Below are positions 1 through 64,000 of a stretch of 64,000 bases of DNA, piece after piece (position 1 is the first letter of the stretch; each line of letters begins with the position of its first letter). The position numbers and the translations under genes are program-made. A model generated the notes under the pieces. It saw nothing but the letters and a program-made list of their open reading frames with translations. It made no database searches and was not told where the DNA came from. The DNA is from an uncultured bacterium. GTDB taxonomy: Bacteria > Omnitrophota > Omnitrophia > Omnitrophales > Aquincolibacteriaceae. Location: assembly GCA_964385615.1 (NCBI GenBank), contig CAYLPP010000014.1, forward strand, positions 3,836 to 67,835, written 5' to 3'.

Positions 1-551
1 AGAATTTCGTTACGGCGCCTTGCTGATTGGTGCTGGATATAAGCGTTCCGGACACGGCCCCGAATTTGCCAAGCCGTGACAGCAAGGTTGAGATAAGTAC
101 TTTGGGCATGGTGACGGGCTTGAGAGATCCTCTTGCCGCGTTTCCCCATCGTTTCAACAGGTATGTCAAAAGTAAATCCATAAAGCCAAGGAGAGATGTT
201 GGAAGGGCTGACTTTATACTCGGGCAAAAATCCCATCGTGGGATTGGGTCTCTCTCCAGCAGTTATAACGCCGCCTTGAGAAATTTTCCACTGGGCTTTA
301 GCTAAATCGAAATCCGGATGGTAATAAAGGGCCGTAAGCGTCAATAAATCTAAATCCCAGGATTGAAGCGGCCATGTCTCCATCTTATGATGAAGCGCGG
401 CTTCCATAAATGCCTGCAAACCCGGGTCCTCAAGGTTTCGCGCCTGAAATTCTTCTAGCCCTTTTGATAATGACAAGGGCTCCGGATGAAACCTCGCACA
501 ACCTGCTAATAGCAAAAAAGAAAATACAATAAATTTAACCGCTGGACGCAT
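1..551 (-). CDS. Efflux transporter outer-membrane factor, NodT/OprM-family lipoprotein (partial; N-terminal part only, gene continues past window start)
   Basis: My own minus-strand translation from the ATG at 551 gives MRPAVKFIVFSFLLLAGC (a lipobox), followed by sequence typical of outer-membrane efflux proteins (…WDLDLLTLTALYYHPDFDLAKAQWKISQG…). No stop codon occurs before position 1. It is absent from the supplied ORF track because it is open-ended. Confidence 0.55.
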   Translation of the reverse strand, partial: MRPAVKFIVFSFLLLAGCARFHPEPLSLSKGLEEFQARNLEDPGLQAFMEAALHHKMETWPLQSWDLDLLTLTALYYHPDFDLAKAQWKISQGGVITAGERPNPTMGFLPEYKVSPSNISPWLYGFTFDIPVETMGKRGKRISQARHHAQSTYLNLAVTAWQIRGRVRNAYIQHQSARRRNEI

Positions 552-639
552 TCATTTCCCCTTGGTTTACACAGAGAAATGATAGCAATACAAATGGTCA
601 GCAGTATGACGGGAAGATTACAGGTTGGTAATCTTCAAA

Positions 640-2064
640 TTACTGGGCAGGAAAAATTAGGGTAACGGTAGTCCCTTGACCTTGATGGCTCTGAACTTCT
701 ATAGAACCCGCATGAAGCTCCATGATGGATTTGACAATGGAAAGTCCAAGCCCCGTCCCTCCCGGGTCATGAGAGCGGGATTGATCGGCGCGAAAAAATC
801 GGTCAAAAATACGGGGAAGATCCTCTGCGTTAATGCCAGTACCTGTATCATGAACAGTAACAGCGGTGACTTCATCGGATTTTTTTCTTACTTGGATAGT
901 AATTTCCCCATCTTTTGGCGTATATTTAACGGCGTTAGAAACAAGATTTGTCAAAGCCCGCTTAAATAAAAGGGGGTCCCCGAGGATCTGTCTATTTCCT
1001 TCGCATGAAATCCTTATCCCTTTTTCTTCTGCAAGCGCGTCGTAAAACTCTTTGACGGTTTGGATTTCCTTTAAAGGATCGAATGCGCTTTTTTTGAGCA
1101 GAACTTGCGTATTTTCTGCTCTCGCCAGAAAAAGCATATCGTCGATCAACCGTGAAAGTTTCCTGTATTCTTCAAGATTGGATTCCGCGAGCTCTTTGAA
1201 TTCTTCCTGAGCCCTCGATTTAGTCAGTAAAACTTCTGTGGTCCCCATCAAATTGTTAATCGGTGTCCTGAGTTCATGAGCAAGGTCAGCTGAAAATTGG
1301 GAAATCTGAGCGAAAGATTTTTCAAGCCGCTTTAGCATACCATCAAACGCGACGGCTAAATCCCTCAGTTCAACCGGCCAATCATTTCTCGTTAACCTCT
1401 CGTGAAGATGCTCGGCGCTGATTTTCTTAACTGAGCTTGCCATCTTCTTGAGCGGAAGTAACCCTCTGCGGGTAATCCAAATCCCTGCAAGACTTGCCAG
1501 AACAACACCTCCAAATAGAATCACGCTAAGCTTTCGCCGGTAAATTCTAAGAATTTTTTCATCTGCGGTAACATCTGAAACCAGTTCAAGGAGCCATTTT
1601 TTTTCCGGAGAACCGGACAGGACCCAGGCTGAAGACAACAGATAAATCCTTCCACCCCAATTTCGCTGTGTGTAGTTTTCGATGTCAATTTGCTGACTAT
1701 TAAACATCGGAAATTCAGCTGCCGGAACAGGCATGCCAGAGCTCTCAACAAGGACTGCCTTCTTTTCATCCAAAATCCTCACAAAATATCTCGGGATTCC
1801 CCCTGCCGAATTTTCTAATTCAATTTTTTCTTTAAGCTCTCCAAATTCCGCAGGGCGATCATGAATGAATTGCCTAAAAAAATGCATCTGATCTTTTAGA
1901 AAAGAACTATCATCCATTTTTAAGTCATGCGCAAGCGCACGGTAGAGATAGATCCCCGATCCGACCAATAAAGCGAAACTCGTGATTGCATAAAGAAGAG
2001 TTAATTTTAACGAAATGGAAATGGGAGATGGAGATTTCCGGGGTTCAACGCTCTTCAAGAACAT
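640..2064 (-). CDS. Heavy-metal sensor histidine kinase (CusS/CzcS-like)
   Basis: 474 aa. It has two TM segments flanking a periplasmic loop, a HAMP region, the H-box [10 protein letters not shown], and HATPase motifs (DTGTGI…[10 protein letters not shown]). It overlaps the upstream RR gene by 20 nt. Confidence 0.9.
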
Positions 2065-2722
2065 ACCCCATGCCGCGTATCGTATGAATCAAAGGCTTTC
2101 CAAAAGGATCGTCGATTTTACTGCGCAAACGGCGTACTGCGACGTCAACCACATTCGTATCACTGTCAAAGTTCATATCCCAAACCTGTTCAGCAAGTAT
2201 GGTTCGAGACAAAACATCTCCGGCCCGGCGCGCCATAAATGAGAGGAGCAAAAACTCTTTTCCGGTTAATTCAATCTTCTTAGCACCGCGCGTAACCTTG
2301 TGCTTTAAAAAATCAATCTCAAGCTCTGCAATTTTCAATACTTCGAGGGGGCGATTCTGACCACGCCTAAGAATAGTTTGAATGCGGGCTAGAAGCTCCG
2401 AAAACGCAAAAGGTTTAACCAAGTAGTCATCCGCCCCGAGTTTCAAGCCTTTCACTTTATCGTCCACCGAGTCACGCGCGGTTAAAAATAATGCGGGTAC
2501 ATTCTTCCCCCCTTTTTTCAACTCAGTAAGCACGGACCAACCGTCCATGCCTGGAAGCATCACATCCAAAATAAGCAAATCATAATCTTTTGATGCCGCC
2601 AACGACAACCCTTCGTCCCCTCGCTTGGCCGTATCCACAACAAATCCAGCCTCAGTGAGTCCCTTTTTTAAATAGGCCTGAGTTTTAATTTCATCTTCAA
2701 CAATTAGAATTCGCATACCCAA
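2045..2722 (-). CDS. OmpR-family heavy-metal response regulator (CusR/CzcR-like)
   Basis: 225 aa. It has a receiver domain (MRILIVEDE…[12 protein letters not shown]) and a C-terminal winged-helix DNA-binding domain (…VRRLRSKID…IHTIRGMGY). Confidence 0.9.
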
Positions 2723-2725
2723 ACC

Positions 2726-3532
2726 TTATAAGGCAGTTGTTTTATTAGCAATTTTAAAAATACTTTTCACTATCTCAAATCCGCTGTTCTTCAGTTGAAT
2801 CGGCACAGGGTTTGATTTGATCTCTGGCATCTGCAAATTCGTTTCATTGTTCAGCGAAATCGTTCCTATGGTGATTTCACCGTCGGTGTAATACCAGTCA
2901 CCGCCTCCATTACGGCCCTGCAATGTCACGCCTACGCCAGTCACTTGAAAAAGAGCTGAAAGCTGCCCCACATTCTTAAGATCTTCCATCAAATTGTCAC
3001 GTTCTTTATCCACGTCAGGAGCAATGTGATGGGTCACTTGCCCCGTGCGATGACTGACTCCAACACTACGATCAAAGGTCGCCGCCGCAATCCAAAGAGG
3101 CCGTCCTCCTATACCAAGTTCATCAGAGCGCCATAACCGTACATGATGCCGCTGCCTGGCATTATTCCCCACCAGTTTCTCAAAAGCAAGATCTTGCCGC
3201 CGTTCCCAAAGGTAAAGATTACTAATAGGAGCATCCGGATAAGAACGCCCGATCAAAACACTTTCTGCAATTTCTAAACTCGTTTTTAATGTGACGGGAT
3301 CTGCGGGGTGCCAACCGGCTTTGAGCAGCGCATGAATAACTTCTGATTGACTGCCAATAAGTCCAACGTTAAGAGGATCTCCAGGAATCCCCTCTTTTGT
3401 CTGCGTTGTTTTTGGAGAATTTTGCACAGCGGGATGAAACTCATAATGCACCCATAAAATTGGAAGCAGCAAATAAGCTATAAGACCATAAAATATTAGA
3501 AGGGATACCGTTGCTTTGAAAAAAAGTTTCAT
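2726..3532 (-). CDS. Membrane-anchored LssY C-terminal-domain-like protein
   Basis: 268 aa with an N-terminal TM helix. The remainder resembles the LssY_C family, judged from memory of that family with no searchable motif. Confidence 0.4.
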   Translation of the reverse strand: MKLFFKATVSLLIFYGLIAYLLLPILWVHYEFHPAVQNSPKTTQTKEGIPGDPLNVGLIGSQSEVIHALLKAGWHPADPVTLKTSLEIAESVLIGRSYPDAPISNLYLWERRQDLAFEKLVGNNARQRHHVRLWRSDELGIGGRPLWIAAATFDRSVGVSHRTGQVTHHIAPDVDKERDNLMEDLKNVGQLSALFQVTGVGVTLQGRNGGGDWYYTDGEITIGTISLNNETNLQMPEIKSNPVPIQLKNSGFEIVKSIFKIANKTTAL

Positions 3533-3580
3533 GAAAACGTTAAATAATACCCCTCTATGAAATTAATTCTGAATAAATTG

Positions 3581-4246
3581 CTACTTCTTTTTAAAAAGAC
3601 AATAAGCAAAATTTTGAAAAGTATTAAAAGGTGTCTGATGACGCTCCTTGCTGCTTTTTAAAAGACTGAATCTCTCCCCCAATTCCCGGCTCAATGTTTC
3701 CGGGCTATAGCGCATAACCTCCAGACCGCTGCATTTTAGAGGGCCTTCAAGACTGAAAGTTGCCATAATTAAATACCCGCCAGATTTGAGCGAGTTCGTC
3801 AAAGTTTTAATGTATTTTTTTCGGTCTTCCGGATTTGTCAGGAAGTGAAAGACTGCTCGGTCATGCCACAAATCAAAACTGTCAGGAGGAAATGATGTCT
3901 TGGTAATATCGGCTTCAATCCAAGTCACCTCCTGCGCACAATTCCCTAATCGTGCCTTAGCCTTCTTTAAAGCTTCCGACGATAAATCAACCACCGTAAT
4001 ACGCTCGTATTTTTGAGCAAGAAGATCATCCGCAAGCGTTGAAGCACCTCCCCCTACATCAATGATGGAAGCGTTTTTAGAAATACCTGTTTCAGAAATA
4101 AATTTCAGAGATATCGCTAAATGCGGCTGGTACCAACTTACGCAAGATGGGTCCTTTGTTTTATAGACGGATTCCCAATGTCCTTTACCATCGAGCATTT
4201 TCAGCCTCTCGGCCAATACATGATCAGTGCAATTCCAACCAAGCAA
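3581..4246 (-). CDS. Class I SAM-dependent methyltransferase
   Basis: 221 aa. Motif [12 protein letters not shown] and a Rossmann-like layout. The true start may be the downstream Met, which would remove the overlap with ynfA. Confidence 0.7.
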
Positions 4247-4533
4247 AGAAGCGCGCCAATCATATCTGCACCATCAGGAACGGTTTTATCAAAACCCCAT
4301 CCCCACAGTAGAGACATGACAACAAACACGCCGCCATAAGCTGCATAGACACGCCCAAAGTTGGCGTGTTGAAACGTAGGGATGATACCGTAAAGAATTA
4401 AAATAACACCGCCTAATAGACCGACTGCCAAACCTTTCCCATTACGGATCGACTGCCAAACTAAATAGCCACCGCCGATTTCACAAAATCCCGCAAGGAT
4501 AAATAAAAGAATGGATTGTGCGATGGCTCTCAT
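4201..4533 (-). CDS. ynfA: YnfA/UPF0060 family small membrane protein
   Basis: 110 aa with 4 TM segments. It contains the conserved [10 protein letters not shown] and GGVFV…LLWGW stretches typical of YnfA. Confidence 0.8.
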
Positions 4534-4542
4534 GAAGAAACC

Positions 4543-5559
4543 TTATTCGTGGGAATGAACCGGAAAATTACCGTGGCGATGCTGGCCCATTTTATAATGC
4601 TCGCCTCCGAAACTACTTTCCGTATCAACATGAATCATGACATGGCCCAAATGAGGAAGGTGGTGAAGTAGTTCGTGGCGGACCTCTTTTGCTATCTCGT
4701 GGCCTTCTTTTGCGGACGCATCGTTTTTTACAGCGATATTTAATTCCACATAAAGCTTATGGCCTACCCAGCGAGCTTTGATCTCATCAACTTTTTTTAC
4801 TCCCGCCACGTGTTCCGCCGCATGAGTCACTTCATCCAACACATCAGGATCGACACCATCAAGCATACGAGTCAAGATTTCTTTCCCCGAACTCCAAACG
4901 ATGAAAAGAATCGAAACTGTAATCACAAAACCTGCGATCGGATCCGCTAAAGGAAATCCGAAATGAACTCCAAGCGCTCCCGCAATGACTGAAAGACTCG
5001 CCCAACCATCCACTCTGGCATGATGACCATCAGCGATAAGCGCCGCGCTCCCAATTTCTTTTCCTACTTTAATTCTAAAAATCGCAACACCTTCATTTCC
5101 TACGAAGCTAAGAATCGAGGCTAAAATGACAACCCCTAAATGATGCACAGCCTCGGGATGAAAGAATCTTTGCACTGCTTCATATCCCGCCACAACTGCG
5201 CTAAAAAAAATCAATAACAAAACCATAACACCGGCGAGGTCTTCAATGCGGCCATAGCCATAAGTAAATCGTTTACTCGGTTTCAATCTTGCAAATAGAA
5301 AAGCAGCGCCGAGCGGAATGGCCGTAGCCGCATCTCCGAAATTATGAATTGTGTCTGCCAGGAGAGCGATACTGTTTGACGCAATAACAACGATAAGCTG
5401 AAGTATCGCCGTTATCATCAAGGCTATAAACGACCACTTTACGGCCCAAAGACCGCGTTCATGACTGACGATGGACGGATCTATGATGCCATGGGAATGA
5501 GCGTGTGAATGATCATGCCCCTTATGCTTTTTGCTGTGTGAATGGCTATGTTCGCTCAT
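4543..5559 (-). CDS. czcD: Cation diffusion facilitator (CzcD-like Zn/Co/Cd exporter)
   Basis: 338 aa. It has His-rich N- and C-termini (HSHSHSKKHKGHDHSHAHSHG; HHLPHLGHVMIHVD), six TM segments with HxxxD motifs, and a C-terminal cytoplasmic domain. Confidence 0.85.
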   Translation of the reverse strand: MSEHSHSHSKKHKGHDHSHAHSHGIIDPSIVSHERGLWAVKWSFIALMITAILQLIVVIASNSIALLADTIHNFGDAATAIPLGAAFLFARLKPSKRFTYGYGRIEDLAGVMVLLLIFFSAVVAGYEAVQRFFHPEAVHHLGVVILASILSFVGNEGVAIFRIKVGKEIGSAALIADGHHARVDGWASLSVIAGALGVHFGFPLADPIAGFVITVSILFIVWSSGKEILTRMLDGVDPDVLDEVTHAAEHVAGVKKVDEIKARWVGHKLYVELNIAVKNDASAKEGHEIAKEVRHELLHHLPHLGHVMIHVDTESSFGGEHYKMGQHRHGNFPVHSHE

Positions 5560-5574
5560 GTTTTAAACTCCTCA

Positions 5575-8500
5575 TTAATCAATAGTCTCTTCTTTTTCAA
5601 ATCGTTTGTAAAGGACGGGCAATACAAGCAAAGTCAAAAAAGTAGAGGAAATCAGCCCCCCGATAACAACCGTAGCAAGAGGGCGCTGCACTTCAGCCCC
5701 CGCTCCGTGGGAAATAGCCATGGGAATAAATCCCAGGCTTGCCACGAGAGCCGTCATAAGCACAGGACGGAACCGGGTTAAGGCTCCCTCTTTCACAGCC
5801 TCCGGAATTTTTAACTTATTTTCTTTACGCAATTTATTGATAAATGAAACCATTACAAGCCCGTTTAAAACCGCAACACCAAACAGGGCAATAAATCCAA
5901 CCCCCGCTGAAATGCTAAAAGGAATTCTGCGGATAAAAAGCGCAAGAATTCCCCCGACTGCAGCAAGAGGAATTCCGGAATAAACAATCAAAGCGCTTCG
6001 CAAAGATCCAAAAGCAGAATAGAGCAGCACGAAGATAACAAAAAGCGCAGTAGGCACAACAATCATAAGCCTTTGCCGTGCGCTCCGAAGCTGTTGGAAT
6101 GTTCCGCCCCACTCAAGGTAATAACCGCTCGGGAGCTTCACGTCCTTATCAATCGCTTTCTGAGCTTCTTCTACAAAACTCTCAATATCGCGGCCTCGGA
6201 CATTACATTCAATCACGATTCTTCTTTGTCCGAATTCACGACTAATCTGGGCGGGCCCCGTTTCAATCGAGATCTCAGCAATCTGCCCCAAAGGAATAGG
6301 AATTCCACGCGGAGTAAAAATTGGAATATTTCTGATCGTCGAAAGATCCGGTGGCGCATCAAAAGCGAAACGCGTGACTATTGGGAAGCGTCTTACACCT
6401 TCAAATAAAACGCCCACCGGATGACCCGCGCGAATTGCTTCCACAGTCGAAAGGACATCACTGATATTGACCCCATATCGCGCTAATTCTTTTCGGTCTG
6501 GAATAATTCGCAGGGTTGGAAGACCCTCTATTTGCTCGGTCTTAACGTCACGAGCTCCTTTAATTTTAGAAAGCACTTTCGCAAGCTCTTCTCCTGAACG
6601 GTGAAGGGTTTCAAGATCAGGGCCAAAGAGCTTTACAGCAATATCTGAACGCACCCCTGCAATGAGTTCATTAAAACGCATCTCAATAGGCTGCGTAAAC
6701 CCAAATCCTGCCCCTGGGACTTCTTCACTGAGCGCCTTAGACATTTTATCGATAAGCTCATCTTTGGTTTTTGCAGTTTTCCAAAATTTCTTAGGACGTA
6801 GGATGACAAAAATATCTGAAAGCTCAATTCCCATTACGTCCGTAGCTACTTCAGGACTGCCAGTCCTTGAAACAACGGTTAAAACTTCCGGGAATTTTTT
6901 TAAGGTCTTTTCAACACGCAAAGTCGATGCTACTGAACCTTGCATTGAAATACTCGGAAGCCGCCAAGCTTGAATCGCTATGTCGCCTTCATCCAGAGCA
7001 GGAATAAATTCCCCGCCTAAAAAAGGGAAAAGCGCAAGGCTGAATAAAAATAAAAAGAGTGCGGAAAACATAACCCGCTTGGGTTTATTAAGCACCCAGG
7101 TTAAACGTCTCTCATAAGCACCCTTAAGACGATTTAGCCATTTGATTTCTTTTTCATGCACTCCTTTCGCAAACCCCATAGAGCATAAGGCCGGCACAAT
7201 CGTAAAAGCGAGAATCAGAGAACCGATTAGCGCAAGAATCACTGTATAAGCCATCGGTTTAAACATTTTTCCTTCCGTCCCGGTTAATGTCAGGATAGGA
7301 AGATAAACAATCATGATAATCCCTACGCCAAAAAGAATGGGCCGCGCGACCTCATGGGCGGATTGCTCAATGACGAGAGGCACATCCTTTCCTTTAGCCT
7401 TTGATTCATGAAGTTTTCTCAATATATTTTCAACCATTACTACCGCACCATCCACAATCAGTCCGAAATCAATCGCACCCAGGCTCATAAGATTTCCAGA
7501 TATTTTTCCTGTCACCATTCCGATAAAAGCAAAAAGCATGGAAAGAGGAATGACAAGCGCGACAAAAATTCCGGCCCTGAAATTTCCAAGAATAAGAAAA
7601 AGGACTGCGATTACAAGAATGCCGCCTTCGATCAGGTTTTGCTGTACCGTGTGCAAAGTACGGTCAACCAAAGTGGTGCGGTCATAAAAAGTTTTGATCT
7701 TTACACCGGGAGGTAAAGTTTTCTGGATCTCCTTAATTTTTTCATCCACCCGTTTGGACACAATACGGGAGTTCTCACCAATCAGCATTTGAGCCATACC
7801 GATAACCGTTTCACCCTGCCCGTCAATCGTGGCCGCACCAAGACGAGGCATGAAACCTTCTTTAACCACAGCGAGATCTTTGACACGGATCGGCGTTTTA
7901 TCTTCCCGAACCGCAACAACTGTTTCCTCGAGATCGCCCGTATTTTTTATAAGCCCTTCACCACGGATAAGAAGCTGTTCTTCAAAATGCTCAATCGTGG
8001 CACTTCCTACAACAGCATTGTTCTCCATGACGGCATCAAAAACAGATTTAAGCGGAATTTTATAGGCCACAAGTTTCTTAGGGTCCACCTGTACTTCAAA
8101 CTGCTTGGCGTAGCCTCCCCAAGCATTAACTTCCACAACCCCGGGAACTGTTCTCAAACGATAGCCAATGTCCCAATCGAGTAGCGTTCTCAACTCCATC
8201 GGGGTATAACCTTTTCCTTCTACCGCGAAATGATAAACCTCACCAAGCCCCGTGGTTGTCGGCCCAAGTTCCGGTGATCCTAAATTCTGAGGAATAGACT
8301 CTCTCGCCTCGATCAGTTTTTCTTGAACGAGCTGCCGCGCAAAATAAATATCCACAAATTCCTTAAAGACAACCGTTACGGCGGAAATTCCGTAGCGCGA
8401 TACAGATCTTATTTCCTGAATATTAGGAAGACCGTTCATAGCTGCTTCGATGGGATAAGTAATCAGTTCTTCAACTTCCTGAGGACCGAGCGCGGGAGAC

Positions 8501-8655
8501 TTGGTGAGAATCTGGACCTGCACATTTGTTACGTCCGGCACTGCATCGATAGGAAGTTTCGTGAGCGCAACAATTCCAATACCAATTAAAAGGAAAGTGA
8601 ACACAAAAATTAAAAGTTTATTACGAATTGAAAAGGAAATCATTTTTTCAAGCAT
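5575..8655 (-). CDS. czcA: HME-RND efflux pump inner-membrane subunit (CusA/CzcA family)
   Basis: 1026 aa with the 12-TM RND architecture and two large periplasmic loops. It is typical of the CzcA/CusA family. Confidence 0.95.
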   Translation of the reverse strand: MLEKMISFSIRNKLLIFVFTFLLIGIGIVALTKLPIDAVPDVTNVQVQILTKSPALGPQEVEELITYPIEAAMNGLPNIQEIRSVSRYGISAVTVVFKEFVDIYFARQLVQEKLIEARESIPQNLGSPELGPTTTGLGEVYHFAVEGKGYTPMELRTLLDWDIGYRLRTVPGVVEVNAWGGYAKQFEVQVDPKKLVAYKIPLKSVFDAVMENNAVVGSATIEHFEEQLLIRGEGLIKNTGDLEETVVAVREDKTPIRVKDLAVVKEGFMPRLGAATIDGQGETVIGMAQMLIGENSRIVSKRVDEKIKEIQKTLPPGVKIKTFYDRTTLVDRTLHTVQQNLIEGGILVIAVLFLILGNFRAGIFVALVIPLSMLFAFIGMVTGKISGNLMSLGAIDFGLIVDGAVVMVENILRKLHESKAKGKDVPLVIEQSAHEVARPILFGVGIIMIVYLPILTLTGTEGKMFKPMAYTVILALIGSLILAFTIVPALCSMGFAKGVHEKEIKWLNRLKGAYERRLTWVLNKPKRVMFSALFLFLFSLALFPFLGGEFIPALDEGDIAIQAWRLPSISMQGSVASTLRVEKTLKKFPEVLTVVSRTGSPEVATDVMGIELSDIFVILRPKKFWKTAKTKDELIDKMSKALSEEVPGAGFGFTQPIEMRFNELIAGVRSDIAVKLFGPDLETLHRSGEELAKVLSKIKGARDVKTEQIEGLPTLRIIPDRKELARYGVNISDVLSTVEAIRAGHPVGVLFEGVRRFPIVTRFAFDAPPDLSTIRNIPIFTPRGIPIPLGQIAEISIETGPAQISREFGQRRIVIECNVRGRDIESFVEEAQKAIDKDVKLPSGYYLEWGGTFQQLRSARQRLMIVVPTALFVIFVLLYSAFGSLRSALIVYSGIPLAAVGGILALFIRRIPFSISAGVGFIALFGVAVLNGLVMVSFINKLRKENKLKIPEAVKEGALTRFRPVLMTALVASLGFIPMAISHGAGAEVQRPLATVVIGGLISSTFLTLLVLPVLYKRFEKEETID

Positions 8656-8656
8656 A

Positions 8657-9556
8657 TTATTCCTCGCCCAATTCGCTTTTCAAAAGCTCGGATTTCAAGA
8701 TAAAGCTGCCTTGCGTCACAATGATCTCTCCTTCACTAAGCCCTTCGGTAATGGCTGTCTCTTTGTCAGTTTGAGTCCCTACCTTTACTGACCGCACCTC
8801 AAAGGTTTCATCGTCTTTCACAACAAACACCGTATCGCCATTTTCCATGTTTTGAACGGCTGCCCGGGACACAATGAAAAATTTCTGTTCGGACTCGCGT
8901 TCAATTTTCCCATTCACAAACATACCGAATTTCACAAGATGGTCTTTGTTCTCAACATCCACCCGGATTTTAATGGTCCGGCTGTTTTCATCCACACGAG
9001 GAGAAATGAAAACCACCTTTCCTTCAAATTCTTTATCAGGATAAGCGGAAGTCGTGACAATTACTTTTTGCGCTAATTGAATTTTTCCCAAATCTTTTTC
9101 ATACACATCAAAACTAGCTCTTAAGACATCGGGATTCGCAATGGTCACAATTGAAGTCAAAGGATCAACAGAATCGCCCTCTTTCACATACTGAGAAATG
9201 ACGATGCCGTGAGAAGGTGAAAGAAGCTCCTCTTCCCCAGCGGAAGTCTGAACAGTGGCGATAGGACTTTTTTCCTCCACCGTTTGTCCCACAGCAACTT
9301 TAAGGCTTTTTAACACACCTTTTGATTTAGAGGCGACATAAACCGTATTCTCCGTATCCTGGGAAATCGAGCCATAGACCTCCAAATAAGAGATCAGTTT
9401 TCGTTTTTCGACTTTGGTTGTTTTCAGATCTATGGATTGCTGTATTTCTTTCTTCATGACAACCACAGGAGTTTTAGACTCTGGAGGAGCTTCCTGTTTT
9501 TTTGGGCTACACCCGATGACAATCAATGGAATTAATAAAAGAAGCCACTTTTTCAT
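8657..9556 (-). CDS. czcB: RND efflux periplasmic adaptor subunit (CzcB/CusB-like), lipoprotein
   Basis: 299 aa with a lipobox (LIVIGCS). It has the biotinyl/lipoyl-like and beta-barrel MFP regions. It sits directly between the OMF and RND genes, overlapping czcC by 1 nt. Confidence 0.85.
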   Translation of the reverse strand: MKKWLLLLIPLIVIGCSPKKQEAPPESKTPVVVMKKEIQQSIDLKTTKVEKRKLISYLEVYGSISQDTENTVYVASKSKGVLKSLKVAVGQTVEEKSPIATVQTSAGEEELLSPSHGIVISQYVKEGDSVDPLTSIVTIANPDVLRASFDVYEKDLGKIQLAQKVIVTTSAYPDKEFEGKVVFISPRVDENSRTIKIRVDVENKDHLVKFGMFVNGKIERESEQKFFIVSRAAVQNMENGDTVFVVKDDETFEVRSVKVGTQTDKETAITEGLSEGEIIVTQGSFILKSELLKSELGEE

Positions 9557-10830
9557 TATTTTTCTCCTTCTGGAACCGGCGTTTTCTGAAATGAACGCTC
9601 AAGCTGCGCTATTTTTTCCTGATAATTTTTAAGGACATTGTAATAAGCAAGTCGCGTTTCTTTGATCGTGCGAATATTCTCAAGATAATTCAAGAAGGCA
9701 AGCTCACCTTCTTCATATTGTGTTGTCACTTGCCTTAAAAGCTCATTAGCTTCATCAAGAGCTTTCTTTTGCAGCACCACCTGTTTATCCGCGAGCTCGG
9801 CTTCAAGAAAAGCCTGATAAACTTCCAAACCCACTTGTCTTTTAAATGCCTCGAGGTGTACGACTTGTTTTTCTTTTTCCGCTTTTGCTTCCTTCACTTG
9901 ACCAAGATTAAATCCCCAAAGAGGATAGGACGCGGAAAGAAGAAGAGATGTATCATTGTCAAAGTCTTGCGTGCTTCGCTCAATTCCAATCGCCATTTGA
10001 GGAAGGAAAGTTTTGAGAATTGCGCTCCAAAAACTTTTCTTGCGGGAGCTAAGAAGCGTTTTTTCGATCTGCACATCCGGCCTCTGCCCCACCGCTTTTT
10101 CAATAAGATTGGCATATTGAATAGCAAGCGGCTCATAACTAAGCGCATCTTTTAAAGAAAGATCGTCCTCCGCACGCCGTCCCAGGGCTAGATTCATCTG
10201 TCCCTTTGAAACTTTTAAATCCTTTTCCACAACAAGGAGATCATTCTCCGCACGGGCCACTTCAATTTTGGCTCGAATCACTTCACTTTTACGGGTGCTG
10301 CCAGATTGAAAACGAGTGTCTACCTGACTCAAAAACTGGCGAGTAGTTTGAAGATTTTCGCGAGCAACATCCAAAGCTTTCTCAAAAGCGAGGATTTGAG
10401 CATAAACAGTGATCACTTGGGCTGAGATCTGAGACCAGACAATATTTAATTGGTTCTTCGAAATATTAACGCCATCATGGGCAATCCGGCCACGCAGAAA
10501 GCGAGTTCCCAGCGGATCGAGTGGTTGCTTAATCGCAACCGTATCAAGATTGCCGTCCCTGACTTGCTTTTCATCTTTAGTCTGTTTCTTTAACCCGCCA
10601 ATACTGAGGTCAAGCTCCGGATCGGGTAACGCTTCCGCCTGAATCCACCTGCCATTAGAAGCGCTGATGTCCTTACGGGCTTCAATCATTTTAGGATTTT
10701 GGGCAAAAGCAATCCTAAGCGCCTGGTCAAGAGAGAGACTCTCCTGATTCAGAACGTCAGAAGCCTGAACAATAGAAGTCGAAAATGTTAATAAAGCAAA
10801 AAGGCAAAAATATCGGATTTGTTTTTTCAT
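9556..10830 (-). CDS. czcC: TolC-family outer-membrane factor of the HME-RND pump (CzcC-like)
   Basis: 424 aa with a signal peptide. It shows the two-repeat alpha-helical OEP architecture. The 1-nt ATGA overlap with the adaptor gene indicates operon coupling. Confidence 0.85.
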   Translation of the reverse strand: MKKQIRYFCLFALLTFSTSIVQASDVLNQESLSLDQALRIAFAQNPKMIEARKDISASNGRWIQAEALPDPELDLSIGGLKKQTKDEKQVRDGNLDTVAIKQPLDPLGTRFLRGRIAHDGVNISKNQLNIVWSQISAQVITVYAQILAFEKALDVARENLQTTRQFLSQVDTRFQSGSTRKSEVIRAKIEVARAENDLLVVEKDLKVSKGQMNLALGRRAEDDLSLKDALSYEPLAIQYANLIEKAVGQRPDVQIEKTLLSSRKKSFWSAILKTFLPQMAIGIERSTQDFDNDTSLLLSASYPLWGFNLGQVKEAKAEKEKQVVHLEAFKRQVGLEVYQAFLEAELADKQVVLQKKALDEANELLRQVTTQYEEGELAFLNYLENIRTIKETRLAYYNVLKNYQEKIAQLERSFQKTPVPEGEK

Positions 10831-10898
10831 AACCGTCTTTTAAAAGTTAGAGTGCGACTAGATTAAATTACGGAAAGACAGACGGATTGCGTCTAGGA

Positions 10899-11189
10899 TT
10901 AGACGGCGAGAGGTGGGTGAAAAATTGATCCGGCGGGCGGATCGGGAGCAAAGCTGAGAGCTGTAGGAATAAACAACATGGCAATTAAATTTGTGAAAGC
11001 GTTAACGCTTGGAGTTGACGGAAGCCATTGATGGTGAATCGAACAGCAGAAAAAACAGCACTGGGAATCATCTGCCGAACCCGAAACTGCCTTATCTTCT
11101 TTGTAAGCATGCGCGGGTTCAATTACTACGCAATTAATAAGCCCTGCGAGAGCCACAAATGCCATTAGCCCAATAAAGATACGCTTCAT
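10899..11189 (-). CDS. Small secreted Cys-rich hypothetical protein (possible CzcI-like periplasmic metal-binding accessory)
   Basis: 96 aa with a signal peptide (…AHA|YKE). It contains CCFFCCSIHH. It sits upstream of czcC, where czcI lies in czcNICBA loci. Weak call. Confidence 0.3.
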   Translation of the reverse strand: MKRIFIGLMAFVALAGLINCVVIEPAHAYKEDKAVSGSADDSQCCFFCCSIHHQWLPSTPSVNAFTNLIAMLFIPTALSFAPDPPAGSIFHPPLAV

Positions 11190-11276
11190 GTAAGGAATGT
11201 TACCATCCCTTTAACCCACCGTCAATCACATCAAAATCTTTCTCCCATCTCTTATTTTTAATAATCGGAGTGATTT

Positions 11277-11295
11277 CGGCAGACACTGTCTGCCG
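11277..11295. promoter_or_regulatory. Perfect 9-1-9 palindrome CGGCAGACA-C-TGTCTGCCG, 55 bp upstream of the sigma-like ORF
   Basis: Read directly from the DNA. Candidate operator or recombinase-binding site. Confidence 0.4.
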
Positions 11296-11349
11296 AATCC
11301 TCGCACAAGAAACCTTCAAAAGGGCCGACAAATATCCGTTAAATTTGAT

Positions 11350-11769
11350 ATGTGGAAGACCTACCACAAAATCATGAAGCAATATGGCAAGATTCCACTT
11401 GCCGAGGAACGGCGCTTGATTGCAGAAGCACAAAAGGGCTCAAGGAAATGCGCTGAGGAAATCGTTCTCCGGCATATTGGGTTTGTCGCATTCCGACTTC
11501 GACGGAAGGTTTTTCCGGAATATTTAAAACGGTTCGGCGAAGACTTGCTTCCTGATTCCTTGTCGATTTTGTATCAAAAAGTGGCGACCTATGATCTTAA
11601 ATACCGAGATAAGCACGGCCATGCTAAGCCAGTCAAATTCGCTTCCTATATTTGGAAAAGAATCGACGGGCATATTATTGATTCATTGAAAAAGGAACTC
11701 GCTAAAGACAAAAAGACAAAGCTGGAAGAAGCTCTTTACGCGAGCACCCCTGAGGAGGAATTCATATAA
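11350..11769 (+). CDS. Sigma-70 region-2-only protein (truncated sigma-factor-like)
   Basis: 139 aa. The stretch EDLLPDSLSILYQKVATYDL…KFASYIWKRIDGHIIDSL aligns to sigma-70 region 2.2-2.4 (DLIQEGNIGLMKAVEKFD…FSTYASWWIKQAI). Regions 3 and 4 are absent. Confidence 0.5.
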   Translation: MWKTYHKIMKQYGKIPLAEERRLIAEAQKGSRKCAEEIVLRHIGFVAFRLRRKVFPEYLKRFGEDLLPDSLSILYQKVATYDLKYRDKHGHAKPVKFASYIWKRIDGHIIDSLKKELAKDKKTKLEEALYASTPEEEFI

Positions 11770-11848
11770 GATCTATTTGGGAATAAGGGCTTTCCCATGA
11801 ACAGGGATTGCTCTTCCTTTTTATCCTGAAATTAGCTATTATTTAGTC

Positions 11849-13567
11849 ATGCACTCTGACCCGAAATCAAAGATTATCAACTGCGCCGTTTACACCCGCG
11901 TTTCTGTGGATGAAAGGGCTGAGACTCAGGCTTATTCTACTCTCGACAATCAACGGGACAGTTGCCTTTCCTATATCAAAAGCCAAAAATCTCAAGGCTG
12001 GCGGGTTTTCAAAACGTATGAGGATTCCGGTCAATCTGGAGGATCTCTTAATCGCTCCGCTCTCAAACAGTTAATCCACGATATTAAGAAGGGCCATATT
12101 CAGGTTATCGTGGTTTATAAAATTGATCGGTTAACAAGAAGCCATAAAGATTTCTATTCACTCCTTGAGGTTTTTAATCAAAACGGCGTGACATTTGTTT
12201 CTACGACTCAGCACTTTGACACCACTTCTTCTGCCGGACGACTTCTTCTTCACATCATGCTTGAGTTCGCACAATTTGAACGCGAGATGGCACAGGAGCG
12301 CACCTACGATAAACGTCTCGCGATGGCCCGAAAAGGGATGTACTGCGGGGGGCGGGTTCCGCTTGGCTATGACTCCAAAAAGAAGCAGCTGATCGTTAAT
12401 CCAGAAGAAGCCAAGATTGTGCAGCTTTGTTTCGAACTCTACCCGAAACTTGGGTCGATGGGCGCCGTTAGCAAAAAATTAAACGAGATGGGATACCGTA
12501 CAAAAAAATTTTACATTAAAGGAAGAAAAGGCGGCGGGAGCACCAAGTTCGACAAAAAGAAAGTTTCAAGCATCTTATCCAATCCACTTTATATTGGGAA
12601 AGTGCGCTTCACCGATAATAAGAATGATAAAGAATACCTTTTTGACGGAGAGCATAAACCTATTATTACTGACTCAAAGCTATGGAGCGATGTCCAAAAT
12701 ATCCTTTCCCTTAACCGCGAAACCCGAAAGACTTTTAAACAAAATAAATATCAAATGCTATTTCAAGGCCTTATCCGTTGCGGAGTTTGCAAAAGCCAGA
12801 TGAGCAATTCCTCTAAACAAAAAAACGGAAAGGTTTATCTTTATTACCGTTGCATTGAGGCGATTGCTAAAGGCAAAACTGCTTGCACCATCAGAACGCT
12901 CCCGGCGGATGAATTGGAAAATTTTCTTATTAACGAATTCAAGACCCTCGGAAAGAACCAAAACCTTCTTAGGAAATCAATTGAAAAGGCTAATACAACA
13001 GCCAAGAAAAGCCTTGGGCCGTTACAGAAAGAAAAGGACGGTATTGAAGCCCAGCTTGTCAAAACGAATCAAGGATTAAGACGGCTCGTGGATATCCTCA
13101 AATCCGAGGACATGCCTCAAAAGAGGGTGCAGACACTTTTAAGCGAAATGTCAGATTTGGAAGCCTCAAAAGAGAAGCTGGAAAATGAATCTCACCGTAT
13201 CAACACAAACATGCACCACCTAAGCCAGTACGTCATTGATACAGAAACATTCACCAAACTTTTTTCGGAATTTCAGGAAATCTTTGAAACTTTCTCGTTC
13301 GAAGAGAAGAGAAATCTTATTCTGTTGCTCGTAAAGGAAGTCGTTTATACGCCTAATAAGATTACGGTGAAATTCTGGGGAGACTTACCGGAAATGAACT
13401 TTGATTTGAAGAACCCGCCTGATTGGACCCCGCCACCCGGCGGGAATGATGACGGCCTCTACCCTCCAAAAGGGCCTAAGGGAAAAGGTGTAGAGGCTTC
13501 GGAACCAAGAGAAAAACAGGTTCGCTCCGGAGTGTCAAATGGCTGGGGGACTAGGATTCGAACCTAG
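11849..13567 (+). CDS. Large serine recombinase (resolvase/invertase N-domain, recombinase domain, zinc-ribbon, coiled-coil)
   Basis: 572 aa. The N-terminal catalytic domain carries a catalytic Ser (VYTRVSVDE…) and (Y)KIDRLTRS. The recombinase domain and a Cys cluster (CGVCKS…YYRC…C) follow. The last ~10 codons overlap tRNA-Gln. Confidence 0.9.
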   Translation: MHSDPKSKIINCAVYTRVSVDERAETQAYSTLDNQRDSCLSYIKSQKSQGWRVFKTYEDSGQSGGSLNRSALKQLIHDIKKGHIQVIVVYKIDRLTRSHKDFYSLLEVFNQNGVTFVSTTQHFDTTSSAGRLLLHIMLEFAQFEREMAQERTYDKRLAMARKGMYCGGRVPLGYDSKKKQLIVNPEEAKIVQLCFELYPKLGSMGAVSKKLNEMGYRTKKFYIKGRKGGGSTKFDKKKVSSILSNPLYIGKVRFTDNKNDKEYLFDGEHKPIITDSKLWSDVQNILSLNRETRKTFKQNKYQMLFQGLIRCGVCKSQMSNSSKQKNGKVYLYYRCIEAIAKGKTACTIRTLPADELENFLINEFKTLGKNQNLLRKSIEKANTTAKKSLGPLQKEKDGIEAQLVKTNQGLRRLVDILKSEDMPQKRVQTLLSEMSDLEASKEKLENESHRINTNMHHLSQYVIDTETFTKLFSEFQEIFETFSFEEKRNLILLLVKEVVYTPNKITVKFWGDLPEMNFDLKNPPDWTPPPGGNDDGLYPPKGPKGKGVEASEPREKQVRSGVSNGWGTRIRT

Positions 13568-13613
13568 ACAGACAGATCCAGAATCTGTCGTGCTACCGTT
13601 ACACCATCCCCCA
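13540..13613 (-). tRNA. tRNA-Gln(CUG)
   Basis: A manual fold of the reverse complement gives UGGGGGA as the acceptor stem. The D-arm is GUGUAACGGUAGCAC and the anticodon loop is UUCUGGA, giving anticodon CUG. The T-arm is GGUUCGAAUCC, the 3' end is UCCCCCA-G-CCA, and CCA is encoded. Confidence 0.85.
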
Positions 13614-13718
13614 ACGGAGAAAATAATATCGGCTTCAGAAGAGTTCCGAAGATTTAAAGAAGAGGCGGTATTATAACCACTTCCGGGGCCAGTCTCAAGG
13701 TGTAAATCCCGAAGGAGA

Positions 13719-14483
13719 TCAGGCCTGCTGCCGGCGTTTTTCCCGCACCTGACTCATAAAATAACGGAAAAGACGCGTTTGAAAGGGGTCCTTGGCTTGA
13801 CGCTCGGGATGCCACTGAACCGCTAGAGTATTGGAGGGTCCTTCAACGGCTTCAGGGATACCGTCCTCCGCGACCGCGGTTATCTTCAAAGATTTTCCAG
13901 GAAGTTTCACAGCCTGGTGATGCTCACTATGCACTTCGATCGTTTTTTTTCGGAAAATCTTATGGAGCACGGAACCCGGCTGAATCTCCACTTTATGAAG
14001 CGGCTGAGTTTTAGAGCAGTGGTTGCGGGCACCTTTAACTTCGGATTTAATGTCCTGATGCAGAGTGCCTCCGCGCATGACGTTCAAAAGCTGCATCCCG
14101 TAACAGATCGCCAGCACTGGCTTGCCTCTTTTTTGCGCTTCCCGGATCAGGGTCATTTCAAAATAAGTGCGGCCTCGATAGATAGGCCTGACTTTTTTCT
14201 TCGTTTTTTCCCCATAGAAACTGGGGTGGATATCCGCGCCGCCAGGAATAATTAAACCATCAAGATGGTTCATGTAGGATTTAATATCGCGGGGAAAAGG
14301 ATTAACGGGGATAATCACGGGAACACCGCCGGCTCTCAAAATGGCCCGGATATAGCGGTAATCACAGACCAGCTCAAATTCCGCGTAGAAAGGCTTAAGC
14401 TTGACGACTTCGCTGGTCACACCGATCATGGGTTTCCCCCGCAAAGTTTCTTTGCGGCGGCGTCTTCGGCGTTTTTTTACCAA
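13719..14483 (-). CDS. Class-I glutamine amidotransferase-like, gamma-glutamyl hydrolase (peptidase C26, PuuD-like)
   Basis: 254 aa with the catalytic Cys in AICYGMQLL and a His/Glu region (WHPE). The N-terminal poly-Arg is probably an artefact of start choice, and MIGVTSE is the likelier start. Confidence 0.75.
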   Translation of the reverse strand: MVKKRRRRRRKETLRGKPMIGVTSEVVKLKPFYAEFELVCDYRYIRAILRAGGVPVIIPVNPFPRDIKSYMNHLDGLIIPGGADIHPSFYGEKTKKKVRPIYRGRTYFEMTLIREAQKRGKPVLAICYGMQLLNVMRGGTLHQDIKSEVKGARNHCSKTQPLHKVEIQPGSVLHKIFRKKTIEVHSEHHQAVKLPGKSLKITAVAEDGIPEAVEGPSNTLAVQWHPERQAKDPFQTRLFRYFMSQVREKRRQQA

Positions 14484-15568
14484 CGGGCCTCCTTTCTTCC
14501 CAGCCAGGCACGCTTGATGCTCGGAAGTCTCACGCCCAGCCTTGAAGAAAACTGTTCAAACGAATTTCCGTCCAGAAGTTCCTGAACGGCGGTGTAATAG
14601 CGTCTGGCAAATTGTCTCTGCCAGGTCGGCAGATGTTTCTTACGGCATTTCTCAGAAGCCTTACGTATAACTTCGGCCTGATTCCATCCTTTTTTGAGGT
14701 ATTTAAATACGCTCAAAACCTCATCAGGAACATCCATTTTCCCGAGTTCTTCTTCATACTTTCTGAAAAAAATATCCGTGTAGTCCGAAACGCTCATCCA
14801 GTGATTATTCCAGACCAGCCGGGCTTTGACTCCTTTTTTAATCGCGGACTCCCGGGCTTTAAGATAATTCGCGTGCGTCGAATGGTTTAGGGAACCTTTC
14901 CGCGCAAGGCACCGCAGGGCAACCGCCCGGCAGACCGTCAGCAAAGCCGCGATGAATTCAGGTAAAGCGCTGTCACAAGTGCGGATTTCTAATGTAGGCG
15001 GTTTTTTCTTTCCGCCCCGGTTATAAGTAATCTCACGGTATTTCTGCCGGGTCAGATGCCCCCTTTTCGTCACATGGCAGTAAGTCACGGCCCCCTTCAT
15101 CATCCGGTTGCTGGCCCAAGGCGTAATTTTCTCGCGCCACACCGGAGAATTCGCGGCGATCGCGATCAGGAAAGGAATGTGATCATGAAGATAAGCGGCC
15201 ATTTTTTTGGCCTGCTCGTAAGAAATCCCTTTTTTCCCTGACGCCAGGTGAATATGTGTTCCCGCGAAACGGTCGGTCCAGCCGCCGATCGGGAAAATGA
15301 CAAACCGTTCGTTCTTTTCCTCATGACTGCGGAAATGCGTGTACTTGCGCAGACTGCTTTTAAGAAGAAAGAGAGATTCGCGGATCGTGGCAAAAATACG
15401 GCTGTTATATTCAGAGCCGATGCTGACATCACGGGTAAACCGTTCCCCTTTTTCAACGATAGAGCGTTTGGGAAAGTGGAGTTCACGGCAGATGCGGTAC
15501 TCAGGAAGCGCGATGGAGTAGGTTTCAAGCTCGACACCCATCGTCAGGACAGTTTTCTTACGGCTCAT
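14477..15568 (-). CDS. Hypothetical; possible amidoligase / GCS2-like carboxylate-amine ligase partner of the C26 hydrolase
   Basis: 363 aa. It overlaps the downstream hydrolase gene by 7 nt. The GVELE…SIGSEYNS N-terminus and the overall size resemble the amidoligase family that pairs with gamma-glutamyl hydrolases. Tentative call. Confidence 0.35.
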   Translation of the reverse strand: MSRKKTVLTMGVELETYSIALPEYRICRELHFPKRSIVEKGERFTRDVSIGSEYNSRIFATIRESLFLLKSSLRKYTHFRSHEEKNERFVIFPIGGWTDRFAGTHIHLASGKKGISYEQAKKMAAYLHDHIPFLIAIAANSPVWREKITPWASNRMMKGAVTYCHVTKRGHLTRQKYREITYNRGGKKKPPTLEIRTCDSALPEFIAALLTVCRAVALRCLARKGSLNHSTHANYLKARESAIKKGVKARLVWNNHWMSVSDYTDIFFRKYEEELGKMDVPDEVLSVFKYLKKGWNQAEVIRKASEKCRKKHLPTWQRQFARRYYTAVQELLDGNSFEQFSSRLGVRLPSIKRAWLGRKEARW

Positions 15569-15589
15569 ACAATTTTTAAAAGGTTATGT

Positions 15590-15928
15590 TCAGCCCGGAG
15601 GCCAGGTCATCGGTCTTCCAGCCAGGATATGAAGGTGAATGTGAAAAACCGTCTGCCCGGCTCCGGCTCCATTGTTAAAAACCAGGCGGTAATCTTCCCA
15701 CTGGTTTTTGCGGGCAATTTCCCCGGCCTGCAGAAGCAATTCTCCAAGAATCGCGCGGTCCTCATCCGAAGCTTCTCCGACATTGGCAATATGCTGTTTT
15801 GGGATGACCAGCACATGAAACGGCGCCTGCGGATTGATGTCATGAAACGCGTAAATCTTATCGGTTTCATATTCAGCTCTGGAGCGGATTTCCTTACGGA
15901 TGATTTTGCAGAAAAGACAGTCGTCCAT
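15590..15928 (-). CDS. HIT-family (histidine triad) nucleotide hydrolase
   Basis: 112 aa. Histidine triad HIHLHIL. Confidence 0.85.
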   Translation of the reverse strand: MDDCLFCKIIRKEIRSRAEYETDKIYAFHDINPQAPFHVLVIPKQHIANVGEASDEDRAILGELLLQAGEIARKNQWEDYRLVFNNGAGAGQTVFHIHLHILAGRPMTWPPG

Positions 15929-15929
15929 G

Positions 15930-17234
15930 TTATTTTCCGAACTGGAGAAATTTCTTCAGACGCGCCACGCAAAGATCACGGCCCAGCACGCTCATCAGTT
16001 CAAACAGGCCGGGCGTGACCGTTTTTCCGGAAATAGCAAAGCGAAGCGGATGAATCATATCTTTGGCTTCAATCCCCCAGCCCGCGGCGTTCTCGCGGGT
16101 CATGGTTTCAATGCGGACGGGGTCTTCGAAAAACTTCTCATCTTCATCCGCGGCGCTTTCCATCCACGCTTCCAAATGGCGCTTCAGGGGTTTGTTATCC
16201 AAAAAGGAAGCCGCGGTCGGCGGGTCGTAAGCGATCGGCGCGTCAAAACAATAAGCCGCCTGAATTAAAAGGTCCTTCAAAGTTTTAATACGGCCGCGGT
16301 AAAGAAGCGCCATACGTTTCCACCGTTCCGCCGGCATTTTTTTGATTTCCGCTTTTTCATAAAACGCGGTAACTCTGGCAAGGTACTCGTTCTCCGAAAG
16401 CTTTTTGATCTGCTGAGCGTTGATCCAGTCCAGCTTTTCAGAGTTAAAGCGCGCGTTAGCTTTATTGATCCGCTTCAAGGAAAATTTCTTGCATAATTCT
16501 TCAAGCGAATAAAGTTCCTGATTGCCTTCCGTTCCCCAGCCCAAAAGCGCCAGATAATTCAGCAATCCTTCAGGAATATAACCGTCTTCCCGGAACTGCG
16601 TCAGCGAAACGGCGCCGTGTCTTTTAGAAAGCGGGGTTCCGTCTCCACCCATGATCAAGGGCAGATGAGCGTACTTCGGAGGTTTCCAGCTCATAGCCTC
16701 ATAAAGAAGAATCTGGCGGGGTGTATTGGAAACATGGTCGTCACCGCGGATCACGTGCGTGATTTCCATTTCATGGTCATCAATCACACAAGCCCAATGA
16801 TACGTTGGATAGCCGTCGGATTTAATAATCACCAGGTCGTCAAAAAGCGCGGTATCAAACTGAAGTTCTTCATGCACCAAATCATGAAACACGGCTTTTT
16901 TAGGCGGCATCTTAAACTTTACCGCGGTTTTCCCGTCTTTCTTTTCCTCGTAGGCCAAGCCTTTTTGGATCAGCTCCTGAGCATACGCGCGGTATTTTTC
17001 CAGACGCTCACTCTGACGGATAATGGCTTCATCCCATTTTAGGCCGAGCCATTCCATGGAAGTCAGAATTTCTTTTTCAAATTCAGGCTTGGATCTTTCC
17101 CGGTCCGTGTCTTCAATGCGCAAAAGAAATTTTCCGCCAGAATTCCGGGCATAAAGATAATTAAATAAAGCCGTGCGGACTCCGCCGATGTGCAGGTAGC
17201 CCGTAGGTGAAGGGGCAAAGCGGACGCGTGTCAT
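15930..17234 (-). CDS. gltX: Glutamate--tRNA ligase
   Basis: 434 aa. It has the HIGH motif (PSPTGYLHIGG) and the KMSKS-like LSKR motif. The overall GluRS fold is present. Confidence 0.9.
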   Translation of the reverse strand: MTRVRFAPSPTGYLHIGGVRTALFNYLYARNSGGKFLLRIEDTDRERSKPEFEKEILTSMEWLGLKWDEAIIRQSERLEKYRAYAQELIQKGLAYEEKKDGKTAVKFKMPPKKAVFHDLVHEELQFDTALFDDLVIIKSDGYPTYHWACVIDDHEMEITHVIRGDDHVSNTPRQILLYEAMSWKPPKYAHLPLIMGGDGTPLSKRHGAVSLTQFREDGYIPEGLLNYLALLGWGTEGNQELYSLEELCKKFSLKRINKANARFNSEKLDWINAQQIKKLSENEYLARVTAFYEKAEIKKMPAERWKRMALLYRGRIKTLKDLLIQAAYCFDAPIAYDPPTAASFLDNKPLKRHLEAWMESAADEDEKFFEDPVRIETMTRENAAGWGIEAKDMIHPLRFAISGKTVTPGLFELMSVLGRDLCVARLKKFLQFGK

Positions 17235-17268
17235 GGAAAAACCGGAGAAAAACGGGTTGGGGTTGGAA

Positions 17269-17640
17269 TCAATTCGTTTTTGAGTTCTGGACCTTGTTTA
17301 CAAGTTCGCGGATTTTACCGAGGTCGAGAGGCTTTTTAAAACAGGCCACGGCTCCAAGCGCCAGAATTTCCTTTTCCTTGTTGGCCGGAATGTATCCCGA
17401 CATGATTGCCACAGGGATGTTCTTAATCTGCTTAATTTTTTCAAAAGCTTCACGGCCTTCCATCCTGGGCATCAGCACGTCCAGGAAGATCAGATCATAG
17501 TCCGCGGCTTTAACTTTTTCAATAGCTTCGATGCCGTTGAGGGCCATATCCACTTCATGACCGTCTTCCTGAAGAATATCACTGAATTCCTCACAAATCA
17601 TCTTTTCATCGTCAACTACGAGAATTTTAGCCACAAACAC
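17269..17640 (-). CDS. Stand-alone CheY-like response-regulator receiver
   Basis: 123 aa. Conserved residues are DD (VVDDE), DVLMP and K (…CFKKP). Confidence 0.8.
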   Translation of the reverse strand: MFVAKILVVDDEKMICEEFSDILQEDGHEVDMALNGIEAIEKVKAADYDLIFLDVLMPRMEGREAFEKIKQIKNIPVAIMSGYIPANKEKEILALGAVACFKKPLDLGKIRELVNKVQNSKTN

Positions 17641-17658
17641 TCCGATAGGTTGTCCGTC

Positions 17659-18492
17659 TCAGACCGGAAATTTGAAATTTTCTCTCAAAGTAGCGAAATA
17701 ACCGCGCCGTGAACTTTTTACGAGCTTCAAAGGCGTGCTAGCCTTCATAATTTCAACAGTATAGCTATCGTCGATTTCGAGATTTTCTTGACCGTCAGCG
17801 GTCAGGAGGGCCTTGGCGGAACCCCTGGGATTGTGAATCCGGACAGATATCTTTTCGCTGGCGGAAACCACAATCGGTCTAAGTGAAGATGTATGCGGAC
17901 AGATTGGCGTAATAATCAAAGCTTCCAGATGAGGGTGAACCATCGCGCCTCCCGCTGAAAGTGAATAAGCGGTAGACCCCGTTGGAGAAGCGATAATCAC
18001 ACCATCCCCGGCAAAGCTGGTCAGCTTTTCATCCGAAACATGAATCTCAAGATGCAGAATCCGGCACAAGCCTTCGCGCCCGATCACGATATCGTTAAGC
18101 GCGAGAAACCGTCTTTCCTTCTTCGTCTTTTCACTGCGGGCCGAACTTAACAGCATCAAGCGGTCTTCAATTTCAGAATGCCCCAGAAAAAACGTGCTCA
18201 GTTCTTCAAAAATCTCTTCTTTTTTAACCTCAGTCAGAAATCCAACCCGGCCCATGTTAATTCCCATGACCGGCACGGCCGCGCCTCGCAGGCGGGATGC
18301 CGCGGAAAGAAGGGTTCCGTCACCGCCCATGCAGATAATCAATTCCGCGCCGTGGAGCACGCTTTCAATCGATTCAATCTCACCGGTCTCTGAAACCTGG
18401 CAATCGCGCTTTTGAAGCCAATCACGAAGCTTAGGCAGGAGTTCAGCCGCGGACGGCTTGCTTGAATTATAAATGACGGCAACTTTTTTCAT
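17659..18492 (-). CDS. nadK: NAD kinase
   Basis: 277 aa. It has the GGDGTLL motif and the NAD-kinase C-terminal region. Confidence 0.9.
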   Translation of the reverse strand: MKKVAVIYNSSKPSAAELLPKLRDWLQKRDCQVSETGEIESIESVLHGAELIICMGGDGTLLSAASRLRGAAVPVMGINMGRVGFLTEVKKEEIFEELSTFFLGHSEIEDRLMLLSSARSEKTKKERRFLALNDIVIGREGLCRILHLEIHVSDEKLTSFAGDGVIIASPTGSTAYSLSAGGAMVHPHLEALIITPICPHTSSLRPIVVSASEKISVRIHNPRGSAKALLTADGQENLEIDDSYTVEIMKASTPLKLVKSSRRGYFATLRENFKFPV

Positions 18493-18506
18493 GAAAGGGT
18501 CAGGGC

Positions 18507-20429
18507 TCAGGAAGCCGGGGAAAAAGCAGGGGTGTTAAAGCGGAGTTCGCTGAGAACGCGGGCGGCAATTTTTTCAGGTGAAAGCCCGAAGCGGTCAAAG
18601 AGGACTTCCTTGCTTCCCTGCTCAATAAAATGATCGGGCAGCGCGAAACGGTGCGTAAATACATCCGACGCTTTATTCTGTTCCAGAAATTCCAAAACTT
18701 TGGAACCGAACCCGCCGGTTAAAACATGTTCTTCCAGAGTGAAAAGAAAACGGCTTTTTTCAATCGAATCCAAAATCAAACGTCCGTCAAGAGGGCGGGC
18801 AAAACGCATATTTACAACCCGCACATTCGTGCCCTGAGCTTTAAGCAAATCATGCGCCTTGAGAGCGATTTCTACCATACTGCCCAAAGCAAGCAAGGTT
18901 GCGTCACTGCCTTCGCGGATCACTTCCCCCTCACCAATGGCGAAAGGCGCGGACGCGCGCGTATAATCCAAATAAGTTTTAGGCACATTTCCCCGCGGGA
19001 AGCGCAGAGCGAATAAATGCGGGTAATCCAGCGCGAGCTTCATCATCTGATCCATTTCAAATTCATCTTTAGGAGCGGCAATTACGGCGTCGGGAATGTG
19101 CCCCAGGTAGCTGATATCAAAAACACCGTTGTGCGTCGCTCCATCGGCGCCGACCAGTCCGGCACGGTCCATCGCCACAACCAAAGGCTGACGCTGAAGC
19201 GAAATATCATGAAGCAGGTTATCCTGAGAGCGCTGAAGGAAAGTGGAATAAATCGCGCAGACGGGTTTAAAACCGCCTTTGGAAAGAGCGCCCGCGAAAG
19301 TCACCGCGTGCTGTTCGGCGATACCGACGTCAAAAAATCTTTCCGGAAACTTTTTCTGAAATTCAACAAGCCCGGTTCCGGAAGGCATAGCCGCCGTAAT
19401 GGCGACAATCTTCTCATCTTCCTGAGCCCGCTTGATCAGGGACTGAACAAAAATTTTGGTGTAGGCAAGCCCTTCGGTTTTGGCTTTTTCAACTTCCTGC
19501 GGGCTCTTGATCTTCTCGCCTGTTTTCACGTTAAAAGGCGTCACGCCGTGACCGCGCTCTTCCGTGTCTTTTTCAGCAAAACCGCAGCCTTTTCCTTTCT
19601 GCGTAATAATATGAAGCAGACTGCAATCCTTAAGCGAAAGCACCTTGCGCAGAGTCTCAACCAGACTCACTACATCATGGCCGTCAACGGGCCCAAAATA
19701 ACGCAGACCCATTTCTTCGAAAAGAATCCCGGGAATCAGCAGATGCTTGACACTCTCAAGGCTTTGGGCCGCCAACCGGCGCAAACGAGGGAATCTATCG
19801 ATCTGTTTTTCAACCTCAGAGCGGACCCGGTTATAAAGAGGATTGGTCAGAACTTTATTCAGGTACTTGCTGATCCCGCCCACGTTTTTGGAAATCGACA
19901 TTTCATTGTCGTTCAGAATAATCAGCATTTCCCGTTTCAGATGGCCGGCATTGTTCAGCGCTTCATAAGAAAGACCGGCGGTTAAAGCCCCGTCGCCGAC
20001 GACGGCCACGACCTTTTCAGAAGATTTGCGCAGATCACGCGCGACCGCGAGACCCAGAGCCTGAGAAATCGCGGTACCCGCGTGGCCAACGATAAAATGA
20101 TCATGGGGATTTTCAAAAGGAGAAGGAAAACCGCTGATACCTTCATGCTGACGCAGGGTGTGCATTTGCTCGCGCCGGCCGGTAATCATCTTGTGGACAT
20201 AAGCCTGATGGCCGACGTCCCAGCAAATTTTATCCGCAGGAGATTCAAGCACGTAGTGAAGCGCGATATTCAGTTCCAGCGCGCCCAAACTCGCGCCCAG
20301 ATGACCGCCGGTCTTGGAGACCGCTTCGATCAGAAAACGGCGGTATTCATCCGCCACTTCCGGCAGGTTTTCAAGCGGAACCTTTTTCAGGTCCGCGGGT
20401 GAATTAATTCGATCGATCCATCGATACAT
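18507..20429 (-). CDS. dxs: 1-deoxy-D-xylulose-5-phosphate synthase
   Basis: 640 aa with a transketolase-like TPP-binding region (GDGALTAG…NDN). The length and motifs are diagnostic. Confidence 0.95.
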   Translation of the reverse strand: MYRWIDRINSPADLKKVPLENLPEVADEYRRFLIEAVSKTGGHLGASLGALELNIALHYVLESPADKICWDVGHQAYVHKMITGRREQMHTLRQHEGISGFPSPFENPHDHFIVGHAGTAISQALGLAVARDLRKSSEKVVAVVGDGALTAGLSYEALNNAGHLKREMLIILNDNEMSISKNVGGISKYLNKVLTNPLYNRVRSEVEKQIDRFPRLRRLAAQSLESVKHLLIPGILFEEMGLRYFGPVDGHDVVSLVETLRKVLSLKDCSLLHIITQKGKGCGFAEKDTEERGHGVTPFNVKTGEKIKSPQEVEKAKTEGLAYTKIFVQSLIKRAQEDEKIVAITAAMPSGTGLVEFQKKFPERFFDVGIAEQHAVTFAGALSKGGFKPVCAIYSTFLQRSQDNLLHDISLQRQPLVVAMDRAGLVGADGATHNGVFDISYLGHIPDAVIAAPKDEFEMDQMMKLALDYPHLFALRFPRGNVPKTYLDYTRASAPFAIGEGEVIREGSDATLLALGSMVEIALKAHDLLKAQGTNVRVVNMRFARPLDGRLILDSIEKSRFLFTLEEHVLTGGFGSKVLEFLEQNKASDVFTHRFALPDHFIEQGSKEVLFDRFGLSPEKIAARVLSELRFNTPAFSPAS

Positions 20430-21255
20430 GTTTACCTCTGGGCAGACGTTTCAAAAGAAAGTCCGCGAGAAATAGAAGTTTTTCAGCCTTTTTGCCAAGC
20501 GGATGAATTTCCCGTTTAGCATGCGCGATCAAGTGCCTCACTCTTTGGCGGACTTCAGTTTCATGAATCAGACGGGTGTAACCGTCACGGTCCAGGCAAT
20601 CGTCAATCAACTGAAAGGCCAAGCCCAGCGCTTCACCGTAATGAAGCATACGGGACTTAATGTCTTTGGAGGCACCGGCTGCAATCGCACCGCTGACGGC
20701 GGAAGCTTTGATCAGCATTCCAGTTTTATGGATACTGATAAAGTCCAGCATGGGAAGGCTGAGCTCCCCCGCGGGAGCCGTCAGTTCAGCAACCTGACCG
20801 CCGATCATACCATAAGTTCCCGCGGCCGTCGATATCTCCCCCAGGAGCTGAATAGCCCTCCCAGCAGGCTGAATTCGGGACAGTAAATAGAAGGCATGGT
20901 TCAAAAGTCCGTCCCCGGCCATGATAGCCAGCGCCTCCCCGAACTTTTTATGGCAGGAAGGTTGGCCTCGACGTTCGTCATCGTTATCCAGAGCGGGCAA
21001 ATCATCGTGAACCAGCGAATAGCAGTGAATCAGCTCCAGAGAAATAGCCGGAATAACCGCGTCCAGAGCGGAACCTCCCGCGGCTTCACAAGAAGCAAGC
21101 GTGAGAACCGGGCGGAAACGCTTGCCTGCGGGAAAAACGGAATAACGCATAGCCTCATGAACCGCAGAGGGATGCTGAGACGCGGGCGGGAGCATCTCGT
21201 CCAGGGATTTTTCCACCAATTCCAGGTAGGACTTGAAATAACTTTCGTACTTCAA
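20404..21255 (-). CDS. ispA: (2E,6E)-farnesyl/geranyl diphosphate synthase
   Basis: 283 aa. First DDxxD motif is LVHDDLPALDNDDERRG. The second is FQLIDDCLD. Confidence 0.9.
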   Translation of the reverse strand: MKYESYFKSYLELVEKSLDEMLPPASQHPSAVHEAMRYSVFPAGKRFRPVLTLASCEAAGGSALDAVIPAISLELIHCYSLVHDDLPALDNDDERRGQPSCHKKFGEALAIMAGDGLLNHAFYLLSRIQPAGRAIQLLGEISTAAGTYGMIGGQVAELTAPAGELSLPMLDFISIHKTGMLIKASAVSGAIAAGASKDIKSRMLHYGEALGLAFQLIDDCLDRDGYTRLIHETEVRQRVRHLIAHAKREIHPLGKKAEKLLFLADFLLKRLPRGKHVSMDRSN

Positions 21256-21563
21256 ATCAGGAGGTCCTCTTCATCATCTTTTTCCGGAACCGCTTTCGAA
21301 GCTTTGGATTTTTTCCGGGAAGATTTTTCTTCTTCATCTGAATCCTCCAGAGACTCGCGCTTCAAATTCCCGTCCAGAGACCGGGTCAAAACTTCGATTT
21401 TCTTTTCAGCCGCGGCCAGGCGCTGCTGACAAACGGCTGAAAGTTTCACGCCCTCTTCATACTTCTTGAGCGCGTCTTCAAGCGTTACATTCCCTTCTTC
21501 AAGTTCTTCAACAATCTTCTCGAGCCTTTCAAGGGCTTTTTCAAATTTGATTTCTTCAGCCAT
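21252..21563 (-). CDS. xseB: Exodeoxyribonuclease VII small subunit, with acidic/Ser-rich C-terminal extension
   Basis: 103 aa. The N-terminal 65 aa match XseB (FEKALERLEKIVEELEEGNVTLEDAL). It sits immediately downstream of xseA. Confidence 0.8.
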   Translation of the reverse strand: MAEEIKFEKALERLEKIVEELEEGNVTLEDALKKYEEGVKLSAVCQQRLAAAEKKIEVLTRSLDGNLKRESLEDSDEEEKSSRKKSKASKAVPEKDDEEDLLI

Positions 21564-22821
21564 GGGATGCCTCCCCTGATTCCATTCCGGTCACCGTCGA
21601 ATCCACAGTGCCGTTTTTCAAACGGGTGCGTATTCTATCACCTTTTTTGAGTTTTCGAACGTCTTTCAGCACGCCCCCATCCTCCCGGAAAGTCACGGAA
21701 TACCCCCGGTCCAGAATGGCCAAAGGGCTCAAAGCGTGGAGCCGGCCCGCCCCTGCATGGAAAGCCTGCTTCTTCACCGCATAGCGGGATTTCAGGTAAT
21801 TCTGCATCTGACGCAAAAGCTCATCGACCCGCTGGGAAAACTGATCAATCAGGATCTGAGGCTGTTTGAACGCGTGACTTTGTTCGAGAATTTCGAGTTC
21901 CTGCTTTTTAGATTCAAGAATCATCGACATCTGACCGCGCAGGCGTGCTGTCTTTTCCATCAATCCCCGTTCCAGCTCCTGGCGATTTTGCACCACAAGC
22001 TCCGCCGCGGCAGAAGGCGTAGGCGCGCGTAGATCCGCGACCAGATCACAAATGGTCCAGTCGATTTCATGACCGACGGCGGAAATCACTGGAATCTTGG
22101 ATTCATAAACCGCGCGGGCCACAGCCTCTTCATTAAAAGCCCAGAGGTCTTCCATGCTTCCACCGCCCCGGCCTACAATCATGACGTCGACTCCGCCCAG
22201 CCTGTTCAATTCTCCAATGGCCCGTGCAATTTGCGCCGCAGAGCCTTCACCCTGCACCTGCACCGGATTAAGCAAAATCGTCGTACCGCAAAAACGGCGG
22301 TTGACCACGTTCAAAATATCCTGAAACGCGGCGCCCGTGCGGGACGTGACAACACCTACCACTTTTGGAAATCTCGGAATCGGTTTTTTGTGCGCCGGAT
22401 CAAACAAACCTTCTTTTTCCAGCTTCTCCTTCATTTGGAGAAACGCCAGCTGGAGAGCTCCCACACCTTTCGGCTCCAGCCTTTCAATGTAAAGCTGGTA
22501 CTGCCCGCGCGGTTCGTAAAGTGAAATTCGTCCGAAAGCCAGAACCTGCAGACCGTCTTTGGGTTCAAATTTCAAAAAGCGGTTCTGCCCGTTAAAAAAC
22601 ACGGCAGAAATCTGGGACTTATCATCTTTTAAACTCAGATACATATGGCCGGAACTATGTTTTTTAAAATTTGAAATTTCGCCCTCAATCCAGAGATTGG
22701 CGAATTTCTCTTCCAGAATCAGACGGATACCCCGGTTCACCTGGCTGGGCGTGTAGGCTTTACGCTGAACCGGTGCTTTTGGAACTCCCATTTCAATATA
22801 AGGTTCTTCAGTAAAACTCAT
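21556..22821 (-). CDS. xseA: Exodeoxyribonuclease VII large subunit
   Basis: 421 aa. It has an OB-fold N-terminus and a catalytic core (VVGVVTSRTGAA…RGGGS). Confidence 0.9.
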   Translation of the reverse strand: MSFTEEPYIEMGVPKAPVQRKAYTPSQVNRGIRLILEEKFANLWIEGEISNFKKHSSGHMYLSLKDDKSQISAVFFNGQNRFLKFEPKDGLQVLAFGRISLYEPRGQYQLYIERLEPKGVGALQLAFLQMKEKLEKEGLFDPAHKKPIPRFPKVVGVVTSRTGAAFQDILNVVNRRFCGTTILLNPVQVQGEGSAAQIARAIGELNRLGGVDVMIVGRGGGSMEDLWAFNEEAVARAVYESKIPVISAVGHEIDWTICDLVADLRAPTPSAAAELVVQNRQELERGLMEKTARLRGQMSMILESKKQELEILEQSHAFKQPQILIDQFSQRVDELLRQMQNYLKSRYAVKKQAFHAGAGRLHALSPLAILDRGYSVTFREDGGVLKDVRKLKKGDRIRTRLKNGTVDSTVTGMESGEASHG

Positions 22822-22829
22822 TCTCTTTC

Positions 22830-23393
22830 TTACTCTGTAATCACTTGGTCCACAGGAAGGTCATGCTTCGCGACCGGAACTCTTTTAACCATCTGGCAGC
22901 GGAAAGCTAAACCTATTTTCTCCGCGCCGCTCAACCTCGCGAGAAATCGGTCAAAATAACCGGCACCGCGCCCGAGCCGGCGCCCTTTCCGGTCAAAACC
23001 CAGCCCAGGCACAAACGCAAGTTCAATGGACGCGGGTTTTCCAAGCCGGGAGCGCGAGGGTTTCGGTTCTAAAATACCGTAAGCTCCTTTACGCAGATCT
23101 TTTCTAAAATTCGCAACCCGGTAAATGCGGATTTTCTTTCCGGAAAGCACCAGGGGCGCGTAAACCTGCTTCCCATCTTCAAGGGCTTTAAGAATCAAAC
23201 CGGACGTCTGGACTTCCGTTCCAAATGAGACATAAGTCAGAAGTGTCCGGCAACGGCGATACGCCGGATGTTTTAAAACACGCAAAAGAATTTTCCGGTT
23301 TTTAATTTGACGGGCACGGGGCGAAAGAAGCTCCAGTTTTTTTTTCAGGGCTTCCCGCATCCGGGATTTCTGGATTTTAATATCAGACGGCAT
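22830..23393 (-). CDS. 5-formyltetrahydrofolate cyclo-ligase
   Basis: 187 aa with a GAGYFDR-type C-terminal motif. The size and layout fit MTHFS. Confidence 0.75.
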   Translation of the reverse strand: MPSDIKIQKSRMREALKKKLELLSPRARQIKNRKILLRVLKHPAYRRCRTLLTYVSFGTEVQTSGLILKALEDGKQVYAPLVLSGKKIRIYRVANFRKDLRKGAYGILEPKPSRSRLGKPASIELAFVPGLGFDRKGRRLGRGAGYFDRFLARLSGAEKIGLAFRCQMVKRVPVAKHDLPVDQVITE

Positions 23394-23398
23394 CAGGG

Positions 23399-26300
23399 CT
23401 AATTTTTAAGTTTCGGGGCAGGCGCCGGAACCGCTCGTTCAATGCCGGACCGCTGAGCTTCTTCCATCACCATCTGTTCGGTTGGAGACTGAGCCGGAAG
23501 CCACTGGCTTTCCCGGCGGCGAACCTGAAGTTCCCGAGCATCAAGAACACGCTGTTTTTCCTGGAGCTGATAGTCCTGACGGCTGAGCCGGGCCTCCCAT
23601 TCGGTGAGTCTGCCCTGCTCTTTTTGCAGTCCGTCCTGAGCCGCGCGCTTGGCACTTTCCAGATCGGCTTCAGACTTTCTCAACGCGGCCCACTCCCCTT
23701 GAATCTGGGTCTGCAGAGCGCTGAGCTGATTTTCACGGCCGGTCAAAGACGCGAAATTACGTTCAAGCTCTTCCCGGCTGTGACTGATCGCGTTATCATA
23801 ATTTCTTTTTTCTTCCGCCGATTTATTTTTCTCCTGCTCAATTTTAGCTTTTGCCAGCTCGAGGGCTTTCAGATTCTGTTCCAGAGACTGTTCACTGGCG
23901 AGCCGGTCTTTTTCCCAGGCTTGTCTGGAAGCATTAAACGTTTCCACATTCTGAAGGTAAACCGCGTTTTGAGTTTCCAGCGCCGCGCGTCTTTTCTCAA
24001 ATTCGTCAGCCTGTTCTCCCAGTTTTTTGCGGGCGGTCTCAAGATCTCCGGCCTTGCTGTCCAAAGCCGTTTGACGCTGATCCAACTCCAGATTCCGGGC
24101 ATCCAGGCTCTGAGCATTCTGGGTTAAAAACGTCTGGGCTTGCTGCATGGCGGATTCCTTGGCGCTCCGCTCCTGAACCCAAGCCTGCTTCTCGGCCGTA
24201 AAAGCCTGCTCTTTTTCTTCCAAAGCTTTTTTCACCTGAGCGTTTTCATTTTCGAGACGCGAAGCTTTGGTTTCACGCTCGGAAACCGCTTTTTCAGCGG
24301 CGGATACCAACTGCTTTTCTGAATCAAGTTTGTTTTTCAATTCAGTTTTTTCAGCTTCCCAGGCCGTTCGAAGCTGATTGAATTCCGTCAACTGCTTTTC
24401 GTAAAGACTCTTATCCCGTTCCAAAGCCGCTTGCTGATTTTTAAACTTGGCCTGTTCCTGTAAAAGCTGATCCTGGCGCGAGGAAAGCTGACTTTTCGCT
24501 TCCTTAAGCATGAGGGTTTCAGATTCCAGCTTTTTCTGTCCTGTCGAAAGAACCGCTTCCCGCTGTTCCAGGTCCTTACTCCGCAAATCCAGAGACTGCG
24601 TCTGATCTTTAATGCGCGTTTCAGCCAGAAGTTTCTCATTTTCAAAACGCTTCCGGTCCTGATCAAGTAATGATTTCAGCTCAGAGGATTTCAAATCAAA
24701 AGCCTGTTTATCGGCGTCCAGAACCCGTCTCTCCTCGCCCAGCTGTTTTTTCTCATCAGATACGGCACGGGCCTTTTGATTCAGCGCGCTTTCACGGACG
24801 TTTAAAGCTTCCTGCCGGGATTCCAGACTGGTTTTAAGCTCTGAAACAGCCTGCTCACGGCCGGCCATTTCCAACGCCTGTGCTTTCTTTTGTTCTTCCC
24901 AAATAGTCTGATCCTGACTGAGCTTCAGAGTCCCGACCTTGAACGCGGCCTCCTCAGCTTCAAATGAACGGATGCGCTCGGCAAGAGAAGCCTGATCGGC
25001 CGCGATTAGGTTCCGGCTATCGGTCATTTTAGCTTCCCATTCCGAACGCATTTTCTCAAATTGGGTTTTCTCAGTTTCTAACTTCTTACGCTCAAGCAAA
25101 AGATCCGCTTTAGCCTGAGAAAGTTCTTTCTGGAGTCCGCTAAGCCGGGCTTCTTTATCAGTTACCGTTTTCTGGCGTTCTTGGAGCTGTGCGTCCAAAG
25201 CCCCAAGCCGGGCTTCTTCACCGCTTTTTTCATTCTGCCAGGCTCTTTTCTCCTCGTTCCAATGAAGTTTGTCATCAGAAAGCTGAGCGCGGGAAGCAGC
25301 AAGTTCCTTATCCTGATCGGCCAATCCCTGAGTCCGCTGATCAAGGCTAAGTTTAAGATTGGCCAGGTCCTGTTTCTGTGAAGCGAACTCTTCTTTACGT
25401 CCCGAAAGTTCGAGCTCCCATTTCTTTTGGGCGGCGTCAAGCTGATCACGGCCCCGTTCCAGCTCCGCGGTTTGAGCGCTCACAGCCGACTCACGGGCTT
25501 CCATGTCTTTTTGCCGCTGATCCAGAGCTTTTCTTTCCTGAGCCAACTTCTCCTTGAGAGGGAGGAGTTTTCCCAGCCGGACTTCAAGATCTCGCTCCTT
25601 ATCCTGAAGCGAACTGTTTCTAGCGGCAAAATCCGCTTCCTGCAAATCCCGGGCTTTTGTCCATGCCAGCTTGTCGTTTTCGTAGGCCGAGATTTTACGG
25701 CCGAACGCGGTCTTCTCTTCCTCAAAAGCTTGCTGGCGTTTTTTCATCTCTTCAACAGATTGAGCCCAGCGGTCGCGGTCAGTCTGAAAAGCAGTTTTTT
25801 CCTGAACCAGCTCGTCACGGAGATTCTCCAACTGTGTTTTTTCGTCTTTGATTTTCATTTTTCCCGCCTCAACAGAACTTGAAAGCTTTTCGAGCCGGGC
25901 CTGTTTTTCTTCTACCTGAGCCTGACGGCTTTGCAGAATCTCCTGATCTTTTATAGATTCTTCTTCGCGTTTTTTTAAAGCTTCTATTTTTTTCTGATAC
26001 TCGCCCAAATCTCGGTCTATCCTCGAGCGAGCCGCGGAAGTTTCATCTTCAGCCTGCTTACGCATCCGCTCAATACCGGCTTTTTCAGCTTCCAGCGCAG
26101 CACGTTCAGACTCCAGACCGCTTTTCTGTTTCTCAAAATCGGTACGCCGGGCTTCAAATTCCCGCTGAAGTGATTCAAAAACCTGCGTCTTTTCCTGTAA
26201 CGCTGTTTCCTCTTCCCCGATCTTCTTCCGGCTCGCTTCAAGCACGGTTTGCTCCTGCGATCTGGCTTTAACCTCGCTTTCAAAAGCCGCCGCGCGGTCC

Positions 26301-28924
26301 GATAACTCTTTTTCCCTGGAAGCCAAATCAAGTTCCTTGCGGTTTAATTCTCCCCTCGCGTCTTCAAGCTGAAGCTTAAGAGCTTCCGCTTGTTGTTTTT
26401 CCTGATTCAAGGATTCCCGCTTGCCCAGCCATTCCTTTTTCTCAAACGCAAATGCCTTCCTCCCCGCTTCAAACTCCGACTCCCGCTTATCCAAATTTAA
26501 TTGTCTATTCTTGAGCTGATCTTCCAAAACGGTCAAGGACTGCTGTTTCTGTTCCAACGCGGCCTTGTCGCCATCCAGCTGTTTTTGGAGCTCTTCGAAC
26601 TTCTGTTTTTCTCCTGAAAAACTCGATTGTTTTTCCATCCAGATTTTTTTATTGTCCGCAAGTTCTTTACGCTCAGCTTCCAAATCACTCGCTGTTTTTT
26701 CCAGCTCCTGCTTGCGCTGAACAAAATCCTGCCGCTCCGCTTCCAGATCGGCTTTTAACCGCTCAATCTCAGCCTTCTGATTTTCCATCTGCCGGCTGGT
26801 CAGGGTAACGTCTTTTTGCTTTTCAATAAAAGCTTCTTCCTTGCGGAGAGCGTTAGCCTGACGGTCCTCAAGATGCTGTTTAAAGGCGGCCAGCTCCTGC
26901 TTGTTTTTCTCCAGCTCTGCTTTTTCTTTCTCAAAACTCTGGAGCTCTGACTCAAACTGCCTGCGGTCTTCCTGAAACCGTGTGATTTCTTTCCGCTGGT
27001 CTTCTTTTTCAGCATTAAACTTTTCACGTTCCTGACGGATAGCCGCGGAAGCTTCCTTCTGCTTTTCGACATCCGCCTGTATCCGGGCACTTAATTTCTG
27101 CTGATTCTGCTCCTGAAGCATTTTTGCCTGTTCCAGCTCTGATTTTAAATTCTCAAGCTCGCCGGCCATCCGCTGTTTTTCAGCTTTAAGAGTTTCAAGC
27201 TCCGCCTGACGGTCCGCTTCTTTTTGCTGTGAAATCTCAAGCGTTTCCTGGAGTTTCCCCTGAAGGGAGGACTGACTGCGGGCAAGTTCGCTTTTAAGCG
27301 ACGCGACTTGCTTTTCCAGAACCGCTTTACCGGATTCCATATCCTGCAGACTCGCCTGAAGATCCGCGTCACGTTGTTGGGAGGCTTCAAGAGCTTCTGC
27401 CGCGCCGGCTCTCAGCTCTTCATTTTTCTTTTTAAGCTCCGCATTCAGCAAACGCAAATCTTCAAGCTGTTGAGCCGCCTTATCCTTGGAAACGGCCGCT
27501 TCTTTCAGCTGGCGGTTTTCATCCGTTAATTTTTGAACCTCGGAAATTAAATCCGTCTGCTGATTGCCGATCATTTCTTTCTCAGTTTTAAGACGGGTCA
27601 AACCCGCGTTCAGCTCGGCAAGCTGAGCCTTGAGGGTTTTAATTTCATCTTTTGCCGCGGCGTCCATATCCGCACTTTGTTTTTGCAGTTCATTTTTCTT
27701 TTGGCTTTCCCACGACTGTTTTTCCTGAGCGAAAATCTCACGGGCATTTAAAAGCGCCTGGCGGGATTTCTCTATCTCGCTCTTTTCGTCCAAAACCTTC
27801 CGTTCAAGCTGTTTTTGCCCGTTAACCGCTTCTTCCCTGACCGTTAGCTCTTTTTCCCTCTTATCAAGGCTTTCAAGGCGGGCTTCAAGCGCCTGCTCTT
27901 TTTGCGCCAATTCCGATTCCCGCGCGGTATTCTGGGCTTCCAGAGTTTTAAGGGTCTGTTCCTTTTCACCCTGCCCGGCCTGAACCGCCTGACGCGCTTG
28001 CTCCAGCTCCCCTGTTTTTTCTTCAAGCTGGCGGGTTTTTGCTTCAAGATCTTTTTCCCGCGTCGAGGCTTCCAACTTCAGCCTTTCCTTCTCTTTTTCA
28101 AGACCGGCAATCCGGCTTTCCAGATCTTTCACGGCCTCAGGCAACTTGGTATCCGGCTTAGGCGCGGCATCGATCTGCTTCTTTTGTGAAGCAAGACTGT
28201 CCAACAGGGAGGCGCGTTCTTTATCCCAATCCTGCCTTGCTTTTTCAAACTCGGCCTGTTTCTCCATAAGAAAATCTTTTCCGGACTCAACGGCACCCTT
28301 GGGAGGAGCTCCTCCGCTCTTCATACCCCGCTGAGCCTCAAGGTCCTGACTCAACTTTTGCATTTCAAAAGCTTTCTTCTGTTCCGTTAACTCTCCCTGC
28401 TGTTTTTCAAGATCTTTCAGCTTCTCCATCCACATCTTCTTAAACTGCTCACCGGAAACCATTTTCTGTTTCAAGTCCTGTTCCCAACGGGCCAGCGCCT
28501 GGCCTTTCGCCGTCAATTCCTTGTCTTTTTCAGAAAGTCTTTCAGAACGGCCCGCCTTCTGTCTCTTTTCAAGATCCTCAATCTTCTTCTTTTGGAAAAG
28601 AATCTCTTCGTCTTTCCGGTGAAGTTCTTCCAGAATCTGCGCCGTCGATTCAGGAACATCAGGCTTAAGTTCGCGCTTTTCAATATCCCAGGCTTTTTTA
28701 CGGATTTCAAAGTCCTGAATCTTCTGAAGAAGGCCTTGCTTGATTTTTTCGAGCTGTTCCTCTTTTTTATCGAGAAACGCCATCTGCTTGTCGCGTTCTT
28801 TTTGCCATTGCTGTTTCTGCTTTAAAAAATCAGAGGTGGATGAGGAATCCTGATCGGCCGCGTAAACGAAGGGCGCGGCGGAAGATGCGGCGTTTATGAG
28901 GGCTAAAAAGAAAAAAAGCCCCAT
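23399..28924 (-). CDS. Giant secreted coiled-coil protein (~1,840 aa; E/K/Q/A/L/R-rich)
   Basis: This is the long ORF 23399..29137. I moved its start to the ATG at 28924 (MGLFFFLALINAASSAAPFVYA|ADQD, a signal peptide), because the upstream 71 codons would overlap the tRNA-Arg region. Apart from the signal peptide the product is almost pure heptad-like charged repeat. Confidence 0.75.
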   Translation of the reverse strand: MGLFFFLALINAASSAAPFVYAADQDSSSTSDFLKQKQQWQKERDKQMAFLDKKEEQLEKIKQGLLQKIQDFEIRKKAWDIEKRELKPDVPESTAQILEELHRKDEEILFQKKKIEDLEKRQKAGRSERLSEKDKELTAKGQALARWEQDLKQKMVSGEQFKKMWMEKLKDLEKQQGELTEQKKAFEMQKLSQDLEAQRGMKSGGAPPKGAVESGKDFLMEKQAEFEKARQDWDKERASLLDSLASQKKQIDAAPKPDTKLPEAVKDLESRIAGLEKEKERLKLEASTREKDLEAKTRQLEEKTGELEQARQAVQAGQGEKEQTLKTLEAQNTARESELAQKEQALEARLESLDKREKELTVREEAVNGQKQLERKVLDEKSEIEKSRQALLNAREIFAQEKQSWESQKKNELQKQSADMDAAAKDEIKTLKAQLAELNAGLTRLKTEKEMIGNQQTDLISEVQKLTDENRQLKEAAVSKDKAAQQLEDLRLLNAELKKKNEELRAGAAEALEASQQRDADLQASLQDMESGKAVLEKQVASLKSELARSQSSLQGKLQETLEISQQKEADRQAELETLKAEKQRMAGELENLKSELEQAKMLQEQNQQKLSARIQADVEKQKEASAAIRQEREKFNAEKEDQRKEITRFQEDRRQFESELQSFEKEKAELEKNKQELAAFKQHLEDRQANALRKEEAFIEKQKDVTLTSRQMENQKAEIERLKADLEAERQDFVQRKQELEKTASDLEAERKELADNKKIWMEKQSSFSGEKQKFEELQKQLDGDKAALEQKQQSLTVLEDQLKNRQLNLDKRESEFEAGRKAFAFEKKEWLGKRESLNQEKQQAEALKLQLEDARGELNRKELDLASREKELSDRAAAFESEVKARSQEQTVLEASRKKIGEEETALQEKTQVFESLQREFEARRTDFEKQKSGLESERAALEAEKAGIERMRKQAEDETSAARSRIDRDLGEYQKKIEALKKREEESIKDQEILQSRQAQVEEKQARLEKLSSSVEAGKMKIKDEKTQLENLRDELVQEKTAFQTDRDRWAQSVEEMKKRQQAFEEEKTAFGRKISAYENDKLAWTKARDLQEADFAARNSSLQDKERDLEVRLGKLLPLKEKLAQERKALDQRQKDMEARESAVSAQTAELERGRDQLDAAQKKWELELSGRKEEFASQKQDLANLKLSLDQRTQGLADQDKELAASRAQLSDDKLHWNEEKRAWQNEKSGEEARLGALDAQLQERQKTVTDKEARLSGLQKELSQAKADLLLERKKLETEKTQFEKMRSEWEAKMTDSRNLIAADQASLAERIRSFEAEEAAFKVGTLKLSQDQTIWEEQKKAQALEMAGREQAVSELKTSLESRQEALNVRESALNQKARAVSDEKKQLGEERRVLDADKQAFDLKSSELKSLLDQDRKRFENEKLLAETRIKDQTQSLDLRSKDLEQREAVLSTGQKKLESETLMLKEAKSQLSSRQDQLLQEQAKFKNQQAALERDKSLYEKQLTEFNQLRTAWEAEKTELKNKLDSEKQLVSAAEKAVSERETKASRLENENAQVKKALEEKEQAFTAEKQAWVQERSAKESAMQQAQTFLTQNAQSLDARNLELDQRQTALDSKAGDLETARKKLGEQADEFEKRRAALETQNAVYLQNVETFNASRQAWEKDRLASEQSLEQNLKALELAKAKIEQEKNKSAEEKRNYDNAISHSREELERNFASLTGRENQLSALQTQIQGEWAALRKSEADLESAKRAAQDGLQKEQGRLTEWEARLSRQDYQLQEKQRVLDARELQVRRRESQWLPAQSPTEQMVMEEAQRSGIERAVPAPAPKLKN

Positions 28925-29110
28925 TGAAAAATGGAGCTTACTCTTTTTGTAGTCAGTGTTTGTGATAATTTTAAATCCTCTCCCCGAAGGATGCTTCATA
29001 CTAGTACAGGGATTATAGGAAGTCAACGCTGTATAGGAGGGCAAAAATGCCTGACCGTAGACGGTATTCCTTAAACCGTCACGGATCAGGTATTTGCATT
29101 TGGATGCAAA

Positions 29111-29183
29111 TGCCCCGGGCCGGAATTGAACCAGCAACCTTATCCTTAGGACGGATCTGCTCTATCCAATTGAGCTACCGGGG
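29111..29183 (-). tRNA. tRNA-Arg(CCU)
   Basis: A manual fold of the reverse complement gives acceptor GCCCCGG/CCGGGGC. The D-arm is GCUCAAUUGGAUAGAGC and the anticodon loop is GUCCUAA, giving anticodon CCU. The T-arm is GCUGG-UUCAAUU-CCGGC, the discriminator is A, and CCA is not encoded. Confidence 0.8.
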
Positions 29184-29255
29184 CGAAGAACGCTTTTTGC
29201 TCGATCCTTTACGAAGCACGCGGCCGATAAGAGGAGGACTGAGAAGTCCGACTAC

Positions 29256-29388
29256 TTATCGCACTTGTGCCGTTAGCACAAGTGCAATGAGGATCCACTA
29301 ACTTCAGGCACTCGCACTTGCACATAGGCGCAAGCGGATCAATCAGCTTCTTATGCCGTCAGCACAAGCGAAATGAGGATTAATACTG
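29256..29388. repeat. Two copies of a ~38-nt element, with a related hairpin between them. It lies between the apt 3' end and tRNA-Arg
   Basis: Copy A at 29256-29297 is cttatcGCACTTGTGCcgttaGCACAAGTGCaatgaggatccacta. Copy B at 29348-29388 is cttatGCcgtcaGCACAAGCGaaatgaggattaatact, and it overlaps the apt stop codon. The middle hairpin is cgcacttgcacataggcgcaagcg. Confidence 0.4.
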
Positions 29389-29910
29389 GATCAGGCTGGT
29401 AACGTCGTACTTGGAAAGCTTTTCACGGCCATTGAGGAAAAGAAGCTCTACAAGAAAAGCGATTTTCTGTACTTTTCCGCCCAGTCTTTCCACTAATTCC
29501 GCCGCGGCAAACGCGGTTCCGCCGGTGGCCAGCAGATCATCAATAATCGCGACTCTGGCACCTTTTTTAAGGGCATCTTTATGAATTTCAAGAATTGCTT
29601 CGCCGTATTCCAGCGCGTAACCAACCTGCTCTGTCTTATACGGAAGTTTACCTTTTTTACGCACCGGAACAAAACCGGCGCCGAGCTTATAAGCCACGAC
29701 CGGGCTGAAAATAAACCCGCGCGATTCAATACCAACGATCACATCCACCTTCTTTTTTTTAAGCTCCTTGCAAAGATAGTCCACGACAACCTTAAAAGCG
29801 GAAGGATTCTTTAGAATAGGCGTAATATCTTTAAACAGAATTCCTTCTTTAGGGAAATCGGGCACATTGCGGACAAGCTTTTTAACGGCGCTCATATCCA
29901 TGGGAGGCAT
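29380..29910 (-). CDS. apt: Adenine phosphoribosyltransferase
   Basis: 176 aa with the PRPP-binding motif VAIIDDLLATGGT. Confidence 0.9.
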   Translation of the reverse strand: MPPMDMSAVKKLVRNVPDFPKEGILFKDITPILKNPSAFKVVVDYLCKELKKKKVDVIVGIESRGFIFSPVVAYKLGAGFVPVRKKGKLPYKTEQVGYALEYGEAILEIHKDALKKGARVAIIDDLLATGGTAFAAAELVERLGGKVQKIAFLVELLFLNGREKLSKYDVTSLIQY

Positions 29911-29916
29911 CCTTCT

Positions 29917-31116
29917 TTATTCCTTAATGTAATTGCCGAGCGAATCGTTCTGCTCAGCGAGATGTTCGCGGATCTTCTTCAAAGCGGAGGCTTCGATCTG
30001 GCGGACGCGTTCGCGGGTAATGTCAAAATGCTGAGCAACTTCTTCCAGCGTATTGGCATCCTGTTCCCCCAGGCCAAAACGCAAAGTCAGAATCTTCCGT
30101 TCTCTCTCGTCCAGAAATTCCAGAAGTTTTTTAATCCGTTCATTCTTGAGAGTTTCGGCAATCTGCATATCAGGCGCGTGCGAGGAATCATCCTGGATCA
30201 GATCGATCAGTTCCGCGCTGCCGTCCAGGCTGACCGGCGCGTTCAGCGAGCTGGGCCGGCCGGCAATATTTTCAATTTCTTTCACTTTCTGCACGGAAAC
30301 CTGCATGATCTTCGCGATTTCCTTACGGGTCGGCACACGGTTGAGTTTTTGCAGAAGTCCGTCACGGACCCGGCGCCATTTAGCGATAATATCGTACATA
30401 TAAACCGGAATGCGGATGGTCTTGCCCTGGTTGGACAACGCGCGCATGATAGCCTGCTTGATCCACCACGAAGCGTAAGTCGAAAACCGGTAGCCTCGTT
30501 CCGGATTGAATTTTTCCACAGCGCGCATCAGGCCGATATTGCCTTCCTCAACAAGATCTGAGAAGGAAAGCCCCATATTGCTGTAGCGCTTGGCGATCGA
30601 AATAACCAGGCGGAGATTGGAGCGGATCATCTGGTGCCGGGCAGCCGCGGATTGCTTTCCCTGCGCCTGAATCTTGGTTGCCAGATCAATTTCCTGCTCT
30701 GGAGTCAGAAGAGGAATATGCTCGATCTGCTTCAGGTAAATCTTCATCGGCGTGCGGTCGAGCGTATGCTCCTCTTCCGCTTCACGGCGCTGCGCCGGAT
30801 TCGTTTCGTGATCGTCTTCCTCGTCGTCGTCCCGCCGGCGCTTCCGGCGCTCATTGCCTGATTCTAAAGAAGCTTCGTTAACCAGAATATCGTGAGATTC
30901 CCGGCGAAGCTTTTCTTCAGTTTTAGGTTTTTTCTCTTCAGCTTTGCCTTTTGAGGAAGGCTTTTCAGAGGAAACGCGGGAAAGTTTCTTGGAAGAAGCC
31001 GGGGCCTTTCGGGAAACCGGCTTAACGGAAGTCTTGGACTTCTTGGGCAATACTTTTTTTGTTTTAATTTTTTTCTTGGCCATAGTCCATTGGGCCTCCG
31101 GACGCGGGTTAACCAC
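29917..31116 (-). CDS. rpoD: Sigma-70 family RNA polymerase sigma factor (RpoD-like, group 1/2) with Lys-rich N-terminal tail
   Basis: 399 aa. Region 2 contains RFSTYASWWIKQAIMRAL. Regions 3 and 4 are present (…TLEEVAQHFDITRERVRQIEA…). The first ~120 aa are KKxK-rich and then acidic. Confidence 0.8.
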   Translation of the reverse strand: MVNPRPEAQWTMAKKKIKTKKVLPKKSKTSVKPVSRKAPASSKKLSRVSSEKPSSKGKAEEKKPKTEEKLRRESHDILVNEASLESGNERRKRRRDDDEEDDHETNPAQRREAEEEHTLDRTPMKIYLKQIEHIPLLTPEQEIDLATKIQAQGKQSAAARHQMIRSNLRLVISIAKRYSNMGLSFSDLVEEGNIGLMRAVEKFNPERGYRFSTYASWWIKQAIMRALSNQGKTIRIPVYMYDIIAKWRRVRDGLLQKLNRVPTRKEIAKIMQVSVQKVKEIENIAGRPSSLNAPVSLDGSAELIDLIQDDSSHAPDMQIAETLKNERIKKLLEFLDERERKILTLRFGLGEQDANTLEEVAQHFDITRERVRQIEASALKKIREHLAEQNDSLGNYIKE

Positions 31117-31157
31117 GCGCGCCCGGAGGGCTCAAAGGTTCTGCCTTGTAAGGGCTG

Positions 31158-33884
31158 TTATTTCTTCTTTTTCTGACGCAACACCGCCTGCGCAGCTGCC
31201 AGACGGGCGATCGGAACACGGTACGGGGAGCAGCTGACATAGTTCATACCGACGCTATGGCAGAACTCCACGGAAGCAGGGTCACCGCCATGCTCACCGC
31301 AGATACCAACCTTCAGGTCCGCCCTACTTTTACGGCCTTTTTCGACGCCAAGTTGAATTAATTTTCCAACGCCTTCCTGGTCCAGGCTCTGGAACGGGTC
31401 TTTTTCGAAGATCCCGCGTTCCACGTAGGCGCCGAGGAAAGAACCGGCATCGTCACGTGAAAAACCCAAAGTCATCTGAGTCAAATCGTTGGTACCGAAG
31501 GAGAAGAACTCCGCGGTTTCAGCGATCTGATCAGCGATCAGAGCCGCGCGCGGGATTTCGATCATCGTCCCGATCATGTAAGGAAGTTTGGTTCCTTTTT
31601 CCTTAAAGACCTGTTCAATAGTCGCGATCATTTCCTCTTTCAGAATATCAAGTTCCTTCTTCATGCCCACAAGCGGAATCATGATTTCAGGGAAAACTTT
31701 AACTCCCTGCTTCTTCACGTTAATCGCCGCTTCGATAATCGCGCGCGTCTGCATCTGATAAATCTCAGGATACGTGATCGCGAGACGGCAGCCGCGGTGG
31801 CCAAGCATCGGGTTGAACTCATGCAGACTGTTGACTTTAGCCTTAACGGTTTCAAGAGAAACCTTCAGAACTTCAGCCATTTCCTTCTGGTTCGCGTCTT
31901 CATGAGGAAGGAATTCATGCAAGGGCGGATCCAAAAGGCGGACCGTAACCGGCAAGCCGTTCATAGCCTTGAAGATACCTTCAAAATCACCGCGCTGAAT
32001 CGGAAGCAATTTGCCCAGCGCCTTTTCACGGCCGGCTTTGTCGTCGGAAAGAATCATTTCACGGACGGCAATGATGCGGTCGCCTTCGAAGAACATATGT
32101 TCCGTACGGCAGAGCCCGATTCCTTCAGCGCCGAACTTCACGGCAACCTTGGAATCATTAGGAGTATCGGCGTTCGTGCGGACTTTCATGGTGCGGATCT
32201 TGTCAGCCCAAACCATAAGTTTTCCAAAATCACCGGAAAGCTCAGCTTCGAGCGTCTTCATCTTCCCGGCATAAACCTGTCCCAGGCTGCCGTCGAGAGA
32301 AATCCAATCACCTTCTTTGAAAGTCTTGGAGCCGATCTTCATGCTCTTGGACTTGTAATCAATCTTGATCTCACCGGCACCGGCAACACAGCACTTGCCC
32401 ATACCGCGCGCGACAACCGCGGCGTGAGACGTCATACCGCCGCGGGCAGTCAAAATGCCCTTGGCCACGTTCATACCGCCGATATCTTCAGGAGAAGTTT
32501 CAATACGGGTCAGAATCACAGACTCGCCTTTTCCAGCCCACGCTTCAGCTTCTTCCGCGCTGAAAACGATACGGCCCGTGGCCGCGCCGGGAGACGCCGG
32601 AAGACCCGCCGTCACAATTTCTTTCTTTTCTTTCGGATCAAAAGTCGGGTGCAGAAGCTGATCAAGCGATTTCGGCTCAACGCGCATGATGGCCTGTTCC
32701 TGAGTCAAAAGGCCTTCCTTCACCAACTCAACCGCGATGCGGACCGCGGCCGGAGCCGTGCGCTTGCCGTTACGAGTCTGAAGGATGTAGAGCTTGCCTT
32801 CCTGAATCGTAAACTCGATGTCCTGCATATCCTTGTAATGTTTTTCAAGCTTGGAGCGGAGATTCACAAGCTGTTTGTAAATATCGGGCCACTGCTTGGC
32901 CAGATCTTCAAGCGGTTCCGGCGTGCGGATACCGGCGACCACGTCTTCACCCTGAGCATTGACGAGGAATTCACCGTAAAACTTATTTTCACCGGTGGAG
33001 GGGTTGCGGGTAAAGCAGACGCCCGTTCCTGAAGTATCGCCCATATTGCCGAAGACCATCGACTGAACGTTAACGGCGGTGCCGAGCAAACCGCGGATAT
33101 CATAAAGCTGACGGTACTTGATCGCGCGCGGGTTATTCCAGGAAGCGAAAACCGCGTTGATGGATTTTTCAAGCTGATCGTAGGCATTGTCCGGGAAATC
33201 TTCGCCGGTTTCTTTACGGTAAGCTTCTTTATACTGGCGGACTAAATCCTTAAGATCGCCGGCATTGAGCTCCGTATCAAGCTTCACGCCCAGCTTTTCT
33301 TTTTTGTGTTCCATGATATGTTCGAAATGTTCATGCTTGAGCCCCATGACCACGTTCGAAAACATGGTGATGAAACGGCGGTAAGCATCCCACGCGAAGC
33401 GTTCGTTTTCGGTCTTGATGATCAAACCTTGAACGACTTCGGAGTTAAGACCGAGGTTCAGAACGGTGTCCATCATGCCCGGCATGGAAGCCGCGGCGCC
33501 AGAGCGCACGGAAACAAGAAGCGGATTGTTGCGGTCACCGAACTTCGCGCCCATGGTTTCTTCAAGGCGCTTGATGTTTTCCTTCACCTGCTGTTCAAGA
33601 CCGGCAGGCCATTTCTTGCCGGCTTTATTGTAAAGATCGCAGGTTTCAGTCGTGATGGTAAAACCGGCGGGAACAGGAATGCCGAGGTTGGTCATTTCGG
33701 CCAGGTTCGCGCCTTTACCGCCGAGCAGGTTTTTCATGCTGGCGTCACCTTCGGCCTTGCCTTTGCCGAAAAAGTAAACGTATTTGGCTTTTTTGCCGGT
33801 AGAAGCAGCTTTATTTTTGGACATAGTCTTCATGGTTCTCCTTTTTAACTCCTTTATATTGTAAGGGCGGGGCCTTCGGGGCAC
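31158..33884 (-). CDS. ppdK: Pyruvate, phosphate dikinase
   Basis: 908 aa with an ATP-grasp N-terminus, the phospho-His domain (GGMTSHAAVVARG) and a PEP-utilising C-terminal TIM barrel. Confidence 0.95.
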   Translation of the reverse strand: MPRRPRPYNIKELKRRTMKTMSKNKAASTGKKAKYVYFFGKGKAEGDASMKNLLGGKGANLAEMTNLGIPVPAGFTITTETCDLYNKAGKKWPAGLEQQVKENIKRLEETMGAKFGDRNNPLLVSVRSGAAASMPGMMDTVLNLGLNSEVVQGLIIKTENERFAWDAYRRFITMFSNVVMGLKHEHFEHIMEHKKEKLGVKLDTELNAGDLKDLVRQYKEAYRKETGEDFPDNAYDQLEKSINAVFASWNNPRAIKYRQLYDIRGLLGTAVNVQSMVFGNMGDTSGTGVCFTRNPSTGENKFYGEFLVNAQGEDVVAGIRTPEPLEDLAKQWPDIYKQLVNLRSKLEKHYKDMQDIEFTIQEGKLYILQTRNGKRTAPAAVRIAVELVKEGLLTQEQAIMRVEPKSLDQLLHPTFDPKEKKEIVTAGLPASPGAATGRIVFSAEEAEAWAGKGESVILTRIETSPEDIGGMNVAKGILTARGGMTSHAAVVARGMGKCCVAGAGEIKIDYKSKSMKIGSKTFKEGDWISLDGSLGQVYAGKMKTLEAELSGDFGKLMVWADKIRTMKVRTNADTPNDSKVAVKFGAEGIGLCRTEHMFFEGDRIIAVREMILSDDKAGREKALGKLLPIQRGDFEGIFKAMNGLPVTVRLLDPPLHEFLPHEDANQKEMAEVLKVSLETVKAKVNSLHEFNPMLGHRGCRLAITYPEIYQMQTRAIIEAAINVKKQGVKVFPEIMIPLVGMKKELDILKEEMIATIEQVFKEKGTKLPYMIGTMIEIPRAALIADQIAETAEFFSFGTNDLTQMTLGFSRDDAGSFLGAYVERGIFEKDPFQSLDQEGVGKLIQLGVEKGRKSRADLKVGICGEHGGDPASVEFCHSVGMNYVSCSPYRVPIARLAAAQAVLRQKKKK

Positions 33885-33914
33885 AGCCTTCTTATAATTG
33901 CGGAAAGGTGGGTA

Positions 33915-36014
33915 TTATATCGAATCCAGGCCGGATAGCAACGAAAGATCAGCAATACGCTCCGTATAGAGCTGATTGATCTTTTTCATTAAAATCTGGC
34001 GGTTAGAGCGGATTGACGCATCTTCAACATTGACCATCACTTGCTTAAAAAAGTCGTTCACCGGCTGATAAAACACCTCGCCAAAGCGGGCCGTCGCCTT
34101 ATCACAATCCTTGATACTTTCAATCTCCCAGGCCTTATCGGCCAGCACCTGGTACAGGACTTTTTCGGAAGGTTCACTCAAAGCTTCGGGCCTGACTTCC
34201 CCTTCCACTTTGATTCCTTTAATAATGTTGCCCGTGCGCTCTATCACTTTTGCCGCTTTAAGAAACGTTTTGGGATCTTTGTGATAAAGAGCCGTCAGTT
34301 TTTCATAGCGTTCAAAAACCTGCGCGAGGTTATCAGAATCGGAGCGAAGAACCGCGAGCAAAATTTCGTGTTCTTTCGTGCCCGGCTTGACTTGCAATTC
34401 AAAAATCACGCGGTCTTCAAAAAACTTTCTAAGTTTATCCTGCCATCCAGATTCCGTCAGCACATTGCCGTAAAGGCGTCCGGCCGTTTCAATCATATTC
34501 TTCGTGGAGAAATGAATCGAAAACGCGCGGATAAGCTTGATCAGCGACCCGCCGGCACGGCGAAGCGCGTAAGGATCCTGACTGCCGGAAGGCTGCATTC
34601 CAAGGCCAAAAGCTCCCGCAAGATGATCAAGGCGGTCAACAATGCCGAACATGGCGCCCAAAAAATTCATTTGCTTGGAAAGTTCACGGTAATCTTCACT
34701 CAGATTTTTCGGAAGGTATTGAGTGCCGATCGCTTCAGCCACCTCATGCTTTTCACCGGAAATCTTCGCGTACTCCCGGCCCGCGATGCCCTGAATATCG
34801 GGAAACTCATAAACCAAATGCGTCATCAGGTCAATTTTAGAAAGCTTCGCAACCCTTGCCAAATCAGCTTGAAGACCGGCATGGCCCGCGAAATCAGCGA
34901 ACTCCGCGGAAAGTTTTTCGATCCGCTCCGCCTTCTGTTTCATATTGCCTAGCTTGCCGAGGTAAGTCACCTGCTCGAGCAAATGGAGTTTGCTTTCGAG
35001 CTTATCCTGAGTGTCCTGTTTATAAAAATAACGCGCGTCTTTCAGGCGGGACTCAAGCACGTTCTCGTAATCTTCGCGGATACGCGGGAGAGAAGGTTTG
35101 GGGCGCGCGCCGTTCATGACCGCGGCGAACTTTCCATTCAGCTTCCCGGAACCGTCATAACAGGCGAAAATTTTCTGATTTTTTTTCATGCAGGAAGCCA
35201 GAACTTCTTTCGGAAGCTCAAGATATTCTTTCTTGAATCCGCCTTCCAGAAGAAACGGTTCTTCCGCCAGCTGGGCCGTAGTCTGAAGAAGTTCTTCATC
35301 ATAATATTTTTGAGCGAAATTTCTGCGCAGAGCGCTCGCGATCAAACTTTTGCGTTCGGTCTGCTCAAGCACGACATTGGCATCCGCGAGCGCCTCTTTA
35401 TAAGTTTCCCAATCCGCGGAAGTCACTTTAAAAGCTTTGGGCGACAGGAACCGGTGACCGTAACTGATATTGCCCGCTTTCAAACCGCAGAATGTGAATG
35501 GCAGAACTTTTTTATCCAGCAGGGCCACCAGCCAGCGGATAGGCCGGGGAAACCGAAACCCGGACTTTTCCCAGCGCATATTTTTGGGAAAAGAAAGGGA
35601 GTTGAAAAGTTCCGTCAGAATCGCGGGGATAACCGCTAAAGAAGTCTTTCCTTTAATCAGCCGGCGAATCACCACGAATTGACCGCGCGGAGTATCTTTA
35701 ACTTCAAGATCGGAGGCCGACGCTTCTTTGCTTTTCAAAAATCCCTGAAGCGCGGGGGTGGGCGTACCGTCCGGCTGATAAGCCTTCTCCACCGACGGCC
35801 CTGAAATCTCAAGATTTTCATCTTCCTGCCTGACGGCCAGGCCTTCTATATAGAGAGCAATCCGGCGGGGCGTAGCTTCAACCTTGATATCGCTGAAAGC
35901 CAGCCGGTTTTTCTGAAAAACTTCGCGCGCCTTCCCCGCAAGGACGCCATAAACGACGTTGAGCGCGTCTGTCGGAAGTTCTTCAGTGCCGAGTTCAACC
36001 AGGAGATTATGCAT
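33915..36014 (-). CDS. glyS: Glycine--tRNA ligase beta subunit
   Basis: 699 aa. It overlaps glyQ by 8 nt. The GlyS layout includes a DALR-like anticodon-binding C-terminus. Confidence 0.9.
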
Positions 36015-36909
36015 GCTGTTTCTTCTTCTTAATTAAAGGAAAGCCGAGTGCCTCACGGCTCTTAAGGTAACCTTCCGCGCATCCGCGCGCCAATGCGCGG
36101 ACTCTTCCAATATAACGGGGGCGCTCATTCACACTGACCGCGCCGCGGGCATCGAGCATATTAAAATAATGAGAAGTCTTGAGGCAAGCGTCATAAGCCG
36201 GAAGCACCAAACCTTCTTCAAGAAGGCGCTTGGCCTGAGCTTCATAATCTTCGAAATGCCGTTTAAGCATCTCAGGATTCGAAGCTTCGAAATTGAATTT
36301 TGAAAATTCTTTCTCCCCCTGCAGATGAACGTCGCCGTAAGTCACGCCCGGCGTCCACTCCACGTCAAACATGGAATGCTTCTTCTGAAGGAACATAGCG
36401 ATACGTTCCAACCCATAAGTAATTTCACAGGAAACCATTTCAAGATCGATGGACCCGCATTGTTGGAAGTAAGTGAACTGCGTCACTTCCTGACTGTCGA
36501 GCCAGACTTCCCAACCCAGGCCCCATGCGCCTAATGTAGGAGATTCCCAGTCATCTTCCACAAACCGGATATCGTGCGCGAGCGGGTCGATCCCGACCGC
36601 GCGCAGGCTGTCGAGATAAAGCTCCTGAGAATTTTCGGGCGCGGGCTTCATAATAACCTGGTATTGATAGTAGTGCTGAGTGCGGTGAGGATTTTCCCCG
36701 TAACGCCCGTCGGTTGGACGGCGCGAGGGCTCTACATAGGCCGCGTTCCAGGGCTCCGGGCCCAGGGCGCGAAGAAACGTGTGGGGTGAAAACGTGCCGG
36801 CGCCGACTTCGAGATCGTAAGGCTGCATAATCAGACAGCCCTTGGAGCTCCAGTAGTTATTGAGCTTCTGGATCAGTTCTTGAAAGGTGAGCGGTTTGGT
36901 CACTGGCAT
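36007..36909 (-). CDS. glyQ: Glycine--tRNA ligase alpha subunit
   Basis: 300 aa. The sequence is highly conserved GlyQ ([13 protein letters not shown]…[17 protein letters not shown]-like). Confidence 0.95.
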
Positions 36910-36951
36910 AAGGACGGCATTCTAGCAAAAAGCCTTAGGTCCTTCAATTGA

Positions 36952-39900
36952 TTAGGCTGAAGCCCCTGTGAGTTCCTGGGCGCGGAGGTAACGGCCCAGC
37001 GTTTCAGAAAGCAGGCTTTGTGCCGTAGGCGTCACAAGCCCGGCGCGGGAAATGTACTCAATACCGACTTTACCCAAAAATTCCGCCATGCGCTGAGTGT
37101 ATTCCTTAACGTGAACCACATCCCCCAGATCACGCTTGAGCTGGACCGCGGCCAAAAGCTGAAGCTGGGTCAGTTGATTCATATATTTAAAGGAAGAGGC
37201 CGGATCCATTTTTTCCAGAACCGCCGGATCGATCAAAAAAGAAGGCAGATGATAAAGGTCTTTGATATTTTCCGGCGCGGATGTCACGGAAACGGAAATA
37301 GCGTCTTTGGAACGGCGTCCGGCAGCCAGAACTTCATCCTGCTGAATAATTTCAAAAACTTTGGAGGCCGGACGGCCCTTGACCCATCGCGCGAGTTCTT
37401 CGGCTCCGCGCCCCGCGAAGTAAACCGCCTTCCCCGCCGGGCTTCCACTCTGCTGGAAACCCTCTTCAAGAAGGTCGAGGTACTGGCTGCGCGCGTCTTC
37501 GGGAATATTCAAAAGCAGTTTCGCCGGAAGCACCGCCGAAGCACCGGCCTTGAAAAGCTTCGAATATCCGGAGGCAAGCTCCGAACGGTCTTCCCCTTGA
37601 ATGAAAATCTCCGTTTTACTTTCCGGGAACATGACACCGTACAACTCGCGCATCACGTCAAGCCCCAGAATTTTCGCGGTCGTCTTTGCGGCAACTTCCA
37701 AAGCCGCGGCTCTCGACTCAGACCGGGCGGACGGCACTTCACCGGAAGATTGCTCGCCCATAATCACCGGTAAAATATCTCCGGCAAAACGCTCAAATTC
37801 CGCCGGTTCAGTCCACTTATGCACCTGCCGGATCTCGCGAATCGGCAGCTCAAGCCGCTGCGGATCAAAACTCTTTATGGTTTGCTTCACGTAAGCATAA
37901 AAATGGTTTCTAACCCAGAAATTCTCATCGCTGTGTTGTTCAATAACCGTCCGCACCGGCCCTAACTGAAAAACCGGGTCTACCGGGAATCTCGCGTCTT
38001 CCCCTCCATAAGCGCGGGCACGCAATCCCTCCACCCTGCCGGCAGGCCCCGCGTATAAATACCCGGGAATCCACAGGACAATCACTTCGTCATCCGCGCT
38101 GAATTTCAACCGTCCGCCGGAAACTTTCGTGAACGCATAAGCAAGAGAACTCTTGCCGGACCTTGATACTCCCGAAAGAATGACCGCGTCTCCCTTCTGA
38201 TTGAATAGAATGTCCGAATGGACAATTTCCATCTTTAGCTGCGCCACGATCTCCGGATATTCTTTACGAATCTTATCCATCCAGCCGGTGACAGCTTCTT
38301 TTAACGCGCCGTTCTCGATACTTCCGGGATTTCCGTCATATAAACCGTTCAGGATTGAATGCACGTATCCCCGATACTGTGTAAATTCAGGACGGCTGAG
38401 AATCTCATAAATCTCTCCGGCTTCCCTAAAAAAAGCATCCGCCCTGCCGGCGGAAATCACGTCAGCCTTCGCGCGCAATTCAGCGCGCGCAGGCGGGTAT
38501 ATTTTCTCAAAAGCGGAAAGCATTTCACCGGCATCTTTATAAAGCCGGTCATCCGGGTTTTCCTTCAGCGCGCCCGCGATAATTTCTGAAAGTTTCTTCA
38601 ATTTATCTTTCGAAATAGCCGCTTCGATCTGCACCTGGTTAGGAAAACTTTCATAAAAGCGGGGAATATCCGCAACGCGGACATCCTCAATCAGCTGATG
38701 CCCTGTCGCTAACTGATAAAGAACAAGCCCCAGGACAAAAACATCCGCGCGGGGATTCACAACCCACACCCCTCGGGTCATTTCAGGCGCTAAATAATCC
38801 AACGTCCCGCGAATAACCTCGTCCGCGGCCATCCCAGGATATAAACTTAGTATCCGGCCTTGTACCTGCGAGAGATTAAAATCAATCAGCTTAAGAGAGC
38901 CGTTTCCGGTAACCATAAAATTGGCCGGCTTCAGATCCCGGTGAACAATTCCCCGAAGATGCGCTTCATGAACCGCCTTCAGAATATTTCTCACGATTTC
39001 AATCAATTTTTCCTCAGTAACCGGATTCAAGTAAAGCCAGTCGAGAAGCGTTTTCCCATCTATGTATTCCATTCCTATAAAAGGAACGGGCACCGTGTCA
39101 TCCGCTTGCGAGGGATACACCTTGACCGCGAACGGATTCTCGCGCCCATTAAAAGGAGCCGCGTAGAGTTCCATCGCTTTACGTTCAAGTTCCGCCATTT
39201 CACGGTAATACCCGCCACTATTTGTATAAATTTTCAGCGCCGCGGTTTTACTTGGATCTGATTTTTCCGTAACCTTATGCACTGTGCCGATACCACCGTC
39301 ACCGCCGATCACACCCCCGGCCTCAAAATCCCGCCCGCCAAACCGGACGTCCGTCCTCAGCTCAGACCTTTTTTGCGTTTCGATTTCAGATAAATGAACG
39401 CGCGCGTATTTTTCAAAATCACCGGGATCCACCATGGACTCATTAACCATCGTGACAGTCCACGGCTCAAGAGCGGTTCCTTCATACCCCGGGAAAATAC
39501 CGGCCATGTACTGTTTCAAATGGCTTTCTCCGGGATTCCTAATAGGCATTTTAAAAGGACCTCCGGAAAGCCGAAACTCCGCTCTCACCAGCCCCACGCC
39601 TAAATAAGATTGATAAGGTATATTATTTTCAGAGTCGTAAGCCCTGGCCCTGAGATTCTCAAAAGAATAAGCGGATCCCGCCAGCAAATGGCCTGGAATG
39701 CGGATCAGATTAATATCATCCGCGGACGCGATTTTAACCCGCCCGTTGGAGACACGGCTGAAAGCGTATCCAAGCGACCCTTTCCCCGATTCACTTTCTC
39801 CGAATAAAAGAACGGCTTCGTTGTTTTCGTTAAAAAGAAGATCGCCGTACATCCGGAAGCTCCGCATGAACGGAACGATATCAGGAAATCTTCCGGAAAT

Positions 39901-42900
39901 TTCCGCGTACCATTTTTGAATTTCTTTTTGAAGTTCCGGATTTTTTTTAAACGCGTAATTATTCTGAGGCAGCCCGTAAATAAAAGACGGCGCCATGTGC
40001 AGAAAGCCGCGGAATTCGGGCCGGTTCAAAATTTCATAAATCCCTTCCAGCGCCTTGGAAAATTCCCTGGCCCTTTCTTCAGTCACCGGCGGAGCTTCAA
40101 TTTTTTTCTCGGCGGAACCGGCGCGCGATTCGGAGCGCGGAGAAACCGTCGTCCTTTCGAAGGGAATGCGCACTGTAATCCGGGTACCCGGCACAAAAGT
40201 CATCAAGGAGGCCGCCTGCTCAAACTCGCCGTCCGCGTTGCGCCGCCAAATCCCTTCTCCCGTAACGATCTCGACAAAATTTCCCACAGTGGAAAGTTTG
40301 CGAAACCCATTGCCCCCATACCATTTCCTCTGGCTTCGTTGCCTCACAACCTCCGGATCTCCGAGACCGTAGCCATTGTCCCAAGCCGTGATTTCCACAA
40401 CAGGCCCGCCTTCCTGCTCAATAACTTTAAAACCCACGGCTCCGCCAAAAGCGTATTCGAGCATATTAAAAATCAATTCATGAATGACTCGGGCCCCGAT
40501 CAGCCATTCCTGGCCAAGCACCTGCTGTTCAAGCCGGTACGCGTCAGAAATAACTGAGAAATAAGGCCCCGTTAAAGCCCGGGAATAAATCGGCAGAGCC
40601 TGATAACCTTCAGCGGTCAAAGCCGCGGCTTTCGGCTCGGCCATCAGCCGCCAACGCTCCGTTTCTTCCGAATCGATCGAACGGAGTTCCGATCTTTTTT
40701 TGACCCATCGTTCTTCATAATATTTTTGAAGCGCTGAGTCCCACTCCCGGACCGTGGAAAACCTTTGCTTGCCGAGCTCGTTTAAATTGGAAAAACGTTC
40801 GTTTACCACTCTAAAAATATCCATTGCGTCCAGTAAACCTGTCGGAGAACTCATGGAGGAAACAGCCCGCGCCAGCAAGGACGCTGAGATAAATCCGGAA
40901 ATCGCTTCACGGTCAGACGTGTACTCATCGCTAAAATCAATAAGGACCGGCTGGTTTTCTTTTGTAATAATGACGTTTCGAGGCTGTAAATCGCCATGCT
41001 CCAGCCCTTCAGCTTCCATAAGCTCCACCGCTTTACCAATCCGCAAAGTCCATTCAACAATCTGCTTTTCAAATTCCTCATCGCTCAAACTTTTCGCGGT
41101 GTAAGCCCACCGTTCCAGATTTTCCCCTTCCGCGTAAAGCCGTTCATACTTCCCGCCCTTTTTCTTCCGGATTCTGGGAAAAACGGGGTTGTCCTGATGC
41201 TTCAAAAGAAAATTGACGATAGGTTTATCCCAATTAATCGGAACCCAGTTCTCTTCCGCGGTGCGTATTTCAGAACGGGCCATGGCGCGCCAGGCCTCAA
41301 ATAATTCCGCGGGATTCGCGTAACGTTCGGCAGGATTAGCGCGGACCGCTTTGGCAATCACAGGCGCGAATTTTTCCCATTCCTTTTCCGCATTCTCTTC
41401 CCGCAAGCGCTGAATTATTTCTGAAGGCGTAAAATTCCTGGAAAGCTTTTCAGCCCGAAGCACTTTTGGGCTGAGTGTTTTAAAAAGCCGGTTCCCGGCA
41501 GCGAGCCAGAAAAGAAGGAGTCCCAGGCTGTAAACTTCCGTTTGCGGTTCCAAAGTACCCGCCGGAGCTTCAGGCGCCGCGAACTGGTCCGTGAAACCCT
41601 TATTCTTACGATTTTGTCCGGCGGGCAGTGCCAGACCAAAATCAATAACCGCGGGCTTGTTTTGAGAAGTCATAATAATATTTTGAGGTTTGATGTCGCC
41701 ATGAAGCACTCCGGCGCGGTAAATTGCCGAATGAGCCGCGAGAATATCTTCAGCGGCTTTTTTTAGATCCACAAAACTTTTTCCTTCTCTCCAGCTGTTA
41801 AGCGGCTGACCTTCCGCAAAATCCATAACCAGAGCCGTATCGCCGTTAATTTCATCATCTCTTTGCGTGACCCGGCCAACACCCAGAACATCAGGCACGA
41901 ATTCCGGGGAAGCTTCATGGGCTTGCTTCATCAGATTAAATTCTTCTTCTTGCGCCTCGAAAGAAATTCCGGAATAGGTGTCATAAACTTTCAAGGCTGT
42001 CTCCCGCCCGCTCACAGTGTCGCGGCCGCGGTAAACCCCGGACAACCCGCCGCCAAACGACTCGCCTCCCGCTTTCGATTCATAAACTCTGCCGGCCAAC
42101 ATGACTTGAACGCGGGACTCAGACCGGGAAATAGCTGCCCGGAACGAGCGGAACATTTCTTCAGCGTCAGCATAACGGGCTGAAGGATCAGGATTGATAG
42201 CCCGGGCAATGACTTTGGCAGCGGGGCCCCAGACATCCAACGCTTCCGTGCTTAAGTCTGAGAGCGCCCTGCGGATCTCCGCCGTGCCGGGAGACTGATT
42301 TTTTTCAATTTTGAGCTTTTCCAAATAGAGAAGCGAGTTAAAATCGCCGTCGCTCGGACTCGAAAAAGGCGGCTTGTGCAAAGCCATCCAGTAAAGAATA
42401 ACGCCAAGGCTGTACACATCAATCCGCGGAGTCAGGACGCCAGAACCTTGAAGCGCTTCCGGCGCGGCAAAAAGGTAGGTCCCCTTAACCCGTGAAAGCG
42501 GTTTCCCGATTCTGCTTCCGAAACGAGCCACGCCAAAATCCAGAATTTTAACTCCGGTATCCGTAATATAAATATTCGCGGGCTTCAGGTCCTGATGCAC
42601 AATTTCAGGATGCAGAGAGGCCGCGGCTTCAAGAACGGAAAGGGCCTGCTCCAACACTTGGGGAGCATCCTTACCCTTCACCCAAGCCGCGAGATCCTGC
42701 CCTTCCAAAAATTCCATGACGATAGACGGCATAGGATCTTCAGGACCGTCAATATGCCCCCACCCAATCACCGCGGGCACATGCTCTTTATCCTTCCGGG
42801 CATATTCAATCAAAGCTCTGTATTCGTTTTTGCTGGCAGCTTCACGGTTCACATATCTGTAAATCTTAACTGCTACCGGATTAGAAGATCCGCCGTCATC

Positions 42901-45900
42901 CTTGTGGGCTTTAAAAACCCAGGCATAACCGCCGGCGCCGGCCAAACTATCCACGGAATACTGCGTCCCGTTGACTGTTAATTTTTTCCCGACAAAAAGC
43001 GACGGGTCATTCAAGGCTTTCGGCCTCAGCTCTTCAGACGCCGCCTGTTCGAGTACCGTTAAAAATTCTTCCGCGTTCCGGTAACGCTTTTCCGGAGCAA
43101 CATCCAGCGCCTTACGCAGGGCCGGAATAAAAGAATGCCAAGTTTCCGGCAAACGCGACGCAAGTTCCTCTTCCGTGACCTGGCGGTTATGTTCCGCTAT
43201 GTAATCCACCGGATTTCCCGCCTGAAAAAGCTTCTGCCCGGAAGCGAGTTCAAAAAGAACTTCGGCCAGCATATAAACATCCGTGGACGGTTCATAAGGC
43301 CCGCTGCCCCTTGTGAAAATTTCAGGAGCCATGTAGGCGGGTGTTCCGGTAATTTTCCAGGAAGCTTTAACCGGCATTGTCTTTGTGCCGATCTGAGAGG
43401 TCATGAAATCCAGTATTTTCACCTTCCCGGCGGGAGTCACCAAAAAATTCCAGGGTTTAATATCCAGATGCACCACAGGCTCATTGAGCATATGCAAAGA
43501 AGCAACCGCCCTGGCGGTTTTCAAAGCAACGCGGATTTTTTCCGCGTCCGGCTTCCCTTCAGCCCACGCGGCCAGAGTTTCCCCCTGAATATATTCCATT
43601 GCGATCGCGGAATATCCGTTACCGCTGTCAAGACCAGCACCATAAAATTCAGGCACATACAAATTACTAGCTGACGCGGCTTGCATAACTTTGACTTCGT
43701 GGGAGACCAGAGAGCGGAGAAATTCAGGATCGTTTAAAAGATGCGACGGGATGATTTTGACGGCAATATCCGGTTGACCGGAAGCTGAGGCCAGATAGAC
43801 CTCTCCTCCCGCACCGCTGTCAAGAAACCGGGTCAATGTATAAACTTTACTACCGAATCTTTTAAGTTCGATTTTTTTTCCTAAATAGGCAGGCGCAGGG
43901 GTTGTCGCCCGGACCTCAGAGCGCACAGGCGGAGAAAAAACATCCGGGGGAAGTTCCGCGCTGAGAACCTCCAGCAATTCTCCGGCATCCTGAAAACGCT
44001 TTTTCGGATCCGGATCAAGCGCCTTACGCAAAATTTTACCGACCTTCTCTTTAAGCTCTTTTTCCAGAGGAAGCCGGTCTTCAAGATCCGCTTGAGGCAG
44101 CGGTTTTTTACGCTCCTGCCCCAGCTTGGCGTATTGCCCTTCCCGTTCTTGTTCCGGCGTCAGAGCAAACAGCCTTTGCCCGGTCAAAACCTCAAAAATA
44201 CTCGCGCCAAGAAGGTAAACGTCCGTTGCCGGAGTGTAAGGCCCGGTTCCATTAAAAAACATTTCCGGCGCCATGTAGGCGGGCGTTCCGCGGACATCCG
44301 TGTTCCGCTCCGAAGGCGCGGGCTTCCTGCCGATCTGACTGTAAGTAAAATCCAGAATCTTAACTTTCCCCGCGGCCGTAACAAACAGATTGGAGGGTTT
44401 TAAATCCAGATGAACCACTTTGTTTCGATGCATCATCGAAGCCGCGCGGACAACATTCACTGACATCGAAAGTTTTTGCGGTAAGGAAGCGTTCTCTTCC
44501 GCCCACTTTTTCAGACTTTCGCCCTCCAAAAACTCCATGGCGATTAATGAAAAAGAGTCCTGGGAAAAGCCAATTTTGGATCCATAAAACATGGGAACAT
44601 ATTCATTGTCTTTTCCCGCGGCCCGGAGCGCCTGAACTTCATGCTTAATCTGACTCTCTCTCAAAGCGCGCCGGCGGCGGCCTTGATCGCTGAAAACCTT
44701 AACGGCTATCGAAGGAAATCGAGCGGGGTCCACGGAAACGGGAACCGCGCGGTAAACACGGCCGTTCCCTTCTTTGTCCAGCATGGACTCCAAACGGTAC
44801 TTCGCTGAGCGAGTATGAACAATAACACCCAAAAAGCCGGAGTGACGCTTCCAGAGCTGCACTCTGCTTTTCTGAAGTGTTCCCGCGGGCCATTCGATAA
44901 AACCTTGTTTAGGATGCCGGTATTGAAAACCGGTTGGCGTCCGCTGGCGCAGAATCGCGCGGGAAACATCAATCCGGGTTCCCCCTCCGCTGGCTTCTAT
45001 AAGCGTTTGGGCCAACTGCATCAACGCTTTGCCGATTCCCTCGACTAACTCTAAGTCGCTGATATGAACCACCATCCCGGGGCTGCCGGATTCTAATCCC
45101 GGAATTTCCGAAACCCACGGGAAAGGACCTGCCCACTTTTCTCCCTCCGGGTCAATTTGCGCGGAGTAGGTATTGTCCTTATTCCTTTTCATGAGGATAT
45201 CGATAAACCCGGCCGGATTTCGCCCTCCATCGGCAGTCCGCCGGAAAGCCGTTACACGAAACGCGATTTCGGGGGGTTTCTGTCCGGCAGGAATATCCGC
45301 AGGAACCGGTCTTTGCTTCCAGCTGAATCCATAAAAAATCCGGTAGGGCTCTTCAACTTTCCGAATTTGTCCGCCGGCCGAAACCGCGGTTGAAGTGTCC
45401 GCTTCTTTTTCCTTCGCGGCAACCACCATGGGGCGAGTCATTCTTTCCTGGCGGGTGCTCCTCAAATCCGTGTTGAACCTGTTGGCTTTTAAAATCTGCC
45501 ACCAGACATCTTTAATTTCACTTTCAATTTCAATAATTTTCGCGGCTTCCGCGGATTTCGCGGGATAAGCGGCGGCAATCACCTGCAGTTTCAGGCAAAT
45601 ATCCGGAAGAGCTCCATCCATCCAGAATAAAATCCCGCCCCATCCCGCTTTGATGCCGGCAGGCGTGCGGTAAATCCCCTGAGTAGTCCGCTGGGAGTTC
45701 CGGAAAGCAAAACCCGCGTAGGTTGTATCCAGAAAACGGCCGAATTCCTTTTCAAATTCCTGAATGTTTCCCCGGCGAAGATGAAGATAAAGAATTTGCT
45801 GCTGAACCTGCATGGGGAAAAACCCCACTCCGTCAACCTTTTGAAGCGCTTTCAAAAGCAAAAGCACGCGGTCATAAATTCTGTCAGCCTGAAATTTATC

Positions 45901-48774
45901 CCCCGAACTTTGATAAAAAAAAGCGATCTCGCTCAGCTCATTGATGTAGCCGGAAATCTCCGCGCGGATATCGGGCATAAACACAGGCTTTTTCTCCGCC
46001 TCCGCCAGCCGAAGATTAAAAGCTTCACGGCTTTCATAACCGGTAATTCCCAGCCCTTGATAAATAGCCCACTCCTGATCCGTAGCTTGCGCCATCTCTC
46101 TGAGTGTTTCAAGTTCCGGATATTTCAGAAGCCTCATTTTTTCATCCGCCTGCTTGGAAGCGAGATTAATCAGTCCCGGATTTTCGCCGGAGTCGCCGTA
46201 AAGCATATCGTCGAGCTCCCCGTGCGGAATTTCGGAAATATCCTTCCCCTGATACTCCGCTTTTTGAGGCCCGAGATCCTGCCAGTTTTTCTCGTCGTAG
46301 ATTCGGATAATCCGGGAAGTTTCATACATCAGCTCGTCCCTGCGGGCTTCTACCGACGCGCGTTTTGAGGCTTTATTTGTTTTCTCAGCATTCCGGACAA
46401 ACGCGATTCTCTTGAGAATACTGGAAGCATCCGCAAGCGAAGAGGCCGCCCTCGGTGCCGGTAAACCGGCACCGCCCGCGTAAAGATCATCTCCCGCCAT
46501 CCGGAGATGCGTTCTCCAGTGGTAACTTGTTTTTCTTTTTTGGAGATCCTCGTAAATTTCCCCAAAAATCTCGGGTAAAAGCCCGCGATTCTCATTTTCA
46601 TACGTCATCGATTCAACTTCACTGTGGTAAGCCAGCATTAAATCCGCCGCACGCATCAGATACAAGCCAACCAGCGCCTGATCAATTTTAGAATCCGGAT
46701 TAAGCATTTTTAGAAATTCCATTGAAAAAAGGATGGCGTTGCGCCGGTAGGAAACCTGGAGGGTTTTCTCAAAAAGATCGTCCGGCCTGTCGTCCTCATA
46801 AAACAGAACCGTCGGGAGCTGCATGGCCAGAATAAAAACATTTTTCCTGAGCCACTCAAGCGTGGATTTATGCGATTCTTGAACGGCCGTTTCAAGATAA
46901 GCCAGGGCGTGTTCAATCATTCTTTCCGGCTGAGCTTTCCTCCCGCCTTCTTCAGGCAAAACGCCTGGGTCGGATTCCAACGGATCATTCTCATAGTACG
47001 CTTCGGAATTTAACGCGGGCGGAGGGCTGTAAAGGCGGTAGCGATTTTTAACATTGATCGAAAGAGGAAGCATTTTCCCCCCGTAATCAGGCAAAAGATG
47101 TTCCGCGGATCCGTCTTTATGGGCCGAGCGCAATTCTGCCCGGGCGGGTGAAGCCCCTTTGGAAATTCCATAATCGGTAATTTGTCTTCGAATTTCCGCG
47201 CGCGCGGTTTGAAGCGCTGACGGCCAGGCTTCATCGTCCATCATCCACTGCGGAACGCGGACGGCGGACGCCCCAAAATCGAGTTTGCGGTTTTTTCCGT
47301 TCATCGCGTCGCCGTATTTGCGGGAATCCTCGATCTGACTCAAATGGGGCATGATCACGGCGTAAGAAATTTTCCGCTCCCGGAATTGCCTGCAGAGACC
47401 TTCAGTGTGAAAACCGCCCGCGATCACGGCCGCGGGTTTCTTATCCCCGGCCAGAAGGCTTAAAATTTCGCGCCCCATGGTTTCATCACGCTGATTTGCC
47501 AGATCGTAAAACCTGGATGCTTTTCCGTAAACTTCGCGGAGATCCGCCGGCAGAACGGTTTCAAGGCCGGTTCTCGAATCTTGATTCCAAAGTCGGTATT
47601 CCGCAGATGTCACTGAAAGCGAAAGGATTTTCCGAAGTTTCAGCCACTGTCTGAATTTCTCGAGAAGCGCCTGAGCCCGGCTTTCCGAGGCCAGCTTTTG
47701 AAGAACCTGCTCCCGTAATTTTTCCATTTCTTCCATCAGGACACGGGCTTCAATCTCTCCGCTCAAAATCTGAAATCCTTCAAAAACAAAAAAATCAGGA
47801 TACTCTTCAAAGCGGAATCCTTTAGAAGAGGCCTGGCTGTAAAAGCGTTCCCAGGATTCCCGGAGCCCGGATGTTTCCGGGATTCCGCCGTTTTCTTTTT
47901 GAAGCGGAAGTATTTTCTCCATCTTGTTCTTTGCGGCCCACGCCGAAAGTTTTTCTTTCTGCGTTTCCGCCTTCTTGGCGTTTATCAGGGGCTGACGCCG
48001 TTTCAGCTCAAAAAAACGGACCAGCATCGGCCACTCTAACTGCGCGCGCGCATTCCCTAAATCCAACTGAAGAATTTTCTGGGCCTGCCCTTCAAGTTCC
48101 GATAGATAAACCGGAAGCGGAATTTTTTCGTCTTCGAAACCCGACCATATCCGAAAAAATTCAAAAAGCTCTTTTGAAAAAACCCGGGAAGCTTCCTTAC
48201 TGATTTCAGAAAACTTCTTTTCAAGGCCCGCGCTTATCCGGTCTTTTTGAGAGGATATTTCCTGATAGAGCTGAAAGTTTTCAAGATAAAGCGGAAGGTC
48301 TTCAGTACCGTAAGCCGTCACAAACTCGCGGTTCCGAAGCGTGAACCTCTCGGCACCGCCGATTTCAGCTTCACGCATCAGCGTACCGGCAATTTCAAGA
48401 TTCAGCGCGCCGTTATCAAAAAAGGTCAGGCGTGAGGGATCAAGCCGTCCGGCACCTCCCTCAATAAAAAGAGAGTTTAATCCGCGGTTGGCTTTTAAAA
48501 ATTCCAACAAGCCGTCGGTACTTTTCTGCGCTTCATACTGCCCATGCGCGTCAGGAATGATAAAAAGAGAAGGATTTTCCCCGAAAGTTTCCATCAAGGT
48601 TCCAAGTTCAGGCGGGATGGCTGGAGAGTTTTCAGAGGTTTTGACCTCTCCCAGAGGACGGTCGAAAAGGATTTCCGGAGCAGTCCAAGCGGGTTGACTG
48701 CCGACATAAAAAAGGAGCGTAAAAAAAGCAACGCCCCGCCGAAAGCTAAAATAACGTAAGTGGTTGATTTTCAT
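36952..48774 (-). CDS. Giant 3,940-aa multi-kinase protein. It has a signal peptide or signal anchor and a ~1,300-aa unknown N-region. It contains 6 Hanks-type Ser/Thr kinase domains, a GHKL ATPase domain, 2 HprK/P-like P-loop modules and a 340-aa unknown C-region
   Basis: It is one uninterrupted ORF. The kinase catalytic loops and DFG-type motifs read from the translation are HLDLKPSN/DFT, HLDIKPWN/DFM, HQDLKPAN/DFG, HGDIKPQN/DFG, HGDLQPRN/DFS and HRDLKPAN/DFN. The VAIK-type lysines are IAVKVF, IAVKII, VAVKIY, TALKVY and AALKIY. APE motifs are present. The GHKL motifs are NMLEYAFGG…ITAWDNGYGLG. The HprK-like Walker A and downstream motifs are GESESGKGSLGYAF…ASADD and GVSRSGKSSLAYAF…SADDE. 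I verified codon positions for HRD (38941-38943) and DNG (40369-40377) on the DNA. Confidence 0.85.
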   Translation of the reverse strand: MKINHLRYFSFRRGVAFFTLLFYVGSQPAWTAPEILFDRPLGEVKTSENSPAIPPELGTLMETFGENPSLFIIPDAHGQYEAQKSTDGLLEFLKANRGLNSLFIEGGAGRLDPSRLTFFDNGALNLEIAGTLMREAEIGGAERFTLRNREFVTAYGTEDLPLYLENFQLYQEISSQKDRISAGLEKKFSEISKEASRVFSKELFEFFRIWSGFEDEKIPLPVYLSELEGQAQKILQLDLGNARAQLEWPMLVRFFELKRRQPLINAKKAETQKEKLSAWAAKNKMEKILPLQKENGGIPETSGLRESWERFYSQASSKGFRFEEYPDFFVFEGFQILSGEIEARVLMEEMEKLREQVLQKLASESRAQALLEKFRQWLKLRKILSLSVTSAEYRLWNQDSRTGLETVLPADLREVYGKASRFYDLANQRDETMGREILSLLAGDKKPAAVIAGGFHTEGLCRQFRERKISYAVIMPHLSQIEDSRKYGDAMNGKNRKLDFGASAVRVPQWMMDDEAWPSALQTARAEIRRQITDYGISKGASPARAELRSAHKDGSAEHLLPDYGGKMLPLSINVKNRYRLYSPPPALNSEAYYENDPLESDPGVLPEEGGRKAQPERMIEHALAYLETAVQESHKSTLEWLRKNVFILAMQLPTVLFYEDDRPDDLFEKTLQVSYRRNAILFSMEFLKMLNPDSKIDQALVGLYLMRAADLMLAYHSEVESMTYENENRGLLPEIFGEIYEDLQKRKTSYHWRTHLRMAGDDLYAGGAGLPAPRAASSLADASSILKRIAFVRNAEKTNKASKRASVEARRDELMYETSRIIRIYDEKNWQDLGPQKAEYQGKDISEIPHGELDDMLYGDSGENPGLINLASKQADEKMRLLKYPELETLREMAQATDQEWAIYQGLGITGYESREAFNLRLAEAEKKPVFMPDIRAEISGYINELSEIAFFYQSSGDKFQADRIYDRVLLLLKALQKVDGVGFFPMQVQQQILYLHLRRGNIQEFEKEFGRFLDTTYAGFAFRNSQRTTQGIYRTPAGIKAGWGGILFWMDGALPDICLKLQVIAAAYPAKSAEAAKIIEIESEIKDVWWQILKANRFNTDLRSTRQERMTRPMVVAAKEKEADTSTAVSAGGQIRKVEEPYRIFYGFSWKQRPVPADIPAGQKPPEIAFRVTAFRRTADGGRNPAGFIDILMKRNKDNTYSAQIDPEGEKWAGPFPWVSEIPGLESGSPGMVVHISDLELVEGIGKALMQLAQTLIEASGGGTRIDVSRAILRQRTPTGFQYRHPKQGFIEWPAGTLQKSRVQLWKRHSGFLGVIVHTRSAKYRLESMLDKEGNGRVYRAVPVSVDPARFPSIAVKVFSDQGRRRRALRESQIKHEVQALRAAGKDNEYVPMFYGSKIGFSQDSFSLIAMEFLEGESLKKWAEENASLPQKLSMSVNVVRAASMMHRNKVVHLDLKPSNLFVTAAGKVKILDFTYSQIGRKPAPSERNTDVRGTPAYMAPEMFFNGTGPYTPATDVYLLGASIFEVLTGQRLFALTPEQEREGQYAKLGQERKKPLPQADLEDRLPLEKELKEKVGKILRKALDPDPKKRFQDAGELLEVLSAELPPDVFSPPVRSEVRATTPAPAYLGKKIELKRFGSKVYTLTRFLDSGAGGEVYLASASGQPDIAVKIIPSHLLNDPEFLRSLVSHEVKVMQAASASNLYVPEFYGAGLDSGNGYSAIAMEYIQGETLAAWAEGKPDAEKIRVALKTARAVASLHMLNEPVVHLDIKPWNFLVTPAGKVKILDFMTSQIGTKTMPVKASWKITGTPAYMAPEIFTRGSGPYEPSTDVYMLAEVLFELASGQKLFQAGNPVDYIAEHNRQVTEEELASRLPETWHSFIPALRKALDVAPEKRYRNAEEFLTVLEQAASEELRPKALNDPSLFVGKKLTVNGTQYSVDSLAGAGGYAWVFKAHKDDGGSSNPVAVKIYRYVNREAASKNEYRALIEYARKDKEHVPAVIGWGHIDGPEDPMPSIVMEFLEGQDLAAWVKGKDAPQVLEQALSVLEAAASLHPEIVHQDLKPANIYITDTGVKILDFGVARFGSRIGKPLSRVKGTYLFAAPEALQGSGVLTPRIDVYSLGVILYWMALHKPPFSSPSDGDFNSLLYLEKLKIEKNQSPGTAEIRRALSDLSTEALDVWGPAAKVIARAINPDPSARYADAEEMFRSFRAAISRSESRVQVMLAGRVYESKAGGESFGGGLSGVYRGRDTVSGRETALKVYDTYSGISFEAQEEEFNLMKQAHEASPEFVPDVLGVGRVTQRDDEINGDTALVMDFAEGQPLNSWREGKSFVDLKKAAEDILAAHSAIYRAGVLHGDIKPQNIIMTSQNKPAVIDFGLALPAGQNRKNKGFTDQFAAPEAPAGTLEPQTEVYSLGLLLFWLAAGNRLFKTLSPKVLRAEKLSRNFTPSEIIQRLREENAEKEWEKFAPVIAKAVRANPAERYANPAELFEAWRAMARSEIRTAEENWVPINWDKPIVNFLLKHQDNPVFPRIRKKKGGKYERLYAEGENLERWAYTAKSLSDEEFEKQIVEWTLRIGKAVELMEAEGLEHGDLQPRNVIITKENQPVLIDFSDEYTSDREAISGFISASLLARAVSSMSSPTGLLDAMDIFRVVNERFSNLNELGKQRFSTVREWDSALQKYYEERWVKKRSELRSIDSEETERWRLMAEPKAAALTAEGYQALPIYSRALTGPYFSVISDAYRLEQQVLGQEWLIGARVIHELIFNMLEYAFGGAVGFKVIEQEGGPVVEITAWDNGYGLGDPEVVRQRSQRKWYGGNGFRKLSTVGNFVEIVTGEGIWRRNADGEFEQAASLMTFVPGTRITVRIPFERTTVSPRSESRAGSAEKKIEAPPVTEERAREFSKALEGIYEILNRPEFRGFLHMAPSFIYGLPQNNYAFKKNPELQKEIQKWYAEISGRFPDIVPFMRSFRMYGDLLFNENNEAVLLFGESESGKGSLGYAFSRVSNGRVKIASADDINLIRIPGHLLAGSAYSFENLRARAYDSENNIPYQSYLGVGLVRAEFRLSGGPFKMPIRNPGESHLKQYMAGIFPGYEGTALEPWTVTMVNESMVDPGDFEKYARVHLSEIETQKRSELRTDVRFGGRDFEAGGVIGGDGGIGTVHKVTEKSDPSKTAALKIYTNSGGYYREMAELERKAMELYAAPFNGRENPFAVKVYPSQADDTVPVPFIGMEYIDGKTLLDWLYLNPVTEEKLIEIVRNILKAVHEAHLRGIVHRDLKPANFMVTGNGSLKLIDFNLSQVQGRILSLYPGMAADEVIRGTLDYLAPEMTRGVWVVNPRADVFVLGLVLYQLATGHQLIEDVRVADIPRFYESFPNQVQIEAAISKDKLKKLSEIIAGALKENPDDRLYKDAGEMLSAFEKIYPPARAELRAKADVISAGRADAFFREAGEIYEILSRPEFTQYRGYVHSILNGLYDGNPGSIENGALKEAVTGWMDKIRKEYPEIVAQLKMEIVHSDILFNQKGDAVILSGVSRSGKSSLAYAFTKVSGGRLKFSADDEVIVLWIPGYLYAGPAGRVEGLRARAYGGEDARFPVDPVFQLGPVRTVIEQHSDENFWVRNHFYAYVKQTIKSFDPQRLELPIREIRQVHKWTEPAEFERFAGDILPVIMGEQSSGEVPSARSESRAAALEVAAKTTAKILGLDVMRELYGVMFPESKTEIFIQGEDRSELASGYSKLFKAGASAVLPAKLLLNIPEDARSQYLDLLEEGFQQSGSPAGKAVYFAGRGAEELARWVKGRPASKVFEIIQQDEVLAAGRRSKDAISVSVTSAPENIKDLYHLPSFLIDPAVLEKMDPASSFKYMNQLTQLQLLAAVQLKRDLGDVVHVKEYTQRMAEFLGKVGIEYISRAGLVTPTAQSLLSETLGRYLRAQELTGASA

Positions 48775-48935
48775 GGGGAAAGACAGCGAAATCTTTCACC
48801 AGAAGATACGTTGATAAGGCCTAAAAAGCAAGGCCTGAGGACAGGTAATTTTTGATTTTAAAATAAACTATCAAAACCATTCCCGGATGCTATTTATTGC
48901 TTTAGATTGCTAGTTTCATAATTCCTCATTTTTAC

Positions 48936-48987
48936 ATAAAAAACAAGGGGAATGGCCGCGTTTTCACGCGAAATCCATTCCCCCTGA
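48936..48987 (-). terminator. Rho-independent terminator downstream of comEA
   Basis: The minus-strand RNA is GGGGAAUGGauuucgcgugaaaacgcggCCAUUCCCC followed by UUGUUUUUUAUG. This is a 9-bp GC-rich stem plus a U-tract, 24 nt after the comEA stop. Confidence 0.6.
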
Positions 48988-49010
48988 ACCCGGTCACGGT
49001 TCCCCTGCCG

Positions 49011-49313
49011 TTAAACGGAAACCTGGTTTTTGATTTTCTCGTACTTCGCTTCTCCAATGCCCCGCACTTGAACCAGTTCATCGGCTTTTTTAAAACCGCC
49101 GTTGGCCTGGCGAAACTCCACAATGCGGTGAGCGATCGCAGGACCGATTCCATGAAGAGTTTGAAGCTCTTCAGGGCCGGCAGTGTTAATATTCACCGCC
49201 TTGGCCTGCGCCTCCACCGCGGGAGCCGCGTGCAGAATGGAAAAGTTATACAGATAACCCGTTCCGATCATCAGAACCGCGATCAGAAAAGTTTTCATGG
49301 TCTTTTTCATCAT
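49011..49313 (-). CDS. comEA: ComEA-family competence protein (helix-hairpin-helix DNA-binding)
   Basis: 100 aa with a signal peptide. It carries tandem HhH motifs (NINTAGPEELQTLHGIGPAIAHRIVEFR…VRGIGEAKYEKI). Confidence 0.85.
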   Translation of the reverse strand: MMKKTMKTFLIAVLMIGTGYLYNFSILHAAPAVEAQAKAVNINTAGPEELQTLHGIGPAIAHRIVEFRQANGGFKKADELVQVRGIGEAKYEKIKNQVSV

Positions 49314-49415
49314 GGCTTATTACCTCCTTTCTTTTCTTTACACGGCTCTTTTTATAAACATCCCCGTCTCAAGACTCAAAAGGTTTTTGCCTTAAAATTA
49401 AAAATAATATGAATT

Positions 49416-50012
49416 ATGCACATATTTCCCGTTGACACCCGCGGTGTGCGCACATACCATCCTGTCATGCTCGAATATTTAGGCCCCAAAATCAGGAATC
49501 TGCGCAGAGAAAAAGGACTGACGCTCGTGGAAATCGCCGGCAAAACCGGAATCGCGCAGGCGACCCTTTCGAGGATTGAAACCGGAACCATGATCGGCAC
49601 GGTTGAGAGCCACGTCAAAATCGCGGAAGTCCTGGGAGTTCCTCTCGCGGAACTTTATACGGACCCGGACACTTCTTGTTCGCGGGTTTCGCACACCCCG
49701 GCCCACAAAACGGCTCATCACGGGAAAAGTATTCAGAGGGAAATGCTCACTCCGGAGTATCCGCCAAAAAAAATGAGCCCTGTGCTGACGGTACTTCAGC
49801 CGAATACGGAAACTCCTGAAGAACGGGCGCCGAAAGGAACCGAAAAATTCATTTATCTGATTCAGGGTGAAGTCATGGTCAAAACAGGCGGTGAATCTTT
49901 CACGCTCACGCCCGGAGAGAGTCTTTATTTTGAAGCCTCTCCGGCTCATCAGGTAAAAAACGTTTCTTCCTCCCCCGCGCATTTTCTGAGCGTGACCTGC
50001 CAAGCAAAATAA
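49416..50012 (+). CDS. XRE-family HTH transcriptional regulator with C-terminal cupin domain
   Basis: The HTH is LTLVEIAGKTGIAQATLSRIETG. The cupin beta-barrel is in the C-terminal half (…IYLIQGEVMV…GESLYFEASPAHQV). An alternative start at the ATG at 49467 (MLEYLGPK) fits a TTGACA-N17-TACCAT promoter at 49432-49460. Confidence 0.8.
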   Translation: MHIFPVDTRGVRTYHPVMLEYLGPKIRNLRREKGLTLVEIAGKTGIAQATLSRIETGTMIGTVESHVKIAEVLGVPLAELYTDPDTSCSRVSHTPAHKTAHHGKSIQREMLTPEYPPKKMSPVLTVLQPNTETPEERAPKGTEKFIYLIQGEVMVKTGGESFTLTPGESLYFEASPAHQVKNVSSSPAHFLSVTCQAK

Positions 50013-51411
50013 GCACCGCCAAAACCAAATAGTATCCCGCCGTTTGAAAGGCTGAAAGCGGTCCTATCCGCGCGTAACTCCACGGATGAGACGCACAAAA
50101 ATAAATCCACGCCAAAGTTGCTTTCAGAAAGAATGACGCGGTTGAGAAAAATAAAAAAGCGGCCGGAGGAACCCAGGCAAGAACCAGCCCCATTAAGACA
50201 CTTAAAAGCGTGAAGTGAAAAAGAGGCACCGCGAAAAAATTAGCAGGCCAGCCCACGGTGGAAATCCCTCCAAAATGCCCGAGAACCACCGGAAAAGTTC
50301 CAAGCGTTACGGCCAGAGGCACGGCCCAAAAATCTTTCCATTTCCACTCTTCCCAGAGCGGAAAGAAAACAATCATGGATAAAACCGAAAGGAATGAGAG
50401 TTGAAATGAAACATTCCCGGCCGCGCGGGTATCGGGCAGAAGCACGCATAAAAGCGCCAGGAAGAAAAGGTTCAGGGAATGACGCGGGCGGTTGAGCACA
50501 ATCGCCAAAAAACCCGCTCCCGCCATCCAGCCCGCGCGCAAAACCGGATACCCCATTCCCGCCACACCCACTTGAAAAAAGGAAAATAGAATCCCAAAAA
50601 AGGATGCCATCCGGCGCTCAATCCCGCAAGCAATCAGGATTAGATAAAAAGTTCCGGCCACCAGAGCGATATTCAGACCTGAAATCGCGAGCAAGTGCGA
50701 AGTACCGCTCCGGAAGAAAATATCCTTGGTCTCAGAATCAAGGCCCGCCCGGGTTCCCAATACAAGCGCTTTAAAAACCGCTCCATCCCGCCCTCCGGCA
50801 TAACGGCCGATTGTTTCCGCGATCTTTTCACGGATTCTAAAAATCCAGGAGGAATGGCCCTTCTTGAGAATAAAAACCGACCGCCACCCGATCCCCTGAA
50901 ACACAGCCGTAATCCCCTGGCTTCGCAAGTACTCCGGATAATCAAAGTCACGGCTGAAAGATTTCGGCGGTTCTAACTTTCCGTAGAGAGAGAGAAAATC
51001 TCCCGGCCCAGGACTTATTTTTGGATTAATCAAATAAACCTGAACCTTCCCGCGGGCACTGTGCCGGGAAACCTCCCTGCTATCGAGAACGAAGGAAACC
51101 GTCCGCTTTTTCCCTTTTATTTTAATTTCAGGCAGGCTGTTCACTTCCCCTTTAACGCGGACAAATTCTGAACCTGCTGAGAAACGCTCCACCGCGTCCG
51201 GAGGCTGGAAGTGATCCGCGTAACTGTAAAGGACGCCAAGAAAAAACCAGGCCAGGCAAAGCGCGGGAAGAAAACCGCGGGAACGGATAGAAAACCCTAA
51301 CGCCGGGAGAAGAAAAAACATTAAAAAAACAGGAAGGCGCACAGGGATCCATTCAAAACACAAAATCCCCGCGAGGAAAGGCGCGGACAGCCAGAAAAAG
51401 GGACAGCGCAT
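49906..51411 (-). CDS. comEC: ComEC/Rec2-family competence membrane protein (short form lacking the C-terminal metallo-beta-lactamase domain)
   Basis: 501 aa. The polytopic membrane protein has the DUF4131-like N-terminus plus the competence domain. Its 3' end overlaps the convergent XRE gene by ~107 nt. Confidence 0.75.
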   Translation of the reverse strand: MRCPFFWLSAPFLAGILCFEWIPVRLPVFLMFFLLPALGFSIRSRGFLPALCLAWFFLGVLYSYADHFQPPDAVERFSAGSEFVRVKGEVNSLPEIKIKGKKRTVSFVLDSREVSRHSARGKVQVYLINPKISPGPGDFLSLYGKLEPPKSFSRDFDYPEYLRSQGITAVFQGIGWRSVFILKKGHSSWIFRIREKIAETIGRYAGGRDGAVFKALVLGTRAGLDSETKDIFFRSGTSHLLAISGLNIALVAGTFYLILIACGIERRMASFFGILFSFFQVGVAGMGYPVLRAGWMAGAGFLAIVLNRPRHSLNLFFLALLCVLLPDTRAAGNVSFQLSFLSVLSMIVFFPLWEEWKWKDFWAVPLAVTLGTFPVVLGHFGGISTVGWPANFFAVPLFHFTLLSVLMGLVLAWVPPAAFLFFSTASFFLKATLAWIYFCASHPWSYARIGPLSAFQTAGYYLVLAVLILLGRSRSENARGRKKRFLPDEPERLQNKDSLRA

Positions 51412-51614
51412 TCTAAGAGCAGAAAAGCAAAACCGTCATAAGAGGCGCCCTGCCCAGAAAAAGACAAAAAGCGGAAAGCGTAATCAGGAAAAGGACGGCG
51501 CGCTGATATTTCTGAAGGTTCTTCGGCATACGCCGATTTTAAATGTTTTCGGCTTAAAGAGAAGATCCGGCCGGTCTTAAAACTTCAAAATGTGCGCAAC
51601 GCGCACAGCGGAAA

Positions 51615-52094
51615 CTACTGCTCGCTGATTTTGAAGGTGACCGGAATCTGCACACAATCAACGATCGGCTGACCGTTTTTCATGGTGGGATGAAATTTCC
51701 AGCTGTGGACAGCTTTAACCGCGGCGTTATCCAGAATCTGGTGCCCGCTGGACTGCATGACTTTCATGCGTCCCACAGTCCCGTCTTTCCGGACTTCAAT
51801 CGCGATCGAGACACGCCCTTCCCAGCCCTGGCGAAGCGCCCAGCGGGGATAAGTAATCGGCTGGGGCGTAGAGGTTAAGTAAGGAAGCTGTTTGCCTTCA
51901 TAATTTCCACCCTGGGTGAAAACTTCACCGGCCTGGGGAATCAGCTTGCCTGAACCCGTAACGGTAAACGCCAGCGCTCCCGTGGAATTCTGGGCGGAAG
52001 AAACCGCCGGAACCGCGTCAGCAATGGTTTCAGCGGCAAAAGCGGGAAAAGCAAAAGTGATCAGAATAAAAACGGATAAAATCATTTTCTTCAT
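51615..52094 (-). CDS. TonB C-terminal-domain protein (periplasmic, signal peptide instead of TM/Pro-rich spacer)
   Basis: 159 aa. The TonB_C fold motifs are PTYPRWALRQGWEGRVSIAIEVRKDGTV…AAVKAVHSWKFHP. Confidence 0.7.
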   Translation of the reverse strand: MKKMILSVFILITFAFPAFAAETIADAVPAVSSAQNSTGALAFTVTGSGKLIPQAGEVFTQGGNYEGKQLPYLTSTPQPITYPRWALRQGWEGRVSIAIEVRKDGTVGRMKVMQSSGHQILDNAAVKAVHSWKFHPTMKNGQPIVDCVQIPVTFKISEQ

Positions 52095-52123
52095 TTCAAG
52101 ACTCCTTGGTTTGAATAGAGCGG

Positions 52124-53551
52124 TTATGATACGTTAACCTTCTTCGATTGGGTAGAAAAAATTTCACAAGCCCGGACCAGACGGCCGGTCAGTTCCGGAT
52201 TGGATCCAAAATGCAGATGCTGATAGCTGGCAACCAGCCCCGGCGCGCAGAAACCTTCCAGGCGCTCCTCAATCCGGTAAACAGCGCCGTCTGAACGCCC
52301 ATCCTGCCAGATCGAATAATGGAACTCATGCGACCGGAGCTTGGTTCCTTTCGGGAAAAGAAAAGTGTCCCGCAGAGCAGTCAGCTCGTGGTAGCCGAAA
52401 TTTTGAAGCTTTCCAGCCATGCGGATCATGCCCGGCACCAGCCCCGCCAGCGGAAATTTCCGGTCTTTAGAATCAATAAAGCTTTCGGTCAAATAGATAA
52501 AACCTCCGCATTCCGCGTAAACCAAACCGCCCGAAGCGTGAAACGCCCGGATGGACTCGATCATAACCGTATTGCGGGACAATGCTTCAGCATGGATTTC
52601 CGGAAATCCCCCGCCGAAATAAAGCAAGCTGACACCGTCAGGAATTTTTTCGTCCCGCATCGGAGAGAAAAAAACGATTTCCGCGCCGGCTTCCCGCAGA
52701 AGGTCAAAGTTGTCTTCATAATAAAAAGAAAAAGCCGAATCATAAGCAGCGCCGATACGGCAGACACGCTTCGACCCGCTGTTTGCGCGTTCAAACGGAG
52801 GCTCTGAGTTCCGCGCTCCGCTTTGTTTACAGGTAGTCAACAATCTTTCCCAATCAAGATGAGCTTCCAGAAATAAAACGGCCTTTTCAACTTTTTTAAC
52901 CGCGTCGGGAATTTCACCCGCCGTCGTCAGCCCTAAATGCCTTTCGGGAATCGAAAGCTCCGGGTCTTTGGGCAAATACCCCAGACAAGGAACACCCGTT
53001 CGGGTTTCAACCGCTTCTTTGAGCCATTTAAAATGCCGTTCACTGTTCACCCGGTTGATCAAAATTCCGGCCAGCTTTAGGTCCGGATCCATCTTCTGAA
53101 AACCCAGCACCACCGCGGCCGCGCTGGAAGCCATGCCGGAACCGTCAACCGTCAGAAGAACAGGCAGGTTCAAAATCTTCGCCAGCTCCGCGCTGGATCC
53201 GGTTTGAGCCGTAGCTGAACGGCCGTCAAAAAGCCCCATAACGCCTTCCGTGACCGAAAAATCCGCGCCGGAAGAATTACGGCCGTAACATTCCCGCACC
53301 TGTTCCGGAGACAACAGAAATAAATCCAGATTGCGGGACTTGCGGGGCGCGCAAACCTGATGATGAAATCCGGTATCAATATAATCCGGCCCTGCCTTGA
53401 AAGGCTGAACACTCAGCCCCTTACGGCGGGCCAAAGCCATGAGCGCCAACGCCCAGGTGGTCTTACCCACTCCCGAATGCGTGCCCGCGACCATGCAGGA
53501 ATAAAATTCTTTCATATCAGAAAGCTTTCGGCCCGAAGACAATTTTGTCAC
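52124..53551 (-). CDS. cbiA: Cobyrinate a,c-diamide synthase
   Basis: 475 aa. The N-terminal ATPase has GVGKTT and GPDYID. The C-terminal GATase-like domain has the Cys in YAECGGFIYL. Confidence 0.8.
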   Translation of the reverse strand: MTKLSSGRKLSDMKEFYSCMVAGTHSGVGKTTWALALMALARRKGLSVQPFKAGPDYIDTGFHHQVCAPRKSRNLDLFLLSPEQVRECYGRNSSGADFSVTEGVMGLFDGRSATAQTGSSAELAKILNLPVLLTVDGSGMASSAAAVVLGFQKMDPDLKLAGILINRVNSERHFKWLKEAVETRTGVPCLGYLPKDPELSIPERHLGLTTAGEIPDAVKKVEKAVLFLEAHLDWERLLTTCKQSGARNSEPPFERANSGSKRVCRIGAAYDSAFSFYYEDNFDLLREAGAEIVFFSPMRDEKIPDGVSLLYFGGGFPEIHAEALSRNTVMIESIRAFHASGGLVYAECGGFIYLTESFIDSKDRKFPLAGLVPGMIRMAGKLQNFGYHELTALRDTFLFPKGTKLRSHEFHYSIWQDGRSDGAVYRIEERLEGFCAPGLVASYQHLHFGSNPELTGRLVRACEIFSTQSKKVNVS

Positions 53552-54140
53552 GGACGTTTAAATACAAAAGACGAACATCCTTTTTTCCGGCAAAGCGAAG
53601 TACCGCGATCGAGGCCGGGTCCGCTTGAAATGAAAAGAGATGGTTGTCCGAAAGACCAAGCGCTTCGGTAATCATCATGCGGATCGCTCCGCCGTGCGAC
53701 ACCACCGCGGCGGTCTGGTCCTTATGCCTCCGAACACAGTCCTTGAGAAAACTCCTTATTCTTTTCCGCAGAGAAATCAAAGATTCACCGCCCTCCGGTG
53801 TTTTCCACTTCCCCTTCATCCACGACATAAAAGCCTTGTTTTTAATTTTAAACAGATGCGCGGCGGTTTGACCTTCCCATTCACCAAAACAGAGTTCGTT
53901 CACCCGCGCGTCAACCCGCGGTTTTTTGCCCGCAACCCCGGCCACAAACTTCCCGGATTCTTTGGCCCGCTTCAGCGCTGAAGTGTAAACCGCGTCAATC
54001 TTCAAACGCTTCAGCCTTCCGGCCGCGCGCTTCATGCTCGCGCGCCCCTTGGCGCTGAGGCCAATGTCCGTGTGCCCCTGATAACGCCTCTCCACAGTCC
54101 AAGGCGTTTCACCGTGGCGAATCAGAACCAGAAAGGTCAA
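53517..54140 (-). CDS. cobC: Histidine-phosphatase (phosphoglycerate-mutase family); alpha-ribazole phosphatase by context
   Basis: 207 aa with the RHG motif LIRHGETPW and a second His in SHGGAIR. It sits inside the cobalamin operon. Confidence 0.7.
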   Translation of the reverse strand: MTFLVLIRHGETPWTVERRYQGHTDIGLSAKGRASMKRAAGRLKRLKIDAVYTSALKRAKESGKFVAGVAGKKPRVDARVNELCFGEWEGQTAAHLFKIKNKAFMSWMKGKWKTPEGGESLISLRKRIRSFLKDCVRRHKDQTAAVVSHGGAIRMMITEALGLSDNHLFSFQADPASIAVLRFAGKKDVRLLYLNVRDKIVFGPKAF

Positions 54141-54868
54141 GGCTTAAGCTCCTCTTCAATGCTTTTAAGAATTTCCGGTAAATCTTTACGGCATTCGCCG
54201 GGAGTCCCGCCCCAGGAATCAAAAGAAACAAACCGGTCCAGAGGAAGGCGCTCCGCCCAACCCAGTTTTTCCAGGTCCGGTTTATCAGGGAAATGCGTCA
54301 CAAAACCAAGGCAAAGGTAAGCCACAATCGTAATGCGCTCAGGAATATTGAAAATAGAATGAAGCGCTTCACGTTTCAAAATACTGACCCACCCCACCCC
54401 GATATTTTCCGCACGCGCGGCCAGCCATAAATTCTGAATCGCGCAGCAAGTGCTGTAAACATCCGTTTCCGGCATACTGTGCCGGCCCAGCACCTGAGGG
54501 CCGAAGCGGGCGGAATCGCAAGTCACGATCAGATTGACCGGCGCTTCCAAAATTCCTTCCAGTTTATAGGAAAGATATTTCTCTTTCTTTTCCTTGTCGA
54601 AAAGTTTCGCCGCTTCCTGCCTTTCTTCTAGGAAAGCTTCCTTCACTTTACGGCGTTTTTCCAAATCTTCGACCACGATAAAGTTCCAGGGCTGCATATA
54701 ACCGACGGAGCCCGCGTGATGCGCCGCCTGAAGAATCCGGGCCAGGGTTTCGGAAGGAATCGGCTTGGGAGTGAACAGACTGCGCACGTCCCGCCGGCCG
54801 TAAATGGTTTTATAGACCGCGCTTTTCTCTATTTCATTAATGAAATCATTCGCCATACCGTACTCCAT
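54137..54868 (-). CDS. bluB: 5,6-dimethylbenzimidazole synthase (BluB, nitroreductase-family flavin destructase)
   Basis: 243 aa with a nitroreductase fold. It has the BluB-like N-terminus (…TIYGRRDVRSLF…HHAGSVGYMQPWNFIVV). The cob operon context supports the call. Confidence 0.7.
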   Translation of the reverse strand: MEYGMANDFINEIEKSAVYKTIYGRRDVRSLFTPKPIPSETLARILQAAHHAGSVGYMQPWNFIVVEDLEKRRKVKEAFLEERQEAAKLFDKEKKEKYLSYKLEGILEAPVNLIVTCDSARFGPQVLGRHSMPETDVYSTCCAIQNLWLAARAENIGVGWVSILKREALHSIFNIPERITIVAYLCLGFVTHFPDKPDLEKLGWAERLPLDRFVSFDSWGGTPGECRKDLPEILKSIEEELKP

Positions 54869-55794
54869 CCCCAGTTCAATAAAATGGCCGTGAGAAGCGT
54901 GATCCAGGATGCCGTTGTCATCAGCCGAATCGCGGTCATCAAATCTTCCCGGTCAAAATCTTTTTTAGGAAACCCCAAAAGCGGTTTTTCCACAACCCGT
55001 CCTTGATAAACACTGGGCCCGCCCAACTGTAATCCCAGTGCGCCCGCGAAACAGGCTTCGGGAATATCTCCGATCCCGGAACCACCTTCAAGACCATGAA
55101 GCTTTCCCGTGTAAAACGACTCACTTCCCCGCCCGTTAACCCAAAACGAGGCCAGAGAAATTGTCAAATAAGCCAGCCGGGCGGGAATCCAATTCCAGGC
55201 TTCATCCTGTTTGGCCGCGAAAAACCCGAAATCCCGGTAGCAGTCATTCAAATGCCCGATCATGGAATCCAGTGTGTTGACGGCTTTGTAGGCCAACGCC
55301 AAAGGCGCGCCTCCAAGAGCCGCGAAAAATAACGGCGCGGCGACACCGTCCACAGTGCTTTCAGCCACCGTTTCGATCGAGGCCCGCAAAATTTCCTTTT
55401 TATCCAGAGACTGCGTGTCACGGCCGACGATACGGGATAAATTCAAACGGGCTTTTTCAAGATCGCCCTTGCCCAAATCTCCGTAAATCCGCACCGCCTC
55501 TTTTTTCAAATCATGCACGGAAACCGAAGCGTAAATCCCGAAAACATTGACCGCCCAGCCCAACAGCGGGTGGATCCGGTTCAAAAGAGCGATCACACTC
55601 CAAACCAGCGTAAAAACAAAAACTGGAAGCAGAAGGGCCAGAACAGCCCCTTTTATTTTTTCATACCCGGGTTTCACCCGCAAAAAAGCTTCGGCCTTCT
55701 CAATCGCGGTGCCCATCAGACGCACCGGGTGAAAACGGTAAACCGGGTCGCCGATTACAAGGTCGAGAACGAAGGCGCAGACGAGTCCAGACAT
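54829..55794 (-). CDS. cbiB: Adenosylcobinamide-phosphate synthase
   Basis: 321 aa. The polytopic membrane protein has the CobD/CbiB N-terminus (LDLVIGDPVYRFHPVRLMG). Confidence 0.85.
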   Translation of the reverse strand: MSGLVCAFVLDLVIGDPVYRFHPVRLMGTAIEKAEAFLRVKPGYEKIKGAVLALLLPVFVFTLVWSVIALLNRIHPLLGWAVNVFGIYASVSVHDLKKEAVRIYGDLGKGDLEKARLNLSRIVGRDTQSLDKKEILRASIETVAESTVDGVAAPLFFAALGGAPLALAYKAVNTLDSMIGHLNDCYRDFGFFAAKQDEAWNWIPARLAYLTISLASFWVNGRGSESFYTGKLHGLEGGSGIGDIPEACFAGALGLQLGGPSVYQGRVVEKPLLGFPKKDFDREDLMTAIRLMTTASWITLLTAILLNWGWSTVWRMISLMK

Positions 55795-56849
55795 TCGCGG
55801 ATGGCCTCCAAAAGCAGACGGTTTTCGGCCCGCTGACGAAGCGCGAACCGGAAGTAAGAAGCGTTTAGCCCTCTGAAATTTTCACAGGAACGGATGTAAA
55901 TCCCCTGTTTTCCCAGTGATTCCGTCAAATGAGAGGGAGTGACTGCTTCCTCAAGCCGGGCCAGAAAAAAATTGGCCTGACCGGGATAAACTTTTAAAAC
56001 TCCCAGCTCCTGCAAATCTTTAAAAAACAGCGCGGATTCCCGCTGAAACCAGCGGAGAGTCCACTCGCGGAACTGCGAATCCTGAAGCACCGCGACAGCC
56101 AGCTTTTCCGCCAAGCGGTTCATCGACCAGGCTTCCTGCTTTTTTTTCATTTCGGTGATCAAAGCGGATGGGCCTACGGCAAACCCCGCGCGCAATCCCG
56201 CGAGCGCGTAAAATTTGGTCAGAGACCGTACCACCAGAAAGCGCGAATCTTCACGCAAGTGATCTACCACCGAAATTTCAGGCACCCAGTCGGCAAAAGC
56301 TTCATCAATCAGCACAAAAACATTCCTTAAGCGGGCCTGTTCAAGAAGTTCCAGCATCTGCAAACGGTTAAGCGCGGTTCCCGTCGGATTGTTCGGATGA
56401 CCAAGAACCAGAAGGTCGATTCCTGAAAGCGCGCCGGTAATCCGCTCCGGATGAAATTTAAAATCATCCTGCTCCCGCAGTTCAAGCGCCAGAACATCGG
56501 CTCCGTTTTGTTCCAGAATCCGGTGGTATTCACTGAAGCAGGGTTCAATAATCAGCGCGCGCCGGGGCGCGAGCACCCGCACAGCCAGCGCGAGAAGCGA
56601 AACCGCGCCGTTTCCAGCCAGAATGTTCATGGGATTCAGCGAAAACTGTTTCGCGGCTTCAAGACGGAAAAAATGCGAATCGGGATCCGGATACCGGGTC
56701 ACGTCATGAACCGATTCCAGATAGAGACGGCGTACCGCTTCAGGCAGACCCAGGGGGTTGATATTGCTGGAAAAATCGACGATCTCGCTTTCAGGAACCT
56801 GAAAGCGAGCGGAAAAATCCCGCAGATGCCCGCCGTGTTCAGACGTCAT
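55755..56849 (-). CDS. cobD: L-threonine-O-3-phosphate decarboxylase (class I/II aminotransferase fold)
   Basis: 364 aa with the PLP-lysine region (SLTKFYALAGLRAG). The cob operon context supports the call. Confidence 0.75.
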   Translation of the reverse strand: MTSEHGGHLRDFSARFQVPESEIVDFSSNINPLGLPEAVRRLYLESVHDVTRYPDPDSHFFRLEAAKQFSLNPMNILAGNGAVSLLALAVRVLAPRRALIIEPCFSEYHRILEQNGADVLALELREQDDFKFHPERITGALSGIDLLVLGHPNNPTGTALNRLQMLELLEQARLRNVFVLIDEAFADWVPEISVVDHLREDSRFLVVRSLTKFYALAGLRAGFAVGPSALITEMKKKQEAWSMNRLAEKLAVAVLQDSQFREWTLRWFQRESALFFKDLQELGVLKVYPGQANFFLARLEEAVTPSHLTESLGKQGIYIRSCENFRGLNASYFRFALRQRAENRLLLEAIRECLDSSAPSFSTL

Positions 56850-57624
56850 AACGGTTCACCATCGCGGCTGTGACTAAAAAAACGAAAATTTCCGTCAATT
56901 CGCTGGCCGCGCCCAAAAGATCGCCGGTCACACCGCCAACCCGTTTCTTGAAATAAAAACCCAGAGTAAAAAGCGCCGGTGCCAGGAGAAGGAGAATGAA
57001 AAAGCTCTCTTTGAGAAAAAAAAGCGCAGGCAAAATCATAAAAACGGACGCTCCAAGCAAAGTTCCCCGGCTGACTTTTCCAGCGGTCTGTGAACCCAGG
57101 CCCTCACTTTCTCCCGCGTAAGGGAGAAAAAAACTCAACGCGACCTGCGCCCCTCTCGATGCGGTCATCGCCAGAAAAAAAACAGGGGCGTAGGAACCTC
57201 CAACCTTAAGGAGTTCGTATTTGGACAGCACCGCGAACACAAGCCCCAAGGCGCCGAAAGCGCCGATGCGCGAATCTTTCATAATGCGGAGGACGGAGCT
57301 TTTTTCCCTTCCGCCGAAAAATCCGTCGCAAAAATCCGCCAGGCCGTCCATGTGAAGCCCCCCGCTGATCACAACAGGAGAAATCAGAAGCGCCAGCAGA
57401 GCAATCGAATGAGGCAAAAAAGTTCCGGCCAAAATAAAAACGCCGTAAGAAATCACGGCGATTAAAAGCCCGGCCAGCGGGAAATAAACCATTGCCCGGG
57501 CAAGGCTTCCGGGCTGAGGCCGCGGATCAGGCGGAACGGGAAGAATGGTTAAAAACCGGACCGCGTTCAGGAAATCATTCATGGCGGTTGGCAACCCCGG
57601 CTTCCGTGAAAGTCGCCGTTTCAT
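56839..57624 (-). CDS. cobS: Adenosylcobinamide-GDP ribazoletransferase (cobalamin synthase)
   Basis: 261 aa. The polytopic membrane protein has CobS-family motifs (…LTILPVP…HMDGLADFCDGFFG). Confidence 0.85.
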   Translation of the reverse strand: MKRRLSRKPGLPTAMNDFLNAVRFLTILPVPPDPRPQPGSLARAMVYFPLAGLLIAVISYGVFILAGTFLPHSIALLALLISPVVISGGLHMDGLADFCDGFFGGREKSSVLRIMKDSRIGAFGALGLVFAVLSKYELLKVGGSYAPVFFLAMTASRGAQVALSFFLPYAGESEGLGSQTAGKVSRGTLLGASVFMILPALFFLKESFFILLLLAPALFTLGFYFKKRVGGVTGDLLGAASELTEIFVFLVTAAMVNRYDV

Positions 57625-58633
57625 TGTAAACCCGCGCGGCCGCGTCCAGCACGCCCATCGCCAAAGCCGCGCCGCTGGCTTCGCCCAGACGCATGGAAAG
57701 ATTCAAAATCGGCTGAACTTCCAGTTTTTCGAGCACAAGTTTGTGCCCGCGCTCTTCAGATTGATGCGCGAAAAACAGATAATCCAAAATCCTGGGATTC
57801 AGACGGACCGCCGCGAGCGCCGCCGCGGTCACAATCCAGCCGTCCGCCACCATCGGCATTTCCACACGCGCTCCCGCAATCATGGCGCCGGTCAAAGCCG
57901 CGATTTCAAAACCGCCCACCCGGCGTAAAACTTCAAATGGATCGGAGAAAAAAGCGGCATGCCTTTCAAGAGCGCGGTTAATAACCGAAATCTTATGTTG
58001 AAGCATGACATCATCCACGCCCGTACCCCGGCCGGTCATGGCTTCAACGGATTCCTTGGTTAAAGCCGCGTTCACGGCACTGGCCGAAGTGGTATTTCCA
58101 ATGCCCATCTCGCCCAAACCCAATAACTGAATCCCCTCACGCTTGGCTTGATAAACCAGCTCAGAACCCACGACCAGAGCGCGGTCCAGTTCCTCCTCCG
58201 TCATGGCGGGTTCACGGGTCATGTTCCGTGTTCCTCGCGCGATTTTAGCGTGCGTCAAACGAGGGTCAGGTTCAAACTCAGCGTCTACGCCGACATCCGC
58301 CACTTTAATATCCGCGCCAATCTGGCGGGCAAGCGCGTTGATCGTGGCTCCTCCATTTAAAAAATTTAGAACCATGGCCCGAGTCACCTCACGGGGATAC
58401 AGGCTGACACCCTCTTCAGTGACCCCGTGATCACTCGCGAAAATCAGAATGCGTTTTTTCGCGGTCTCGAGTTTTTCTTTTTTTTGAATCGCGGTAAGCC
58501 GCTCCAGCAGACTTTCCAGAATCCCCAAACTGCCTTCGGGCCGAGTCTGTTCTTTTAAACGGTGGCGGGCTTTTTCTCTCCAGGCGGGGCTTAAACCGTT
58601 GATACGGCTGACTTCGGTCGTCCAGTCACGCAT
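57575..58633 (-). CDS. cobT: Nicotinate-nucleotide--dimethylbenzimidazole phosphoribosyltransferase
   Basis: 352 aa with CobT family motifs (GEMGIGNTT…). Confidence 0.9.
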   Translation of the reverse strand: MRDWTTEVSRINGLSPAWREKARHRLKEQTRPEGSLGILESLLERLTAIQKKEKLETAKKRILIFASDHGVTEEGVSLYPREVTRAMVLNFLNGGATINALARQIGADIKVADVGVDAEFEPDPRLTHAKIARGTRNMTREPAMTEEELDRALVVGSELVYQAKREGIQLLGLGEMGIGNTTSASAVNAALTKESVEAMTGRGTGVDDVMLQHKISVINRALERHAAFFSDPFEVLRRVGGFEIAALTGAMIAGARVEMPMVADGWIVTAAALAAVRLNPRILDYLFFAHQSEERGHKLVLEKLEVQPILNLSMRLGEASGAALAMGVLDAAARVYNETATFTEAGVANRHE

Positions 58634-59180
58634 GATTTTTCACCGGGTTTTTAATCCGTGCCGGAATTCCCGACACCATAAAAATAACTTCATCGCAGAT
58701 TTTGGCCAGCTCCTGATTTAACTTTCCCAATTCGTCGGTGTAACGGCGGGCCAGAGGGTTTTGAGGAATCAATCCCAGGCCGACTTCATTGGTCACGAAA
58801 ATCATATCCGCGCCGCGCAAACTGACCGCGCCCAGAAAAGCTTCGATTTCATCCCGGACGCGCGGAGGCTGACTTTCAAAATGATGCATTAGGTTTCCAA
58901 CCCAGACCGTCAGGCAATCCACCAGAATAATGCCGGCTTCCCCTCCCGCTTTCTGAATCGCTTTCCCCAGGAATAACGGCTCTTCCACCGTCACAAAATG
59001 ACCGGATCGTTCTTCCTGATGGCGGGTAATGCGAAGTTTCATTTCTTCATCCAGGGGTTCGGCGGTAGCCAAAAAATAATTGGGGCCCGGACGGCCGGAC
59101 TGACCGGCCAGATCCAGCGCGTAACGGCTTTTCCCGCTTCGAATCCCGCCAGTCAGAAGAGTCAGCATTTTAATATTCAA
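58626..59180 (-). CDS. cobU: Bifunctional adenosylcobinamide kinase / adenosylcobinamide-phosphate guanylyltransferase
   Basis: 184 aa. The P-loop is GGIRSGKS and the size fits CobU/CobP. Confidence 0.9.
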   Translation of the reverse strand: MNIKMLTLLTGGIRSGKSRYALDLAGQSGRPGPNYFLATAEPLDEEMKLRITRHQEERSGHFVTVEEPLFLGKAIQKAGGEAGIILVDCLTVWVGNLMHHFESQPPRVRDEIEAFLGAVSLRGADMIFVTNEVGLGLIPQNPLARRYTDELGKLNQELAKICDEVIFMVSGIPARIKNPVKNHA

Positions 59181-59736
59181 TCCCGGGCTGAGCCTTAATG
59201 CCCTTATGGTAAGGATGCTTAACGCATTTCATTTCCGTCACAAGATCCGCGAGCTCCACGATTTCTTCCGGCGCCCCGCCTCCGGTCAGAAAAACATGCT
59301 TCAAGGCCGGTTTCTTTTTAAGTTCCGCGGCAATTTCGGCGGCAGGCAGGAAATTGTATTTCATGACGTAATTGATCTCGTCAAAAATGACCAGCTGATG
59401 TTCTTCATCATGCAGAAGTTCTTTGCATTTTTCCCAGGCGCTGCGGGCCGTCTTAACGTCCTGCTCAAAATTCTGCGTGTCCCAGGTGAATCCTTCTCCC
59501 ATGACAAAATGTTTGAACTGATCGCCGAAAAGCTTGAAGGATTTTTCTTCGCCGGTCTTCCATTTCCCCTTAATGAACTGCACCATGGCGACTTTGTAGC
59601 CCCGGCCCAGTGCGCGCACCGCCGTGCCGAAAGCGGCGGTGCTTTTACCTTTACCGTCGCCGGTATTGACCAGAATCAATCCTTTCTTCTGGTATTCACC
59701 GGAAGTCTTATGACCGCGGGGCGCTTTATCTTCCAT
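59170..59736 (-). CDS. cobO: Cob(I)yrinic acid a,c-diamide adenosyltransferase (CobO/BtuR type)
   Basis: 188 aa. The P-loop-like motif is NTGDGKGKSTAAFG and the size fits CobO/BtuR. Confidence 0.85.
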   Translation of the reverse strand: MEDKAPRGHKTSGEYQKKGLILVNTGDGKGKSTAAFGTAVRALGRGYKVAMVQFIKGKWKTGEEKSFKLFGDQFKHFVMGEGFTWDTQNFEQDVKTARSAWEKCKELLHDEEHQLVIFDEINYVMKYNFLPAAEIAAELKKKPALKHVFLTGGGAPEEIVELADLVTEMKCVKHPYHKGIKAQPGIEY

Positions 59737-61625
59737 TAAAACTTTCCTTTAATACCGCCCGTAAATTGCGCGAGGGGCATATTGAAACCGTTGGCTTCCT
59801 GATAACGGTCGTTAGTCGCGTTATCCACACGTCCGTAAATCTGGAAATATTTTGTTAAATCGTAAAACAACGCCAAGTCGAGACGCTCATACTCTTTGAG
59901 CCTGACCGCGTTGGAATCTTCACGCGTTCCCGCCCAAAACCAATCGGCAGTGAAATGAACCCGCCAGAAATCGTAGCTCAGACCAAACTTGCCTTGATGC
60001 CTGGGCACGCGGGCCAGCCGTTTGTGCGTTGCCCGGTCAATCGAGTGGGTATAAGTATAACTGGTGTTGAAATACAGGCCATCCATAATTTTAAAATGAT
60101 TTTCCAATTCAATGCCCCGGCTGGCCGCGCTTCCAATATTAGTGGCCAAAGCCAGGTTGGCAATCAGGTTGCGGGTACGGCTGTCAAAATAAGTCGCGGT
60201 GAAACTGCCCCGGTCGCCCAAGTACTGCTGATCAAAACCCGCGTCCCAGCTCCAGCTGGTTTCGGGCTGGAGGTTGGGGTCGCCGAAATTCGGAAAGAAA
60301 AGCTGGTTGAAGGTCGGAGAACGGAACCCTTTACCGTAACTGCTTTTAAGTTTGGTGCGGGTCTTGGCAATCCAGAGCCCCGTGGAAACGAGCGGAGACG
60401 CCTGAAAACCATAAAGCTCATGCTCATCCATCCGGACTCCCGCGACAATGGTCCAGATTTTCCAAAGTGTCAGCTCATTCTGGGCAAACCATCCGTGATT
60501 GCGGGTCAGTCGGTCATAAGTGCTGCTGCTTTTGCTTTTGACCGCGCTATGCTCAAACTCATAGCCGACAGTCAGAACATCCCAATCCGAAATATAAAAA
60601 TCAGACTGATATTCAAACGTATGACGGTTGGAGTTGAGCTGAAGCTTGCTTTCCGGGTCAGACCCGGTGAAGACATCCGGATTCCGGGGATCGATTGACG
60701 TATTTTTGTCATGAAACAGCGAGTACTGGACGTGCTGCTGCCACCAGTCGAAAAGTGCGACAGTGTATTTGGTATTGAGCACCTGCTGGTTTGAGCGGGT
60801 ATTGCGGTTGGGATCCGTCCGGAAATTTCCGCTGATCAAACCATCGTCGATCCCCACGATGGAATTGTAGTGATGAAACGCGACATCCAGATCGGAATTC
60901 TCAGTAGTCTGAATTTTGGCATGCGCGCGGTAAGTCGTGTTTTCATAATCATCATTTTCAGCCAGGCCGTCACTGTCCATCCGGCCGACCGCGCCGGAAA
61001 AAGAAGCTTTCTCATACCCCGCGGAAAATTCCCCTTCTTCATAGAAGCTGTCATAAGTACCGTACTGCGCTTTGGCACTGCCATGAAGACCTTTGCGGTG
61101 ATCCGCTTTCGTGATAATGTTAATCACACCGGAGGCAGCGTCCGCGCCGTAGAGCACGCTCTGCGGACCACGCAAAATTTCAATGCGCTCGATATCCGCG
61201 GTCGTAAAATTAGCCAGCGCGGCCAGGTTCTGGTTGCCGTTAGTTACTTGAACACTGTCGATCATGACCATTGTGGATTCTTTATTCATCCCGCGGATCA
61301 AAATATGCGCTTCTCTTCCCGTGGTTCCCAACTGGGTCACGGTCAAACCCGGCACCCCGCGCAAAAGATCGAGCAGGTAAACTTTTCCACTGCGTTCGAT
61401 TTCCTCGCGCGTAATCACAGTGACCGAACGGGTCACTTTTTCAACAGCGGTTTCACGGCGGGTAGCGGAAACCATGGTCGTAACAGGGGAAGCCTCAGAA
61501 GCGTTGGAATCAGGAACGGTTTTTTCTTCCGTTGTGATGGAAGCGGCTGAAGCCGGACTTTGAAAAGAACTGATGGTGAGAAGCAATAACAGAAAAACAG
61601 TCAGGAATCGCTCGTTCCTGGACAT
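59736..61625 (-). CDS. btuB: TonB-dependent outer-membrane receptor (BtuB-like corrinoid transporter by context)
   Basis: 629 aa with a signal peptide, a plug domain, and a beta-barrel ending in an aromatic residue (…GGIKGKF). It is the first gene after the cobalamin riboswitch. Confidence 0.85.
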   Translation of the reverse strand: MSRNERFLTVFLLLLLTISSFQSPASAASITTEEKTVPDSNASEASPVTTMVSATRRETAVEKVTRSVTVITREEIERSGKVYLLDLLRGVPGLTVTQLGTTGREAHILIRGMNKESTMVMIDSVQVTNGNQNLAALANFTTADIERIEILRGPQSVLYGADAASGVINIITKADHRKGLHGSAKAQYGTYDSFYEEGEFSAGYEKASFSGAVGRMDSDGLAENDDYENTTYRAHAKIQTTENSDLDVAFHHYNSIVGIDDGLISGNFRTDPNRNTRSNQQVLNTKYTVALFDWWQQHVQYSLFHDKNTSIDPRNPDVFTGSDPESKLQLNSNRHTFEYQSDFYISDWDVLTVGYEFEHSAVKSKSSSTYDRLTRNHGWFAQNELTLWKIWTIVAGVRMDEHELYGFQASPLVSTGLWIAKTRTKLKSSYGKGFRSPTFNQLFFPNFGDPNLQPETSWSWDAGFDQQYLGDRGSFTATYFDSRTRNLIANLALATNIGSAASRGIELENHFKIMDGLYFNTSYTYTHSIDRATHKRLARVPRHQGKFGLSYDFWRVHFTADWFWAGTREDSNAVRLKEYERLDLALFYDLTKYFQIYGRVDNATNDRYQEANGFNMPLAQFTGGIKGKF

Positions 61626-61639
61626 AAAAAAACCCCTTT

Positions 61640-61970
61640 TCTTCCTCCAGAGACAGGATGGAAGCCGGGGCTAAAGACAGAACACGCGGGCTTTTTCTCT
61701 GCTCGGAGACTTGGACAGGCAGTTCTTCTGGCTAGGTGACCTTAATGCTTTTCCTACTTGCAGGCCTTCCCAAAACCTTTCGGTCTCAGTGGCTTTTACC
61801 TGATCCTATGATCAGGTACGTCAAACAGCGGCCTTGAAGGTCGTCTGCTTGACGTCTGCTTTCGTTGTCACCAACAGCGGCGGCACCGCGGGGTCTATGA
61901 AGTTACCTCTCTTCATAGCCCACTTCCCTATTAAGCCCGGCCCTGAGGCACAGGCACCTGCGGAAAATTG
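61640..61970 (-). promoter_or_regulatory. Cobalamin (B12) riboswitch with SD-sequestering expression platform, leader of btuB-cob operon
   Basis: The minus-strand RNA contains …GGUGCCUGUGCC…UUAAUAGGGAAGUGGG…GCCGCUG… and the B12-box GCCACUG (plus strand CAGTGGC at 61787-61793). Near the start codon, CUUCCAUCC can pair with the GGAGGAAG Shine-Dalgarno sequence 18 nt upstream of the btuB AUG. Confidence 0.75.
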
Positions 61971-62034
61971 AAAGAACAATATTGAAGTGGTGTGATTATA
62001 AAAAGAAAGGAGGGATTGTCAAACAGGAATTTCT

Positions 62035-62547
62035 TTAAAGATTAAGGCGGATTTCCCGGCCGTCGTAATCGAGAACCACGGAATCTTCATTAATACTTTT
62101 GACGAACGCTTTTTCCCGGAGGCGGTCACCCACACCCGCGACTTGATTATTAATCAAAGCCAGTTTGGCGCCGTTAGATTCCGTCACGCCGGTTAAAACA
62201 AACTTGGGCGTATTTGCCGCTCTTGAAGATGCCTGAGGAATCTGAACCAACGTGGAGGAAACCCCTGCCATCATGACCGGGGAAGTTTCAGTTTTTTTAC
62301 CGTAGGTCAGAAAGAACCAGACCAGAATGGCAACCCCGACCGCGGCAAGAAGCGCCCAGGCCGCCGCGGCGTAAAAAACCAACGCGGGGCTCCCGGCTTT
62401 TTCCAGACGGGGTGACATCTCGCGGATAATTTTTTCTTCAGCGCGGAGCGTTTCACGAATCATTTTCGCGGGCTCAATTTTTTCAGGAGCAGGCAGAGCC
62501 GTAGAAACTTTCCCGGCTTTTTCAAGGGCCTGCTGAATCAGGCTCAC
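62035..62547 (-). CDS. Hypothetical single-pass membrane protein (GspB/ExeB-like partner of ExeA?)
   Basis: 170 aa. It has a central TM helix (ALVFYAAAAWALLAAVGVAILVWFFL). It overlaps the upstream exeA-like gene by 4 nt. Confidence 0.4.
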   Translation of the reverse strand: MSLIQQALEKAGKVSTALPAPEKIEPAKMIRETLRAEEKIIREMSPRLEKAGSPALVFYAAAAWALLAAVGVAILVWFFLTYGKKTETSPVMMAGVSSTLVQIPQASSRAANTPKFVLTGVTESNGAKLALINNQVAGVGDRLREKAFVKSINEDSVVLDYDGREIRLNL

Positions 62548-63356
62548 GCGGCAACTCCCGCCACGTCCGCATGAGCGTATTCAACCATCGCGGCTTCGAC
62601 CATGCGGATATTCTGGGTGAACGCCGTCATTAAAGCGCGGTCAGCCAGCACATTGATGAGTCTGGGAATTCCCGCTGAAAGATGATGAATCATATCCAGT
62701 GCCTGGGCCGTAAAGAAATTCGCGGGCGCACCGGCTACTTTCAAACGGTGTTCAATATAGTTGCCGATCTCTTCGCGCGAAAGGGCCGGGAGATGCGTGC
62801 GGATGGTAACTCTCTGCTTGAGCTGAACCAGGTCAGGCCGGTTCAAAAGATCTTTCAGCTCCGGCTGACCCGCGAGAATGATCTGAAGGAGTTTGCAGGA
62901 AGACGTCTCGACATTAGAAAGAAGCCGCACGGCTTCAAGCGCTTTAGGCGTTAAAAGCTGGGCTTCATCTATAATGACCACGGCGTTATAGCCGTTTTGA
63001 AGCTCTTCAATCAGAAACTTGTTCAGGGCGTCAAAGTAATCTTTGCGCTTCTTGCCCTTAGGCGTGATTCCAAAATCTTCCACGATGACCTGCAGGAGCT
63101 CGAACTCAGAAAGCTTGGGGTTAATCACCAGAGAAGTGTGAACTTTTTCATTCTGGAGTTTGCCCAGAAGCATACGGCTGATCGTCGTTTTTCCGGCGCC
63201 GATTTCCCCGGAGAGCTGCATGAAACCCCGCCGGGACTGGACTCCATATAATAAGGAAGAAAGGGCGTCGTGATGGTGCCGGCTGAGATAAAGGAACCGG
63301 GGATCCGGCGTCACATTAAAAGGACACTCTTTTAAACCGAAGAAGGATTCGTACAT
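62544..63356 (-). CDS. ExeA/GspA-family AAA+ ATPase
   Basis: 270 aa. The N-terminus is MYESFFGLKECPFNVTPDPRFLYLS. Walker A is GEIGAGKTT and Walker B is VVIIDEAQ. Confidence 0.8.
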   Translation of the reverse strand: MYESFFGLKECPFNVTPDPRFLYLSRHHHDALSSLLYGVQSRRGFMQLSGEIGAGKTTISRMLLGKLQNEKVHTSLVINPKLSEFELLQVIVEDFGITPKGKKRKDYFDALNKFLIEELQNGYNAVVIIDEAQLLTPKALEAVRLLSNVETSSCKLLQIILAGQPELKDLLNRPDLVQLKQRVTIRTHLPALSREEIGNYIEHRLKVAGAPANFFTAQALDMIHHLSAGIPRLINVLADRALMTAFTQNIRMVEAAMVEYAHADVAGVAA

Positions 63357-63450
63357 CGTGAAACCCGGGTTTTGGGTTGAACGCTCCCGAAAGGGAGTTA
63401 CCTTTTATCTTCTTGAATTAACGGCCCTCGCGGGAGAACCTTGAGCGGGA

Positions 63451-64000
63451 TTACGCGGACCGGGCCATTTGCTGCATGGCCTGCCACTGCAAGTAAGCGC
63501 GGACACCCGCGGCTGAAACCCGGATGTTGGTCCCATCTCCTGAAACAACTGCGGCTTCAAAGCCGGTAAACAGGCTGTACTTGGAAAGAAGCTCAGCGGG
63601 TTTGAGCCGGGCGGTTTCATTCCCCTTCCGGACTTCATGCGCCAACAAAAGGGCCACAGCGGTTTGCAGAGCAATGACCAGGCGGGAGGCGTCACTGCCG
63701 TCCAGAGGCCGGTCATCCATGCTGATCACGGGAATGAAGCCCGAATCCGCCTTCAAACCGGCGACATCTGAATCTGAAGAAGCTACCAACCCCGCGTGAG
63801 TTTGATCTCCTGAAAATTCCGTTTTACGGCCGGTCAGCTTGAACGGAGAAACCAGAACATTCGATTTGCGCAGAGCCATTAATTCTTCCGGAATCTGCTC
63901 AGTGCCTGAAACCAGCACACGGCGGATGATGCCGAAACGTTTAACAGCATCCACAAAATCAAGCACGGGCTGTTTCCCCTGACCTTGCGGAACCGCGTAA
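63451..64000 (-). CDS. Hypothetical protein, C-terminal part (ORF remains open to the window edge)
   Basis: The reading frame continues without a stop upstream of the annotated Met to position 64000 (…YAVPQGQGKQPVLDFVDAVKRF…). I recognised no motif. Confidence 0.3.
   Translation of the reverse strand, partial: YAVPQGQGKQPVLDFVDAVKRFGIIRRVLVSGTEQIPEELMALRKSNVLVSPFKLTGRKTEFSGDQTHAGLVASSDSDVAGLKADSGFIPVISMDDRPLDGSDASRLVIALQTAVALLLAHEVRKGNETARLKPAELLSKYSLFTGFEAAVVSGDGTNIRVSAAGVRAYLQWQAMQQMARSA

What the first reader, a model, noticed from the sequence alone, without database searches (positions are those of the whole stretch)
40135..40512. Embedded GHKL (anti-sigma RsbW/SpoIIAB-like) ATPase domain
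The N-box-like stretch is ELIFNMLEYAFGG. The G1 box is ITAWDNGYGLG (DNG codons at 40369-40377), and a G2-like stretch is GGNGFRKL. In bacteria this fold provides serine kinases that phosphorylate anti-anti-sigma factors. Here it sits between the Hanks-kinase array and the first HprK-like module. It adds a third mechanistically distinct phosphotransfer fold to one polypeptide.
Basis: partly seen in the sequence, partly recalled or inferred. Interest (0 to 1): 0.7.

Follow-up and report, generated by a model that had tools for sequence, protein, structure and literature searches.

The report
Anti-sigma-type ATPase module in giant protein
A 181-residue stretch of a 3,940-residue exported multi-kinase protein from an Omnitrophota bacterium is a real but very divergent relative of the SpoIIAB/RsbW anti-sigma serine kinases, found without its usual partner domain.

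Summary
The three peptides lie on the minus strand in one 3,940-aa ORF (36952-48774). The DNG codons are 3 nt off the stated position, and the domain starts about 55 residues further upstream than flagged.

Routine annotation barely sees it. A whole-protein Pfam scan gives no HATPase_c hit. The isolated segment scores 24.5 bits against a cutoff of 26.4.

Deeper tests agree that it is a GHKL domain of the SpoIIAB/RsbW lineage:
- 17 homologues, all in 1.5-7.1 kaa proteins, keep the N-box Glu and Asn and the G1, G2 and G3 glycines invariant.
- The family profile hits SpoIIAB first in the PDB (E 2e-7).
- hhalign against ordinary RsbW-like proteins gives 98.7% probability.

The module is a discrete unit bounded by R-[SA]-E-x-R linker motifs, conserved one-to-one in two orthologues, and present once per protein. 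No STAS partner was found. The "HprK-like" label on the neighbouring modules could not be verified.

The most likely role is an ATP-dependent Ser/Thr kinase or partner-binding module, with an unknown target. This is a new variant of a known kind and of moderate interest. The linker motif may be the more novel feature.

The parts
36952..48774 (-). Giant ORF, 3,940 aa. From the N terminus it has a signal-like segment, a conserved N-terminal domain, four Hanks-type kinase modules, one degenerate kinase-like module, the GHKL module, a P-loop module, a sixth kinase, a second P-loop module and a conserved C-terminal domain.
   Evidence: ORF list and translation. Six Pkinase stretches. Self-BLAST architecture. 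Identical to database protein P0001, which comes from a 69-kb NCBI contig. A syntenic orthologue, P0002, exists.
40138..40680 (-). The GHKL (SpoIIAB/RsbW-like) module, aa 2699-2879. Order of elements: N-terminal helix, beta1, alpha1, N-box helix, beta-hairpin, G1, short ATP lid, G2, beta-sheet, G3.
40441..40482 (-). N box, HELIFNMLEYAFGG (aa 2765-2778). E2766 and N2770 are invariant in the family. The Asn is the GHKL Mg2+ ligand.
   Evidence: Invariant columns E68 and N72 of alignment A1. They align to the SpoIIAB 'SEAVTNAIIHG' segment. Coordinates.
40351..40383 (-). G1 box, WDNGYGLGDPE (aa 2798-2808). W2798, D2799 and G2803 are invariant and G2801 is nearly invariant. The Asp is the adenine-binding residue of GHKL proteins.
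   Evidence: A1 columns W100, D101 and G105 are invariant and G103 is at least 90% conserved. They align to SpoIIAB 'RDEGVGIPD'. Coordinates.
40303..40317 (-). G2 box, GGNGF (aa 2820-2824), at the end of a short ATP lid of about 16 residues (aa 2804-2819) between the G1 and G2 boxes, as in SpoIIAB and unlike histidine kinases.
   Evidence: A1 column G125 is invariant and G123 is at least 90% conserved. Aligned to SpoIIAB 'SGMGF'. Coordinates.
40171..40191 (-). G3 box, PGTRITV (aa 2862-2868). G2863 is invariant.
   Evidence: A1 invariant column G165 and consensus 'GTRIT'. Coordinates.
40681..40695 (-). Upstream linker motif RSELR (aa 2694-2698), which separates the degenerate kinase-like module from the GHKL module.
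   Evidence: Motif positions. Enrichment is 11 observed against 0.23 expected. The same motif precedes the module in P0002 and P0003.
40123..40137 (-). Downstream linker motif RSESR (aa 2880-2884), which separates the GHKL module from the first P-loop module.
   Evidence: In P0002, P0003, P0005 and P0006 the GHKL module likewise ends directly at an R[SA]ExR motif; in P0011 and P0013 the next motif lies 15-27 residues further on.
48679..48774 (-). N-terminal signal-peptide-like segment MKINHLRYFSFRRGVAFFTLLFYVGSQPAWTA. It has a basic n-region, a 12-residue hydrophobic core and an AxA-like end.
   Evidence: Read directly from the sequence. There is no other hydrophobic stretch of TM strength in the 3,940 aa. 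Homologues P0002, P0003, P0004, P0010 and P0011 have similar N termini. No dedicated predictor was available.

Best explanation
The flagged stretch is the core of a self-contained 181-residue module (aa 2699-2879). It has the Bergerat ATP-binding fold of the GHKL superfamily and belongs to the SpoIIAB/RsbW (Pfam HATPase_c_2) lineage of anti-sigma serine kinases. It is one bead in a 3,940-aa protein of an Omnitrophota bacterium. That protein has a signal peptide, no membrane helices, and modules separated by R-[SA]-E-x-R linker motifs.

Shown:
- The fold and subfamily.
- Strict conservation of the Mg2+-ligand Asn, the N-box Glu, the adenine-binding Asp and the glycine loops.
- One-to-one conservation of the module in orthologues.
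- A single copy per protein.

Inferred:
- The module binds Mg-ATP. Like SpoIIAB, RsbW and SiaB, it uses ATP either to phosphorylate a Ser/Thr of a protein partner or to hold that partner in a nucleotide-dependent way.
- The partner is not a canonical STAS domain in cis or encoded nearby, so the target is unknown.
- The protein looks exported and also carries six Hanks-type kinase modules. The target may therefore lie outside the producer's cytoplasm, for example in a host or prey cell. The module may act after release at the linkers. These last steps are speculation.
For: Sequence:
- Pfam HATPase_c matches the isolated segment over nearly the whole profile at E 3.8e-5.
- An exhaustive HMMER search of 1.84 billion representative proteins finds 17 homologues besides the protein itself, 16 of them carrying the module, all in 1.5-7.1 kaa proteins.
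- Their alignment has E2766, N2770, W2798-D2799, G2803, G2823 and G2863 invariant (G2801 and G2821 at least 90% conserved), at 24-59% overall identity to the window copy.
- The family profile ranks SpoIIAB first in the PDB at E 2.2e-7, with all motifs aligned.
- 12 of 16 members hit HATPase_c_2. 5 of 16 hit NCBIfam RsbA_anti_sig and 1 hits spIIAB.
- The profile retrieves ordinary 133-137 aa RsbW-like proteins and RsbW-PP2C fusions. hhalign to these gives 98.7% probability at E 2.8e-16.

Structure:
- The AF2 model has pLDDT 88.9.
- In Foldseek the top hits are SpoIIAB and every listed hit is a GHKL protein.

Modularity:
- Linker motifs flank the module.
- The orthologous modules are 186, 186 and 188 aa in P0001, P0002 and P0003, while neighbouring modules differ.
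- There is one copy per protein.

Context:
- The ORF is syntenic in a second genome.
- The taxon is Omnitrophota, from GlyQ hits.
- The N terminus is signal-like and there is no TM helix.
Against: - The window copy is below Pfam's gathering score (24.5 against 26.4 bits). It is not reported in a whole-protein scan.
- The closest orthologues, P0002 and P0003, have no Pfam hit at all. Only 1 of 10 other members tested passes the HATPase_c_2 cutoff.
- No STAS substrate was found. Pfam finds none in any part of the protein. A STAS HMM built from verified SpoIIAA seeds finds none in the window's six-frame ORFs or in 27 related proteins. That HMM has limited reach.
- No PP2C phosphatase module is present in this protein.
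- If the protein is exported, ATP would be lacking unless it acts inside another cell.
- Kinase activity, as opposed to ATP binding alone, cannot be read from the sequence.
Confidence: 0.6

Rival explanations
1. The module is a nucleotide-dependent binding or sequestering module with no kinase output. It would act like the anti-sigma half of SpoIIAB/RsbW, clamping a sigma-like or other partner. That partner could be another module of the same class of giant proteins.
For: SpoIIAB and RsbW are both anti-sigma binders and kinases (established knowledge). Three other giant proteins that carry this module also carry sigma-70-like modules. P0013 has Sigma70_r2 at 32.6 bits, above the cutoff, plus r4 at 21.3 bits. 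P0008 has r2 at 23.1 bits. P0005 has r4 at 21.1 bits. No STAS substrate was found.
Against: The window protein and its orthologue P0002 have no sigma-like module. Two of the three sigma hits are below threshold. How often sigma modules occur in such giant proteins generally is unknown. Invariance of the N-box Glu fits catalysis as well as binding. The rpoD gene four genes downstream is ordinary housekeeping synteny.
Confidence: 0.2
2. The module is a catalytically dead relic of a GHKL domain, kept only as a structural spacer in a giant scaffold protein.
For: It scores below Pfam thresholds. It lacks the usual partners. It sits among many unrelated modules.
Against: The residues that stay invariant across homologues of only 24-59% identity are exactly the nucleotide-binding ones: E, N, D and the G1, G2 and G3 glycines. 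A spacer would not preserve these. The module is kept one-to-one in orthologues while its neighbours are shuffled.
Confidence: 0.08
3. The module is the catalytic (CA) domain of a histidine kinase, or an Hsp90/MutL/GyrB-type ATPase, rather than an RsbW-type module.
For: The only Pfam hit of the window copy is the general HATPase_c model. The profile gives weak C-terminal matches to Hsp90/TRAP1 at E about 1e-3. NCBIfam gives a weak HrmK hit.
Confidence: 0.04
4. The three motifs are a chance resemblance in a long protein.
For: The whole-protein Pfam scan is negative. Single-sequence PDB and word-index searches are negative. The single-sequence AF2 model is poor, at pLDDT 42.
Against: Profile and structure evidence is strong and mutually consistent.
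Confidence: 0.01

Closest known systems
SpoIIAB, the anti-sigma F factor and serine kinase of Bacillus (PDB 1L0O, 1TH8, 1TID, 1TIL)
   Different: Identity is only about 19-20%. The module has an extra N-terminal helix (aa 2702-2721) and family-specific invariant Trp residues (W2798, W2843). It is embedded in a 3,940-aa signal-peptide protein, not a free 146-aa cytoplasmic protein. No SpoIIAA-type STAS partner, sigma factor gene pairing or SpoIIE phosphatase is associated with it.
RsbW-type kinases, including fused ones: B. subtilis RsbW (6M36), M. tuberculosis UsfX (8IH8), the RsbW domain of the multidomain protein Rv1364c (3KE6), and P. aeruginosa SiaB (6KKO)
   Different: Rv1364c carries its own PP2C and STAS domains in cis. 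This protein carries neither. Its companions are six Hanks-type kinase modules and two P-loop modules.
HATPase_c domains reported in Omnitrophota giant proteins (West-Roberts et al. 2023, bioRxiv 10.1101/2023.11.21.568195; bioRxiv 10.64898/2026.06.07.730766)
   Same: The phylum is the same, and so is the phenomenon of very long multi-enzyme proteins. Both papers list HATPase_c (PF02518) among the frequent domains of such proteins.
   Different: Those counts rest on Pfam hits. This clade mostly falls below Pfam thresholds, so it would largely be missed. Those papers do not describe an RsbW/SpoIIAB-type assignment, a multi-Hanks-kinase protein, or the R[SA]ExR linker motif, judging by term searches. 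At 3,940 aa this protein is also below their 'giant' size classes.

Membership tests
GHKL superfamily (Bergerat ATP-binding fold) | Motif I, the N box, with the Mg2+-ligand Asn (E-x3-N) | tested here: met
   HELIFN contains E2766 and N2770. Both are invariant in 16 homologues and align to the SpoIIAB N box.
GHKL superfamily (Bergerat ATP-binding fold) | Motif II (G1, D-x-G-x-G), motif III (G2, G-x-G-F) and motif IV (G3, G-T) | tested here: met
   The motifs are WDNGYG, GGNGF and PGTRI. D2799, G2803, G2823 and G2863 are invariant and G2801 and G2821 are at least 90% conserved.
GHKL superfamily (Bergerat ATP-binding fold) | Alpha/beta sandwich fold matching solved GHKL structures | tested here: met
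Pfam HATPase_c (PF02518) | Score at or above the curated gathering threshold (26.4 bits) | tested here: not met
   The isolated segment scores 24.5 bits at E 3.8e-5. The whole-protein scan gives no hit at E<=1.
Pfam HATPase_c_2 (PF13581; RsbW/SpoIIAB-like) | Score at or above the gathering threshold (27.4 bits) | tested here: inconclusive
   The window copy has no hit at E<=0.1. 12 of 16 family members hit at E<=0.1. Of the 10 other members whose bit scores were examined, only one exceeds the cutoff, P0016's module at 31.7 bits. Profile-profile homology to bona fide PF13581 proteins is strong, at 98.7% probability and E 2.8e-16.
SpoIIAB/RsbW partner-switching anti-sigma kinases | Closer in structure to SpoIIAB and RsbW than to other GHKL classes, with a short ATP lid and no DHp or transducer domain | tested here: met
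SpoIIAB/RsbW partner-switching anti-sigma kinases | A cognate STAS-domain antagonist (SpoIIAA or RsbV type) as substrate, encoded in cis or nearby | tested here: not met
   Pfam finds no STAS in the whole protein or in its unassigned segments. An HMM built from three PDB-verified SpoIIAA sequences plus a recalled RsbV sequence finds nothing significant in the window's six-frame ORFs of 60 aa or more, or in P0002-P0028; the best score is 9 bits. Sensitivity is limited. Only 64 kb of the genome was visible.
SpoIIAB/RsbW partner-switching anti-sigma kinases | Binds and inhibits a sigma factor | not testable with these tools
   An rpoD-type gene lies four genes downstream, but it is part of conserved housekeeping synteny. 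Sigma-70-like modules occur in some other giant proteins that carry the module. None occurs in this protein.
SpoIIAB/RsbW partner-switching anti-sigma kinases | Ser/Thr protein kinase activity | not testable with these tools
   Only the conservation of nucleotide-binding and N-box residues can be shown.
Histidine kinase CA domain | An adjacent DHp/HisKA domain with a phospho-accepting His, plus an F box and a long ATP lid | tested here: not met

The most novel reading that the evidence does not exclude
The giant protein may be a bacterial polyprotein. The R-[SA]-E-x-R pentapeptides at every module boundary would be processing sites. The conserved N-terminal ChaN/Tiki-superfamily-like domain is a candidate protease. 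After export, cleavage would release a set of free enzymes, including a stand-alone-sized (about 181 aa) SpoIIAB-like kinase and six Hanks-type kinases, which would then act on proteins of a host or prey cell. The GHKL module, present exactly once in each such protein whatever the other cargo, could alternatively be a core 'chassis' component of this protein class rather than cargo.
Probability: 0.15. Interest if true: 0.85.

Novelty: new variant of a known kind. Interest (0 to 1): 0.5.

Why it matters
RsbW/SpoIIAB-type GHKL kinases are known as small cytoplasmic partner-switch regulators, always paired with a STAS antagonist. This one differs in four respects:
- It is a divergent clade found only inside very long proteins. 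All 18 hits among 1.84 billion representative proteins are 1.5-7.1 kaa.
- It occurs once per protein.
- It has no STAS or PP2C partner.
- In this case it sits in a protein that looks exported and also carries six eukaryote-like kinases.

If the module is active, the partner-switch kinase fold has been recruited for a different job, perhaps manipulating another cell. Such a role would fit the proposed predatory or parasitic lifestyle of Omnitrophota.

There is also a practical lesson. Standard Pfam annotation of giant proteins misses this module. The whole-protein scan is negative and the orthologues have no hit. Domain censuses of Omnitrophota giant proteins therefore under-count it.

The linker motif seen along the way gives a simple rule for cutting these proteins into modules. 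It also gives a testable hypothesis of proteolytic processing.

Tried and rejected
Searches that found nothing:
- Single-sequence searches were uninformative: PDB phmmer, the word-index homologue search and NCBIfam.
- AF2 without an alignment gave pLDDT 42.
- I looked for the genome and for related loci. The look-up of encoding contigs found nothing for the window protein. A peptide-pattern scan of GTDB genomes gave no confirmed relative. An exact 38-mer scan gave no match. The search for related loci with the alignment failed for lack of a conserved stretch. Taxonomy was obtained instead from GlyQ homologue names.
- The afdb50 fold library was unavailable.
- The STAS partner search was negative.
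- The test of the neighbouring P-loop modules as HprK-like was negative. Pfam gave only weak CPT and AAA_29 P-loop hits. A three-sequence profile and a single core sequence gave no HprK hit in the PDB. That label stays unverified.
- A literature string search for the linker motif returned only unrelated matches. A search for Omnitrophota multi-kinase giant proteins found no paper.

Ideas considered and rejected:
- A DNA-level origin of the linker motif. Codons differ between sites.
- The plus-strand ORF 39916-40557 as a gene. It is a shadow of the conserved minus-strand ORF.
Full report
**1. The observation**

The flagged coordinates lie inside one uninterrupted minus-strand ORF, 36952-48774, of 3,940 aa. 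Read on that strand, 40135-40512 is in frame and encodes aa 2755-2880.

The three quoted peptides are all present:
- ELIFNMLEYAFGG at aa 2766-2778
- ITAWDNGYGLG at aa 2795-2805
- GGNGFRKL at aa 2820-2827

The plus-strand reading belongs to a shadow ORF, 39916-40557.

**2. Whether it is a GHKL domain**

Routine annotation nearly misses it.
- hmmscan of the whole protein lists six Pkinase stretches but no HATPase_c at E<=1.
- The isolated segment hits HATPase_c across profile positions 8-110 of 111 at E 3.8e-5. Its 24.5 bits fall below the 26.4-bit gathering score.
- Single-sequence PDB, NCBIfam and word-index searches were empty or uninformative.
- AF2 without an alignment was poor, at pLDDT 42.

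An exhaustive HMMER search of 1.84 billion representative proteins found 18 proteins. One is the window protein itself (P0001, identical). One more (P0017) matches only a short repeated peptide and does not carry the module. All 18 are 1.5-7.1 kaa long.

I aligned the 16 distinct module sequences as alignment A1. Overall identity to the window copy is 24-59%. The invariant columns are the GHKL nucleotide-binding residues:
- the N-box E2766 and N2770
- the G1-box W2798-D2799 and G2803 (G2801 at least 90% conserved)
- the G2-box G2823 (G2821 at least 90% conserved)
- the G3-box G2863

Profile evidence agrees.
- The A1 profile ranks SpoIIAB (1TID, 1TIL, 1TH8, 1L0O) first in the PDB at E 2.2e-7, with every motif in register.
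- 12 of 16 members hit Pfam HATPase_c_2 and 7 hit HATPase_c.
- 5 hit NCBIfam RsbA_anti_sig and 1 hits spIIAB.
- The profile pulls ordinary 133-137-aa HATPase_c_2 proteins and RsbW-PP2C fusions out of 5.8 billion sequences.
- hhalign of A1 against those proteins gives 98.7% probability at E 2.8e-16.

Structure evidence agrees as well.
- With A1 as input, AF2 gives pLDDT 88.9 and pTM 0.86.
- Foldseek puts SpoIIAB first, and every listed hit is a GHKL protein.

The domain starts at aa 2699, about 55 residues upstream of the flagged start. The extra part comprises a family-specific N-terminal helix plus the beta1 and alpha1 elements that SpoIIAB also has.

**3. Anatomy and context**

GlyQ homologues with names are almost all "Candidatus Omnitrophica/Omnitrophota bacterium", at up to 89% identity. 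The neighbouring genes are housekeeping: comEC and an HTH-cupin gene upstream, and glyQ, glyS, ppdK, rpoD and a PRTase downstream. The same gene order surrounds the 4,507-aa orthologue P0002 in another metagenome.

Self-BLAST and Pfam give this layout:

| Residues | Module |
|---|---|
| N terminus | signal-like segment |
| to ~540 | conserved domain with a weak ChaN/Tiki-superfamily hit |
| ~550-1310 | unassigned |
| 1314-2495 | four Hanks-type kinase modules |
| 2505-2698 | degenerate kinase-like module |
| 2699-2879 | GHKL module |
| 2885-3140 | P-loop module |
| 3141-3434 | sixth kinase |
| 3435-3688 | second P-loop module |
| 3689-3940 | conserved C-terminal domain |

There is no hydrophobic stretch of TM strength apart from the 12-residue core of the N-terminal signal-like segment. 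The protein is therefore probably exported. This is an inference, because no dedicated predictor was available.

The pentapeptide R-[SA]-E-x-R occurs 11 times, against 0.23 expected from shuffles with a maximum of 2. Nine copies sit at module boundaries. RSELR lies directly before the GHKL module and RSESR directly after it. The motif is similarly enriched in P0002-P0006, P0011 and P0013. Its fourth residue is lineage-specific. It is encoded by varying codons, so selection acts on the peptide.

Cutting at these motifs shows the GHKL module as a one-to-one orthologous unit of 186, 186 and 188 aa in P0001, P0002 and P0003. Module number and order otherwise differ. Each homologous giant protein has exactly one copy.

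**4. Partners**

Pfam finds no STAS or PP2C module in the protein or in its unassigned parts. I built a STAS HMM from SpoIIAA sequences that I recalled and then verified against the PDB. It finds nothing significant in the window's six-frame ORFs or in the related proteins. This is a limited-sensitivity negative result, restricted to 64 kb of the genome.

Other giant proteins carrying the module hold very varied cargo: GNAT, His_Phos_1, Rce1-like, M23 peptidase and aldose epimerase. Three carry sigma-70-like modules:
- P0013, r2 at 32.6 bits, above the cutoff
- P0008, r2 at 23.1 bits
- P0005, r4 at 21.1 bits

This is a hint of an anti-sigma-like pairing elsewhere in the family. It does not apply to this protein.

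The neighbouring P-loop modules have a Walker A motif. They gave no HprK match by Pfam or by PDB profile and sequence searches. The Hanks and GHKL folds are confirmed and the HprK-like fold is not.

**5. Mechanism**

The best-supported reading is a Mg-ATP-binding module of the SpoIIAB/RsbW type. It would phosphorylate, or hold in a nucleotide-dependent manner, a protein partner that is not a canonical cis or neighbouring STAS domain.

The signal peptide and the six eukaryote-like kinase modules suggest action outside the producer's cytoplasm. The linkers suggest possible release as a free protein of about 181 aa. Both ideas are inferences.

**6. Comparison and novelty**

Two preprints on Omnitrophota giant proteins list HATPase_c among frequent domains. 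From term searches, they do not describe an RsbW-type assignment, multi-kinase proteins or the linker motif. String and topic searches found nothing else.

This clade mostly falls below Pfam thresholds. The orthologues P0002 and P0003 have no hit, and only 1 of 10 other members tested passes the cutoff. It would be missed by such censuses.

I rate it a new variant of a known kind. The fold and lineage are known. The clade is divergent, restricted to giant proteins and partner-less, and it sits in a new architectural setting.

Interest is moderate, at 0.5. The domain identity is not surprising for multidomain signalling proteins. The context and the linker or polyprotein hypothesis are worth following.

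Noticed in passing
Window 36952-48774 (-); motif at aa 525, 545, 1618, 2217, 2500, 2694, 2880, 3064, 3136, 3430, 3684: The pentapeptide R-[SA]-E-x-R marks nearly every module boundary of the giant protein. There are 11 copies against 0.23 expected by shuffling. It is equally enriched in P0002-P0006, P0011 and P0013, with a lineage-specific fourth residue (RAEVR, RSEVR, RSELR, RSEMR). Codons vary between sites, so it is a peptide-level signal. It may be a protease processing site. String searches did not find it in the literature.
   Followed up: partly
Window 47155-48774 (-) (aa 1-540) and 36955-37708 (-) (aa 3689-3940): The N- and C-terminal modules are conserved as end-caps in P0001, P0002 and P0003 (40-65% identity), while the internal modules differ in number and order. 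The N-terminal domain follows a signal-like segment and has a weak ChaN/Tiki-superfamily hit (PF04187, E 1.3e-3). The C termini of many family members end in small residues (…SASA, …ARASA, …GSSA, …IAA).
   Followed up: partly
Related proteins P0013 (aa 1673-1888), P0008 (around aa 6184) and P0005 (aa 1229-1279): Some other giant proteins that carry the SpoIIAB-like module also contain sigma-70-like modules. The Sigma70_r2 hit is 32.6 bits in P0013 and 23.1 bits in P0008. The r4 hit is 21.1 bits in P0005. This is a possible anti-sigma/sigma pairing inside giant proteins.
   Followed up: partly
Window 39355-40122 (-) (aa 2885-3140) and 37711-38472 (-) (aa 3435-3688): There are two paralogous P-loop modules, 36-42% identical, with Walker A motifs GESESGKGS and GVSRSGKSS. 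Pfam gives only weak CPT and AAA_29 hits, and PDB profile and sequence searches give no HprK match.
   Followed up: partly
Window 40681-41262 (-) (aa 2505-2698): The module just upstream of the GHKL module is a short, degenerate kinase-like unit with an HGDLQPRN…IDFSDE core. It hits APH, RIO1 and Pkinase only weakly, yet it is the best-conserved internal module in P0002 (68% identity) and is 56% identical in P0003.
   Followed up: no
Window 36952-48774 (-): A methodological point. hmmscan of the full 3,940-aa protein reports no HATPase_c at E<=1, whereas the same segment scanned alone gives E 3.8e-5. Domain censuses of very long proteins can lose weak domains in this way.
   Followed up: yes
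Window 23399-29137 (-): A second long ORF of 1,912 aa has no Pfam family at E<=0.001. It lies in a region of strongly negative AT skew, down to -0.32. The P0002 locus has a similarly placed ORF of more than 1,885 aa.
   Followed up: no
Window 1-13613: This is a lower-GC block, 0.43-0.46 against about 0.51 elsewhere. It carries an AcrB-type efflux pump (5575-8655) and ends with a large serine recombinase gene (11849-13567, +) that abuts or overlaps tRNA-Gln (13540-13613, -). It may be an integrated element.
   Followed up: no
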